A stretch of 63,790 nucleotides of DNA, counting the filler, from Aduncisulcus paluster (lineage: Eukaryota): the NCBI GenBank assembly GCA_024181965.1. It is 12 parts of 12 records of this genome, joined end to end, with 100 filler letters (N's around TTAATTAATTAA, not from the genome) between each part and the next. Parts side by side here need not be neighbours in the genome. Positions count along the whole stretch, not along the records: positions 1 to 9,073 come from BQXS01011345.1; 11 more parts are not named here. One strand, given 5' to 3'. Position numbers and translations under genes: made by a program. The stretch's first letter is position 1; each line of letters begins with the position of its first letter. The notes under the pieces were generated by a model that was not told the origin of the DNA, did no database searches, and saw only the letters and a program-made list of their open reading frames with translations. Shown here in pieces: positions 1-63,790 of the stretch.

Positions 1-1904
1 TCTTCTTCAATCAGTTTTTGCTTCCTTTCTTCTTCAGCTCTTTTGGCGTTTCTTTTCTGTTTCTCCTCTTCCTCCTCTGCAATATCTTCAGAGATAACCT
101 GTCCCTCTTCTTCGGTCGAACTTGACTCTACCACCTTCCGTTCTTCCTCCTTTTCTACACTTTCTTCTTCTTCCTCCTTCTCCTCCTCTTCCTCTTCTTT
201 CTCCTCTTCTTTCTCTTCTTCTTGATCATTCTCATCTTCTTGATCATTCTCCTCCTCTTCTTTTCCTTGCTGAGACTTGCCAACCTCCACACATACATAG
301 CTGCTCTTTCTATAACTTTCTCTCCGCTTACTATTTTTGACAATATTAACAACCGATTTCTTGAACGATTCAACTCCATTTTGACCCTCATCAAAGCTCA
401 GAAGTAAACAAGAATTCTCATGCATGTCTTTACCCATAATCTTACCCCTGGCACGAATATTCTCATAGGATTGCGGAAGAACAGAGAGACGAACAGTGTT
501 AGTTGACGAAGAGATTGAGAGTTTGTGGATCTCTGTATGGAATATCTCAACAATATCGTGAGGAATCACATCAGACGCCTCACCGTGACACTTGTACTTC
601 TCAACCTCAACAAAGAGAGACAAGGGGCTAATTAATAGTGATAAACACGTTCCACATTCGCCCTGACGGATTCCCTTGTCATCAGAAGTTATCTCTTTCA
701 CGTCGAAGAAAGAAGGAGAGAGAGAGAGAAGAGGAAGGGGTGGGAGAAGAGAAAGAGATTCAATGGCCTCGGATTTAGACATTTTCTTGTTTCCACTGGT
801 AAATAACTCTCTAAAGCCCTGCATCATGGCTTCCTCATGTGCATTAACATCTCCTTCGCCCTCAGAAATATCTCGAGATGTCCACCATTCACAGGATTGA
901 TTGAGCATCTGAGCGATAGTGGTGTTAAGCTCAACAATCACTTTTAACACACCTTTTCCGAAAGATGATACAGCAACTTGACTGAACAAGCGTTCAACGT
1001 TGGGGAAGGAATAGGGAGGAATGGAGAACAGTAAGGAGAGAGATGTATAGGGGGTAGTGAGAGAAGAAAAGCTAGAGGGAGAAAATTTCTTCTTCTTGAG
1101 ATTGGGGTTAGTTTTTATCGTACAACCACGACCTCCAAGACATCCATCCAAGGGAGAGACAACAGCACCATGTTCAAGCCGGAAAACAATTTCAAGGGCA
1201 CGAGCTTGCAGAATTACATCACAAGAACGGACTAAAATAAGGTGTAAACTGGCTAAAATAACAGCTGTTGCACTTGTAGCCGTGGCCAGATTCATTCGTA
1301 AGGTTTTGATAGAAACAGGAGGTTTCAGGAAGGCAAGAGCAACAAAAAGAGCATCTCTTCTACTGTTAAGCGAAAACCGTGAGTGAGCAGCAAGCCGAAG
1401 GAGTTGAGGAAAGGCAGTAGAGATCAACTGTTGCTTGTGCTGGGGGAACTCTGTAATACATGATGATATCAAGGAAATAAAAATACGGAGTGCCTCGGGA
1501 TCCAAAATTGAAGGTATCATTTGATCAATTGCCGTCAAAATGTGTCTAAGAAATGAAGATGGATCCAACAATACCTTTTTCGCAGAGCTTGAGGAAGAAC
1601 AAAAGATTGAGATAAGTTTGAATGTTCTATGAAAGAAAGAGGGAGAAGATAACTGTTGAACAAGCTGATCTTCAAGTTTTTTTGTTATTTTTGGGATTTT
1701 AGCTCCATTTGAAAAAGTTTTTATAAGTTTGGAAATTTGTTCGTCTTCATTCCCTTTTAAAATAGTAATTACCTTTAATAAAACAAAGAAAGAACAAATA
1801 GTGAGAAATGGGACGAAAATAAAAAGCAGACTCAAAACAATTGAGAGGAATAGAATTCAACCAAAGCAAAGATAGAGAACACATACATTCGTCGCAGTAA
1901 CCAT
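1..1904 (-). CDS. Spliced gene, 3'-truncated by the window edge: helical-repeat protein with acidic C-terminal region, possibly Rix1/PELP1-like
   Basis: Exon 1 1904-1887 (MVTATN), intron 1886-1773 (GTATGT...AAG, phase 0), exon 2 from 1772 in frame to position 1 (VITILKGNEDEQ...EEEKEEEE...KQKLIEE). Missing from the ORF track, consistent with having no stop inside the window. The family call is weak. Confidence 0.75.
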
Positions 1905-2216
1905 TTTAAATGATATTTAATATGGCTCTAGATTCTTGGCGAACAAAGACACAAGCAAAATGAAAAGCTTTTTCCAAATCAAAAAAACATTTTCCACCAA
2001 ACAATATTACCATCGTATTTAAATGAGACGCAAAAATTTGAATGTAAAAAACCTATTCTTCAATAAATACATATAATATGTTTTATGTAATTCATTTCCC
2101 ACCTTATACAGCGATCAAGAAACCATCGTTCGAATAGATAATCTTCAAATAGTAAAAACGCAATGATGGAAACAATAATAACAATTGATCCAATAATAAA
2201 TGCAATAAATAAATAT

Positions 2217-2534
2217 TTACGGCGATTCTTCATCCAAAATCATTTTGAGTTGCTTCATCCACAATTCTTCTTCTTTTCTTTCACTTTCAAGAAGATCAAT
2301 TATTTTAGCTTCTTTTTTCGTCAAATAGAGGGAAGTATCCTCCGGAAATGATGTGTCCTCGACATACAATGGAATTTTATCAAATTCCTGAGGATGCAAT
2401 CCATATTTCTCAATATAGTCAGAAATAGTTGTGTCTTTAACTGTTTTTTCTTCCACCGAATGTTTAGCTGTCGGTCCGGGAGTCAATGGGAGGTTAGATT
2501 GTGATTCATCAATAATTCGAGTACCAAGTGGCAT
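2217..2534 (-). CDS. Small hypothetical protein (105 aa); faint resemblance to APC13 (ESERKEEELW); may have a 3' intron adding LSIRTMVS
   Basis: ATG-started ORF with coding-like composition. The apparent stop lies inside CC|GTAAAT, followed by a T-rich tract ending GAAG. Confidence 0.55.
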   Translation of the reverse strand: MPLGTRIIDESQSNLPLTPGPTAKHSVEEKTVKDTTISDYIEKYGLHPQEFDKIPLYVEDTSFPEDTSLYLTKKEAKIIDLLESERKEEELWMKQLKMILDEESP

Positions 2535-3012
2535 AATAGAAGATTAATTGAATATAATAGGTTAATTGTTATTTTTAAATGAATTTTTAAATATGATTTT
2601 TGTCTATCTTCTTTGGAAGGGGACCAAAACACCAAAACACATTTTTTTTATTTTTTCGTTTTTTGGCCACCTTCCTATCCCCATTGTTAACCTTTATAAA
2701 ATGCTAAAAGTGAATCTTGTTATTTTATTTCTTTTTTCAATATATTTATCATCCATATTGTGTAGCTTAAGCTATCAAGTTTTTACGGTAAGTTGTGATA
2801 CTCCAACAGAGGAAATTATTCCTGTATTGGATGATACATTTTGCTTATCAGTTAAAATATACTCTTCAAATAATCTTTCTACAGGTACTGACAAAACACA
2901 ACATTACTCTTTAATGGNNNNNNNNNNNNNNNNNNNNAAAACACCAAAACACATTTTTTTTATTTTTTCGTTTTTTGGCCACCTTCCTATCCCCATTGTT
3001 AACCTTTATAAA

Positions 3013-5991
3013 ATGCTAAAAGTGAATCTTGTTATTTTATTTCTTTTTTCAATATATTTATCATCCATATTGTGTAGCTTAAGCTATCAAGTTTTTACGG
3101 TAAGTTGTGATACTCCAACAGAGGAAATTATTCCTGTATTGGATGATACATTTTGCTTATCAGTTAAAATATACTCTTCAAATAATCTTTCTACAGGTAC
3201 TGACAAAACACAACATTACTCTTTAATGGGGATAATTCCCGACATAATTAATCATTCTCCTGAACGATCTGCCAATTTAACAATCGATTCACTAACATAT
3301 CCAACGGATAATGAACTGTTTGTAAGTTCAGACCTTCCTGGAACTGAGACTGAAGAATGGCTCTTTCCTGTCACCGTATCCGCTCCACTGACAGCCATTC
3401 TGGAAGTTACACTGGCATCCACATCTTCATATATATCCATTGAACCATTATTCTTTGTTCTTGGTGTTAGTGGCATGATTATTGATAATGAGGGTATTTT
3501 CACTTGGCCCTATATTGGCTCTGGTGTCGATTCAATAGACCTCTCTGCGTATACTGGGAAATCTCACTTCGTGTCCGCCCCTCTGGATGCATCAATCAGT
3601 GCCCTATATCTCGATGATGTTCCATACTTATTTCTCAGTGCTACGTTATTTTCATCTGCTGAAGCTGCGACTGCAACAAAACCTAACCAAATAGAAGCCA
3701 TACTTCCCGATTTAACAGATTTTTCTGATCAATCATGTGGTGGAGCTGGTATGGATGTCATTATTGGAGTTGCTATTCTCAGTGAGGCTATTATCATTGG
3801 AACTGAAGATTATGGAGTAATCATGTTTTATGATGAAACTAAATCCTTGGTTAGTAAGCCCGATGTATGTTCGACGAAAGTATTTAATGGTTTCTCCATC
3901 CATCCAACAAATTCATACTCTGCTCCGCAACCCATTCTCTTTGAAAGCAAGAGCACTGTTAATTCTGCAACCCAATACAATGTCGCTGGCTGCATATCTC
4001 AGGCTCTTAATGCAGATTCCTCCAAAGTTGATGTTACTTCCTGTTCTTCTGAGACAATTAAGAATTACGATGCTCTTGGTGATGCCACGGCTTCTGATGA
4101 AGCCCAGCTGGCAGGTCCTATATTAGATTCAGATGGGTTTACTGTTACTGATCGATTTGATGATGATGGTTCAATTTCTGGTACTATGCGTGTCGTTTCT
4201 GCTGTTGCTCCACAATGGTTCCATACCGCCAAGATCGTATCCATTTGTGAAGATGACAATGGTTACCGTGTTTATACTTTGTTGTGGGATAAGGATGCAG
4301 AAACAACAGAATGGGATCTAGCCTTCACTTTCCCTTGGGATCTTCCAACTCCTTCTGACACCCATATCTTTGCCAATGACACTTCTGTGATAGTTCCTTT
4401 CTCCACTCCAGCAGAAACTCTCGCTGAAAAGGGTGCTGATGTGACAAAACCATTTACCATTCTTGGGATATTCACCACTTTGTCTCCTACTCAAATTCTG
4501 TATCTTGTGACAGATTCGTGTGTTCTTGTATCTGATTCGTACGGGTATTCTTGGCGAGTTCAGATGTGCATCGACGACGAGATCATTGATGCCATCGCTT
4601 CTTCTTCAGATTCTCTCGTTATATTGGCTAATTCTGGGGAGCGATATAGGGTATTTCCGAAGGCTCATACCCAAGGAGTGAGTACGAATTACTCGATTGA
4701 TTTGGATACATCTGTTACCAGTCTTATAGCCATGCCCAACAACGATTATCGGATTGTCTCCATTTCAAAGGGATCTGGAGATATTCATGACCTATTAAGT
4801 GTATCCGACGGGTTAAACAAGGAAGATTATGTTTTAATGAGTTATTTGGGTGGCGATTGTGAGATTACTTCGGTTGAACATCACTTCGAGGTGACTTCTT
4901 CAATTACTCGAATCAAACATCCATATTCATATGCATCTGGAAGCTTAATAGAGGATGATTCCTTACCTCGTCGCATTGTCCTTGATAAGAATGAGAGCTT
5001 TTCCTTCACTGTTGTTCTCTCTACCGCTTCAGCACAGCAAGAAGTACCTCATATCTCTGTTCTTTCCCATGATCCTGAGTTTATTGATGTTACAGTATCC
5101 ATGTCCTCAGAGCTGATTGCCATTGGAAAACAATACATTTATGAGGTCACAATCACTGAGTGTTCTGATCTCGACCTTTTATTGGGCAGTGGTGAAGATA
5201 TGTTCGCCACATCTGTCACAATTGGAATTGACAAGGCGTGTTTCTCGTATTATTATATTGAAGATAATTATACGGAATTCTTGAGTATGTTTACTATTCC
5301 TGTTATTATTGGTTGCCCTTCTTCTCTTGCTCTTGAGTTTGATGCCGAGACCTCTGGTGAAAAGTATCCAGCAAGTCTGCCCGAGGAAGGCATTCCTTCA
5401 TTTGCATTTGAAGATGATTTTTATCCCGTTTTCAATATTGTTGACAGTGTTGTTGGCACGTATGAGCTTTACACTGGAAATTATACTTTTACTATCATTG
5501 GCTCTGGGTCTTATGAAGATACTGTTGAATTATTCAGTGACGATGATAGAACTCAAATCAACCAAGCTACTTTCTCTCCTCTCGATAACTCCGTTACAAT
5601 GAACTCAGATAACCGTCTTGTCTTCAATTATGACACTTGTAGCATTGGATGGGCCTGTTTAAATGGATCTACATGTTATAATACCATTCCTAGGAAGATG
5701 GGTGAGAGTCCTGCACTTATCCTGAGGGTATTTGTTGAGACAAATGATGGAGAAAGTTATTGTAAACTCTCTCAAACCTTTGATATTCGATTATATGGAA
5801 CAAGATTTGAGTTTGTTTGGGCTGGATCATTTGCTGGTGGTACTCTAGCCATTTTATGTATTATTGTTGTGATCGCAGGGATAATAAGTTATCACAAATC
5901 TCAGCGAACGAAAGCAATTCCTGACGGGTTCGTGCGAAGAGTTGATAAAAACAACAAAGAACAGAATGTTCAAGTCATTATTTCAAAATAG
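3013..5991 (+). CDS. CATSPERG: CatSper channel auxiliary subunit gamma-like type I membrane protein (~992 aa)
   Basis: Signal peptide MLKVNLVILFLFSIYLSSILC, large ectodomain and one C-terminal TM. Motifs LPRRIVLDKNESFSF, IIGCP, FEDDFYPVFNIVD, YTFTIIGSG, IGWACLNGSTCYNTIP and SYCKLSQTFDIRLYG are collinear with the CATSPERG C-terminal half as recalled. The track ORF is inflated by a duplicated gap flank. Confidence 0.8.
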   Translation: MLKVNLVILFLFSIYLSSILCSLSYQVFTVSCDTPTEEIIPVLDDTFCLSVKIYSSNNLSTGTDKTQHYSLMGIIPDIINHSPERSANLTIDSLTYPTDNELFVSSDLPGTETEEWLFPVTVSAPLTAILEVTLASTSSYISIEPLFFVLGVSGMIIDNEGIFTWPYIGSGVDSIDLSAYTGKSHFVSAPLDASISALYLDDVPYLFLSATLFSSAEAATATKPNQIEAILPDLTDFSDQSCGGAGMDVIIGVAILSEAIIIGTEDYGVIMFYDETKSLVSKPDVCSTKVFNGFSIHPTNSYSAPQPILFESKSTVNSATQYNVAGCISQALNADSSKVDVTSCSSETIKNYDALGDATASDEAQLAGPILDSDGFTVTDRFDDDGSISGTMRVVSAVAPQWFHTAKIVSICEDDNGYRVYTLLWDKDAETTEWDLAFTFPWDLPTPSDTHIFANDTSVIVPFSTPAETLAEKGADVTKPFTILGIFTTLSPTQILYLVTDSCVLVSDSYGYSWRVQMCIDDEIIDAIASSSDSLVILANSGERYRVFPKAHTQGVSTNYSIDLDTSVTSLIAMPNNDYRIVSISKGSGDIHDLLSVSDGLNKEDYVLMSYLGGDCEITSVEHHFEVTSSITRIKHPYSYASGSLIEDDSLPRRIVLDKNESFSFTVVLSTASAQQEVPHISVLSHDPEFIDVTVSMSSELIAIGKQYIYEVTITECSDLDLLLGSGEDMFATSVTIGIDKACFSYYYIEDNYTEFLSMFTIPVIIGCPSSLALEFDAETSGEKYPASLPEEGIPSFAFEDDFYPVFNIVDSVVGTYELYTGNYTFTIIGSGSYEDTVELFSDDDRTQINQATFSPLDNSVTMNSDNRLVFNYDTCSIGWACLNGSTCYNTIPRKMGESPALILRVFVETNDGESYCKLSQTFDIRLYGTRFEFVWAGSFAGGTLAILCIIVVIAGIISYHKSQRTKAIPDGFVRRVDKNNKEQNVQVIISK

Positions 5992-6626
5992 TTTCACAGT
6001 TTTTACATCTATTTTATATTCACGTACAGTTGTACAATCATTGTAAGCTTGGTGCTTGATCGTGATAAAGAATTTTGTTCCTCCAACTCCCGATGGATGT
6101 CTGTTCCCAACTTGATGTTTTGGAATATATGAATCGCTAAAAAAAACGTATTTTTTAGGAGTTTTATTTGGGGGAGGGGCTCATCTAGCCCTGTTCTTGA
6201 CCTTAAGCAATGATCATTTATTTTTCACCCTGTATTATTTCATTTCGAGGCGGCAATATATGACGGAGCCACTTTTGTGCTTCGTACTATCTGCTTCAAG
6301 AAGATCTTCAAGTTGAAGTGGATCGGATTGGTTGGTGGGAGTCGGAAATAATAAAATGAATTTTTTCGAGTGTCAAATTCACACATAGATAATATAAATA
6401 TTAAGAAATAGATTAAATATATTAATAATATCTTCGTGGGCAAAAATTCCAACTTGGAAGATTGAATCTTCTTTCTAATAAAAAACTATTTTGGATCAAA
6501 AAAATAAAAATTTCTCTTTATATTAAAATAGATTATTCGGAATCCTTTCTAATTAGTACGTATCTTCAACTTTTCCCTTCTTCCAACTTTTTCTTTTTGA
6601 TTTCCTTACGATTACTTCAAGAAAAG

Positions 6627-9073
6627 ATGCAATTCTTTAACCTTTTTATTGTCTTTTGCTTAAGTTTCGTTATTTTCTGTTCGGCTGCTCCCGTTGAGTC
6701 CTCCTTCGAGTGTGACCTTTGTGAGTTCCTTGTGACCGAGCTTGAGGAGCGTTTCCTTCCTTCCATGACCGAAGAGGAATTCATTGCCGAGTTCGACAGT
6801 CTTTGTGACGAGATCCCTACTTTCTTTGCCATTGCTTGCAAGGCCGAGGTCGATCAGTATGGACCAACCATCTACCAAGACCTTCAGAATGGTTTGGAGC
6901 CTGACACCATCTGTGATGAGATCCACATGTGCCACGAGTCTTTGGTTGCCCCCGTTGAGGGTTCTGTTGAGTGCATTGCCTGTAAACAAATTGTTCAAAC
7001 CATCGAGGACAAATATGTTGACGGTATGCTTTACGATGACCTTTACGACCTTGTGATCGAGGAATGTGACAAGCTCCCAGAATGGATTGCCGTCGTGTGC
7101 GATTCTGAGGTTGATTACTACCTCCCACAGATGTGGACTATGCTTGTTGATGATCACATTGAGCCCCAAGAAATGTGTGCTCTTCTTGGTCAATGCAAGA
7201 AGTCTGCTGCCCCCAAGGGCAATGACGTCACATGTGAAGTGTGCGAGATCATTGTTGATGCTGTTGAGGACGCCTGGTTACCCAACATCACCTACCAAGA
7301 ACTCTACAACACTATCATGAACGACACTTGCCGTAAGCTCCCTCACGTCCTTGAGATTGCTTGTCAAGCCGAGGTTGATGAGTACTTGCCCGAGATCTAC
7401 TCCATGATGCAGAATGCTGTTGCCCCCAGCACTATCTGTGGTTTACTCACCCTCTGTAAGTCAGCTGCTGCTCCTGTTGAGTCCTCCTTCGAGTGTGACC
7501 TTTGTGAGTTCCTTGTGACCGAGCTTGAGGAGCGTTTCCTTCCTTCCATGACCGAAGAGGAATTCATTGCCGAGTTCGACAGTCTTTGTGACGAGATCCC
7601 TACTTTCTTTGCCATTGCTTGCAAGGCCGAGGTCGATCAGTATGGACCAACCATCTACCAAGACCTTCAGAATGGTTTGGAGCCTGACACCATCTGTGAT
7701 GAGATCCACATGTGCCACGAGTCTTTGGTTGAAGTTGTCAACGGAGACACCGAATGTACTCTTTGTAACTACATTGTTGCTTATGCTGAGAGTAAGTTCC
7801 TTCCTGAGATGTCATTAGAAGACTTTTTGGAGATCTTTGAGGGATTCTGAGAAGGTTACCTTCCTTCCTTCTTGGTTCCTGTGTGTGATACTCTCGTTGA
7901 CACTTATGCCANNNNNNNNNNNNNNNNNNNNATGAGATCCACATGTGCCACGAGTCTTTGGTTGAAGTTGTCAACGGAGACACCGAATGTACTCTTTGTA
8001 ACTACATTGTTGCTTATGCTGAGAGTAAGTTCCTTCCTGAGATGTCATTAGAAGACTTTTTGGAGATCTTTGAGGGATTCTGTGAAGGTTACCTTCCTTC
8101 CTTCTTGGTTCCTGTGTGTGATACTCTCGTTGACACTTATGCCACTGAGATCTACGAATGGTTGCAAAAAGAAGAAGATCCTTCTCACATCTGTGGTTTG
8201 ATTGATTTATGCAAAACTGCCTCAAAATTCTATTTAGCTGACAATGGAAGTGTTGGATGTGATGTTTGCGAGGTTATTGTCGACGCTGTTGAGGAGGCCT
8301 GGTTCCCTAATATCACTTATGAAGAGATCTATGATATTATCATGAACGACACTTGCCGTCGCTTGCCAACCTTCCTTGAGGTTGCCTGCCAAGCTGAAAT
8401 TGATGAGTATTTGCCCCAAATTTATGATATGATGAAGAATGCTATTGCTCCCGAGACTATCTGTCACCTTCTCGATCTTTGTGCGGACGCTTATATTCTT
8501 GTACGTCGCCAACCTCGTGAAGCTCCCGTTGAGTCCTCCTTCGAGTGTGACCTTTGTGAGTTCCTTGTGACCGAGCTTGAGGAGCGTTTCCTTCCTTCCA
8601 TGACCGAAGAGGAATTCATTGCCGAGTTCGACAGTCTTTGTGACGAGATCCCTACTTTCTTTGCCATTGCTTGCAAGGCCGAGGTCGATCAGTATGGACC
8701 AACCATCTACCAAGACCTTCAGAACGATTTGGAGCCTGACACCATCTGTGATGGAATCCACATGTGCCACGAGTCTTTGGTTGCCCCCGTTGAGGGTTCT
8801 GTTGAGTGCATTGCCTGTAAACAAATTGTTCAAACCATCGAGGACAAATATGTTGACGGTATGCTTTACGATGACCTTTACGACCTTGTGATCGAGGAAT
8901 GTGACAAGCTCCCAGAATGGATTGCCGTCGTGTGCGATTCTGAGGTTGATTACTACCTCCCACAGATGTGGACTATGCTTGTTGATGATCACATTGAGCC
9001 CCAAGAAATGTGTGCTCTTCTTGGTCAATGCAAGAAGTCTGCTGCCCCCAAGGGCAATGACGTCACATGTGAA
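6627..9073 (+). CDS. Multi-saposin-B (prosaposin/SAPLIP-like) polyprotein, at least 9 domains, 3'-truncated
   Basis: Signal peptide followed by repeated CxxC...C...C...PxxICxxIxxC units. The break at 7848-7931 is an assembly gap with a duplicated flank. Confidence 0.9.
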
Positions 9074-9173
9074 NNNNNNNNNNNNNNNNNNNNNNNNNNN
9101 NNNNNNNNNNNNNNNNNTTAATTAATTAANNNNNNNNNNNNNNNNNNNNNNNNNNNNNNNNNNNNNNNNNNNN
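9074..9173. other. Artificial contig linker (N + TTAATTAATTAA + N); also at 12608-12707, 17254-17353, 20532-20631, 36959-37058, 43669-43768, 46924-47023, 50186-50285, 54219-54318, 57602-57701, 61163-61262
   Basis: Identical 100-nt design with stops in all six frames; genes are cut at the linkers. Confidence 0.98.
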
Positions 9174-9379
9174 CATATACACAGTCACATCACCAACAAA
9201 ATTGACTCACATCAAAAGTACACAGATGAACACATTCAACCATACGTATGACACACTCTTACCATCATATTACCGAAAATAGCCTCAATAGTAGAGATTC
9301 AGATGATACTATACAACTTCACGACTTGACATGATCATTCAACATCATCACTTCCAAACATCTTCATACACATGATCGC

Positions 9380-9605
9380 AACTAAACACAAATTAAACAC
9401 ACAAACATACCGTTTTACTATACACTTTACGACAAATATGACATCCATTCAAATCATCGCTCAAGGTTTCACACACTTTTCACACAAAAGCATCTGTCTT
9501 GAAAACATCTTCACTCATGATCACACACAAAACACACACAAACAAAACAAAAAACACACACAGCACACACAACACACAAAATAACACACAGCACGTGCAA
9601 ACAAG
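9380..9605 (+). repeat. CA/ACAC-rich low-complexity tract
   Basis: e.g. cacacaaaacacacacaaacaaaacaaaaaacacacacagcacacacaacacac. Confidence 0.8.
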
Positions 9606-10470
9606 CAAGGGGCTAGGGAAATTGTGTGAGGAGATAGAAAACAATCTATGTTGGACATATAGTTTTGAATTGAAATTTTTTTCATATTTGAAATGTTAAT
9701 GGCCAGATTACATAAGGCATCATGTATCGACATTATATCCATAATAAATAATTTTTTCTTCTGGATGCAACTCTGATGGTATATCAAAAGTGAAATCTGT
9801 CCTCTCACCAACTCCTTGATATCGGGATGATGAAAAAGATAAATATCATTTATATGCAAGTAGTTATGTATTACATTGATATCCATCATCATTTGTTTTC
9901 AATCTCTCAAACATCCCAGTGAAGTGTGGATATTCACTTGTATTTGCCCTGTTATACAACATAATGCGAGAATAAAAATCAAGAATATTCTGATTGTATT
10001 GCTCTCACATAGACCTTCTCATCCCTTGAGTCTCGAAATATTCTCAAATGATCTATTTTTAGCACAGATTCGAAGTTTGATATTCCTGTTTTTCTTTGCA
10101 ATCAAAAAAAAAGTATGTAATTGAAGCCTGTTTGTTATCTTTTTTCAGTGTTATGACCTCCTAACCCGGTTTTATTATATTTTCATCCTATTATACTCTG
10201 GCTGGTGTGGTTTTTATTCTTTTTTATAACCCTTTTTCTTTTCCTATACGATTTTTTAACCGACTGCTAAATGCTTTCAATTTTTTTTTGCATATATTTA
10301 TATTTGTTCCTACACTATTGTTATTTATATTTATAATATTATTTTCTTTCTTTGCTTTCTTTTTCATACTTATTTTTCCAAAAATTTCCAAATATTTTTT
10401 CTTTAATTTTATACTTTTTACTTCAATTTTTTCATATTTAACACTTTTCTTCGCACGTATTCAAATTAGA

Positions 10471-11907
10471 ATGCACATTTCGAGAGCTCATTGGTCCAAA
10501 CAGACTGATGAAAAGACTTCTCCTGACTTTGATCTTTGTATTTCTTGCAAATACATTCCAAGGAGAATTGACAAGGCAAAGTTTGTTGAGAGTGTTGGAG
10601 AGGAAATAGCAAAGACTCTCCCAGGCTACATTTACGAGGATGAAACCATGCTTGCTATTGTTGCAGAGTTCATCATCTACCTCACCAACTTCCATCTCAA
10701 ACCTGTTACTATCTCTAGCTATGCTCTGCAACTAATCTTTTTAAAATCATTCATTGATTCTGAATACTCTCCAAATGTGTTCAAACGATGTGGACTTGGT
10801 TTCATTGCATCACGTTCACTTATAAGATCATATTCCATTCGAGCAGCTCCTAGTTCAGCAAGAAATATCACGTATGCACTCAAATTTGCTGGCCAACTCT
10901 TACAAGAGAAAAATCCCTTTTACAAGTCCCACGAGTATATCTCTCTCTTTAAGGAGATAAGAAGTTCTGCTTCTAGAAGACTTCATTCTCGAGAAATTAC
11001 AAGATCTATTGAAGAGGATGACATCCAAAAGATATACGCCAAGATTAAAAGAAATCTTGAACAAGCTTTGGCCTTGGATATCATCCAAGACTCGAATTTG
11101 CTGAAATTTCAACAGTATCTCTTTGGAGCCATGGTGGTTCTAACAACCCAAAGAGCCAATGCATTTTCAAAGCTGAAAATTGCTGATATCAAATCAATTG
11201 ATGGTCGTATGGCATTGTTTTTGGAAACCGGAAGAAAGAGAAACCATCGAGATGGTTTGTGTAGATACATTCTTGGAGATAATTGGGTCTATTTGGAAAA
11301 GTCTATCAAGTTATGGATATCTTCTCTCCGAAAACGGTTCTATGAACTAAATTGTTCACCAAGGTCATCCTCTACTCTTGCAGATTTGCCTTTCTTCTTC
11401 TCCTCTCACCTCAAACCTCTCTCCCAAATGACTGCCGGTTCATGGATGGATAAAATATGTGGAAGGCATATTACCATTACAGACTTTAGAAAAGGTATAA
11501 CTGAAGTTGCATTCAGCAGTGATTTCCTAACAGAAGATCAAAGTTGGGATATGGCTTTGAGAGGAGATCACACCAAAGCAACCATTCAGCATCATTATGT
11601 GAAGAATCGTTATGCCAAATCACAATCTTCTGATTTGTTAGATGATATGTTGTCTGGAGAGTTGAAAAGAAAGAGATTAAAAGAAAGAGAACATGAAAGA
11701 AGATCTCAAGATGTTGAAATGTCAAAGCCAACGAAGAGAAGACATGCTGATGAAGATGAAAGAACAGCTTTCGAACGTATTTTCCTTGATGAAGAAGAAA
11801 AATCAGATGGAGAAAGAAGAAGAAAGAAAGATTTTGATTCTTCAGGTATTGTCACTGTGAGCGAAGAAGAATCTGATAGCTATGATATTTTCCAAGGCAT
11901 TGAATAA
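10471..11907 (+). CDS. Tyrosine recombinase/integrase (478 aa)
   Basis: Catalytic motifs in order: TTQRANAFSKLKI (R), GRKRNH (K), ITDFRKGIT (xxxR), GDHTKATIQHHY (H...Y). The helical N-terminal region fits a core-binding domain. The upstream F/I-rich part of the track ORF is T-rich intron/UTR. Confidence 0.85.
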   Translation: MHISRAHWSKQTDEKTSPDFDLCISCKYIPRRIDKAKFVESVGEEIAKTLPGYIYEDETMLAIVAEFIIYLTNFHLKPVTISSYALQLIFLKSFIDSEYSPNVFKRCGLGFIASRSLIRSYSIRAAPSSARNITYALKFAGQLLQEKNPFYKSHEYISLFKEIRSSASRRLHSREITRSIEEDDIQKIYAKIKRNLEQALALDIIQDSNLLKFQQYLFGAMVVLTTQRANAFSKLKIADIKSIDGRMALFLETGRKRNHRDGLCRYILGDNWVYLEKSIKLWISSLRKRFYELNCSPRSSSTLADLPFFFSSHLKPLSQMTAGSWMDKICGRHITITDFRKGITEVAFSSDFLTEDQSWDMALRGDHTKATIQHHYVKNRYAKSQSSDLLDDMLSGELKRKRLKEREHERRSQDVEMSKPTKRRHADEDERTAFERIFLDEEEKSDGERRRKKDFDSSGIVTVSEEESDSYDIFQGIE

Positions 11908-12493
11908 TTGTTTTCTTGTGTGTTTTATTAATATAATCGAGTATCTATGAGAGTAAGTGAGTTTAAAATAGTTTTTCAAGGTTTATATTTTTTACTAATC
12001 TTATCTTCTTTCATATCATATCATGTAGGCCCTTGTCCAGTTTGAGAATAAACAGTCTACCTTTAAAGTTGAATTGAATTGTGAATGAAGATGGAATGGA
12101 TTTATTCTTGCATTCCTCACATGAATACATTTTCTCCCAAAAGTGGATTTATCTCTTCGTGTGATCTTTATATAAAGGAATGGTTATCATATTCAAAACC
12201 AACATTAAAAGTTGGCCCAGAGATGTCCAAACAGAATCTCACTAGGACCAGCAGATCGTGAGAAAACCAGCTACCAAGGATAGATGCACTTTAGTCACGT
12301 GTATAGATGTGTACAGTATAGTCGTGTACAGTAAGATTGACCAAAATAGCACTGTCACCACCGATTGGGTGAGAATTGACGGAAATCAATACACAAAATG
12401 AAATCGTGAGAATGAGTAGATGTTCTAAAAATAGATAAATTTTGAGTAACTCCAAGAATTCATGTCTAACCGGGTCAATATCGAGCAACTTTA

Positions 12494-12600
12494 GTGTACT
12501 TTACTGTACCTTACTGTACACAACTGTACACAACTGTACACAACTGTACATGTACAATTCAGTACAAATCAACCTTATATGTACACATGAGCGTACAGTA
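12494..12600. repeat. Tandem CTGTACACAA units and a dense GTAC/TGTACA palindrome cluster
   Basis: ctgtacacaactgtacacaactgtacacaactgtacatgtaca at ~12514-12556, with more GTAC sites from 12310 to 12600. Confidence 0.85.
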
Positions 12601-12707
12601 AAGTAGGNNNNNNNNNNNNNNNNNNNNNNNNNNNNNNNNNNNNNNNNNNNNTTAATTAATTAANNNNNNNNNNNNNNNNNNNNNNNNNNNNNNNNNNNNN
12701 NNNNNNN

Positions 12708-12995
12708 AATAGTGGTGGAGGTACCATTGGAGATCCCTTGTAGGTTCGAGATACGACCATCAAAGAGTTCTCTAACAAGAGGGTTCTTCTCATAAATATG
12801 AACAAGGACTTTTAAAGCAACATCCTTGGTCGGAATATTGTAGTTAATATCTCCAACTTGGAACTTCCTTTGGGAACCAAGAGAAACCAAGATCCCAAGA
12901 TCAGTTAGGAGGTTGGGGATATTGCTAGCAGAAAGTGACTCAAAAAGGCGACTAATTTCACCCGTTTCAATGGAGCTCTGCGCTTCCTCAGTCAT
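12708..12995 (-). CDS. Hypothetical protein, N-terminal fragment cut by a linker
   Basis: ATG in AAATG context; open to the contig edge. Confidence 0.65.
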
Positions 12996-13297
12996 TTAGA
13001 AAAAAGGTGTGCTGAAACCTAGAAACAAATAAAAATATTATGTAATTAGGTAACTAGAGCTAAAAAGCAATACAAAATCAGTATCAAAAAGGAAACTAAA
13101 ATTTGTATGGTGAGCCAAATTCTCCGTAAATGTTCTATGAACATAATTTAAATAAACCATTGTAATATATTTATTAATCGCTTTCGCAAAGCAATATATT
13201 AGCTTCAAAAATTTTGTAGCCGCTGATATTTGCCGAAATATACAGGATATCATGAAAATGTCACTTTTGCATTCATAATTATCAATTAATCCATCCA

Positions 13298-16200
13298 TTA
13301 TTTGCGCCTTTCATTCTCACACACGACGTTGAGAAGTTTTTTGATGACAATGACAGGACTTTCAGGGTGGTATTGGCCAATCATCCAGAACAAAGCTTCG
13401 AGATGTTCATCCGAGAACATAAATTTATATATATTCGATATAAACCACTCAGATAACCAAGCAAAGTGATCTTTCTGTCCATATCCACAATCCAAACTCT
13501 TGTAATTGATTGACAACGTATGCATTCCAGCAGATGATTTGGAATCGTGTTCTTTCTTCATGAATAGCAAATGAGGAAAACATTGTTGGCACGGGTCCAT
13601 TTTGAGACTTTCTCTGCCTTCAGTATCACGTATCAATAACTTTCTAATCCAATCAGCTGCCTTTTGGGCATTTCCTTGCAGCCTCAACTCTCCAATAATG
13701 ATATCTTTCAACCCCAATTGGCTTAAATACTCACATTCCAACAATGTACGTGGGTCCAATATCCTTCCAACCTCTTTGTGATCCATTTTCTCCTGCTTGC
13801 ACACATCACCACACATGAGAGCAGCCGCCGTCGAGATATCCTTAACATGTTCGAGATGTTTATCACGAGCAGTCGGTTGTTCCTCGAAAATCATTGACGA
13901 TTCGTCAGATGCAGCCAGATGAGAGAATGAATATGCAGCTTCTGCACATAACATGCAGATCTTCCTCTGTTCGTCCTCGGGGGCATGTCTGATCAGCTGA
14001 GTTTGAGCAAGGGTGAGAATCGAAGAGGAAAAGAGAGATTTCACAGATTTAAGGGTTGTGAGCTGCGAACAGAATATACAACATTCAGCCACAGTAAGAA
14101 CAACAGTGGAAAAAATGGGGAGAATGGAAGGACGACAGAAAGGGAAGTATGACATTCCACCATGAACTATAGGAGAGAGATGTACTTGGTCTTCTTCAAC
14201 ATCTCCCTCTTCTTCTTTCAACGCTTCCTCCTTGACACTCTTTTTCACAATAAGACCTTGATGTTGCTTTGCTTGTTGATATTTCAACTCTTTGTCAATC
14301 GCTAACACTACAAGACTAACCAATTCTCCAGCTCTAACACAGACTTTCCTGATCTCACCACGCATCCTGTCAATCTCCATGCTTCCATTCTCCAGAACAA
14401 GCAGACAGAACGAGTAGAAAGGAAGCAGACACGAAGCACTGGCAAATATTTCTCGAATTAATTGCAAACAATGGGATATAATCAACGGTGGAAGGGGGTA
14501 AGTGGGGGAAGGAGCTGCTGCATGCTGAGATCCAGACGACTGAAGGGTTCTGCCGAGCGATGCAGCACACACGGACATAATTGAATGTGTTTCTACAAAC
14601 ATATTGTGGGGATATCCAAGCATCATTGTTCTACCAGCCTCAGCCGCAGCTTTTACGGCTGCCATTTGCTTGGTCGATGGGACTTGGGCAGACATCATGA
14701 AGGTCATATGTTTTTGCCCTCTTCTATGAGCACATTTCACGACTCCGTAAACTTTCCTCCAAAGATTGGTGAGACACATTATCCGAGTGTCAAAAACATT
14801 CCTAATGTTGGGGCTCCAGTCCTCAATGAAATAGCTAAAGTCCAATGATGAGACAGATCGAGAGGAAGTGGAGCGTGAGGATGACACAGTGGAGCGTGAG
14901 GATGACACAGTGGAGCGTGAGGATGACACAGTGGAGCGTGAGGATGGAGATCTGGAAGGAGAGGTACTTCGACTCCGACTCACACTCTGACCAGATGAAC
15001 GAGATGTTCTCGAAGCCGATTTTGAAGAGGTAGAAGAAGAGAGAGATGACCTTGATGAACCATTAATCATACCAATGTTTGCACCGATAGCTCGAGTGAA
15101 TCTGTCCCGTTTCTTTTCAGGGATCGAATTTAATATTCTAGCCAATTGATGAGGGGCACATGAAATGACACCCTGGGCGATTGTTTTACGAACAAAGAAG
15201 ATCCCTGCAAAGGAAGAACGATGGACATAACCCCAGATACATTTACACAGCACATCTATCTGATATTGCAGTCCTGTTGCCATGTTTGTAATCATAGAGG
15301 TTGACTGTGTTGTGTGCACGGTTGAGGAGATAAGCAGGATTATTGTCTGTCGTTGTGATGGCTGTGATGTCATCTTAACAGCTGAAACATGCTCACTCAT
15401 ACTCTTCCTCTTTCTCGTCCGCTTACTCAGTACAAGGGCTTGGGAATTTGTTGATGATGTTGATGCATGCTGAGGCGTTTTAGGAGAATTTGGCTGACTC
15501 TGAACCTTATCAACTGTTGCATCCTTTTTTTTATCCTTTTTACCCTCACTCTCATCCTTTTTACCCTCAATTCGACGTTCTAATTGAACTTTGCCAACCC
15601 ATTTATCCTTGTTTTTCTGTGGAACTTCTTTTGATTTTGTAAATGGATAGATATTCCGATGAAGGGTGTGCGCATCAGGGAATAATGCGAATGAAAGAGA
15701 AGAAATCAAGAATAACGAAGTTGGAGATGAAATAAGACTCGAAATAGTCGGTAAAATGAAACGATATGACGGAAACATTGACTTAAATGTCGGATATAAT
15801 ATTTTTTTCTTTCTGTTAACCCTAGATCCAGGCTCGATTTCCATCGTATCATCCAAATCAAGCTGATGGTCTAGATATTCCTCAGGATACAAGTGACTAA
15901 GAATCCACTGGCAATCTGTGGAATCCCATGCCCACATCAACTCTTCCTCGTTCTCTGGTTCACCTTCTCTCATCGAAGCTCTGCTCTGATCCCAATGAAG
16001 AGGGTGGAATAGACTATGGAGCAACATCCATCGATCCTCCTCTTTCCTTCCCTTCATGATGGCAGTACCGACACGCAGACATGTCGAAAATAGGGAGATC
16101 ACACCACTTTTAATCCCATAATGGATAGGTATCACGTGACTACCATAATCACAATCAACAGAAGATGTGACAGAGTGTTCATTCTCATACGAAAGGGACG

Positions 16201-17239
16201 GAGATGGAGAGACAGACCGGCCCGATATCGATGAAATTGTTGACAAGGAAACAAGGGCATCTTTCGATTCAACATGATTTGAAGTGTTACCCACGGGATG
16301 GGGTTGGTCATGCTCAAATTGGATAGATCCGAAAACAACTCTTTCCTCACAGCTTGGAACAATATCAGAACCCTGAGGAGATCCAAGGATACTGTTGCTA
16401 TTATTATTAGAAAGATCAGTTTGATGGAAGCTTCGGTGTGGAGAAGGTTGATCAACATACATGATAGTCTTCCTTTGGAATGGCATCCCTGACCCGACAA
16501 TGCAAGCACACCACAGCATAATCATTGAAAGATCGCTTGGAGGTATGCATGACAATAATGGATGGAGGAGAGCAATTATATGAGAGAGGACAAGTGAAGC
16601 TGAAAACGAGGATTCTGCAGTGCATATTGGGGCTGAGCAACAACTATTTACATGGATTGGATACTTCATCCACACGGCTTTTCTAACACTCTTGAAATGA
16701 GAGAAAGGGTGTGAAATAATATCCAACAAAGGATGGAGAATGCTTCTTCTAACCAATGAAGAAGCTACATAAACATATGTAAGCAAATGTATGGGAATTT
16801 CATGTTTTTGCTTGGCTAATGTCTCTGTGAGGGATGCAGGAGCACATCTTGGAGCATTAAACACGGTTCTAACACTTCTAACACTCGAATGGAGCTGATC
16901 ATGATCATCCAATGGGGCACTGTTTCTCTTCCTCTCTTCCTCCATTTCCTCTTCTTTCTCTTTCTTCTCTTTCTTCTCTTTTTTTCTTTCGACAGCATCC
17001 TCTTCTTCCTTTTCTTTCCACCGACGCTTTCCTACACTGTCAAGATCATCAGTGTCGATTTCTATCATCTCAGCGGCACTGATTTTGTTCTTCTTCCGTT
17101 CTAATATTCTTTTTTTAGCTTCATTTTCTTTTCTCATTTGTTCATTCTGAATCCTTGTCCGTTCTTTGCGTTCTTTCTTCTCCTTCTCAGACAGCGAGGC
17201 ACTGGTCTTGGCAAAGACATGCCCAATATCTATCATCAT
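13298..17239 (-). CDS. Large hypothetical protein (>1300 aa), probably 5'-truncated, with Ser-rich and charged low-complexity segments
   Basis: Long ORF starting next to a contig edge; no family recognised. Confidence 0.8.
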   Translation of the reverse strand: MMIDIGHVFAKTSASLSEKEKKERKERTRIQNEQMRKENEAKKRILERKKNKISAAEMIEIDTDDLDSVGKRRWKEKEEEDAVERKKEKKEKKEKEEEMEEERKRNSAPLDDHDQLHSSVRSVRTVFNAPRCAPASLTETLAKQKHEIPIHLLTYVYVASSLVRRSILHPLLDIISHPFSHFKSVRKAVWMKYPIHVNSCCSAPICTAESSFSASLVLSHIIALLHPLLSCIPPSDLSMIMLWCACIVGSGMPFQRKTIMYVDQPSPHRSFHQTDLSNNNSNSILGSPQGSDIVPSCEERVVFGSIQFEHDQPHPVGNTSNHVESKDALVSLSTISSISGRSVSPSPSLSYENEHSVTSSVDCDYGSHVIPIHYGIKSGVISLFSTCLRVGTAIMKGRKEEDRWMLLHSLFHPLHWDQSRASMREGEPENEEELMWAWDSTDCQWILSHLYPEEYLDHQLDLDDTMEIEPGSRVNRKKKILYPTFKSMFPSYRFILPTISSLISSPTSLFLISSLSFALFPDAHTLHRNIYPFTKSKEVPQKNKDKWVGKVQLERRIEGKKDESEGKKDKKKDATVDKVQSQPNSPKTPQHASTSSTNSQALVLSKRTRKRKSMSEHVSAVKMTSQPSQRQTIILLISSTVHTTQSTSMITNMATGLQYQIDVLCKCIWGYVHRSSFAGIFFVRKTIAQGVISCAPHQLARILNSIPEKKRDRFTRAIGANIGMINGSSRSSLSSSTSSKSASRTSRSSGQSVSRSRSTSPSRSPSSRSTVSSSRSTVSSSRSTVSSSRSTSSRSVSSLDFSYFIEDWSPNIRNVFDTRIMCLTNLWRKVYGVVKCAHRRGQKHMTFMMSAQVPSTKQMAAVKAAAEAGRTMMLGYPHNMFVETHSIMSVCAASLGRTLQSSGSQHAAAPSPTYPLPPLIISHCLQLIREIFASASCLLPFYSFCLLVLENGSMEIDRMRGEIRKVCVRAGELVSLVVLAIDKELKYQQAKQHQGLIVKKSVKEEALKEEEGDVEEDQVHLSPIVHGGMSYFPFCRPSILPIFSTVVLTVAECCIFCSQLTTLKSVKSLFSSSILTLAQTQLIRHAPEDEQRKICMLCAEAAYSFSHLAASDESSMIFEEQPTARDKHLEHVKDISTAAALMCGDVCKQEKMDHKEVGRILDPRTLLECEYLSQLGLKDIIIGELRLQGNAQKAADWIRKLLIRDTEGRESLKMDPCQQCFPHLLFMKKEHDSKSSAGMHTLSINYKSLDCGYGQKDHFAWLSEWFISNIYKFMFSDEHLEALFWMIGQYHPESPVIVIKKLLNVVCENERRK
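14868..14945. repeat. 21-nt coding tandem repeat (~3.5 copies) encoding STVSSSR
   Basis: gtggagcgtgaggatgacaca repeated. Confidence 0.9.
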
Positions 17240-18187
17240 GCCTGTAATCGATGNNNNNNNNNNNNNNNNNNNNNNNNNNNNNNNNNNNNNNNNNNNNTTA
17301 ATTAATTAANNNNNNNNNNNNNNNNNNNNNNNNNNNNNNNNNNNNNNNNNNNNAATATATTAGATCTATTTGATGATACAATCAAAATCACTCCCAAATA
17401 CAGATGACACTTATAATTTACACATCATTTGAATACCCACAATATTATTATGTTCTCATTCAACCAGAAAAAACCTTTTTTTGAATGGCACAGGTTACAT
17501 CGATTTCTAAATTAATGTCGTATGAATCATAGTGTGAAAAATATTATTGCCCGGATCAATAAAAAATTAATAATAGTCCGGGTGAAGTGGAACTTCCAAC
17601 CAGCGGTGCCGACTGTAATTGAAATCAAAACAAACAAATAAAAATACGCTTGTAGTAATAAATTATGAACCTCGATTTATTTAAAACAGTGTTTCAGTAG
17701 AGATTCCAAGAAATCAGATTCTAGGATTCTTGTGACAACAACACAGGTAGCTTTTTAAATTTGCGTATATCGAATAAATGAACATGGAAACACATTGATA
17801 CAAATTGGATCAAGATTTTGAAATTGATAAATTTATGAATATCATATACCTCTGTACAAATATGAAGAATTCGATCCACTTGCTATACCCCATGAATGTG
17901 TTTGGCTGCGTTTGTAATTTGATCTATAAATTGTAATCCCAGACCACAGAAATATTAATGAAAATGAAAAAATCTTAATTTGTATGAATAGGAGTATTTC
18001 AATTTCCAAAAAAAAAAACTACTATGTCGCACTTTTGATTTTTTTTTTCGCTGAAATTGGAGTGCAATCTATAAAATCGTGCATTCATAACTTGATTTCA
18101 TTTCTACGTATGTTTTTCCTTTCTTGAAGATTTTATTTACGTACAATTTGAAAAATTTTGCACCCTTTGCCATATTTTGAATTAATT

Positions 18188-19298
18188 ATGTCATCTTTAT
18201 CGCAAAACCCATCAGAAAATGGATTCTCACAAACAATACCGGTCCAACATTCGCAATTAGCTATCGATCCTTCAACGAATTCTGATGCCACAAATTCTTT
18301 TTTATCTACACCCGTTTTGTCACCTCCATTGCTCCAACTGCTACAAATCCATATGTGCCTCCTACAAGATCGGCAATTCCTTCCGCTCCCTTGCCATGTG
18401 GCAGTGCAGAAGAGTGGTTCTTATTTATTGCCAATGGAATTAAAAGTTTTAGACAAAATGTCATAGGTGAAATGCAGGCCGTTTCTAGGGGTGTTATACG
18501 GACGCGAGAGTCCTTAGTTGAACTTGATCGAAAAATCGCCAGCATGAATAGCAGAATTATTTCTCTAGAAAAATCATCTGAAGAAATCAAGAAAGAAATA
18601 AGTGGAATGTCTGATCCCTTCTCAATTTCCCCAAGTCCGACTTGTCGAGTCGAGCTAAAGAACTTAAGTCAACCATTGAAGTATATGAGAAGAGGTTTCT
18701 TGATGTTGTGAAAATCACCACAAGACATTTACTACGAGAAGCCCTTCTCCCATCGTCTGAGCGATCAAAATGTGATGTTCGTGAATTTGTTGTCCAGGCA
18801 ATTGATCATGAAGCTATTCCAACGTCTGTTCAAACATACATTGCGAGATTATCCGGCAGAGAACGTGAGAGTTTTATCGGCGAGATTGTTAAACGATCAA
18901 GGGCCGCTTTCAACAATCTAAAGCGATATACAAAGGCTACTAGGGAAAAATTTCGTCTTTTTTTCCATGGGAGAGCCGCACACTTATGGGATAACGAGCT
19001 TTTCGATCCTTGGGTTGAAACTGGAAAGTTTATTGTCGTTGAGAGAACTTCATCGGCGCATTCTTCGGAACATCATGAAAATACATCACAGTCAGGGTCC
19101 CCTGGTACTAGAGATGCGGGTCATGGTAGCGATGAAGGAGGGCATGGTACGAGTGATAGTACCGCTGTGGAGGATAGATCGGTTGATACAGAACTTCTAA
19201 GAATGCAACGCGAGTCACACCGTAGAGAAATGGAAACCCAACGATTGGAAACCTTGCAAGAATCTCAAAGGAGCAGAGAACCTGATTTCTGGCAGTGA
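18188..19298 (+). pseudogene. Coiled-coil protein gene split over three frames by two successive -1 shifts (pseudogene, sequence error or recoded gene)
   Basis: ORFs 18188-18466, 18355-18711 and 18642-19298 overlap, each -1 relative to the previous one, and read as one protein. Confidence 0.55.
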
Positions 19299-19306
19299 TT
19301 TACAAC

Positions 19307-19869
19307 TCAAAAATCAAGATTTATTGCAGGTAAGTCGATCTTCCCGAAGTTGTCACAAAAATACAATGGAACCACAACCTCATTTGGGCTGCACAAACGA
19401 GCTGTTGAAAGAAAAATCGATTTGTCATACTGAATCCCAAAAGCTCGAGTCATATTCAAAGGAAACACAAATTCTTCTTCTTCGTACTCATAGATGGCAA
19501 TAGAAAAGGTCATAATAATTCTTTTCCTTCTCAATCTCTTACATTTGCGTTTTCCAGTTCCAATATAGAGCTCTTTATCTGACCAAAAGAATACACCCTT
19601 GTGGGCACGAAATTCGGTCGGTTTTGGACGAGAGATTAGCTGCAACTTTAGGGAAGAGATTTCTGCTGCTTTTCGATGATACTTATTGGCAGAGAGAATG
19701 AAGTGTTGCCTCTTGTTACTCCTCTCCCACACTGAGGTATCAAGGTTTGCTGGCCGACCTTGGAAAAAGAGAAAAAGAAAAACAGGATTGCTCCACAAAG
19801 GATTGAGGGAATTAGAAAAACAAACAAAAAAAAACAAACAGAGAAATGTCAAAAACAAGTATGAGACAT
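19307..19869 (-). CDS. Spliced hypothetical basic protein (MSHTCRPANLD...)
   Basis: Exon 19869-19857, intron 19856-19759 (GTTTTT...CTAAT...polypyrimidine tract...AAG, phase 1 consistent), exon 19758-19307. Confidence 0.55.
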
Positions 19870-19914
19870 TTTCAGAAAATTCTCTCACGAAGACAATAAA
19901 AAAGAAAATTAAAA

Positions 19915-20531
19915 CTATTTAGCTATTTCTGCAAGACTGAGGAAAATTTCTTCAAGGGATACTGTCGAAACGGTCCAATCATCAATCTTTCCTCGTTTCT
20001 GAGCTTGCTCAAGAGAAGACGCCACAGATCCGAGAGACACACCCTTGCTGGGGGCAGCGTATATCATTGTTGTGAACATTTGATCAACAAGCATGATTTT
20101 GCGCTTAACAGCCTTCTCCACTACTTCCTCGGCTTCGTCCATCTGTTCGTCAGAATCACCGGCAGCAATGACGGTTACACGATAACCGGTTCCATGCTCA
20201 GACTTAATTTCTTGTGCGGTTCCCAAAGCCTTGATTATACCTTCATCCATGATGCAGATTCTGTCAGCAAGGGCTTCAGCTTCCTCGAGACTGTGGGTAT
20301 TGAGAAGGATGGTGGGATTGACAACACGGCCATCGGGGAGAGTGACTGTCCTCTTCTTCACATCTTCAATGAGAGTCCAGAGGGTTCTCCTACTCTCGGG
20401 GTCCAGACCAGTGCTGCACTCATCGAGCAAGAGGAAAGCAGGGTTACCAGCGAGACTGAGACCAATGTTGAGACGACGGGCCATACCTCCACTGTAGGTC
20501 TTGGATTGTTTGTTACCGAAAGCAGTCAAAC
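19915..20531 (-). CDS. ABC transporter subfamily A, C-terminal part of a nucleotide-binding domain (5'-truncated)
   Basis: YSGGMARRL signature, LLLDECSTGLDP Walker B/D-loop, THSLEEAEALADRI, SLEEIFL. Confidence 0.92.
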
Positions 20532-20632
20532 NNNNNNNNNNNNNNNNNNNNNNNNNNNNNNNNNNNNNNNNNNNNTTAATTAATTAANNNNNNNNNNNNN
20601 NNNNNNNNNNNNNNNNNNNNNNNNNNNNNNNA

Positions 20633-22963
20633 AAGGAAGACATTGACTTTTCAAGCAAAATTCTTGTCGATACCTTCAATTCAAAGGAAAACATAAGTTA
20701 CCAGGTCATGGATAAGTCGAAATTCCTTGAGTTTGTCTCAAGAGTTCTCGGTGAAGAGATTTATCTGAAAGACCAAGTGGAGGAGGAGAAAGAGAAAGAA
20801 AGGAAATTGATGGAGCGTCGTTTAAGGGTAGAGTGGGAGCTCGACGATGAATATGAAGAGGAGGAGGAAGAGGAAGAAGGGAAGATGCAATCTCATATCA
20901 TACCAGCTGGTGGATCTCCCAATCAATCATCTGGACAATGGCATGATGTTCCAGCATCCCTTGTCTCCACTGATCCCCATTCACACCCATCAGTTGATGG
21001 TAGTGTACCTTATGATCTTACTTCTGCCTTTCTTGCCAGCTCTAAGGTTACAGTAGATAAACCAAAGTCGCTACAACGGAAGGCAGGGTCTATTGTTGTG
21101 AGAGATGTGGGATGCCAATTCTCTGGTTTATCCCAATCTTCTCAGCCCGGTGCAGCTAACCTTGCCAAATATACTCTTTCTCTGCCTTTGGCTGGAGGCA
21201 CTGCTGGTTCAACCCATCTTTCTGAAGGAGTTGGCATCATGGACAAGCCATTACTCTCTCCGACAAGCAGGAGGGCCAGTAGTATTGCTAAACGGAAGGC
21301 AGGGTCTATTGTTGTGAGAGATGTGGGATGCCAATTCTCTGGTTTATCCCAATCTTCTCAGCCCGGTGCAGCTAACCTTGCCAAATATACTCTTTCTCTG
21401 CCTTTGGCTGGAGGCACTGCTGGTTCAACCCATCTTTCTGAAGGAGTTGGCATCATGGACAAGCCATTACTCTCTCCGACAAGCAGGAGGGCCAGTAGTA
21501 TTGCTAAACGGAAGGAGCGGTCGATATTCCCTTCTGGGGAAGTCCTTGTTGTTGATCTGCCCTGCCAGTTCCACAGTAGACTTGGCAAGACCCTCTGTCT
21601 GGGCGAGAAGGTCAAGGAGAAGAGCATCGATGAAATGGGCAAACTTCTACTCTTTACTATGAACGAAATGGTTCAGAATGGTCCCGTTGAGGAACATATT
21701 AAGGGATTTCACAAGATTCCACCACCAGAAAATGTTGCTTCATCTTCCTCAACAACTGTGACCCCTCTCCTCTCTTCCTCCTCGCCGCCACCTTGCTGCT
21801 TTGGAGAGTTTCTTGTTGATGCCGTTCGACGCCAATGTGGGACAGGTAAGCTATTTTTAGATACTATTCTCAGTATTCTCATTAAACTGGAGAACATTAA
21901 AGGATTTGGTAGTTCTGGTCTAAATATATCTGGAAGTTCTAGTTATCGAAAACGTCGTGAAAAAGATGATTCCAATAAGTCATATTCATTCCTATTTGTT
22001 TTTTCTTCATATTTACTCCATCTTTCTATCACCGAAACTCATACTCTTAATTCTTGTATTAACTTGATGAACAGATTCAGGACACCACACCCATCATATC
22101 CGACTAAACTCCTGCTTTCACTTGAGGTCAATTCACAGCAAGCCCTCAGAACAATCTCCAGCTGCCTGTGTCCCCTTGTCCTCGCAGGACTATGTGGGGA
22201 TGAACTAACAATGGTCTTTGAGGATTGGGGATTGAAAAGTGATCGTATTGTTAGCGTGTTTGACGTTGTTCTCAATTCAATGTCTATTTTTAGATCAGGA
22301 ATGAAGAAATTACGAAAATATGTTGTTTGTCTCTTCAAGGTCATCAGTGGAATGGAACCATGGATGAAACAACAATCCGATTTCTCATTGGATATATACA
22401 ATGACGCAGAAGAAGGGGAGAAAGTGATGCAAAAGCAAAGGGAAGGGACACTAATAACTGAGCTTATGACCCCTAATTATGAAATTGATGACGATTTCTT
22501 AAAATCATTCGATATTGGACTTTCTTGGAATGAGTTTGCCTTTTGTTGCCGTTTAATCCCAGGCTCTTTCTCAGGCTCCAAAGCGCAACACACCCAACAG
22601 TCACAACTCTGGCGTACAGCTCGACGGGGAACTGCTCTTGCACATGCTGGAGAGAGTGTTAAGCTTGTCTATGAACATGTGAAGTCATTATGCATGCATG
22701 GAATGCCAATAGCCCTTGAAAATGGAGTATATTGTCCCATTATCGCTGATTCTGCCAGTATTTTCATCCCACCTGAACGTGTTGCCGTTGCAACTGAACA
22801 TGTGCGTCATGTTGGAAGAAAACAGGCTGGAATCCTCAATAGTGCCAGATTCCTTGAAGGAATTAAGAGAAAAGAAGAAATGTTTTATTATGAACCTGTT
22901 TGTATTCGTATTATATCAATAATAAGACAATATATTAATAGCGGAGGAGTTTTTGAAATGTAA
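20633..22963 (+). CDS. Divergent ORC3-like protein (5'-truncated)
   Basis: Frame is open to the contig edge. [24 protein letters not shown] resembles ORC3 [35 protein letters not shown]...YPTKLLLSL resembles VLQDFIIISSQ...FPLILIFGI; the C-terminal RRGTAL...VKLVYE is compatible with the ORC3 winged helix. By-eye similarity only. Confidence 0.45.
   Translation, partial: [776 protein letters not shown]
21075..21506 (+). repeat. Perfect 216-nt in-frame tandem duplication (72 aa)
   Basis: 21075-21290 equals 21291-21506 ([15 protein letters not shown]...SSIAK twice). Confidence 0.9.
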
Positions 22964-23245
22964 GGTTGATATAAAACTTGTCGCAAAATCGTTTCAGACC
23001 AATATAATATATTTTATAAATATTTAATATTTAATATCTCAACTCAAGTCATATTAGCATCCTCGATTGACTTGAGTGTAAATCATGAATAGACTATACT
23101 GTACTCTACTAGAAATAATGTCCTCTTGCTGAGTCCAATGCCAATGCCATACATGACATAGGGTTATGTTATCGATGGGTTTGATTAAGGGAGGCACAAT
23201 CAATTTCGGTAGATTCAAGAGCAACGATTAGAATTATGAATAAAC

Positions 23246-25057
23246 TCAACAAGCATATACAGTCAAAATACCATTAATATCTCCAACATAAAGCATTCGT
23301 CTTTTCTTGTCATACACAACACAAGAAGTCAGTATTCTGTCCACATATGCAAGAGGGACCATCGGAGTGAGTGTAGTAGTAGGGAGAAGAAACACAACGA
23401 GTTCACCTTCATCAATTTCAGAATATAGAGTACTTCCTGTTGCATCTGAGTCAGAAGAGGAGGAAGAATCGAAGAATGGAGAACAATATGTGTCAGATAT
23501 TACCACGGAATGGCTATGATCTGATTCTGGGGGAATGACATCAGACCTTGAGGCAATTGTTGACAGATCCTGGCAAATAAAGTCTTCACGTNNNNNNNNN
23601 NNNNNNNNNNNAACGAGTTCACCTTCATCAATTTCAGAATATAGAGTACTTCCTGTTGCATCTGAGTCAGAAGAGGAGGAAGAATCGAAGAATGGAGAAC
23701 AATATGTGTCAGATATTACCACGGAATGGCTATGATCTGATTCTGGGGGAATGACATCAGACCTTGAGGCAATTGTTGACAGATCCTGGCAAATAAAGTC
23801 TTCACGTCGACAAAAACCAATGAGTGAACCACAACAGTCGATTAACCCCGGCGTTGACGCATTAAGTCCAACGATTGGGAACGACCGTAAGATATTTCCT
23901 CTGAATGAGACCTGAATGCACGTGGAGGTGTTCATCAGGCAAAAAATGTCAGAACCCTGCGGGAACAAGAATTTTGTGTATGAAGAATCAATATTTACAC
24001 TCGCAATACATTGTTCCTTAGTGTTATCAGTTTCTTCACCTCCGAGAAGATCAAATATCTTCAATTGACCTCTTTCTTGTTTAAAAAATAAGCGATTACA
24101 ACAAACTTCAAGAAGAATAATCGCCCCTAGACGATCTTCAACATCAATATGCTGATGGCACACTCGTTTTCCGGTACAAATCCTCCATATGCTCATTTTT
24201 ATCGTCCAAATTATTTCAAGACGAGCTCCATGGGGTGGAAGCTCCATAATACAACCGTTGTCACAAGCTGGAGGCTCCTTAACATCCTCAAATGTCAAGT
24301 GAAGTCGTTTTCTCAGAGGCATCGATAAGATAGTTTCATTACCACGCCATTTATATCGAAGATTATGCTTTCTTTTGTCTTGGATAAGAAGATAACCATT
24401 AGACATTCGTAAATTGACTCTTTTATCCTCAGACATTCGGTAGAGTGGAGAAAACGTCATCGTGTCCCAAACTCGATATTTTTGGTCGATAGGAGTAAAA
24501 GTAAGAGCAAAAGATTGCAATTCATCCCATTCAACGAATCCAGGGGCTGTGATGCATCCACATTCACGAAATACATGGCATCCATGAATTACCTTCTGCT
24601 CGAGCAAAGAGAACTCAGGAATAAACCAAAATGAAATACCTTTTTGAGTAGAAAGAATATTTGAATAGCAAACAATAAAACCTCCTGATTTAGGATCATA
24701 CCACACGGAAGATATGCGATGAAAGGGTAAAGAATTAACGAAACACAAACGACGAAGACGAGAGAGGTGTATTTCAAATGAAAAAGCAACCCCAATTCCA
24801 TTTTCAGAGCAAACAATAACAGTGCGTTTCCCAAAAGTTATTGACACAATTGGAGATCGTTTTCGCATTTGTGGATGTGAAAAAGGATATTTCCCACGAA
24901 ATTCAAACATGTCATATGTTCCAAGTTTATATCCAATCGGTTCTAAATAATACTCTTTACCTCGGATAGATTTTGAAGTCCGTTTCCAAGAGCCGATCGA
25001 CCATTCATTTTCCAAAATACCAGAACCAAGAAAAAGTGAAAAGTTCCGACCATTCAT
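23246..25057 (-). CDS. WD40/beta-propeller-like protein of a conserved uncharacterised plant/protist family
   Basis: RLCFVN..RISSVWYD, PGFVEWD, YRVWD..LY, RLFFKQE..LKIFDL and terminal VVYDKKRRMLYVGDINGILTVY. Residues around 23396-23807 are duplicated by a gap artefact. Confidence 0.75.
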   Translation of the reverse strand: MNGRNFSLFLGSGILENEWSIGSWKRTSKSIRGKEYYLEPIGYKLGTYDMFEFRGKYPFSHPQMRKRSPIVSITFGKRTVIVCSENGIGVAFSFEIHLSRLRRLCFVNSLPFHRISSVWYDPKSGGFIVCYSNILSTQKGISFWFIPEFSLLEQKVIHGCHVFRECGCITAPGFVEWDELQSFALTFTPIDQKYRVWDTMTFSPLYRMSEDKRVNLRMSNGYLLIQDKRKHNLRYKWRGNETILSMPLRKRLHLTFEDVKEPPACDNGCIMELPPHGARLEIIWTIKMSIWRICTGKRVCHQHIDVEDRLGAIILLEVCCNRLFFKQERGQLKIFDLLGGEETDNTKEQCIASVNIDSSYTKFLFPQGSDIFCLMNTSTCIQVSFRGNILRSFPIVGLNASTPGLIDCCGSLIGFCRREDFICQDLSTIASRSDVIPPESDHSHSVVISDTYCSPFFDSSSSSDSDATGSTLYSEIDEGELVXXXXXXXREDFICQDLSTIASRSDVIPPESDHSHSVVISDTYCSPFFDSSSSSDSDATGSTLYSEIDEGELVVFLLPTTTLTPMVPLAYVDRILTSCVVYDKKRRMLYVGDINGILTVYAC

Positions 25058-25566
25058 TGAAATATTTCACGACAAATAATGCACGATTAATTTCAAAATT
25101 CTCCCCAAATCAACACGGTTCGATGAAGTTTCAAAAAGATTGCCGGAAGACGCATATAGGAGAATGGCCACCGGAGCATTAGATTGGCACTGTTCCATTA
25201 AAACAAAAGAATAGATTCCAATATTATGAAACACATTGGAGCATCCCAGAAGAAAAAAGAAGTATTCCAAATCATATTTGAAATAATTATTCATTTGGTG
25301 AATAAAGCCTTCGTCATTAATGATATTCTGGACAAGAAAGGTTTCAAAGAATAAAATAAAAATAATTCAACCTCAATGGATCTGCCTTGATGATGATTTG
25401 AAGGTAATCGGATTCCAATTCACTCCCATCCAAAAAAGCAAACTTATAAAATATATTATTTATTAGTTCTTATTCCATTTATTATCATATCAACCAATTT
25501 CGGTTTGAGGTGTTCGAGAATGTGAGATTTTGCTGTTTGTCGCATTGTTCGAGAAAAAAATATCCA

Positions 25567-26411
25567 ATGGGTCGTGCAAAAATACAACTTTCCATTGAAC
25601 AAGTATGTTTTGGAAAAATAATCCCAATATTTATATTAGATTCTTCATTATGACCCCCACTGTTCCTTCTTGGATAATTTTGAGGGTTCTTTATAAATGA
25701 AGCCTGAAAATCTTTTTATTATTGAATCATTTATTTATATTTTTTGTTTTTAAAAATTTTTCCCTTTCCCAAATTGAGTAGATTCAACCTTTTTTTTCTT
25801 ATCCGATTTCTGAGGCCGCAAAAGTATTAAAATTGAGCAAAACCACTTTAAAACAACGTTGTCGTGAACTTGGAATTGATCAATGGCCTTTTAAAAGAGA
25901 TTATTCGCAAAAAAGAAAAAGGGTTGTCCCGTCGTCATTTGTCAGCTCAATTTCGTTCAATCGACCAGAATCAGTATTAAATACTTCCACTTCTAGTCGT
26001 AAGCGAAGAGTTTCTCGGGAGCTGGAGATAGATACTTCAGAATCGCATCTCTCTGAATCATCTTCTTCCCATTCATCATGTATTTCTTTCTCATCTTCTC
26101 ACATTTTCCCATCTCTACAATTTGTTACTTCAACAAGTTTTTCGTATGATGAATCCCCGAAATCCCCATCCGTATCGGCTTCACCTTCTTCATCATCTCA
26201 GCCACCCTCGATTATCGATTCTTCATGTTTTCATAATGTGGACGAACGCAAAGATGAAACCTCCAGTTCACACCCCTTAATTGATTCTACAAAAACACCG
26301 TTGTCTCATTCAATTTGCCGTAAGAAACACTCTTCAAGTTCACGCCATTCTAATATTGTATCATCTCTTCTTACCGATGCAATTAAGTTGATTTCTGCCA
26401 TGGAAGAATAA
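25567..26411 (+). CDS. RWP-RK domain transcription factor (221 aa, spliced)
   Basis: Exon 25567-25602, intron 25603-25781 (GTATGT...TAG, phase 0), exon 25782-26411. Gives LSIEQIQPFFSYPISEAAKVLKLSKTTLKQRCRELGIDQWPFKR. Confidence 0.9.
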
Positions 26412-27231
26412 TATTTATTGAGTTTTTATTAAAATTTATTAAAAATTCATTGGGATCTGAACATTTTTCACTTGAACTCAGTGAGTATTGATTTTTCAAT
26501 GATTGAGAAAAAAAAATGTATCATTATCCTATAAAATCTACTGCAAAACTATTTTTACAATAGCTTTGTCCCCGAATTACTTAATTATTATGAACAAATT
26601 TTTCTTTTTTTCAGTTCCCTTTTTTTAATTGTAGAACTGTTGATTTACAATTTCTGATTATTGTATTCATAGAACACATCTTCTATATTTGAATTATATT
26701 TCATTTATTCTATTTCTCACGTCTTTTCCGATCTCCTTCCTGCTTTCCACTGTTTTTCTTAAACAGAGGATTATTCCTCCAATCTTTATATATTCCCGTC
26801 ATCATCTTATCTTTGCGGAACAATTTATTATATTTTTTGTTGTTTCTCAGATCCATTATTATAATGGCTCAACATTGAGAACTGTATAACCTCAGTCAAC
26901 TGTTGATATTGGCAAATGAGGGGTTTCCCATTGATTGTTGGGTATTATATTTATTGTTTTATTTAATTATTTTTGCGTATTTTATTTTTTTTCCCCATCT
27001 TGGACTTTTCTTTTTTTTTTTTTTTAAATTTTTGTTGTGAAATCATCACAACTGCTTCAGTTTGTGATCTATGTAACAAAAATAATATCTAAGTAAAAGT
27101 TTCAAGTCACATTCTCCAATATTTCCAACTCACGAAGATCTTCAATATTAGCACCGTCAGTTGACCCAGTTCTTGATAGGGGAGGAATATCCCGGGATAT
27201 CATTCGATATCATCAATATTTAATCAAAAGA

Positions 27232-28203
27232 TCATTCAATTTTATCTGAGAAAAGATAAACTTGGTGTTCAACAGTCTTTTTAGCGACAGTACAAGCGAC
27301 GGAAACGTTGTTTCTGATGAGAGCAATGTTGGCCTTAAGAGCGCTACCACCGGACAGATCATTGACACGTTTCAATAAGAAAGGAGTAACATCCTTACCT
27401 TTAATACCCAATTCCTCGCATTCTTTCAGAGCTCGAGAGATATGAAGGTCAATGACGGCTGAAGGGATTTCATCTTTCTCAGGGATAGGATTAGCAAGTA
27501 AGACACCAGAAGACAACGTTTCGAAGTGAGTGCATATTATATCAGCCGCTTCAGAGGCATCAGCAGCGACCAGAGAACTCTTAACCCCACTTGACCTTGA
27601 ATAAAATGCAGGGAAATCTTCACATCCGACTGATAAAACACACACACCATTCGTCTCCAAAGCCTCAACGGTCTTTGGAATATCGAGAATAGCCTTAACA
27701 CCAGCACTAACAACACAAATGGGACAAGAAAACAGAGCCTTCAAATCAGCGCTTACATCCCAATCAGGTCCACGATGGACACCTCCACAACCACCAGTAG
27801 CAAATACTCGGATTCCAACAAGGGTAGCAATAGCTGAAGTACAAGCAACAGTTGTCCCAGCACTGTATTTCTTTGTCAAGATATAGGGAAGATCACGAAT
27901 GGAACTTTTCATTACAGTTCCTTCCCTTTTTCCAAGGATTTCAAGACTTTCTTCGTTGAGACCAACCTTGATGCGCCCATTGATGATTGCGATGGTAGCA
28001 GGAACACAGTCATTGTCAATACAAATCTTTTCGAGGGATTTCGCCGTTTCAACATTGGCTGGATATTCCATACCATGACTAATTACGGTAGATTCAAGAG
28101 CAACGATTGGAATAGAATGAGATAATGCGTGAAGAACATTAGGATGAATATCAACATATTTCATGATTCTTTTTGTAAGTTGAGCTCCGGGAAACAGATC
28201 CAT
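27232..28203 (-). CDS. psuG: Pseudouridine-5'-phosphate glycosidase (stand-alone)
   Basis: VALESTVISHGMEYP, PATIAIINGRIKVGL, ATGGCGGVHRG, DVSADL, GVKAILDIPKT, VTPFLL. Confidence 0.95.
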   Translation of the reverse strand: MDLFPGAQLTKRIMKYVDIHPNVLHALSHSIPIVALESTVISHGMEYPANVETAKSLEKICIDNDCVPATIAIINGRIKVGLNEESLEILGKREGTVMKSSIRDLPYILTKKYSAGTTVACTSAIATLVGIRVFATGGCGGVHRGPDWDVSADLKALFSCPICVVSAGVKAILDIPKTVEALETNGVCVLSVGCEDFPAFYSRSSGVKSSLVAADASEAADIICTHFETLSSGVLLANPIPEKDEIPSAVIDLHISRALKECEELGIKGKDVTPFLLKRVNDLSGGSALKANIALIRNNVSVACTVAKKTVEHQVYLFSDKIE

Positions 28204-28362
28204 CTTCGTTATTTTATGAATAATAATTAACCACAGGAAATAACAGTAAAATTAGATTTGCAAGCTCTAAACGGTGAATTTACCGGCATAGGAAAAACAA
28301 CCATTTTACTTTAATATTTTGATAAATAAATCAACGAATTTCTTTGAATAGCCAAATAATCT

Positions 28363-30193
28363 CTATTTTAAATCTTCAATACTTTTTTCGATCCCAAAAT
28401 CGGATAATTTATGCCCCTTTTGATAATTTGAACATAGATTCTGAAGGGCAATGATTTGAAGATCGTCTGAATGCTCTTTACCCATCACATACAAATATTG
28501 TACTGTTAGTGTATGAATGATATTAAAAACCTTATTTCCAAGCATTCTAAAAGCTCTAACACTTGTGACCGAATACATTGTCAATATATTATTGCAATAT
28601 GACATCATATTCTTCTTTTTGTTAAATATATCAGCGTACCATGCGAATATCTCATTTGGATCCACAAAGGAATATCCATGAGCGAGCAACCCACAATGAA
28701 ATAAAAACAGCCTTTCACTCCTGTTCTTGTCAAGATTCTCAGCCATATGAGCTTTAAAATACTCTGCTTTCCACTTTAAACATAAAATACTGGGTATTTT
28801 CTCCACGATATATCCCCGGAGACATAGAGCAAAAGCAAGTCCTGGTGATGAGAGAATCTCTAAAAAGGAGTCTGAGGGCACTTGAAAGGCATCTAAAACC
28901 TTCTTATTAGCGAGTTCATGATATATACATACGGCAAAGTGACAGAAAGGGCGGACAGAGGCCGGATCTCCGACACGAACATCGACAAACACACGTTCGC
29001 ACAAAAGTTGAACAACCTTGGCAATGATGACACACAGAACACAGATGGTGCTCTCGTGTTTATGTTCCCTGGGTTGTTCAAGGAATTGATGGAGAGAATT
29101 CACACCTTTTCTCTTAAGGGTAACAAGTTGTTTCCTATGCTCAGGAGCATCACTAGCAAGTTCAGTTGCAAGGTCAGGATCAGCATCCCCATATTTCTTC
29201 AATAAAATTGACATTACAACCTTCAAGAACAAAGAAAGGACGGAATTTGATTCCAATTCACCAAAACTTATTTTCGCTATTGTTTCTCTCATGACCATTT
29301 CAATCCAGTCAATGCTTTCTTTGGGAACAGCCTTGGCACATTTCAACACCAATTTCCGGACAAGACAAATTCTGTAAGCCTGTTCTTTTCGAGCAGAGAT
29401 CCCAATTGCATTAATTATTTTTAATTTCTCATTTTGAACTTCAGTCTTGAGTTTATCGTAATCAATTGACAAATATTCACTATGAACATGCTTGAGGACG
29501 AGAGAATTATCGAACCGCCTCCGTTTTTCTTCAGCTTCTCGTTTCTTTTTCTCTTCAGCTTCTCTCTTTTTTCTATCTTCCTCTTCTCTTTTCATTCGTT
29601 CTTCCTCTTGTTTTTTCTTAATTCTTGCAAATATGACCTTTTCGTTGGTTTGTTCACTTTGGATCCGTTTTTCAAGTGTAGGGAAAAAATCATGGCCAAA
29701 ACAACTAGAAACTTTACCGGATGACCGAAAATTCTCATTATCTTCCTTGAGCTCAGAAAGTAGCCTCGAACTCAGAGATAATCTTCTATTCAACATAATA
29801 TCGAAGAAANNNNNNNNNNNNNNNNNNNNCTTCAGCTTCTCGTTTCTTTTTCTCTTCAGCTTCTCTCTTTTTTCTATCTTCCTCTTCTCTTTTCATTCGT
29901 TCTTCCTCTTGTTTTTTCTTAATTCTTGCAAATATGACCTTTTCGTTGGTTTGTTCACTTTGGATCCGTTTTTCAAGTGTAGGGAAAAAATCATGGCCAA
30001 AACAACTAGAAACTTTACCGGATGACCGAAAATTCTCATTATCTTCCTTGAGCTCAGAAAGTAGCCTCGAACTCAGAGATAATCTTCTATTCAACATAAT
30101 ATCGAAGAAAAAAGGACAAAAATAAACAAAAAACTTCAGCTAAACTTCAAAAAATAAAGGAATTATTGTTAAAACATACACTTCCGGTGCCAT
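28363..30193 (-). CDS. GLE1: mRNA export factor GLE1-like (spliced)
   Basis: Exon 30193-30180, intron 30179-30087 (GTATGT...TAG, phase 2). Coiled coil, then IAKVVQLLCE, IVEKIP, RSERLFLFHCGLL, IFAWYADIFN, LGNKVFNII..QYL matching the GLE1 C-terminal domain. The 29529-30110 region is duplicated by a gap artefact. Confidence 0.75.
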
Positions 30194-30329
30194 CTCTGGT
30201 ACAAAGAATTTTTCTGGCTTCCTTGGTAGAAAAGGCACCGAGCCAAGGAGATGAAAAAATATCGGATTCTCATGTTTTGTTAACATATCTCCCCTTATAA
30301 TCAAAAATAATTCAATACCGTAATATAAA

Positions 30330-31907
30330 ATGAATATTTGGCTCCTTATTTGTTCCGTTGTTGTGATGTTTCTTGTCACAATCGGTGGGATCTATTTTGT
30401 AGCGTATTTTCAACATGAAGAAGATAAACACAGTTCATGGATCTCTAAAATAGTGGTTATTTTATCTGTTGACGCCTGTTTTGGTTTTGTTCTCTTGTTA
30501 CCTTTGGATGTAGCAATGCGAGAGGCCGGTGAGGATAGTGATATAATGAGTGTGATTTGGCAGATCACCAGTATTGTTATTATGTTGCTTGCCCTTGTAG
30601 TTATTCCTTTCTGTTATATGTGGTATAATTCATATGACGGAGAGAGAAGTACAGCTTCTCGTTTTACTGTTACCATTATTTCTTCCATTTTTGTCATAAT
30701 AATATTTGCAATCTTTGCTGTGACATTATATCTACTCATTGGATATGCTGATCTTCCAAGCATCAGCTATGGGGCAGAGTTATCTGATAATGACTCGATG
30801 ACCGCCGAGTGCAGTGATTGTACCTCCATTCCTTCTTCCATTCAGGTAAGAATGTCTCTTCCCCTCTATTGTATTGGTCTCATGTCTTTTATTGGATATT
30901 TCATGTTCATTTTCTTTGGTGGAATTGGCCTTGTTGCCGTGCCATTAGACTGGATCAATGCCTTCAGAACGAGACCCCATCCCATGACCAAGGAAGAACA
31001 AGCTACATGGACGCTTGTGTTCAGAGAAAGAGTGATGAGAATGTTGGCTGTTTGCAACGCTTTCAAAGCAGAACTCGAAAGCACCAATAAGATTAAAGCC
31101 GACGATTCTGAAGAGAAAAGGGCGAAGAAACTTAGGAAATTGAAAATGAACAGACGCCAAAAAATGGTTTTTAATCAGATTAAACAAGCTGCCATTCTCC
31201 TTGAAAAAGATTTCGATTACGTGATGACCAGTCGTGGTCAACGCGAATACAATCCCATTGGCTATTGGTTCAAGCTACTTGGTGGTATTCTTACCGCTGT
31301 TGTCTCTTTAATGTGGCTCTTGCACATTATTTTGTTTATGCATATCGATCCACCCGTCTCTCCCTTCCTCAACTCTGTTCTCATGTATTTCAACAACTTT
31401 AGGTTTGTATCGACAGTTATATACGCTCTTTTGGCCTTTTATCTCCTGTTTTGTGTTCTCAAAGGAAGTATTAAGTTCGGTTTCCGTTTCTTCTTCTTCA
31501 TTTCTCTTCATGAGATGGAAGTCGGAAATACCACAATGAACAGCATGCTTTTCAACATGGCTCTGATGTTATTCTCCTCATTCTCCGTCGTTCAATTCCT
31601 TAACAATGCCTTCTCCTCTTATACTCAGGTCACTTCAGCCCAGATGATATTTGGAACTTCTGTGAGCAATTTACTCTATCTTCGGTATTTCTTCCAGTAC
31701 GCTGACTTTGTGCTTTATGGGGTTGCCTTTATCACCTTAATATACTTAATAATGCGTCCTCACGATAAAAGTAGTGAATTGGAGCTCGAGGAAGAGATGG
31801 AAAAATCTGGGAAATTGGAGAAGATGATAACCGGAAAAGGTGGCCCCAAAAAGGCTCCTTCAAAGTATGTTCCAAAGAGAAAGAAGAATAAGAAAAGGCT
31901 AAAGTAA
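30330..31907 (+). CDS. LMBR1-family multipass membrane protein
   Basis: AYFQHEEDK, VLLLPLDVA, VIPFCYMWY, FGGIGLVAVPLDWI, MNSMLFN; about 9 TM segments. Confidence 0.92.
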   Translation: MNIWLLICSVVVMFLVTIGGIYFVAYFQHEEDKHSSWISKIVVILSVDACFGFVLLLPLDVAMREAGEDSDIMSVIWQITSIVIMLLALVVIPFCYMWYNSYDGERSTASRFTVTIISSIFVIIIFAIFAVTLYLLIGYADLPSISYGAELSDNDSMTAECSDCTSIPSSIQVRMSLPLYCIGLMSFIGYFMFIFFGGIGLVAVPLDWINAFRTRPHPMTKEEQATWTLVFRERVMRMLAVCNAFKAELESTNKIKADDSEEKRAKKLRKLKMNRRQKMVFNQIKQAAILLEKDFDYVMTSRGQREYNPIGYWFKLLGGILTAVVSLMWLLHIILFMHIDPPVSPFLNSVLMYFNNFRFVSTVIYALLAFYLLFCVLKGSIKFGFRFFFFISLHEMEVGNTTMNSMLFNMALMLFSSFSVVQFLNNAFSSYTQVTSAQMIFGTSVSNLLYLRYFFQYADFVLYGVAFITLIYLIMRPHDKSSELELEEEMEKSGKLEKMITGKGGPKKAPSKYVPKRKKNKKRLK

Positions 31908-32102
31908 TTTGATGGTGTCATCGTTAAATTTGCTTCTTAAATCCTACCCTGTTGGGTGTCCATCCAATAAAGATAATAAAAAACCAGTTCTTATTAAATA
32001 TCTGTTTAATTTATTGGGCCTTTTTTGTTTCGAATACACAACAGCTGAGGATTTATTTTATATTGATTGATCTTCCTCTTCCTGTTTTCTGCACGAATCA
32101 AT

Positions 32103-35100
32103 ATGAAAACAGGGATTATAAGAACAAATAATGTTAATATCCAAAAGAGTAGAGAAAATTCAAAACTTATATATATTTTCCCACAAGGAGAAATGAGATA
32201 TGACAAAAAGCAAAATTGTACTTTAATATTATTTAATCAGCTTCATTTTGAAGACTTATCAACAATAGACCTTGTTAAACGAATTAGTATTTCTGGAAGT
32301 GTCAACGAAAAAATTCGATCATCAACCAATGCCTCTGAAAATGAATATTATCTTCCTCGATTATTCTCTATTTCGAATTCACTCAAAAATACAAGAATCC
32401 CCCCTACAAAACGATGTATTTCACTTTCATATGCCGGAGCTTACCTTCCTGTAATTACGTTCTCATCTTTTATTCACCAAATGTTTCGGACATATCCTTT
32501 CCAGGCTTTTGCATTATTAACTGCTTTATCTATTCAATCAACAGCCACTATTTGTTGGATGAGTGGTTGTTTTTCTAATTTTGATCCCGATGGTGATCGA
32601 TGGATATCTCCCTCGTCTCTGCATGTCCGTCTGCCAAAAGAACTTGTTAACACTCTTCTTCAGTCCGATTTAACCCCAAAAGAAGCAACATATGCCATAT
32701 TGGATACATTTTTCTCAAAGGATGCTCGGCAAGTATATGATTCTCGTTGTCGGAAACCAATAGTTGTTTTTTTCCCATGTGCTGATTACATTCAGTTTTC
32801 CTTTGAAAATGAGGATAAATTGGAAGATGAGATCACATTAGAATATATCAAACAGTGGAAAACAGATCCCACTGCTTGCCTATATCTGCAACATTTGTCT
32901 AAGTCTTATGGTTCCACAGGTGAAATTATATGTAGATCTCATGAGGTCTCTGTTCCGATTAGTACATATCCTACTAACAAAGAAGAGGAAGAATCTTCTT
33001 CGGAGGAGGTTGAATCATTCCACCCTCTATCTAAATCACCCAAACATGCCCCTAAACGTGAGCAAAAAAGGTCCACATTATCAATCCCCTGCAGTTCTCG
33101 ACTGAAACACTCAGAATTTAAGACGATTATCGGCCATCATTCGAGGATTGAGGAACATTTACAATATGGAATTGGAGTGGTGTGTCAAGATGTGTATAAA
33201 GAGCATCAAATCGAAAAAGAGCATCATATGTGGATGAAAAGACAGAAAACAACAGGTAGAAGTGAAAATGTCTTTCAAACAATCAAGATAGATCGAGTTG
33301 TGAATGATTATTCACCCATTGAAAAAGATGTTGAAATAGAATCAAAGATTGACAATGAATCTTTTTTTGATTGTATTTCAACATCTACTCGCCCTCAAGA
33401 CACACATATTGCTATAGAACCCGATACATCCTCTTCTGTTTACAAGAAATTGTCTTCTCACCTAAAACATTCCCTACCATTGTCTTTCCCCTCTCTCTTT
33501 CCCCTCTCTCTTGCTGCACACACCAATCTGACCAATATTAAGTCTTATATCGCCTGTGTATATATGTGTATTATGTGTGGAAAGAATTTATTTCTGTGCT
33601 CTGAAGTTCACGATGAGGTTATATGCAATGAAAAGAAACATAAGGGTCTATTTTCTGTTCTAAAAACCTTTTTGAAGCGTGGACATCCATTTAATAGTGC
33701 CTTTATTAACGAGTGTAAATATATGATTCGAAATAAGATCCATATTCTCGACTATGTCAATTTTGAATCCCAATTGTCAAGATGTTTTGATTTATCGATC
33801 GAAGAAGAAGCTGAAGAAGCACGATTCAAGAGAGTTTCGAATATTCTCCAATCATTTCATCAATTCTTCTTTGTGAGCCGCCTTCCTTTCTTTTTATTCG
33901 ATAGTCGTCTCTCTCTTCATGGGACCTTATCGACACTCCACATGATATTTTCATTGGTATGCGTATCATATTATGCACCAAATCGGATATTCTTGAACGA
34001 AATCTTCATCAATGACATTTCATCATCTTTGAAATTACTATATGCTGGTTTATTCGCCTCAAAGGATTATTGTATTCAAATACTTCCATTTTCAAGTAGA
34101 TATTATAGAAAATTCATCATGAGCTCTCTAGATGATTCTGAAATATTAAAGAAAATCAAAAAAGCCAAAGAACCATCGGAAATAGAGAAGTTTTATGGGA
34201 ATCTTCTTGAAAATGTCTGGGGAACAAACGATGATCATGATATTGCAGTGAATAATAGTCATCAGAATGGCTCTAACTCGGTATCTTTCATGGTGACATC
34301 GACTATCAGAATTAACGATAGCATCCGTTCGAATTTTAGGAAAGATCTTGAAACAAAGGGATACATTGGTCCTAAAGTATCATTAACTCGTCCTTTTGAA
34401 TGTGATTCTGCCCGCTTTTATCTCACTATGCTCCTATTATCCTCCTCAGCCCTCCAACCTCTTACAAACTCTCATTCTACCGTGATTAGTGAAGCAGCAA
34501 AGGTACATCTCCGTGGATCCATATATCCATCATTGCTTTGGGACCATTCTTTCTTCTTCCAGTTTCCTCAAGGGATTCAAGGCTCTTCAAGGATGGTCTT
34601 CACAAATCATATCCCCTCTCTTCCTCTTGTTCGGGATATCTCTCTGGTTGAAAGTGGGTTTTCTAAGTGGAATATTCACCTAATGATTAATACTATCCAT
34701 ATTATCATCAACTGGTGTTCAAATGCCACACGTAGGGATTTACATTCCCATTTCGTAACCATCTCTAACATTTTTGCTTCTATCTCATCCATGATTCCTC
34801 CATTCTCCTCTTTCTCTTCCTTTTCTATCATTGGATTTATTTCCTCATATATTCATGTTTTATTTGCTTGTTTGAATCGTTATATCTGTGAATATCTACA
34901 CATTGGGATCTGTAAGCTAAAAGAGAAGGAAATGTTATCACTGGCTCATATCCTTCAAAAGGCATTCAATTCTATGTGGAATCTCATCAGAGAAGTCAAT
35001 TATCTCTTTATGAATGGAGACATTGAAGGAAATGAGGATCTATGCGATCAAATGAAACAATATCTGTCGTCCCTTTCCCATCCTCAAGCGATCAAGTTTT

Positions 35101-36938
35101 ATAAAACCTTGCTTTCTTGTCCCCTCTTAATATCTAATTCCATTTGTCAACTTTTCTCACACATTTCTCCTGGCGAAAAAAGGATGAGAAATGCCATGGA
35201 GCTTATTTATCATGGAATCATCAATTCATACACCCTTTTCCGTGATAAAATAGAAATATCCTTAATCTCACGGGGTTCTCAGTCACCTTCAGATGATTTC
35301 AAAAGTACTGATTCGTCAAGTTTGTTCGAACTTTGCGATGTTCAAGCCTCCTCAAAAGTGGATCAAAATGATTCGAATCCGATCAAAAAGATCACATTAG
35401 ATGATTTATTAAGCCAAAAAGATTCATTAGTTGAAGACTGGAAATTGTCTGATATTTCATCGTGTGTCGTGTCATCATTTTTTTCTTCACAAATTTTTCT
35501 TTTCTCAGTTTTATCCGAGAAGATCAGTGAAATACTAGGATTGTATGATGATCCAATTTCCAAGAAATCTCCCCATAGCATATTAAATGAGGCTTTAGTG
35601 AAGCTCAGAATGTGGGGAATTTGTATTGAAACAGTTACTTCACTCGCTATGGCTCTTTCTTCTCCCCTTCTCTCTCTCCTCTCTCCAATAGCTAAGTATA
35701 TTCTCCGTAATGACGCTGGAGATATGATAGGGTATGGTTCTATCCCAAAATCTTGGAAAACAGTTATTAAGGATCACAGGCATAGACTCTTTGAGAGGTT
35801 CGAATTTACAAATATGATGCCCTTCCTGTGTTGTTTTGGAAATTCTCCAACACTATGCTGCATCTCTTCAATTTGTAATACCATAAATATACTTTCGAAA
35901 TGTGGATTTATTGGGGAATATCTCGATAACTTTACAAGTTTTGTCATCAACTCATTCAAGGATATTTCTTCATTATTTCCAGTTTTATTATGTGAAAATG
36001 GTGAATTGATGTATGGAAATTCAATTAATCGATCATATGTTCAGAATAGTTTCCAAAAGCTATGTGATCTCGTGTTTCCGCAGGCCGAAGCAGATTCGAC
36101 TGCACAATCTCCCAGCAAACTAACTCAAATTCTCTGTAAATATGGCACTGAAACCCCATCTCCTACTAAACCAATTTCTCAAGGTGTTCTCGAGTCCCTC
36201 TGTGTATTTTCCAATGCCAAGATTCAAATTGATTCCATTGAGCAAAGAATGAGCAAAATGAGGATTAGTGCAATGACAAAGGTAAAAGAAGAATGGCTTC
36301 CATCCTTGCTCAGTCAACCTTCCATTCCTTCACTTTATTCTTCAGAAAGTTCAAGATATGGCTCGTCTTCCAGTTCTGACGGATCAATCTTGACTGATGT
36401 TGTAAAAGAATTCATGGAGGAAATTGTTCCATTTTCGTCCTCATCTATGGTTTCTTCTTTCCTCAAATCTCGTCTTCCCGATTTCGAGTTATCTCAACTA
36501 CTCACCCAAAAATATTCATCCGACATGCTTCAGAGAAGTGAAATGTCAGATCTTGGACCAACAGGTCTTGATTTTTCGATTGATGACACCAGGATGTTAA
36601 TGAGTGAATATTCACTTTCTGATACTGAAGCACATGAATATTTATTGCTCAAAAGGTTATTTAAAGGTTCGTTACGTTGTTTAACAATGGTGTGGGCATG
36701 GAAAAAGAATACGATTGTCACTCTTGTTTCTGTATATGGGAGTTTCCTGATTGCTTTCTCCAAAATGAATGGGATTCCAATTGATTCATCGACATGGAAG
36801 TTGATTGAAGAAGGATCGACATATGTGTTCCTATCTCTTACAATTTCAAATTGTTCCAACCATGTTGCTATAGCACTTCCACAAGAGAGTATCGACTTTC
36901 TCAAACTTATTGAAGATGAAAAGAGGCTCAGACAATAA
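32103..36938 (+). CDS. Large hypothetical protein (~1600 aa), start uncertain
   Basis: Uninterrupted 4.8-kb ORF; no family recognised. Confidence 0.8.
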   Translation: MKTGIIRTNNVNIQKSRENSKLIYIFPQGEMRYDKKQNCTLILFNQLHFEDLSTIDLVKRISISGSVNEKIRSSTNASENEYYLPRLFSISNSLKNTRIPPTKRCISLSYAGAYLPVITFSSFIHQMFRTYPFQAFALLTALSIQSTATICWMSGCFSNFDPDGDRWISPSSLHVRLPKELVNTLLQSDLTPKEATYAILDTFFSKDARQVYDSRCRKPIVVFFPCADYIQFSFENEDKLEDEITLEYIKQWKTDPTACLYLQHLSKSYGSTGEIICRSHEVSVPISTYPTNKEEEESSSEEVESFHPLSKSPKHAPKREQKRSTLSIPCSSRLKHSEFKTIIGHHSRIEEHLQYGIGVVCQDVYKEHQIEKEHHMWMKRQKTTGRSENVFQTIKIDRVVNDYSPIEKDVEIESKIDNESFFDCISTSTRPQDTHIAIEPDTSSSVYKKLSSHLKHSLPLSFPSLFPLSLAAHTNLTNIKSYIACVYMCIMCGKNLFLCSEVHDEVICNEKKHKGLFSVLKTFLKRGHPFNSAFINECKYMIRNKIHILDYVNFESQLSRCFDLSIEEEAEEARFKRVSNILQSFHQFFFVSRLPFFLFDSRLSLHGTLSTLHMIFSLVCVSYYAPNRIFLNEIFINDISSSLKLLYAGLFASKDYCIQILPFSSRYYRKFIMSSLDDSEILKKIKKAKEPSEIEKFYGNLLENVWGTNDDHDIAVNNSHQNGSNSVSFMVTSTIRINDSIRSNFRKDLETKGYIGPKVSLTRPFECDSARFYLTMLLLSSSALQPLTNSHSTVISEAAKVHLRGSIYPSLLWDHSFFFQFPQGIQGSSRMVFTNHIPSLPLVRDISLVESGFSKWNIHLMINTIHIIINWCSNATRRDLHSHFVTISNIFASISSMIPPFSSFSSFSIIGFISSYIHVLFACLNRYICEYLHIGICKLKEKEMLSLAHILQKAFNSMWNLIREVNYLFMNGDIEGNEDLCDQMKQYLSSLSHPQAIKFYKTLLSCPLLISNSICQLFSHISPGEKRMRNAMELIYHGIINSYTLFRDKIEISLISRGSQSPSDDFKSTDSSSLFELCDVQASSKVDQNDSNPIKKITLDDLLSQKDSLVEDWKLSDISSCVVSSFFSSQIFLFSVLSEKISEILGLYDDPISKKSPHSILNEALVKLRMWGICIETVTSLAMALSSPLLSLLSPIAKYILRNDAGDMIGYGSIPKSWKTVIKDHRHRLFERFEFTNMMPFLCCFGNSPTLCCISSICNTINILSKCGFIGEYLDNFTSFVINSFKDISSLFPVLLCENGELMYGNSINRSYVQNSFQKLCDLVFPQAEADSTAQSPSKLTQILCKYGTETPSPTKPISQGVLESLCVFSNAKIQIDSIEQRMSKMRISAMTKVKEEWLPSLLSQPSIPSLYSSESSRYGSSSSSDGSILTDVVKEFMEEIVPFSSSSMVSSFLKSRLPDFELSQLLTQKYSSDMLQRSEMSDLGPTGLDFSIDDTRMLMSEYSLSDTEAHEYLLLKRLFKGSLRCLTMVWAWKKNTIVTLVSVYGSFLIAFSKMNGIPIDSSTWKLIEEGSTYVFLSLTISNCSNHVAIALPQESIDFLKLIEDEKRLRQ

Positions 36939-37058
36939 AACAAAGGAATTAACCGAGANNNNNNNNNNNNNNNNNNNNNNNNNNNNNNNNNNNNNNNNNN
37001 NNTTAATTAATTAANNNNNNNNNNNNNNNNNNNNNNNNNNNNNNNNNNNNNNNNNNNN

Positions 37059-38286
37059 CAACGTAGTGGTGAACGAAGGCACGCTTCTGGTACATAAGAT
37101 CGAACTTGTGGTCCATACGAGACCAAACCTCGGCGATGGCGGTGGTGTTGCTGATCATAAGACAGCTTCTCTGAACCTTGGCAAGGTCACCTCCGGGGAC
37201 AACGGCGGGGGGTTGGTAGTTGATACCAATCTTGAAACCAGTAGGACACCAGTCAACGAATTGGATGGTACGCTTGGTCTTGATGGTGGCAACGGCGGTG
37301 TTAACATCCTTAGGAACGACATCACCACGGAACATAAGAACACAAGCCATGTACTTACCGTGACGGGGATCACACTTAACCATCATGTTAGCGGGCTCGA
37401 AAACAGAGTTGGTGAGCTCGGCAACAGAGAGTTGCTCGTGATAGGCCTTCTCAGCAGAGATGATAGGAGCGTAAGAGCAGAGAGGGAAGTGGATACGAGG
37501 GTAGGGAACCAAGTTGGTCTGGAACTCAGTAAGATCAACGTTCAAAGCACCATCGAATCTGAGGGAAGCAGTGATGGAGGAAACACACTGAGCAATAAGC
37601 CTGTTAAGGTTGGTGTAGGTGGGACGCTCAATGTCAAGGTTACGACGGCAGATGTCGTACATAGCCTCGTTATCAACCATGAAAGCACAGTCAGAGTTCT
37701 CAAGCATAGAGTGAGCAGAGAGAATGGTGTTGTAAGGCTCAACAACAGCAGTGGAAAGAACGGGAGAGGGGTAGACGGCGAACTCAAGCTTGGACTTCTT
37801 ACCGTAGTCGACAGTAAGACGCTCAAGAAGGAGGGAACCGAAACCGGAACCGGTACCACCACCGAAGGAGTGGAAGACAAGGAAACCTTGGAGACCAGTA
37901 CAGTTGTCAGCGAGCTTACGGATACGGTCGAGAACAAGGTCAACAATTTCCTTACCAATGGTGTAGTGACCACGAGCGTAGTTGTTGGCAGCATCTTCCT
38001 TACCGTTGACAAGTTGCTCAGGGTGGAAGAGTTGACGGTAGGCACCAGCACGGACCTCATCAATAACAGTGGGCTCAAGATCGACCATGACAGCACGGGG
38101 AACGTGCTTACCGGCACCAGTCTCAGAGAAGAAAGTGTTGAAAGCGTCGTCACCACCACCGATAGTCTTGTCAGAGGGCATCTGACCATCGGGTTGGATT
38201 CCGTGCTCCAAACAGTAGAGTTCCCAGCAAGCGTTACCGACTTGAACACCAGCCTGACCAATGTGGATTGAGATAACTTCACGCAT
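37059..38286 (-). CDS. TUBA: Alpha-tubulin (3'-truncated)
   Basis: [21 protein letters not shown]40 in MPSDKTIG; strong C-ending codon bias. Confidence 0.99.
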
Positions 38287-38717
38287 TTTTTAGAATTTTA
38301 CAATATAAAGATTGTGCAAAAAAAAAAAAAGTAAAATATTGAACAAATTCTATGTTTCTCAAAACTTTAAATAGTAACAAAGCATAAGACAATAATATCA
38401 TCGAGGATATCTTTTTCCCTGTAAAACAAGTACTACTTGTTAATCAAACTAGTAGTTAATTACTTTTTTGAAAAGAGGATGATCCTCCAAGTCTTGGAGT
38501 CCAAGATCCGATGTTGTGAGCCATATAATTAACTTGTATGAGGATAAATGATTCCGTACAAATGTTAAACATTAATACTTCTCGTTGTTTTCTGAATATA
38601 ACTCACTAAGCCTGTGACATTTTCAACTTGAAATTGTTGAACAAGAATCGAGTTTTTCTGGCCACTATCTCCCTTTTATTTTGTTTGAATTGAAGTAATT
38701 TTCTCATAATAAGTATT

Positions 38718-39374
38718 ATGTCAAGTATAATTGGTCAAAAAGCACCCCATTTCTGTTGTAGGGCTCTGATGCCTGATTTCAGTTTCAAGACGATTTCAAA
38801 CAGCGATTACAAAGGAAAATATCTCATTATCATGTTTTATCCTATGGATTATACTTTTGTCTGCCCTACTGAGATTATTCGTCATTCTGAAGCTGTAGAA
38901 CAATTCCGTAAAGAAGGTGCTGAAATTGTTGTTGTCAGTACTGATAGTGAGTATGCACACCTGTCCTGGGCTTCAACTCCCCGGATGAAAGGAGGGTTAG
39001 GTTCTTTGAAGATGCCTATGCTCTCCGACAAAAATTTAAGAATGAGCAAGGCTTTTGGGTGTTTATTGGAGGAAGAAGGAGTTGATCTTCGTGCAACTTA
39101 TATCATTAATCCCGATGAAGTGGTTGTTTCCGCCACAATTAACAATCTTCCCGTTGGAAGGAACGTTGACGAAACTCTGAGGTTACTTCAAGCTTTTCGA
39201 TATGTAGATACCCATCAAGGTGAAGCTATTCCATGTGGATGGACACCTGGAAGCCGTACAATCAAGACAGATCCGGTTGGAAAGCTTGAATGGTTTGCGG
39301 CTGAGGATAAGAGTTCAGATAAGAGAAGATATGGAAAGGATGAGATAAAATCTGATCGCCCAAAGAAATTATAA
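38718..39374 (+). CDS. Typical 2-Cys peroxiredoxin (Prx1/AhpC) with an IPC resolving motif
   Basis: FYPMDYTFVCPTE, GGLG, GRNVDETLRLLQAF, GEAIPCGW. Confidence 0.95.
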   Translation: MSSIIGQKAPHFCCRALMPDFSFKTISNSDYKGKYLIIMFYPMDYTFVCPTEIIRHSEAVEQFRKEGAEIVVVSTDSEYAHLSWASTPRMKGGLGSLKMPMLSDKNLRMSKAFGCLLEEEGVDLRATYIINPDEVVVSATINNLPVGRNVDETLRLLQAFRYVDTHQGEAIPCGWTPGSRTIKTDPVGKLEWFAAEDKSSDKRRYGKDEIKSDRPKKL

Positions 39375-39707
39375 TCATAACCCTTGGATAAATGTGACTG
39401 AAAAATAATACTCCGAGAATTATTTTCCTTCTGTATTGGCAATAATATCGATAAATATGTTTACTTGGCAATGATTCATAGATATTGTATTCTTTCAAAA
39501 TATAGATGAACAAATTTCGAATTTCTTTTCTCTCTTTAATATCCACATAAAAGTCTAAATGACTCTCTGTATCATATGCAAAATCTCTTATTATTGGCAC
39601 TCCCAAGCATACCTCCACGTATCCAAATACTTATGATAATAAATTATTATTATTAATAATAAATGTTTTAACTTAAAAGTTTTAAGCTTTTGTTAGTTCT
39701 TATGTTT

Positions 39708-41231
39708 TCACTCAATCAATGATCTTGAATCCCAAAACTCTGATTTTGGTATATCACGAATGCTTGACCGTCGTTCAATGTGAAAATCTTGCAAAGATTC
39801 AACAATATTTTGTTTCATTCCAGAATATGTTGTCTTGAACAAGGGGATTTCGTATGTTGTTCCACTTTCACCGAGTCTCTGAACAGACAAAGCTGGAGTT
39901 CGAATTGTTGCATCTTTGTATGAGAATACATCTTTCCTGTGTTTATCCACCATCTCCATTGGCATATCATCCATTCTGATGATTGAAGGACTCGATTGAG
40001 ACGGATGTGACGAGGGACTTTTTGGATATTGTTGTCCTGTTTGTTGTTCGGATGTTGGATCACTTATCCACACAATATCTCCACCGAGAACACCCTCGTC
40101 CCTTTCCATTTTCTGTCCATGGCCATCTGGAGTGGACTTTTCAACTGATTCAGTTTGTTGTGAAGTGCACAAACATATTCCTTTCACAACTCTAACATAC
40201 ATCTTTGACAAATCACTGACTTTTTGATTGAAAGCAGCCTGTTCTGCGTTCTTCCTCCTCATGATGGCATAGTGTTGTTTCCATAGAGTCAACCCAGTGT
40301 TAAGGGAACGGATTCTTTCAATACGACGGAGACGAGGAGCAACAATTTCGTTAAACATTTTCACACGAGCAGCAGTAATCGAATAAGCATTTCTCCAATA
40401 TGTAAAATAGAACTTTAGCATTGAAACTGCACGATTACGAACAATAATAGATTCCAATACATGAAAATGCTCACTATATCGACGCCAATTATCCAGACAG
40501 TGAGTCAAAAGACAATGATTGCTCACCTTATTAAGAATGGAAGCAACCGACTTCATTTGTGAAGTTTGATGATCAATTATATGTTTACAGTGTAATTTAA
40601 GCGATACTATAACCCTACTTTTCACCTTTTCATTCCACAATTGTCGAAATTTTTCCCTCTCTTCTAAATTTATCAGAATCTCTCTTTTAAATTGGACAAA
40701 ACAATATTTGCGCAATAAATTATGATTATAGTGAGTAATAGCCTGCTGATATCTCAGCTTTACACGTTGTCTGAGCTTCTCTTTCCTTTCTGCAATTTCT
40801 TGCTCATGTAATCTACGTAATCTGGCCTTTTCTTTAAGAGCAAATGTTAATTTCTTTTTCTCCTCTTCATCTTTTCGTTTTTCTTCTTCTAATACTTTCT
40901 TTCTTCTTTCTTCAGCAAGTTTTCGCCTTTCTTGCATGTTTTTACGCATTTGAGCATGGTCAATCTTGGATTTAAAACGAGAAGAGGAGGAAGGAGTTTT
41001 AGGGGCTGTTTGCCGAATTGGGGGGTTGGAATCTTCCTTTGGAATCTTATGCGAAGGTTGAGGAGTTGTTTCTTCCAATTCTTTATCATCAATATGAGGC
41101 AGTGCTTTCTTTGGAGTCGATAATCTCGACGGAGGTGGTATTCTTTTGGTGATACTTTGTGTTTTTTCCGTTTCAAGACATTCCATAAATGATGATAGGA
41201 TTGAAGACCTATCCCCACTTTTTAATGGCAT
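39708..41231 (-). CDS. CCDC191/Sfi1-repeat-like coiled-coil protein
   Basis: MQERRKLAEERRK coiled coil, AITHYNHNLLRKYCFVQFK, and periodic L...W repeats (LDNWRRY, FTYWRNA, LTLWKQH). Confidence 0.6.
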   Translation of the reverse strand: MPLKSGDRSSILSSFMECLETEKTQSITKRIPPPSRLSTPKKALPHIDDKELEETTPQPSHKIPKEDSNPPIRQTAPKTPSSSSRFKSKIDHAQMRKNMQERRKLAEERRKKVLEEEKRKDEEEKKKLTFALKEKARLRRLHEQEIAERKEKLRQRVKLRYQQAITHYNHNLLRKYCFVQFKREILINLEEREKFRQLWNEKVKSRVIVSLKLHCKHIIDHQTSQMKSVASILNKVSNHCLLTHCLDNWRRYSEHFHVLESIIVRNRAVSMLKFYFTYWRNAYSITAARVKMFNEIVAPRLRRIERIRSLNTGLTLWKQHYAIMRRKNAEQAAFNQKVSDLSKMYVRVVKGICLCTSQQTESVEKSTPDGHGQKMERDEGVLGGDIVWISDPTSEQQTGQQYPKSPSSHPSQSSPSIIRMDDMPMEMVDKHRKDVFSYKDATIRTPALSVQRLGESGTTYEIPLFKTTYSGMKQNIVESLQDFHIERRSSIRDIPKSEFWDSRSLIE

Positions 41232-41812
41232 TGTAGGTGTATTTTATGAATATTTATGATTTTGTAATAACGACAAAACTGTCTATTGCAATTTCCATCA
41301 TTGATAAGTTTTGTATGCGTGACAAAACAATATTTATCTGAATAATCCTTATCTAATACTTTCTATTTGTTATTTTGGTGGCTGAGATCACAAACTTTGT
41401 GGCAATTGAACTTCAATCCATTGAATGGCCGTTAGTTTGAAAAACTTTTTATATTAGACTAAAAAAAATGTCACGGAATGGAATAGATTCTGAATAGAGA
41501 TTACAACTTTGAATGCAATTCTTCTTCGCTCTTATAGATACATGGCATGGCCCAGCCGGCTGCGACAGATTTCTGCCATGTGTAAAAAGGGAATAAAAAT
41601 ATGGGATAAATTAATTCTTTGAAAAATATGCAAAAATAAAATAAAATAAATAATCATTCAAAACAATCTGAGATTCTGGCAAAACCCTGCCATTTTGCTA
41701 CCCCATTGTTAGAACGTATGTATTTCCAATATTTTTTCATAATTCGTCTTATTTTTTTATGATTTTATTGTGTTCTAATTGTCTATATTATTTCAACACA
41801 AGACATCAAGAA

Positions 41813-43668
41813 ATGGCCGAAGATTTCCCAACCCCTGTTAGTTCCGTTGTCCTCCTCTCCTGGGCCGATAAGATTGCTGCTGCTATGCCCTCTTTCCGTG
41901 CTCTTGCCACTGTCAAGGAGTTCTGTGAGTTCCTCCAAGCTGATAGCTCCATTGGTGTTACCCTTGCTCAATTAGTCGTTGTTCTCGAGCCTCTTAAGGA
42001 GATGAACAACATGCTCATCGATGCCCTCGAGCTTCTCCAACCCGCTTTCCTTCCCTCCTCCGGAAATGATATCGTTGTTCTTGTCAAGTTCTTGAAAGAG
42101 GCTCTTGATAATCCTCGGTTTGCTGTTGATGCTCTGAAGTTGATTGAGTGGGCCCGTTCTTCAAAGGCCTTTGATGAGGAACTCATTAAGCTCTGTTGTT
42201 CCGAGGACGATGGATCCATTGACACTGAAAGCCGCGAATACATATCCATCAAACGTACCCTCGATCTTCCCCTCTGTGTCCGTCAAATAGGTGTTAACAT
42301 CTTTGGTCCCACTGTTGAAGGAGACAACATTGTCTTCATTCTTGACAGAAGTGGAAGTATGGGTGCTAATGTCACATTGGATGGCACCACCAAGACTAGA
42401 TCTGGATGGGTGTCCGATTCCATGTGCCAAATGCTCCCAAGACTCAAAGAAGGTGCTAACTTTGGAATTGTTACTTTCGACACTGCTCTCCAGCACATGT
42501 CACCATCCCTTGTCACTGGTCCTGCGGCTATTGATGCCGGTATGGCCTTCTCCACTGGTCCCCATGTCGTTCCTCGTGCCGGTACCAATATTTCCATGGG
42601 TCTCGCCACTGTTCCTGCCTACGGTGCCGTTGATACCGTGTACTTGCTCTCTGATGGTGAGCCCTCTCATGGAATCACTGGTCCTTCTGCCATCGCTAGC
42701 TGGGTCAAAACTAATCTCCCCAACACTGTCATCCACACTACCAACTTCCTTGGAGGTGCTTCTGCCAACGCTTACCTCTCTGCCATTGCCAAGGCTTCTC
42801 GTGGTACTCACAAGAACATTACTCCTCAGAGCATTGAGGAGTTGAAGGTTAACGTCTTCAAGCCTGAACTGGTTGCTGAGCGTATTGCTGCCCAGATGCC
42901 TGGTCCTGACAGACGTGCTTTGTATGAATCTGGTGCCTCCGCTGGAGCTGGATTCATGGGAGCCATGGGTATGGGCGGTGGAATGATGGGAAGTATGATG
43001 GAAATGGCCAAGAAAGCCGTGGAACAAGAGTACGCCAATGCTGGACTCACTGTGAACAAGGACAAGGTCCAGGACATGAGCGCCCAGGGTGCTGCCATGG
43101 GTGGAATGGCCCAAGGAATGATGGGCGGTGCCATGGGTATGGGCGGTGGAATGATGGGAAGTATGATGGAAATGGCCAAGAAAGCCGTGGAACAAGAGTA
43201 CGCCAATGCTGGACTCACTGTGAACAAGGACAAGGTCCAGGACATGAGCGCCCAGGGTGCTGCCATGGGTGGAATGGCCCAAGGAATGATGGGCGGTGTC
43301 ATGGGTATGGGTGGCATGGGTGGAATGCCTGGAATGGGTGGAATGCCCGGAATGCCCGGAATGGGCGGAATGCCCGGAATGGGCGGAATGATGGGCATGG
43401 GTGGAATGCCTGGAATGTGTGGAATGGGTCAGCAACCTCAACAACAACAACAACAAGGTGGTATGATGGGAGGTATGATGGGAGGTATGATGGGAGGTAT
43501 GATGAAGAGTACGCCAATGCTGGACTCACTGTGAACAAGGACAAGGTCCAGGACATGAGCGCCCAGGGTGCTGCCATGGGTGGAATGGCCCAAGGAATGA
43601 TGGGCGGTGTCATGGGTATGGGTGGCATGGGTGGAATGCCTGGAATGGGTGGAATGGCGGAATGGGAT
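41813..43668 (+). CDS. VWA-domain protein with a repetitive Gly/Met-rich tail (3' end unresolved)
   Basis: IVFILDRSGSM MIDAS, GTNISMGL, VYLLSDGEP; 168-nt repeats and GGMPGM repeats; frame break near 43505 in repeat sequence next to the contig end. Confidence 0.88.
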
Positions 43669-43768
43669 NNNNNNNNNNNNNNNNNNNNNNNNNNNNNNNN
43701 NNNNNNNNNNNNTTAATTAATTAANNNNNNNNNNNNNNNNNNNNNNNNNNNNNNNNNNNNNNNNNNNN

Positions 43769-45094
43769 AACAGACTCATCGGACACACGCTTCATTTTCT
43801 CAATGATTAAATTCACAATGAGGTTAAGGGCTGCAAAGATGATAATGTTAGCAATAGCACCAAAAATAGCAACTAAAACATCGGACTCTTGGAAAGCGCT
43901 GAGATCGAGTCCTTCTCCACTCAGAGCTGCTCTTTGCATCTCAAATAACATCTGAAACATTGCTCCATATGGTAAAAATACGCATAGAATGACTACGACA
44001 GTGTTGGAAGGAGTCGTGAAACCAGTGATAAGGAACATGATGAGAGGGACAATGGATGATATAAGTGGAACGAATGAAGTGAAAGTCTCTGTCTTGCTGA
44101 AGAAACCAGTAACAAACGAATAGAACACAACACTTTCAATGACACAGAGTACCAGGAGAACTAAAAGAACAACGATATTGGTGTACGTGAATATGGTCAT
44201 ACCAGCTATGGCACAGATGATTACAGTGATAGCGTCCAAACCAGCGGCAAATACGGCATAAACTAACATCTCAGCAATCTTATAGGCACTCTTATTCACG
44301 CCAGCAAACACAAACATCTCCTCTGTCTCATTTTCCCTGAACTGCACAAATCTAAAAGCTGGAACAAAGGCGCTCTGTGCAAATATCATCATAAGCATCA
44401 TGACAACAATTGAGATGAAGATACGTCCGACCATGGTATCATATGGAAGAAAGGGGACAACAACGTCTCGCATAGAAATGGAAACGGATGTATTGGGAGT
44501 TGAAAAGGAGGCAGCTGGAGCATCAGCAAAGAAGGCCTCAGAGAGAGCAGCATGGGCCAGTGGTTGAGGGGATGGACTGTAATTATCAGACATATCGGAA
44601 GCAGAGCTGAATATATTGTTTGTAGCAAGACCCACATCCAAAACATCTCCGGGGGTATATGAATTGAAGTTAAACACTGCATCGGCACCATATTGTTTGA
44701 CTTCATCCAGAGCATTGTCAAGATTATCGACATACGTGATTTCTGGATAAACACCGCCAGACCAAGGATCTTCTTCCGTGTAAAAATGTGACATTAATCC
44801 AGGATAATACTCAGAGTCTGGGTCAGTGTCTCCTGTGGCATATCTATCTGAAGATATGGCAGTAATGGAAGTCAAAACATCGGGAGTAAATGAAGTGAGA
44901 TATGTATGCTCTGGAGAAATGCTACCAACATCTAATCCTTCCAATATCGGTATAAGAAGATAACTAAATAAAATAGCCATGACAGCATCAATCACAAGTG
45001 AAAATGCGTTAGTAAGAGCAACTTTCCACCGTCTCTTAATTATTAAGAACGTTAACCCGAATACAGCAGATATTTGAGTTCCAGTCTTGGTCAT
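43769..45094 (-). CDS. ABCA-type transporter N-terminal transmembrane domain (3'-truncated)
   Basis: TQISAVFGLTFLIIKRRWK start, TM1, large ectoloop, five further TMs, and an ENETEEMFVFAGV coupling-like motif. Confidence 0.7.
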
Positions 45095-45525
45095 ATTATA
45101 GTATGAGATGAATCACAATATATACTAAATATAAATACAAATTAAACGAACAATAAAGGGACAATACAAATGATATTATTCTCCAAATTGAAGAAATCAA
45201 CTGTCTGAAATCTTCATCTTCAATACGTTGTATTATTGATATTTTACAATATATATTAAGTAGAAAATCTACTATCTTATTATTATTATCGAATGAATCC
45301 TTGTTTTTTTGCTCAATGTGGCGTGGAGAATGGATTTTCTCTTCAAGAGATTTTCTGTTATCATTCCAAGACATTCTTCCATCACCCGTTTTTTTTCTTG
45401 GATTGGACAGGTTTTAATTTTTTTGAACTTGTTTGCTCATTTTTATTATATTTTCTCTTGAATTATATCTTTTATCCGAGTATTATTTCCCTTTTTATAC
45501 ATTCCATTTTACAAAGTGAATCAAC

Positions 45526-46923
45526 ATGACCGTAACAACATTCGAAACAAATGCTTTTTTTAAATATAAATTTAAAGAAATTTTGCAGCCCAGTTTCGTA
45601 TTTACTTTGATATTCATCAATTTAATTTTTGCAGTGTCTCAACTCTCGAGTTCTACTCTTTTTACTGACCAAAAATCCTTTGATTTTGAAACTGAACGTG
45701 TTAAAGTGTATGAATATTGCCATGAAGGGATTGGAAAACATCGTGGATACACTCCATGTTATGATTTCATCTATGCCCCCGCTGGAGATGCTATGGCTGA
45801 GGCTTTTGTGGATGAATTATCCAAAGATTTTACCAAATCATCATATGAACCCAATATTCTTTCTTTTGCCACCATTTCTGATCTTTCTGATTTCATCGAA
45901 GATGGTGATAATGATGGACACGTTAACTGTGGGTTTTATGTTACTCCTCCAGATGATCCAGCCATAAAGAATGATTATACCGTCACTTACTTGGCCCATT
46001 CCGATGTCGACACTGCCATGTCCGCTTGGATGATGACCGCTGATTCCTTTGGTGACTCTATCGCTGGTCTTGTCCAGGAACGTCTTACAAATCGTATGGT
46101 TGAAGAATTAATGCCTGCAGCCTCAGGAATCCATACCGAGTACTGTGCTTTACCCCAATTTGATATGCAACAAGTTGATACTGGAATCTCAGGGTTTCTT
46201 GGCCAGTATGCCGTGTTCTTTGCCACGCTATATGTTAGTGTTAACCTCGTTAAAGATAAGAAAGATGGCCGCAGACCATTCGTCCAAGGCTCAGGTCTTC
46301 AATCTCTCCCTCGTTTCCTCGCCTCCTCCCTGCTGATCCTTTTCTGGGGTTTGGTTGGTGTATTCATTGTATCTGCTGCATGCTATGCTCTCCTGATATT
46401 CCATTCTTTTGAGGACTTTTACATGTGCTTGTTCGCTGCCGTCATCCATTGGCTCTGGCTTGCTCCATGTGCAATGACCCTGACTGCGCTATTCTCTCGT
46501 GAAGACGCATTCTCAATAGCTTCAGTGTTTATTCTGCTTATTATCCCTCTCCTGTACATCATTCCCTTGACAATTGATACAGGAAGTGTCGACAAGAAGG
46601 TTAACAATGTATTCTTTGCTATTCTGATCATTTTGGTGCCTGGGTTTGGTGCACAGCATGTGATCACTTTGCTGGAATCACCTGAATATGGACAGCCCAT
46701 TGTTCCTGGCGGATCTCCTTTGATGCCCCCTATCTGGACTGGGATAGTTGGTGTTGGGTGGCAGTTTGTGTTCCTCTGTGTCCTTGCTCTGGTCGGAGAT
46801 AACTCTTGGAAGACATCCACAAACAACCCTATTCCTGTGAAACTATCCCTGATGAGCATGTTTGCCCCAACCTATGTCACTCTTGGAGGACACAAACATC
46901 ATCATCAGAAGAAACCATCGGTT
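45526..46923 (+). CDS. ABCA-type transporter N-terminal transmembrane domain (3'-truncated)
   Basis: TM1, ectoloop (CYDFIYAP), LVKDKKDGRRPFVQGSGL resembling ABCA VxEKExxLKxxMxxMGL, further TMs. Confidence 0.7.
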
Positions 46924-47023
46924 NNNNNNNNNNNNNNNNNNNNNNNNNNNNNNNNNNNNNNNNNNNNTTAATTAATTAANNNNNNNNNNNNNNNNNNNNN
47001 NNNNNNNNNNNNNNNNNNNNNNN

Positions 47024-48334
47024 CCCAAGAACATCAGATTTCTGAGGATCCTTCCCGTTGTACACAAACGAGCGATCAGCAATGTCCACTTTCCGTCCCT
47101 TGGAGAGATGAATAGCAGCATATGAGGAAGAATTACGAGCGACCGATTGAAGAGGGTAAGGAGATCCTGTAGCACTTCCCGATGAGGCCTTATGGTCAGA
47201 GTAAAGGGTGCCATCCGTACTGTAAATGGGCTGGGCGTGTCCAATGATCTCCTGATAGATCGTAGGAGTGTGCAGAGCTGGGGGAGGACTTGACATGGGC
47301 ACGACAAACTTAATCCCATCTTTCTCGACAGTCTGACGTTCGCTCATAGGAGTATGCATGTATCCAGATGGAATATGAGGAGATGTGTGCCCAACGGGGG
47401 ATAAATACGAGTGAGTTCCTGCCAGCTGGCGCTGTCTTTTGACAATTTGTTTGCTTCTAGGATTCAAGGAAGGCTTAAAGCTGCATGATTCCTGCTTTGA
47501 ATCTTTGTATTTAATTTGCAGTTTCTCAATGCGCTCAGTTTCATGTTTGGTGTAACCCAATGAGATTTCGATCAGTGATTTCCTTTTAGTCATTGTTGAT
47601 GGAGAGAATGCGTCGGATTTAAGTCCATCACGCAGGGGAGAATTCACAATTTCCCCAGATGCAGTCGGGTGACCTGTGAAAGACTTCAGCTGATCATCCA
47701 GCTCTCTCTGGACCCTTTCCTGTCTTTTCTTTATCATTCTTTCACTCCTATAATAAGCGTTTGGTACCTCTTTCGAGTGAGTAGTATGTTTCTGACGTTC
47801 AAGCTCCATGGTGAGATCATCATCTTCCCGCATTAGCTTAGCTGATTTCATTTTATGTTTTTCCAACCAATCTCTTTTTTCCAAAAGTTGTTCCCTTGAT
47901 TTATGAAGAGGATCACGAACTTCTTTCTTCTTGTCTTCAAAATATTGGTTGGATTTCACGGGGAATCGTTCGGGAACAGCAATCGGAGTTCCATCAGAAT
48001 CTTTCTTAGTTGTTTCTAATTTCGGGTGTTTCCAAACAGATCTATCTTCATACATAAGTTGTCTGGGCGATTTAAACTTTGGTGGGGGAGTTCCAGATTT
48101 AGTGGGAGTAGGAGCATCTTTTGAAACTTTTAAAGGAACTTTACCCGGCATTCTTGGTTGATATAAAGGTAAACCATCATTATCATCGATAGGAAACAGT
48201 TCATTTCTCCATTTTTCTAAATCTTTGGCTTCTTTCTTCTGCATATATTCCTGATACATTCTTTCACCAGCTGCAGCAGCAGTAAATCCGGGAGTACTGC
48301 CAGAAGATTCTACAAATGATGTTTTTTTATACAT
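47024..48334 (-). CDS. Hypothetical coiled-coil protein with CSFKPxLN-type motifs, 3'-truncated (possibly cytoskeletal/ciliary)
   Basis: GERMYQE, LYQPRM, SFTGHP, SCSFKPSLNPRSKQI. Confidence 0.7.
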
Positions 48335-49164
48335 ATATCTGCAATAGAACTGTCAAAATGGATCCTTTGATGAGTCTGCAAAATATCATGATATTTTTCA
48401 TAATATTTTCTTAGTATGGAATAATAAAACACGTGTAATTTTATTGATTTATTTTATTTGTATTTTTAGTAGCCGATAGCCCTTCATAAAAATAACTTGG
48501 AAAATATCAATTTCACAAATTATTGGAATTAATTTTCCACCTCATTGTCAAATTTATTTCACAATATTCGTAAATTAGTACAAGTATACGGGTGGCAATA
48601 GGTTTATTCCGGAATTCGGACTCTGGAGATCGTGTTCTCTTGTAGTGAGGCATGTACATCTCATTTTATTCGCCATCATCAGGTATGAACTGGGGTCTAC
48701 CTTTGAGGGATAACCTAGATACTCATTGTGAGTGAGAGGGGACCTCATTGGAGGCCCTTGATGGCATTCACAATCTAGAAGGAATATATAATGCAGAATC
48801 TCCATTGTATTTCCAAAAAAACATTCTCGTAAAAACACCAAAAAGCATTGAATCGCAATTTCTATTATGATGCTGGATGATAGATCTATAAGACTTCGGG
48901 CTAACGAATAAACAAATTTAATATTGTTTCAAGTAAGTTTAACATATGAAAAATGATATGAAATGCAGATAGTACCAGGAGCTATACGCCAGTCACTCAA
49001 AAGGCAGACAAAACATCTAACACAAGCAACAATATATAATTTTATCAACAAAATATATAATTGCATCTTCAGCCTTATATTATCCAAAGAAAATACACAT
49101 TAATGTGCATTTTAATTTGTTTTAAAACATTACAAGTTGTTTTATGATTTGGCTTATCTCAAAG

Positions 49165-50185
49165 ATGGTGAAAGAACAAAATAGGTCTTCACAATCAAAG
49201 GGCGAAGAATCTAAGGGAGAAAAGAAATTTCAACAGAAGAAATCCCAGAAACCGAAGAGAGTTAAAAAGCGCCGTGATAGTAAGAGTGGAGAGGGCCCTA
49301 ATAAGACAGTTAAAATCGATAAATCCGTTAAATCACTTGACGAAATACCCGCAAAACCAGTTAAAAAGCTTATAAAGCCTCATAAACAATCCATTTCCAA
49401 GAAAGAAAACAGTCAGATCACTTCAGACAAGATTGGTGGTAATTCGCATGTTTCTGGCAAGAAATCGATTAAAAATTCAACCTCTCAATCGAAACAGCTA
49501 AAAGAATCTCAAATAGATGATGAAATTATTCAATTTGGAACTTCTAACGTTTCTTCAAAAGCTAAGAAGGTAAAAGGGAAACAATCCAAAAAGAAAACTG
49601 TTTCTCCTGTTAATTCCTCCGATGATAATCCTAAACAACCAAAAGATACTATTGCTCCACGTGAAAGTGAATTAGTTTCAGAAAAAGCTAAAAAAACACA
49701 AAAAAAGCAAAAGAATTCCAAAAAATCGTCTATGACAGCTAAAAAGACCAAATCAGTAGCTTTTATTGAACCAGAATCAAATCCATCCAGCTCCAAATCA
49801 GATTCTATCCCTTATGAAGATACTAAGGACAAAGAACAACAAAAAAAAGAGAAAAAACGTGAAAAAGCAAGAAAAAGGAAAGAACGTAAGAGACAAAAGA
49901 AGGAAGGAGAGTCAAGATCATCTTCTGAGGGAAAAGAAGAGGAAAAAGACTCTGCTGATATCAAAGAAAAGCCTATTGTTCCATTGAGCGACACTATTTT
50001 GAAGGATTCTTCCTCCACCTTTTCAAAGAAGTCATCCAAATCTGTTCCATCCTCTAACTTAACTCCTATCATACCAAACCCCAGTATTACTGATCCTTCC
50101 ATTACTGACAGTCCCGTTGTCTCCAAAGAACATGACCCATACGCATCCCCAGGATATTGTCTGTATGCCGAGTCGTCCTCAGACT
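49165..50185 (+). CDS. Lys/Ser-rich low-complexity protein, N-terminal fragment
   Basis: Open ORF to the linker; start codon uncertain (49144 or 49165). Confidence 0.75.
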
Positions 50186-50285
50186 NNNNNNNNNNNNNNN
50201 NNNNNNNNNNNNNNNNNNNNNNNNNNNNNTTAATTAATTAANNNNNNNNNNNNNNNNNNNNNNNNNNNNNNNNNNNNNNNNNNNN

Positions 50286-50796
50286 GAGACAGAGCCTAAT
50301 ATCGGGGTAAATTATACATGACAAACAACAATCAACACAATAAAACGATCCAAAACACTTTCATGCCAATATTTCAATGGAACGAGGTTTGTACTGTCAC
50401 CAAGAAGCCACTCAAACGTAAAAGAATCACTATCATAGTGATGCTCATGATCTTGGGGAACGAATCGAAGAAGAGACAGATAATAGCATGCAACAGTTAG
50501 CATAGTCAAAGAAAATCCCAATGTAACCCACAACAAAATGATTTATTCACTAAGATACGAACAAACAACTTGTTGAACAAGACCATGGCAGTTAGAAACG
50601 AACATTTATTGAATGAATTTGGAAATACCTTACTTCTTACCCTTATTCACCTTTCCAGCCTTGAAATATATGATATCACCGTCTTTCACCTTGTAAGTCT
50701 TACCCTGTTGGAGGTATTTACCTTCAGCCTTAACTTGGGTTTCTCCACCGCAACGTTCAAAGTCCTCAAATGACATGATCTCAGCACAGATAAATC
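50286..50796 (-). repeat. 511-nt inverted copy of 53662-54172 (OLA1 3' end plus downstream DNA)
   Basis: Reverse-complement match; the track shows identical mirror ORFs at both places. Confidence 0.95.
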
Positions 50797-50845
50797 TGTG
50801 AGATTGAATGACTCATATATTCCTTTATTAAAATTTCTTTGGATT

Positions 50846-51486
<641 letters not shown>

Positions 51487-51978
51487 TGTAATGTCTTCAA
51501 ATGGTTTTTCGAGAAAAGGATTCCTGTGAAAAATTGGTCTACCAACCTCAGAGAGAAACACCTTTTTATGAAAATTCGATTCAAAAAAATGAATAAAATC
51601 AACTTAATCTTTTTCTTTTATAGGTTTGTTTGATTCATAAATTCATTTGTTTTGGTTTTTACCCTGTACTCATAATCTCGATCTTAGAATATATATAAAG
51701 ATAAAAAGGGGTGAAGTCAGTAAACTCAATAATTATTTCTGGACATCAAATAATGAAATTGGATTTAGATAGTAGAATAAACCATATCTCATTGTATTAG
51801 AATATTATTAATCATTGACCGCAAAGAATATTATTATCTTTTCAATTCATTAAAATGTTATAATTTTTATTCGTTTTATCTTCCTCTGAAGAAGGTATAA
51901 ACCTTGCTTCTTCTTCTTCTCAGATCTATCTTATTTTAGAAATCCTTTCTTTTTCCCTTGTTTGCTTCTATCGATCCG

Positions 51979-52483
51979 ATGGGTATGCTATACTATATGC
52001 TTTTCATGTTATTTTTCTAATAGGATTATAATTTTATAATATCTTATCTAATCTCATCTCTATTTTCGATATTTCTCCCCACATTGATTAACTTATCATT
52101 TCATTGTTATTTGATTATGATCATCCCTTCTTCTCTTATTATTCACTATTTAATATATTTTTCAATTTGTTTTTAGCTCGTATTCACGGTTCTCTTGCAG
52201 GTGCTGGTAAAGTTCGTGGTCAGACCCCCAAGGTCGAAAAGTCAGACAAGAAACGCCCAAAGTTCGGTCGTGCTCGTAAGAGGATGCTCTACAACAAACG
52301 TATGTTTTTATAAATTGTATTTAAACAGGATTTTTGATTCATCTCCCTTTCTCACTTCATTTCTTCTCTATTTCTTCTTAATTTTATTATACTTTTATTT
52401 ACTATGGTCATTATTATTTTATTTCAGGTTTTGTTTCTGCTTCCTCTGACTCCCGTCGTGGTCCTAACTCCAACGGTAAATAA
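51979..52483 (+). CDS. RPS30: 40S ribosomal protein S30 (eS30, 60 aa, 2 introns, no ubiquitin-like fusion)
   Basis: Exons 51979-51982, 52177-52299, 52428-52483 give [21 protein letters not shown]...RMLYNKRFV...GPNSNGK. Confidence 0.95.
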
Positions 52484-52655
52484 GTCAATTCAGCTCTAAG
52501 TAAAGATTAGCCATACAATCAAACATTATTCTTCTTCTAATTGGTTGTTAATTGATTAATTTTGAGTCTCTTTATTGTTTCCTATTCATATATATGCAGG
52601 GTTTCTATTTTTGGATAAGTGGATTGATTGTTCAATTTTTTTGTCAATTAGGAGA

Positions 52656-53828
52656 ATGGCAAAAAAAATAGTTGAAGAAGAAAGTTTCCCTTTGTTAGGA
52701 CGTTGTAAAAATAGGCTTTCTATGGGTTTGGTAGGTCTTCCTAATGTTGGAAAGAGTCTCATTTTTAATTGCCTGACCAAGTGTGAAGTTCCCTCTGAAA
52801 ATTTCCCTTTTTGTACCATTGATCCCCATGTTGCTCGTGTGAATGTTCCTGATCCCCGTTATGAGCATTTAGTTGAAAAATACAAGCCCAAATCTCGTGT
52901 CCCAGCTTTCTTGGAAGTAACCGATATTGCTGGACTCGTTAAGGGTGCTAGTGAAGGTGCTGGTCTCGGAAATGCTTTCCTTTCAAATATTGCCGCTGTT
53001 GATGGTATCTTCCATGTTGTCAGAGCTTTTAAGGATCCAACCGTTACTCATGTTGAAGGTGATGTTAATCCAACCAGAGATATGGAAATTATCCATTCAG
53101 AGCTCCGTGCTAAAGATCTTCAAAACGTAAAGGCTAGAGTTGAGGAAGCTGAACGTATTATTCGTTGTGGTATTGACAAGAAACAGAAGTTTGTGCTCGA
53201 GGTTCTTGAGAAATGTGTTACTTGCCTTGAAAGTGGAAAAGATATCCGTAATGGTGAGTGGAAGGCTTCCGATATTGAAGTTATTAATGATTGTCATTTC
53301 CTCACTGCCAAGCCTGTTATATATCTTATTAACATGAGTGAGAAGGGATACCTGAAGAAAAAATGCAAATATTTGAAGGATATTGTTGAATGGGTTGCTG
53401 CTCATGGAGCTCACCCTCTTATTCCTTTCTGTGCTTCGTTCGAGGCTAAATTACTTGATATGAACCCTGATGATGCTAAGAAGGCATTGGCAGAAGCTAA
53501 AACAATCTCTCAAATTGAACGTATGATCCTTGAAGGTCGTAGACAACTTCATTTGATCCAGTTCTTTACTGCTGGAACTGACGAGGTTAAATCATGGACC
53601 ATTCGTGAGGGAACAAAAGCTCCTCAGGCTGGAGGTGTCATTCATACCGATTTTGAGAAAGGATTTATCTGTGCTGAGATCATGTCATTTGAGGACTTTG
53701 AACGTTGCGGTGGAGAAACCCAAGTTAAGGCTGAAGGTAAATACCTCCAACAGGGTAAGACTTACAAGGTGAAAGACGGTGATATCATATATTTCAAGGC
53801 TGGAAAGGTGAATAAGGGTAAGAAGTAA
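52656..53828 (+). CDS. OLA1: Obg-like ATPase 1 (YchF/OLA1)
   Basis: GLVGLPNVGKS, NFPFCTIDP, DIAGLVKGASEGAGLGNAFL, TGS-domain APQAGGVIHTDFEKGFI. Confidence 0.97.
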   Translation: MAKKIVEEESFPLLGRCKNRLSMGLVGLPNVGKSLIFNCLTKCEVPSENFPFCTIDPHVARVNVPDPRYEHLVEKYKPKSRVPAFLEVTDIAGLVKGASEGAGLGNAFLSNIAAVDGIFHVVRAFKDPTVTHVEGDVNPTRDMEIIHSELRAKDLQNVKARVEEAERIIRCGIDKKQKFVLEVLEKCVTCLESGKDIRNGEWKASDIEVINDCHFLTAKPVIYLINMSEKGYLKKKCKYLKDIVEWVAAHGAHPLIPFCASFEAKLLDMNPDDAKKALAEAKTISQIERMILEGRRQLHLIQFFTAGTDEVKSWTIREGTKAPQAGGVIHTDFEKGFICAEIMSFEDFERCGGETQVKAEGKYLQQGKTYKVKDGDIIYFKAGKVNKGKK

Positions 53829-54318
53829 GGTATTTCCAAATTCATTCAATAAATGTTCGTTTCTAACTGCCATGGTCTTGTTCAACAAGTTGTTTGTTCG
53901 TATCTTAGTGAATAAATCATTTTGTTGTGGGTTACATTGGGATTTTCTTTGACTATGCTAACTGTTGCATGCTATTATCTGTCTCTTCTTCGATTCGTTC
54001 CCCAAGATCATGAGCATCACTATGATAGTGATTCTTTTACGTTTGAGTGGCTTCTTGGTGACAGTACAAACCTCGTTCCATTGAAATATTGGCATGAAAG
54101 TGTTTTGGATCGTTTTATTGTGTTGATTGTTGTTTGTCATGTATAATTTACCCCGATATTAGGCTCTGTCTCCTTGTGTCATTCGTAAGTCAACTTTACG
54201 GGATTACTTTGGAATTATNNNNNNNNNNNNNNNNNNNNNNNNNNNNNNNNNNNNNNNNNNNNTTAATTAATTAANNNNNNNNNNNNNNNNNNNNNNNNNN
54301 NNNNNNNNNNNNNNNNNN

Positions 54319-55830
54319 ATCATGAACTCCACACACATCCATCACGAGGATCTCAAGAGTGGGACAGAATGTTTGCGAACCCGAATGTCTATTTATATCC
54401 TCAACTTTCTCATCTTCCTCTTCATCTTCCTCTCCATCATCTTCTCTCTTTCCTTCTTCTCCCTCACTTTCCACATCGACTTCAATATCAGTTGAGTTCT
54501 TCCGCCATTCTCTTCTTTTCCTCCTTTCTACATAAATCGTGGCATTTCCAAGGCCCCATACACACCACACACCAACACAGTCACCAACACAGACAGTGCA
54601 GACACTGCCACTTCTAAAACACATAGTAATGACATACACACATCCACAGATTGCCAGAGCAAGGGTACAAGCGGTCTCCTGAGGGTTCAGAGAGACAAAC
54701 ATTAGCGTAGGGGAGAGATACTCAAGGGGAGGGTATGGAATGGATGAGAGAATAGGAAACATGAGAGAATGCCGGATAAAGGGAAGAATAGAAGTCATCG
54801 GAGACTCGTGCCATGAACAACGAAGGACAGACTCATACCCACCACCAATACCTCCACTAAAACTCACTCCAGCAGAGTGTGAAGATGAGAAGGAAGGTGA
54901 AGCTGAGCTCTCTGCATTTATATGCCGAGTAAATGAAGAAAACCGAAGCTTATCTCCAAAATCGATCTCAATAGGGTTTATATTCTCCAATTGGAGCTTT
55001 CTACCCACACCTACGCACCGGTCAAGGATCGGAATGGCCGTTGAGATCATTACTTTGGGTATACCAAGCATTGTAATTCCAATAATATCCAAAGTGTGCG
55101 AATGCATCTCTTTTCTGGATAATAATCCAACTGAAGACTTATATTTAATGACATATAGCCTATTTGTTCGAGGGGAATAGTATGAGAAAAGGAATTTAAA
55201 CGTTTTCTCAGGATATATGGTTACAAGGTCTTTTATCATGATTCCCTCTTCAACTTCCTGTTGTGCACCCCCATGACGCTGTGGAACTTCTCGATATGTA
55301 AAAGAAATAGATTTAATAATTGCATTATTTGGACTAAGAAACAAAAGCCGGAGTAGGCCATCTTTCCTTTGTGGTGGCTTTGGCAAAATATATAAATTAT
55401 ATGGGTCTAAACTCTCTTTTCCAATTATTTGAGGTTTTCTTCCAATATTCATTATGACTGGAGTAAAAAATAGGCCTGGTTGAGTTTTCAAAATCTCAAA
55501 AGGAAGAGGGGGTTCGGTTGGGGGGTTCTCGCCCGATTCCAGAAATTCAATATCTCTAATCACCACGTGGTCAAGACTTACAAGGACTAAAGCCACGGAT
55601 TTAACCTTAGAACATATTGACGCTGAATATATTCTACAAGAATGACTCATTTGAAGTAATATGATTGGTGGCGAACTTGGACGATCATTGTCAATTAAAT
55701 ATAAAATAGAAATTGTGTTATTTCCCTTCCCTTTACGTTCAGATACAAGCAATGTCAATTGCTCATCAAAGAGTCCCACCACTCTACTATTTGGCAGGGA
55801 ACTCCCATTAATGTCCAATAGTTCGAACAT
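54319..55830 (-). CDS. Hypothetical beta-rich protein, possibly GSAP/pigeon-like N-terminus (3'-truncated)
   Basis: IYSASICSKVKSVALVL and FLFSYYSPRTNRLYVI recall GSAP VFSCSVNSERTLLA and FVWAQWDMSEQRLYYI; weak. Confidence 0.6.
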
Positions 55831-56029
55831 TTTCCTTCAATTTTGTTATTTAAAAAGGTTTTGTGGGTTTCAAAGAAGTCGTTTTTGTCTAGCACCTGTT
55901 CTGAAAGAATAAATTTATTTTTCTTTATGGAAGTGCAAGTTTGTATCCAAATAAATTTTAATATTTCGATTTAAACTCCATATTATTTTGGATTTTTCAG
56001 ACTACCCTTTTTTTCTTGCTACCTCTGTA

Positions 56030-57601
56030 ATGGAGCAGGTTATTGAGCTCCTAACTCAGAAAAGTCCACCCGTATGTTGAAACTTGACGTTTTTTCATTT
56101 CATTTTTTTCGTTCTCTTCTTATTTTACTGATTGATTCATTTTATCCATTATTGGCCAATTTTTAACTTTAGGAATCAGTTATAAACGCAATTGGACAAG
56201 TATTTAGACAAGGAAATGAGGATATGCTTGTTCAATTTCTTACTCTTATTCGGCATCGTTCTGGAAACATTCAAAGTGATTCAGTTTTAGAAAAATTATT
56301 AGAATTTCGTTGGAGGATATCGTCGAAAGTGAACGAAGCATATGGCCAATGTTTATTAACTCTAATATCAGCCCATCCTACTTTATTCCTTCCTTTCCTT
56401 CAAGCTTTTTTACCGACTCTCTCGTATGATATTCTCCCGATTGAGGACATGTCCGGAGAAGAAGTCATCCGTGCTTCTCCAGCTCAATCTCATAAATTTA
56501 CTAAAATGATTATTGTGAAAGCTTGTCAATTATGCCCTCAAGCTAATAGTAAGGCCATATTCCCGATTTCTAAAGCATTTCCAGAGCTTTCTGTTCCACC
56601 TCAACTCCATAAAACCTATCTTGAAGGCCTATTATACATATGTTGCCGTGTTCGAGGCATGAGAGAAATTGTTCTCAGGACTGTCATCCAAAAAATGATG
56701 GATATTGACGTGATATGTGAGAAAAACAAGCAAGAATTCCTCAAACATGGAGATATTAGCAAAGATACTCACTCCAGTGGTCCGCTCTCCCTCCTTGACC
56801 TTGGAGGAAAAGATGAGGAGGATTACCTTGGCTCTGTGCTCAGTGCTGGGAGTCTAGGCCAGCCCTTCTCCTCCTCCTCCTCCTCCTCCATGCCATCCCT
56901 TGCGTACAAGAAGTCTCAGCAGACCCTTGAGATCATGGATGTTTACTTATCAGGAATGTTTGACATGATGTTGAATGTATCGTGTGCAAAGTCAGAGAGC
57001 AGAGGTGGATCAATTATCACGAGTGCTCGATCATCTCCATCACTTTCCAGTGCACCAATCCCTGCTGCAACCGTTGTAGCTGCTGCATTTGCTCGTCTTA
57101 GTACCAGCGACACTCCATCGTACTCCTCCTCACCCTCGTTGTCTGGAATGGCCAGCAGTGGCATATCCATGCCTCGTTCAACCTCTTTCCCCCATCTTTC
57201 ATCCACTTCATCCACGCCTCCATCCCAGCCCCTAGCCTCTCTATTCAAGTCTATTCTATCTGTGTCTTCATTGCTCTTGCACTCTCCTTCCCTCGCTTAC
57301 ACACCATTCTTACTCTTCTTCATATCATCCTTGCACCCATCTTTCTCAAGGAAACTAACTTCTCACTTTCTCAGACTATTTTTAACTTCAGGTTCAACTT
57401 CCTCCTCCTCTTCCTCCTCTTCCTCTTCTTCTTCTTCCTTTGCTTCATCTAGTTCTGTGACATCTTCATCAGACACTGGTATCCGTATCGTTGCTGCTTC
57501 ATACCTTGCCTCCTTCCTTTCACGTTCCATGTTCTCCCCTGTGACCTTACTGAAGGAGTGCATTGGTCTCCTCATTCGGTGGTGCAAGACTTATGTGCGT
57601 G
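56030..57601 (+). CDS. RRN3: RNA polymerase I initiation factor RRN3 (spliced, 3'-truncated)
   Basis: Exon 56030-56071, intron 56072-56172 (GTATGT...TAG); VLRTVIQKMMDIDV and RIVAASYLASFLSRS...LLIRWCKTY. Confidence 0.88.
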
Positions 57602-57701
57602 NNNNNNNNNNNNNNNNNNNNNNNNNNNNNNNNNNNNNNNNNNNNTTAATTAATTAANNNNNNNNNNNNNNNNNNNNNNNNNNNNNNNNNNNNNNNNNNN
57701 N

Positions 57702-59814
57702 GAAAAGACTCAAAGCTGAACAATGCTTTTTGAACATCAATTTTCTTCTGAGAATACCTTCGTTTTCCTGTTATTTCGTCTTTTAAAACCTTCGGGGAAG
57801 TTTTGATATTTTCTTCTTTTTTCCCTCGAAGAATAATTTCAATGCAAGACTCGATTCCCAACATCCCAAGAAAAGATAATTCACACATCAGTAAACTCTT
57901 AGAAGATGGACTAATAATAGGTTCTTTCTCTGTTCTATATTTAGACAATATGCCAGATTCAGAGCGAGTTGAAATTTGGCAATTATTAAAAAATTTCAAC
58001 ACAATTTCCCGCAAAGAAGGCGAAAGAGATATAAATATTCGCTGAAATTCAGAATAACAAATATATGTTCTATATTTAGAAACTGAGAAAGAAGGAATCA
58101 TTGGAAAAAGGCAATCTATTTTTGGAATTGACTTGGAATATACAATTCTGAATAAATCATAATCAGTATCCACAGTATCGTGAGAAGAAGATGAAGAAGA
58201 TGCCGATTCTTCCTCTTCCTCTCCTCTTCCTTCAGAAATCAATTCATTGTTATTTTGAGAGGAATCCTCTTCTTCTCCCTCTCCTCTCTCTTCCTCCTCC
58301 TCCTCCTCCTCTTCTTCTTCTTCTTCTTCTTCTTCTTTTGACTCTTCATCAAAGTTTCTCAGCCAAAAGTCCTCAACCATTCTCCTCAATTCTTTTGCAT
58401 TATCAATCGAGTTGATTCTTTCCCATGTTCCCATTTCAACAGGGGCAATCACTTCCATTCGACGCCGAGGAATAATATATATATCGGTGCCACTGGCTTT
58501 GGAATCAAATACCGATTTAGGTCGGGAGCAAATGTATAAAATTAGATCGTTCTCATTCAAAGGAAGAGGGAATCGGATTCCTCGAGGAGTTTTCCCAAAA
58601 ATAGAACATGATTTGAGGATAAAATCAGCCATTGATAACCTAAATGGATACAACATTGAATGGGATAAGGAAGAGAAGAATAAATCCTTGCTACAACGCT
58701 CAAATACTTCGTCATATCTTTCTAAAACATTGCCGGAAAATGATTTAGGAAGAGATTCAGTCCTGAATCCAGGTAATTTCTTCATCTTTTGGCGCTTTGA
58801 TTCCTCTCTTTCACACTTATCTCTCCTTTTTTCAATGTGTTTGAGGTGGATGGATCTCAATTTCCACTCTTCCTCGCCAAAATACAATCTCATCGACTTA
58901 AGCTGGAATAATACGAGCCTTCTGAGTTCTTTCTTACTCATAATCCTCATACCGATTATATTTATAGGATCAGTTTGAGAAGATACCCCGCCATCATATT
59001 TACACATTCGACATTTCCACATGTTATTCCTAGATTCTTCATATTCTTTCTCAAATTCCTGATCTTTCCTCATCCTTTTTTTCTTTTTAGATTCATTCCT
59101 GGCTTCAATCGAAAGAAATGAAGAATGACATTCAAAATGGAAACATAAACCACAACCACAACATTTCAAAAGAGTTCCTTCCATACATCCACAGGAAAAA
59201 CATCGTTTTTGGGCGCATAATTCACAAAACCAATCATTTTCATAGACTCCCTTGGACATTTCTGGGAATCCATCGATACAATGAGGATGAAAAGAATTTG
59301 AACATCCGTCACAACATATTAAGGTGCCTGGTTTCATACACTTCAGACAAATATCATCATTAACGTCATTACCATGTAAATCATCCTGCATATCATGGAA
59401 AAATGGAAGAGATCCAAGCGATGCCGAGATCCTAGAACTAGAACTAACATCAGACACTGAAGAACAAATTGTATCAATGGGCGGAGATTGAATGAACTCC
59501 CGGAGCAATTGAATCCGATATTGCTTATATTTACCCTTAATAGCCGAAAATATCTTCGACAAGCCAGAAAAATCTTGTGATGGGAGAACTGAATCATACC
59601 ATGTAAATGAATTAGAATCTATTTGTTTAGAGATGTTCTTTTCCTTTTTCAATAGTTTCTCCCGTGCATCATAAAATTCAGGAGTAATGGCACCATCACC
59701 AGAAACATGTTTTCGTAATTTGCCAAAATCACTTTGCTCAGAAATACAAATATCTGAATAATTATATATCTCTAATAATTTGGATGGAACTAGTAATCGA
59801 AAAGCTGTAAACAT
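57702..59814 (-). CDS. Tandem PHD-finger chromatin protein (3'-truncated; start uncertain)
   Basis: NDDICLKC..LICCDGC..SFHPHC..WFCELC followed by CFSC..LLKCCGC..FHFEC..WKCRMC. Confidence 0.85.
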
Positions 59815-60313
59815 TGTACATGGATCAAAAACTAGCTTCAGCTGACTAATCAGTTTTAAATTGGACAAAACTGCAATTTTATCAGCTTCAGCAAATTAAT
59901 ATTTGCATTTAAATAAAATCTTAGGTAAAATTATCTCATCATGTCTATAGATTAGGCTGTAACCAATTTTTAAAAATTATTCCAATATGGATGTTTCTAG
60001 GCAAAAAAATAATGTAAAAGTGAAAAATATTTTTTCAATTAACAAAATAAATTCATATACTAGTTCTGAAACAAAGGAGTAAAAAAGACTTCATTGCGGA
60101 ACAGAAAATCCTCATTCTTGGTTATGTTATATCCATTCAAAATATAATATTTTTCTTTATGAACATTTTCTGAAAACGCCTTTTCATATGTTTGAAATTC
60201 ACTCCGAAATATTTCCCTCAGAAAGAGATAATCTTCATCATTATTATTTCTCTCATCTCTCAAATTTCTTCGCAGACTTTTCAAGTTCTCTCAGGTTTTG
60301 ATTGCCAATCATA

Positions 60314-61024
60314 ATGATATCAGGAGTAATTTCCAAGCATACCGATATTTATCCCGTTGACATGATGGCTGAGGGTCAAAAATATATCCTCAGTGATACA
60401 TGTTTTTCGTCTTCTACTCCCGATTACGAAGTTCAAATAATACAATGTTTTCATGATAGCTCTGAATTCTATGACTCTCTTGTTTCTTCAGAATCTTCTT
60501 CCATTATTCACTCGTCCCACGAACCGCCCATCCATTCTCATCCGCTCTCGCCTTCGTTTGATTCGATTGACATAGCTCCAATTTATGAGTGTGTCAAAGC
60601 TTCGAGCCTTTCATCTTCCTCTCAATCGGTATTTCTCAATACGTCATATCCTACTTCTTCCACCAAACAGTTCCTCCAAACAGTTCGTGCCATATTTGTG
60701 TTCAAGACAGTTGAATTCATCTCAGAACATTCAAAACAGGGCTCTGAAAGTGATGAAGGCTCACCCAAGAATGAGGCACAATCGTTTGTTGTCTGGTATG
60801 TTTGGGTGTTCAAGAATCCACAATCTTCACTGAAAAAACTGATCGAATGGAGTGGAGAATCTGAATCAAACATCAAGAGAAAGTTTGCATTCTGGAGAAA
60901 GCAAGGTGTTCCTGCATTCTTGCATGATTTCTTTGTGAAACATTCCAAAAAAGTTGGTTTGAAAAAGAAAGATCGAGATATGTTAATGTATGGAAAAGAT
61001 CGTGTTAAGAAAGGATTCTTTTAA
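60314..61024 (+). CDS. Hypothetical protein with a cullin/APC2-like winged-helix segment
   Basis: AQSFVVWY..SLKKLIEWSGESESNIKRKFAFWRKQGV resembles APC2 VQAVILLY..TLEELS..LLRRRMSVWLQQGV; start uncertain. Confidence 0.55.
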   Translation: MISGVISKHTDIYPVDMMAEGQKYILSDTCFSSSTPDYEVQIIQCFHDSSEFYDSLVSSESSSIIHSSHEPPIHSHPLSPSFDSIDIAPIYECVKASSLSSSSQSVFLNTSYPTSSTKQFLQTVRAIFVFKTVEFISEHSKQGSESDEGSPKNEAQSFVVWYVWVFKNPQSSLKKLIEWSGESESNIKRKFAFWRKQGVPAFLHDFFVKHSKKVGLKKKDRDMLMYGKDRVKKGFF

Positions 61025-61262
61025 GTGATTCTTTCTTGTACTATTCTGACACTTGCCATTTATATTTGTCTTTATTATATTGTATCTAGAAAACAACCAA
61101 ACAAAGCTTAAAAACGAAATATTATAAATATAATGTTGTCTCGTGTCTTTTATTTTCTATTTNNNNNNNNNNNNNNNNNNNNNNNNNNNNNNNNNNNNNN
61201 NNNNNNTTAATTAATTAANNNNNNNNNNNNNNNNNNNNNNNNNNNNNNNNNNNNNNNNNNNN

Positions 61263-63086
61263 GAATCAATACGAGAATTTACAGAGGAAGAGGACGGAGA
61301 AGATAAGACATCTTGGCTTGATAAGATCTGGGAAATATGTTCACAATCCTCTTCGAATACATTCACGATAACTGCAGATGATGTCACCCACTTATGTATG
61401 ATTGGAAAAGGTGGATTCGGAGAGGCTATTCTTGTCAGGCATGTAGAAGACAAAAGGGGAGGTGAGTTTGTGCTGAAAAGGATGGAAAACGATGGCAGTG
61501 CACCCACAGTAGGTGATGCGTACAAGAAAGAATTCCAAAAACAGATGAAACTATATAACAATCCGAATTGTTTCCATCGTATCCCACAGCCCATATGTCT
61601 GTTCGATGACCTTGATGACGATAATTGTGGGATTTACGGGTTTTGTATGGAGTTCTGTCAGGGAGGAAGTATCAGTGAGTTTTCAGAGAAGTGGTGTCGT
61701 TGTGCCGGTGGTTCTGAGGACTCTATAAGCGATTGTGATACTGATTACATTCGTTCTAGAGTCAATCCTATGGATCTTGATCCTCTGAGAGTGAGTGCAT
61801 TGTGTGTTGGGATGATCGAGTGTCTTGCTGAGGTGATGAGAGCTAATAAGAAACTCATGCACCGAGATGTGAAACCTGATAATTTCCTTGTTCGCGTTGA
61901 TTCTGAAGGGGAATGTGGCATTGTCCTTGCTGATCTTGGATTCACTGAGATATGCGGAGCTTCATCTTCCACAATGAGGTCAAGATCGAGTCGTTCGAAG
62001 CCCACGGCGGAGGAAGAAGATGACTCTGCACGTATTATATGTGGGACATTCGTGTATAATTCGTTGGAGGCACTGTTGAGTGCAAAATACTCTCGTAAAA
62101 GTGATGGGTATGCTCTGGCTATGTCCATGCTTGCTCTTTTCATATGTGATCACCCCTTCATGACAAGAGAAGATGTCAGAGATATTCGGGATCCTATTAT
62201 ACTTGTGCAGACGTTATGTGATATCATTCAGAAAGATCCTCCTCATTTGTCTGACTCTCCTTTGTTTCAATCACTTAGGGATATAGAATCTGGGAAATAT
62301 GAAGAGATTTATGATATTTTAAATGAAGTTTTTGAAGGTCTTACTAAAATTGATAGGGTTGAGCGGCTAAGTGTCCGAAAAGCCCATGATTTGGTAAAGC
62401 CTATTAAGCATCTTCTCCCCAAGATTGGACAAGGGTGGACATGTCCAAAGATTGACGAGATAATCCAATCCAGGATTGATCAATTTGGTGAGATGACTGT
62501 CAGTGGTACGATTGAAAATTGTGACATTGACTCTGAAGATCATGTATCTTTAAGAGAAGGCAGTCTTAAAATACATCATGATATTGCTGACAAGATGCAT
62601 TCTGAAAGGAATTCTTCGCCCAGCTTACCCCACTCAGACTCAGAGTCTTATAGTTCATCTTCTCCTCGAGATGAGATATCAATTGAGATTAGGGAGAAGA
62701 AGAGCAGAGAACTAAGGAGGAGAGAGGAGGAGGAAGAGAGGGAGAGGAGGAGGGAAAGAGAAAAGAGAGAAAAGGAAATAAGAAGGGAGGAGAAAAGGAA
62801 AAGGAAAGAAAGAAAGAAGCAAGAAGAAGACAGAAAGAGGTTAGAAGACTTGAAACAAATTCAAATTTTGAAAGAACAAAAAGAATTGGATTCGGCTATT
62901 CGAAAGAAAAAGAAAAGAAAGCGGGAATTAGCGGAGAAAAAAAGAAAAAAAGAAGAAGAAGAGAGGAAGAGACGAGAAGAGGAAGCAAAAAATACTCACA
63001 ATGATGAATCAAGCGATTCGTCTCATGACTCGAGGTTCATTCTTTCCTCTGAAAACGAATATGCATCGGACGATTTTACTCCATAA
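61263..63086 (+). CDS. Ser/Thr protein kinase with charged coiled-coil tail (5'-truncated)
   Basis: IGKGGFG, VLK, HRDVKPDN, DLG, CGTFVYNSLE, SDGYAL. Confidence 0.93.
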   Translation, partial: ESIREFTEEEDGEDKTSWLDKIWEICSQSSSNTFTITADDVTHLCMIGKGGFGEAILVRHVEDKRGGEFVLKRMENDGSAPTVGDAYKKEFQKQMKLYNNPNCFHRIPQPICLFDDLDDDNCGIYGFCMEFCQGGSISEFSEKWCRCAGGSEDSISDCDTDYIRSRVNPMDLDPLRVSALCVGMIECLAEVMRANKKLMHRDVKPDNFLVRVDSEGECGIVLADLGFTEICGASSSTMRSRSSRSKPTAEEEDDSARIICGTFVYNSLEALLSAKYSRKSDGYALAMSMLALFICDHPFMTREDVRDIRDPIILVQTLCDIIQKDPPHLSDSPLFQSLRDIESGKYEEIYDILNEVFEGLTKIDRVERLSVRKAHDLVKPIKHLLPKIGQGWTCPKIDEIIQSRIDQFGEMTVSGTIENCDIDSEDHVSLREGSLKIHHDIADKMHSERNSSPSLPHSDSESYSSSSPRDEISIEIREKKSRELRRREEEEERERRREREKREKEIRREEKRKRKERKKQEEDRKRLEDLKQIQILKEQKELDSAIRKKKKRKRELAEKKRKKEEEERKRREEEAKNTHNDESSDSSHDSRFILSSENEYASDDFTP

Positions 63087-63790
63087 AATTTACTTATTAG
63101 AGTTTTATATATATAGTCTTTCGTCTTTTTTCTCGATAATTTTCTCCATGGTTATGTTCTTTATCATCCAAATCCTTATTATTCCTTGGTTTACCGATAT
63201 TGATAGTATCACGAGTGCGATACAAATGAATAAATCTGTGAATAGAAACATAAAACGTCTATATTTAATAATATTGATGACATCCAGAGATCGGAAATTG
63301 AATGCCGGTATGGAGTGTATATAATGCATAATTTCATCCATTTGGTGTTTTTAACTTTTTTTGATTTTGAAGAGAAATATGATTTAAACGAATGTTAATC
63401 ATCTGAGAAGTTAAGAAGGACGCCTTGAGAGAATAAACGAGCATATGGAAAGTAGATAAAACTCAGAATTGGAAAGAGTTATTATAAAGTACACTCACAA
63501 TTAATTGGAGAGATATCGTGTAAACAAGCTGTCGGGTGGAACGAGAAAAGGTCTAGAGGCGAGAAATCACCAAAACCACTAAAAAATGCCAAATCAACAA
63601 CAGAAGACTCGACCCGATGGTATTCTCCAATTACAACATGAATTTAGCATCATGGAGAAGAACTTTGTAATTCGATGTGTTGGCAAATAGGGAGATAATG
63701 AAACGGATTTTGAATGTCATTGTCAGGAGTGGACTCACAAGGATGGCATTTAATATATGTTCCAAAGAAAATGTTCATATATTTTTATGC

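What the first reader, a model, noticed from the sequence alone, without database searches (positions are those of the whole stretch)
3013..5991. CatSper-gamma homologue in a probable metamonad flagellate, suggesting a CatSper-type Ca2+ channel complex
Seen: signal peptide, ~930-aa ectodomain, a single TM, and the ordered motifs LPRRIVLDKNESFSF / IIGCP..LEFD / IPSFAFEDDFYPVFNIVDSVVG..YTGNYTFTIIGSG / IGWACLNGSTCYNTIP / SYCKLSQTFDIRLYG-TM. Known (recalled): mammalian CATSPERG has the collinear PERIFLDKG..YSF / FIGCP..LAFD / MPCFLFRDIFYPFFLIQD..GSYVLLVVGGG / IEWLCLENAPCYDNVP / TYCNYQLTFLLHIHG-TM, and CatSper subunits are reported only patchily outside animals. Inference: this organism keeps a flagellar CatSper complex, or uses the subunit independently. 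I know of no description of this in metamonads.
Basis: partly seen in the sequence, partly recalled or inferred. Interest (0 to 1): 0.9.

Follow-up and report, generated by a model that had tools for sequence, protein, structure and literature searches.

The report
CatSper-gamma homologue in a protist
An intron-free gene of an AT-rich protist, probably a fornicate metamonad, encodes a true but very divergent relative of the gamma auxiliary subunit of the sperm calcium channel CatSper, which adds a lineage to a patchy distribution already reported for another metamonad.

Summary
Window 3013-5991 (+) is an intact 992-aa ORF with an N-terminal hydrophobic leader, a long ectodomain and one C-terminal membrane helix, and all the quoted motifs are present.

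Homology to CatSper-gamma is solid for residues ~650-935:
- Pfam CATSPERG_C scores E 3.4e-14, above its cut-off.
- Mouse CATSPERG2 matches at E 3e-14.
- A family HMM built without the query scores E 7e-66.
- 102 of 103 family rows carry CATSPERG_C, and none carries a beta or delta/epsilon C-domain.
- The model's best structural match is the gamma chain 7eeb_F.

The N-terminal ~620 residues show no significant sequence similarity to the family.

The host looks like a fornicate metamonad from one marker only. Its alpha-tubulin is nearest to Chilomastix, and that gene sits on another contig with similar codon usage.

The novelty claim fails. [quoted passage not shown]

Whether a pore exists here could not be tested, because no genome is held and the window is 12 unrelated contigs joined by linkers.

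Verdict: a new member of a known kind, of modest interest.

The parts
3013..5991 (+). Whole ORF of the CatSper-gamma homologue (992 aa plus stop), with no intron needed
   Evidence: Translation. A family HMM built without the query hits this frame alone of 208 frames, E 7.3e-66.
3013..3084 (+). Probable signal peptide (aa 1-24, MLKVNLVILFLFSIYLSSILCSLS)
   Evidence: Hydropathy peak at aa 1-26 and a helix in both models. The cleavage site is inferred; no predictor was run.
3085..4848 (+). N-terminal ectodomain of unproven fold (aa 25-612), at the position of the NTD and beta-propeller of animal gamma
   Evidence: No Pfam hit. hhalign against the family gives probability 2%. phmmer against 102 family members returns 0 rows. 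pLDDT is mostly under 50, with 80-85 only at aa ~480-550. Leads only: the VIA alignment to 7eeb_F runs from model residue 68 to 937, and the language-model hits are all CatSper auxiliaries at 0.75-0.81.
4849..5319 (+). Ig-like beta-sandwich domain (aa ~613-769)
   Evidence: Pfam CATSPERG_Ig-like covers aa 651-741 at E 7.7e-6, 26.3 bits against a cut-off of 27. The region lies inside the phmmer alignment to mouse gamma. pLDDT is about 90 or more for most of aa 650-740. Model residues 613-771 align to Ig-like domains at Z 7-9.5.
5320..5808 (+). CATSPERG C-terminal ('stem') domain (aa ~770-932)
   Evidence: Pfam PF22846 covers aa 793-930 at E 3.4e-14, 53.6 bits against a cut-off of 27.6. pLDDT is mostly above 90. 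The family's near-invariant G767, C768, P805, N850, C882, C888 and C917 are all present.
5809..5886 (+). Single transmembrane helix (aa ~933-958)
   Evidence: Strongest hydropathy peak, 2.73. Modelled as helix 934-967.
5887..5988 (+). Short basic cytoplasmic tail (aa 959-992)
   Evidence: Sequence HKSQRTKAIPDGFVRRVDKNNKEQNVQVIISK.
2626..2937 (.). Assembly artefact: a 292-nt exact copy of 2938-3229 followed by a 20-N gap. It creates a false N-terminal extension of the ORF.

Best explanation
The gene encodes a type I membrane glycoprotein that is a very divergent member of the CatSper auxiliary subunit gamma family. Shown here: its membrane-proximal Ig-like and stem domains and its single C-terminal helix are homologous to those of mouse CATSPERG. 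Inferred: by analogy with the mouse complex, the helix docks on the voltage-sensor domain of a CatSper-type pore subunit in the flagellar membrane, and the ectodomain joins paralogous beta, delta and epsilon-like subunits in an extracellular canopy over a Ca2+ channel that tunes flagellar beating. The host is an intron-poor eukaryote of about 38% GC, most likely a fornicate metamonad related to Chilomastix. This is a lineage distinct from Carpediemonas, where the complex has already been reported.
For: Homology:
- Pfam CATSPERG_C scores E 3.4e-14, 53.6 bits against a cut-off of 27.6.
- phmmer matches mouse CATSPERG2 (7eeb_F, 9ubw_F) at E 3e-14 over aa 650-931.
- Of 1.84 billion representatives, 103 score E<=1e-3, the best non-self at 29% identity and E 2e-30.
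- An HMM of 100 homologues without the query scores 216 bits, E 7.3e-66.

Gamma rather than its paralogues:
- CATSPERG_C is found in 61 of 61 and 41 of 42 scanned rows, with no CATSPERB_C or CATSPERD-E_C among all the families listed.
- Foldseek ranks 7eeb_F first (1.6e-26), ahead of 7eeb_H (5e-15), 7eeb_G (2e-13) and the beta chains (2e-9).
- VIA gives Z 15.8 with 502 residues aligned for 7eeb_F, against Z 11.1 with 344 aligned for beta.

Native gene:
- It has no introns. Its RSCU correlates at r 0.79 with the other ORFs of the window.
- It shares a 9-kb contig with intron-free saposin genes.
- It sits on a long, unplaced branch of the family tree and is not nested in any clade.

Host: the alpha-tubulin data.

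Mechanism, from the literature: canopy subunits beta to epsilon sit over the CATSPER1-4 pore, and beta anchors to CATSPER4 through its single TM helix (passages of bioRxiv 10.64898/2026.08.06.743317, and of PMC9205950). That gamma pairs with CATSPER1 is recalled, not checked.
Against: - No pore subunit (Ion_trans) or other CatSper auxiliary was found among the 23 other long ORFs or the 208 frames of the window. The window is only 12 short contigs, and no genome is held.
- The N-terminal ~620 aa, which form the canopy roof in mammals, show no significant similarity to the family. An apparent match at conserved alignment columns was no better than for shuffled sequence.
- Two family cysteines are replaced, A787 and S796.
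- The Ig-like Pfam score is 0.7 bits under its cut-off.
- The host placement rests on one conserved gene on another contig, and the tree holds only one named metamonad.
- An OLA1 search gave no relative above 60% identity, and its best named hits were plants, green algae and a ciliate.
- Expression and localisation are unknown.
Confidence: 0.62

Rival explanations
1. A stand-alone gamma-like surface protein. The organism keeps the gamma-type ectodomain protein for another role, such as adhesion or a scaffold for a different channel, and has no CatSper pore.
For: The N-terminal two-thirds are unrecognisable by sequence. A conserved cysteine pair is lost. The protein sits on a very long branch, 1.8 changes per column. 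No other CatSper gene was seen in the window.
Against: The stem domain and TM helix, which contact the channel in the mouse structure, are the best conserved parts. In Carpediemonas, gamma occurs together with alpha, beta and delta (PMC8516963). The window samples only about 63 kb of the genome, so finding nothing else in it says little.
Confidence: 0.2
2. The host is not a metamonad but some other intron-poor, AT-rich protist lineage.
For: Only one marker was used, and alpha-tubulin is known (recalled) to resolve deep splits poorly. Of the 25 reference rows in the tree, only one is a named metamonad. OLA1 has no hit above 60% identity, and its named best hits are plants, algae and a ciliate.
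Against: The alpha-tubulin is 91.4% identical to that of Chilomastix caulleryi, 3 to 5 points above the animal sequences among the 120 hits listed. The three-row clade has 97/90 support. Gene density and the lack of introns fit a fornicate, though they are not specific to that group.
Confidence: 0.3
3. The contig is a contaminant, or the gene was recently transferred from an animal or another CatSper-bearing eukaryote.
For: The assembly is highly fragmented and its contigs are concatenated with linkers. Read coverage could not be compared between contigs.
Against: GC3 of 0.31 and RSCU r 0.79 match the other contigs. The ORF is uninterrupted. The best non-self hit is only 29% identical. The protein is not nested in the 26-row clade that holds the rows scanned singly and found to carry animal-type NTD or beta-propeller domains.
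Confidence: 0.05
4. It is a beta, delta or epsilon paralogue, or a pre-duplication ancestor-like form, and not gamma proper.
For: The language-model search lists beta, gamma, epsilon and delta clusters at nearly equal scores, 0.91-0.95. The four subunits share one architecture: chains E, G and H of 7eeb all match the model.
Against: Only the gamma Pfam models hit. 102 of 103 family rows are gamma by Pfam. The gamma chain is the best hit by sequence and by structure, with a clear margin.
Confidence: 0.04

Closest known systems
Mouse CATSPERG2, chain F of the CatSpermasome (PDB 7EEB) and of the CatSper dimer (9UBW)
   Same: Type I topology. The Ig-like domain, stem domain and single TM helix are collinear. 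It is the best structural match, Z 15.8 with 502 residues aligned. The GCP, FxPxF..D, WxC..SxC and YC motifs are conserved.
   Different: Only 15-18% identity in the structural alignments. The N-terminal NTD and beta-propeller are not recognisable by sequence. The cysteine pair at positions 787/796 is absent. The gene has no introns and belongs to a unicellular organism.
[quoted passage not shown] 2021, PMC8516963)
   Same: A CatSper auxiliary subunit in a free-living fornicate metamonad. This is the same kind of finding as the present one (passage seen).
   Different: This is a different organism: Carpediemonas has 57-59% GC (Table 1), this window 34-43%. The nearest tubulin is that of Chilomastix. 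I could not identify the Carpediemonas protein among the unnamed hits, so their relationship is untested. Here only gamma has been seen.
CATSPERB, CATSPERD and CATSPERE (the paralogous canopy subunits)
   Same: The same overall build of beta-propeller, Ig-like domain, stem and TM helix. All three match the model, and they are close in language-model feature space.
   Different: Their Pfam C-domains do not hit this protein or any of its 102 homologues. Their structural scores are lower.
CatSper complexes of non-animal eukaryotes (Thecamonas, Allomyces, Aurantiochytrium; Cai, Wang & Clapham 2014)
   Same: A patchy presence of the complex in flagellated unicellular eukaryotes.
   Different: These lineages are not metamonads. 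The 2014 paper itself is not held. I know it only through citations in PMC8516963 and PMC7935092, and through the species list in PMC5362262.

Membership tests
CatSper auxiliary subunit gamma (CATSPERG) | C-terminal stem domain (Pfam PF22846 CATSPERG_C) above the curated cut-off | tested here: met
   53.6 bits against 27.6, E 3.4e-14, aa 793-930. A family HMM built without the query scores 216 bits.
CatSper auxiliary subunit gamma (CATSPERG) | Ig-like domain before the stem (PF22851) | tested here: met
   Pfam gives E 7.7e-6, but 26.3 bits is 0.7 bits under the cut-off of 27. The region is inside the phmmer alignment to mouse gamma from aa 650. It is modelled with confidence and aligns to Ig-like folds at Z 7-9.5.
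CatSper auxiliary subunit gamma (CATSPERG) | Beta-propeller domain (PF15064) | tested here: inconclusive
   No Pfam hit; only 24 of 103 family rows have one. hhalign probability is 2%, though the one local match falls in the propeller of P0063. phmmer returns 0 rows. pLDDT is low. The VIA alignment range 68-937 and atlas scores of 0.75-0.81 are leads only.
CatSper auxiliary subunit gamma (CATSPERG) | N-terminal domain (PF22840) | tested here: inconclusive
   No Pfam hit. Only 17 of 103 family rows have one, so it does not define the wider family.
CatSper auxiliary subunit gamma (CATSPERG) | Type I topology: leader, large ectodomain, one C-terminal TM helix, short tail | tested here: met
   Hydropathy scan and sequence; helices 2-18 and 934-967 in the model. 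No dedicated predictor was available.
CatSper auxiliary subunit gamma (CATSPERG) | Closer to gamma than to beta, delta or epsilon | tested here: met
   as set out under the best explanation.
CatSper auxiliary subunit gamma (CATSPERG) | Conserved family cysteines | tested here: inconclusive
   C743, C768, C882, C888 and C917 are present. The pair at columns 787/796 is replaced by A and S; at column 796, C is found in 91 of 96 rows. Both members are lost together, which fits a lost disulfide. That is an inference.
CatSper channel complex | Co-occurrence with pore subunits CatSper1-4 and with beta, delta and epsilon in the same genome | not testable with these tools
   No genome is held for the window. 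None were found in the 12 contigs of the window.
CatSper channel complex | Physical association with the pore, and flagellar localisation | not testable with these tools
   This needs an experiment. No partner sequence was available for a complex prediction.
Metamonada (host assignment) | Phylogenetic placement of host genes within Metamonada | tested here: inconclusive
   A single-gene alpha-tubulin tree groups the window with Chilomastix caulleryi at 97/90, but it has one named metamonad among 25 reference rows. OLA1 is uninformative.

The most novel reading that the evidence does not exclude
A second fornicate lineage, Chilomastix-like and distant from Carpediemonas, retains a working CatSper complex. 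The channel would then be ancestral to Fornicata and lost repeatedly in Kipferlia, diplomonads and others. Its origin would move from the apusozoan-opisthokont ancestor, the view stated in PMC7935092, back towards the last eukaryotic common ancestor. The unrecognisable N-terminal two-thirds could then be a lineage-specific canopy that senses different cues.
Probability: 0.35. Interest if true: 0.5.

Novelty: new member of a known kind. Interest (0 to 1): 0.3.

Why it matters
CatSper is usually described as a sperm channel that arose in the common ancestor of apusozoans, animals and fungi (PMC7935092). Each independent occurrence in a deep-branching flagellate bears on whether the complex is far older and was repeatedly lost, or was transferred between lineages. 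A second metamonad lineage with the gamma subunit would strengthen the Carpediemonas report of 2021. It would also offer another unicellular system for asking what CatSper does outside sperm. On its own, one auxiliary subunit in a fragmentary assembly is an incremental data point.

Tried and rejected
Searches and models that gave nothing:
- The word-index search with the whole protein found only the protein itself.
- Single-sequence AlphaFold gave mean pLDDT 31.6, which is unusable.
- There are no tRNAs and no Rfam family in the window.
- The bacterial-type promoter and terminator scan does not apply to a eukaryote.

N-terminal domain:
- hhalign against the family gave probability 2%.
- phmmer against 102 family members returned 0 rows.
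- The apparent agreement at conserved MAFFT columns (15 of 17) was matched by shuffled N-terminal sequences (12 of 15 up to 17 of 24, and one run misaligned), so I reject it as evidence.

Family tree of the C-terminal region: built from the 74 of 103 rows with at least 75% coverage, by the quick method. The query sits on a long, unplaced branch, so no sister group can be named.

Host identity:
- OLA1 gave no hit above 60% identity and a mixed set of taxa.
- I noticed TTCATAA-like upstream motifs by eye but did not test them.

Sequencing runs:
- No RNA holder is listed, and the run kinds are guesses, so nothing can be said on expression.
- Run X1 showed no contig over the ORF, although the index says it holds 0.96 of the sampled words. 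The tool warns that a filter drops some records.
- A 3258-nt contig of run X2 covers 3078-6335 with 1 differing letter. It comes from the same sample as X1, and possibly from the sample the window was assembled from, so it is not independent support.
- Coverage could not be compared between contigs.

Closed or unavailable:
- The whole genome.
- The search of earlier findings.
- Cai et al. 2014, which is not held.
- Supplements. The full taxon list behind 'all other sampled metamonads' in PMC8516963 may be in them; I saw only Table 1.

Not in print, within the library searched: 'CatSper' with 'metamonad' returns 4 records, namely the two versions of the Carpediemonas paper and the two versions of an apusomonad paper. 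'CatSper' with 'Chilomastix' returns 0. For 'CatSper' with 'Trichomonas' (14 records) and with 'Naegleria' (10 records), I saw nothing in the listed titles and abstract starts that reports subunits in those taxa, and I did not open most of these papers.
Full report
**The window.** The 63,790 bases are not one stretch of chromosome. They are twelve contigs of 2.5-16 kb joined by N44-TTAATTAATTAA-N44 linkers, which carry stop codons in all six frames. The finding lies on the first contig, window 1-9073. That length matches the 9073-base contig recorded for the database copy of the protein (P0002). Only the genes on 1-9073 are true neighbours:
- an unannotated ORF at 3-1520 (-);
- a small ORF at 2217-2534 (-);
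- the gene in question;
- two saposin-repeat ORFs at 6627-7850 and 7943-9121.

The contigs look like one genome. GC is 0.34-0.43. The codon usage of each long ORF correlates with that of the rest (r 0.41-0.88), and the CatSper-gamma ORF has r 0.79 and GC3 0.31. The lowest correlations belong to tubulin and saposin, which have high GC3. The window holds eukaryotic genes (alpha-tubulin, RRN3, PHD finger, protein kinase, OLA1/YchF, LMBR1), all as uninterrupted ORFs.

**The observation.** Window 3013-5991 (+) gives a 992-aa protein with every quoted motif in the stated order. The two strongest hydrophobic segments are the N-terminal leader (aa 1-26) and aa ~933-958, which is followed by a basic tail of 33 residues. 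There are nine N-glycosylation sequons. The longer ORFs from 2566 or 2593 arise because a 292-nt exact duplicate flanks a 20-N scaffold gap. I read this as an assembly artefact and keep 3013 as the start.

**Homology.**
- Pfam: CATSPERG_C at E 3.4e-14 (53.6 bits, cut-off 27.6), and CATSPERG_Ig-like at E 7.7e-6 (26.3 bits, cut-off 27).
- Solved structures: the only significant hits are mouse CATSPERG2 in 7EEB and 9UBW, E 3e-14, in one alignment over aa 650-931.
- HMMER over 1.84 billion representatives: 103 proteins at E<=1e-3 and 44 at E<=1e-10. The best non-self hit is 29% identical at E 2e-30.
- Pfam on the query and its 102 non-self hits: CATSPERG_C in 61 of 61 and 41 of 42 rows; the Ig-like domain in 55 of 103; the beta-propeller in 24; the NTD in 17. 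There is no beta-type or delta/epsilon-type C-domain, and CATSPERB_2nd appears weakly in 2 rows.
- An HMM built from 100 of these homologues, without the query, hits only this frame among the 208 frames of the window, at 216 bits and E 7.3e-66.

**Structure.** With the 103-row alignment, AlphaFold2 gives mean pLDDT 62.5. Confidence is above 90 over most of aa 650-970, 80-85 at about 480-550, and under 30 at about 180-360. Foldseek ranks the gamma chain 7eeb_F first (1.6e-26), then chains H and G of the same entry and the beta chains. VIA-align gives Z 15.8 with 502 residues aligned over model 68-937 for 7eeb_F, against Z 11.1 for beta and at most 9.5 for unrelated Ig-like domains. The protein is therefore a gamma-type CatSper auxiliary subunit in its membrane-proximal half.

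**The N-terminal half.** Residues 27-645 alone give nothing significant: hhalign probability 2% and no phmmer hit against the 102 relatives. Matches at conserved alignment columns looked striking, but shuffled sequences did as well, so I discard them. The language-model search of this part lists only CatSper auxiliary clusters, at 0.75-0.81, which the tool rates as a lead only. Whether a beta-propeller is present stays open.

The family's cysteines at the query's positions 787 and 796 are replaced by A and S.

**Host.**
- OLA1 has no relative above 60% identity.
- The alpha-tubulin on contig 37059-43668 is 91.4% identical to that of Chilomastix caulleryi and 91.0% to an unnamed sequence. Animals give 86-88% among the 120 hits listed of 7283.
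- I built a tree of the window plus 25 of those hits. I chose 27 and dropped two for short alignments. It groups the window with Chilomastix at 97/90.
- This is one conserved gene with one named metamonad in the tree. It supports a fornicate metamonad as the best guess, no more.
- In the family tree of the C-terminal region (74 of 103 rows), the protein is a long, unplaced branch. It is not nested in the clade that holds the members with animal-type domains. That argues against recent transfer or animal contamination, as does the lack of introns.

**Literature.**
- Salas-Leiva et al. [quoted passage not shown] They say the subunits were previously known only in opisthokonts and three other protists, and are absent from the other metamonads they sampled.
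- Their Table 1 lists Trichomonas, Monocercomonoides, Kipferlia, Spironucleus, Trepomonas and Giardia. Carpediemonas has 57-59% GC, so this window is a different organism.
- Passages describe beta, gamma, delta and epsilon as an extracellular canopy over the CATSPER1-4 pore. Each is anchored by a single TM helix, and gamma-gamma contacts link neighbouring dimers.

**Mechanism.**
- Shown: the topology and the homologous Ig-like, stem and TM module.
- Inferred: the helix docks on a voltage-sensor domain of a CatSper-type pore subunit in the flagellar membrane, and the ectodomain joins a canopy. The channel would admit Ca2+ to change the flagellar beat, perhaps in gametes as suggested for Carpediemonas.
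- The main rival is a stand-alone surface protein in a lineage that has lost the pore.

**Verdict.** The homology is real and specific. The host assignment is plausible. The complex is untested, and the kind of finding is already in print for another metamonad.

Noticed in passing
window, whole (linkers at 9074-9173, 12608-12707, 17254-17353, 20532-20631, 36959-37058, 43669-43768, 46924-47023, 50186-50285, 54219-54318, 57602-57701, 61163-61262): The window is 12 separate contigs joined by N44-TTAATTAATTAA-N44 linkers. Gene order across the linkers is artificial, and several ORFs are cut at contig ends, for example alpha-tubulin at 37059.
   Followed up: yes
window 2626-2937: A 292-nt exact duplicate of 2938-3229 is followed by a 20-N gap. 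It is probably two contig ends that were never merged, and it falsely lengthens the ORF at its 5' end.
   Followed up: yes
window 6627-7850 and 7943-9121: Two ORFs of tandem saposin B-type domains with near-identical internal repeats, probably one gene broken by the 20-N gap at 7912-7931. Contigs laid on them sum to word depths of 1e4-2e5 in runs X1 and X2, against 166 for the contig over the CatSper-gamma ORF. Two runs of another coded organism hold parts at 95-99% identity. This may be a very abundant transcript or a multi-copy family.
   Followed up: partly
window about 6143-6230: A stretch of about 90 nt downstream of the CatSper-gamma stop has high contig depth in X1 and X2, with unlike sequence on both sides. 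It may be a dispersed repeat or a small RNA. There is no second copy in the window and no Rfam match.
   Followed up: partly
window 37060-38286 (-): An alpha-tubulin gene, cut at the contig end. Its highest identity is 91.4%, to Chilomastix caulleryi, and it groups with that sequence at 97/90 in a small tree.
   Followed up: yes
window 27232-28203 (-): A complete pseudouridine-5'-phosphate glycosidase-type gene (Pfam Indigoidine_A, E 4e-111). Its origin was not examined.
   Followed up: no
window 43721-45094 (-), 45526-46971 (+): Two ABC-2-type membrane proteins (ABC2_membrane_3) on one 3.2-kb contig, in divergent orientation.
   Followed up: no
window 23246-25057 (-): This ORF matches Pfam DUF7899 just above its cut-off (72.5 bits against 70). 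A 20-N gap lies inside it at 23592-23611.
   Followed up: no
upstream of the ORFs starting at 28203, 41231, 41759 and 45094: TTCATAA or TCATA-like motifs lie 13-22 nt before several start codons. This was seen by eye in the listing and was not tested against chance.
   Followed up: no
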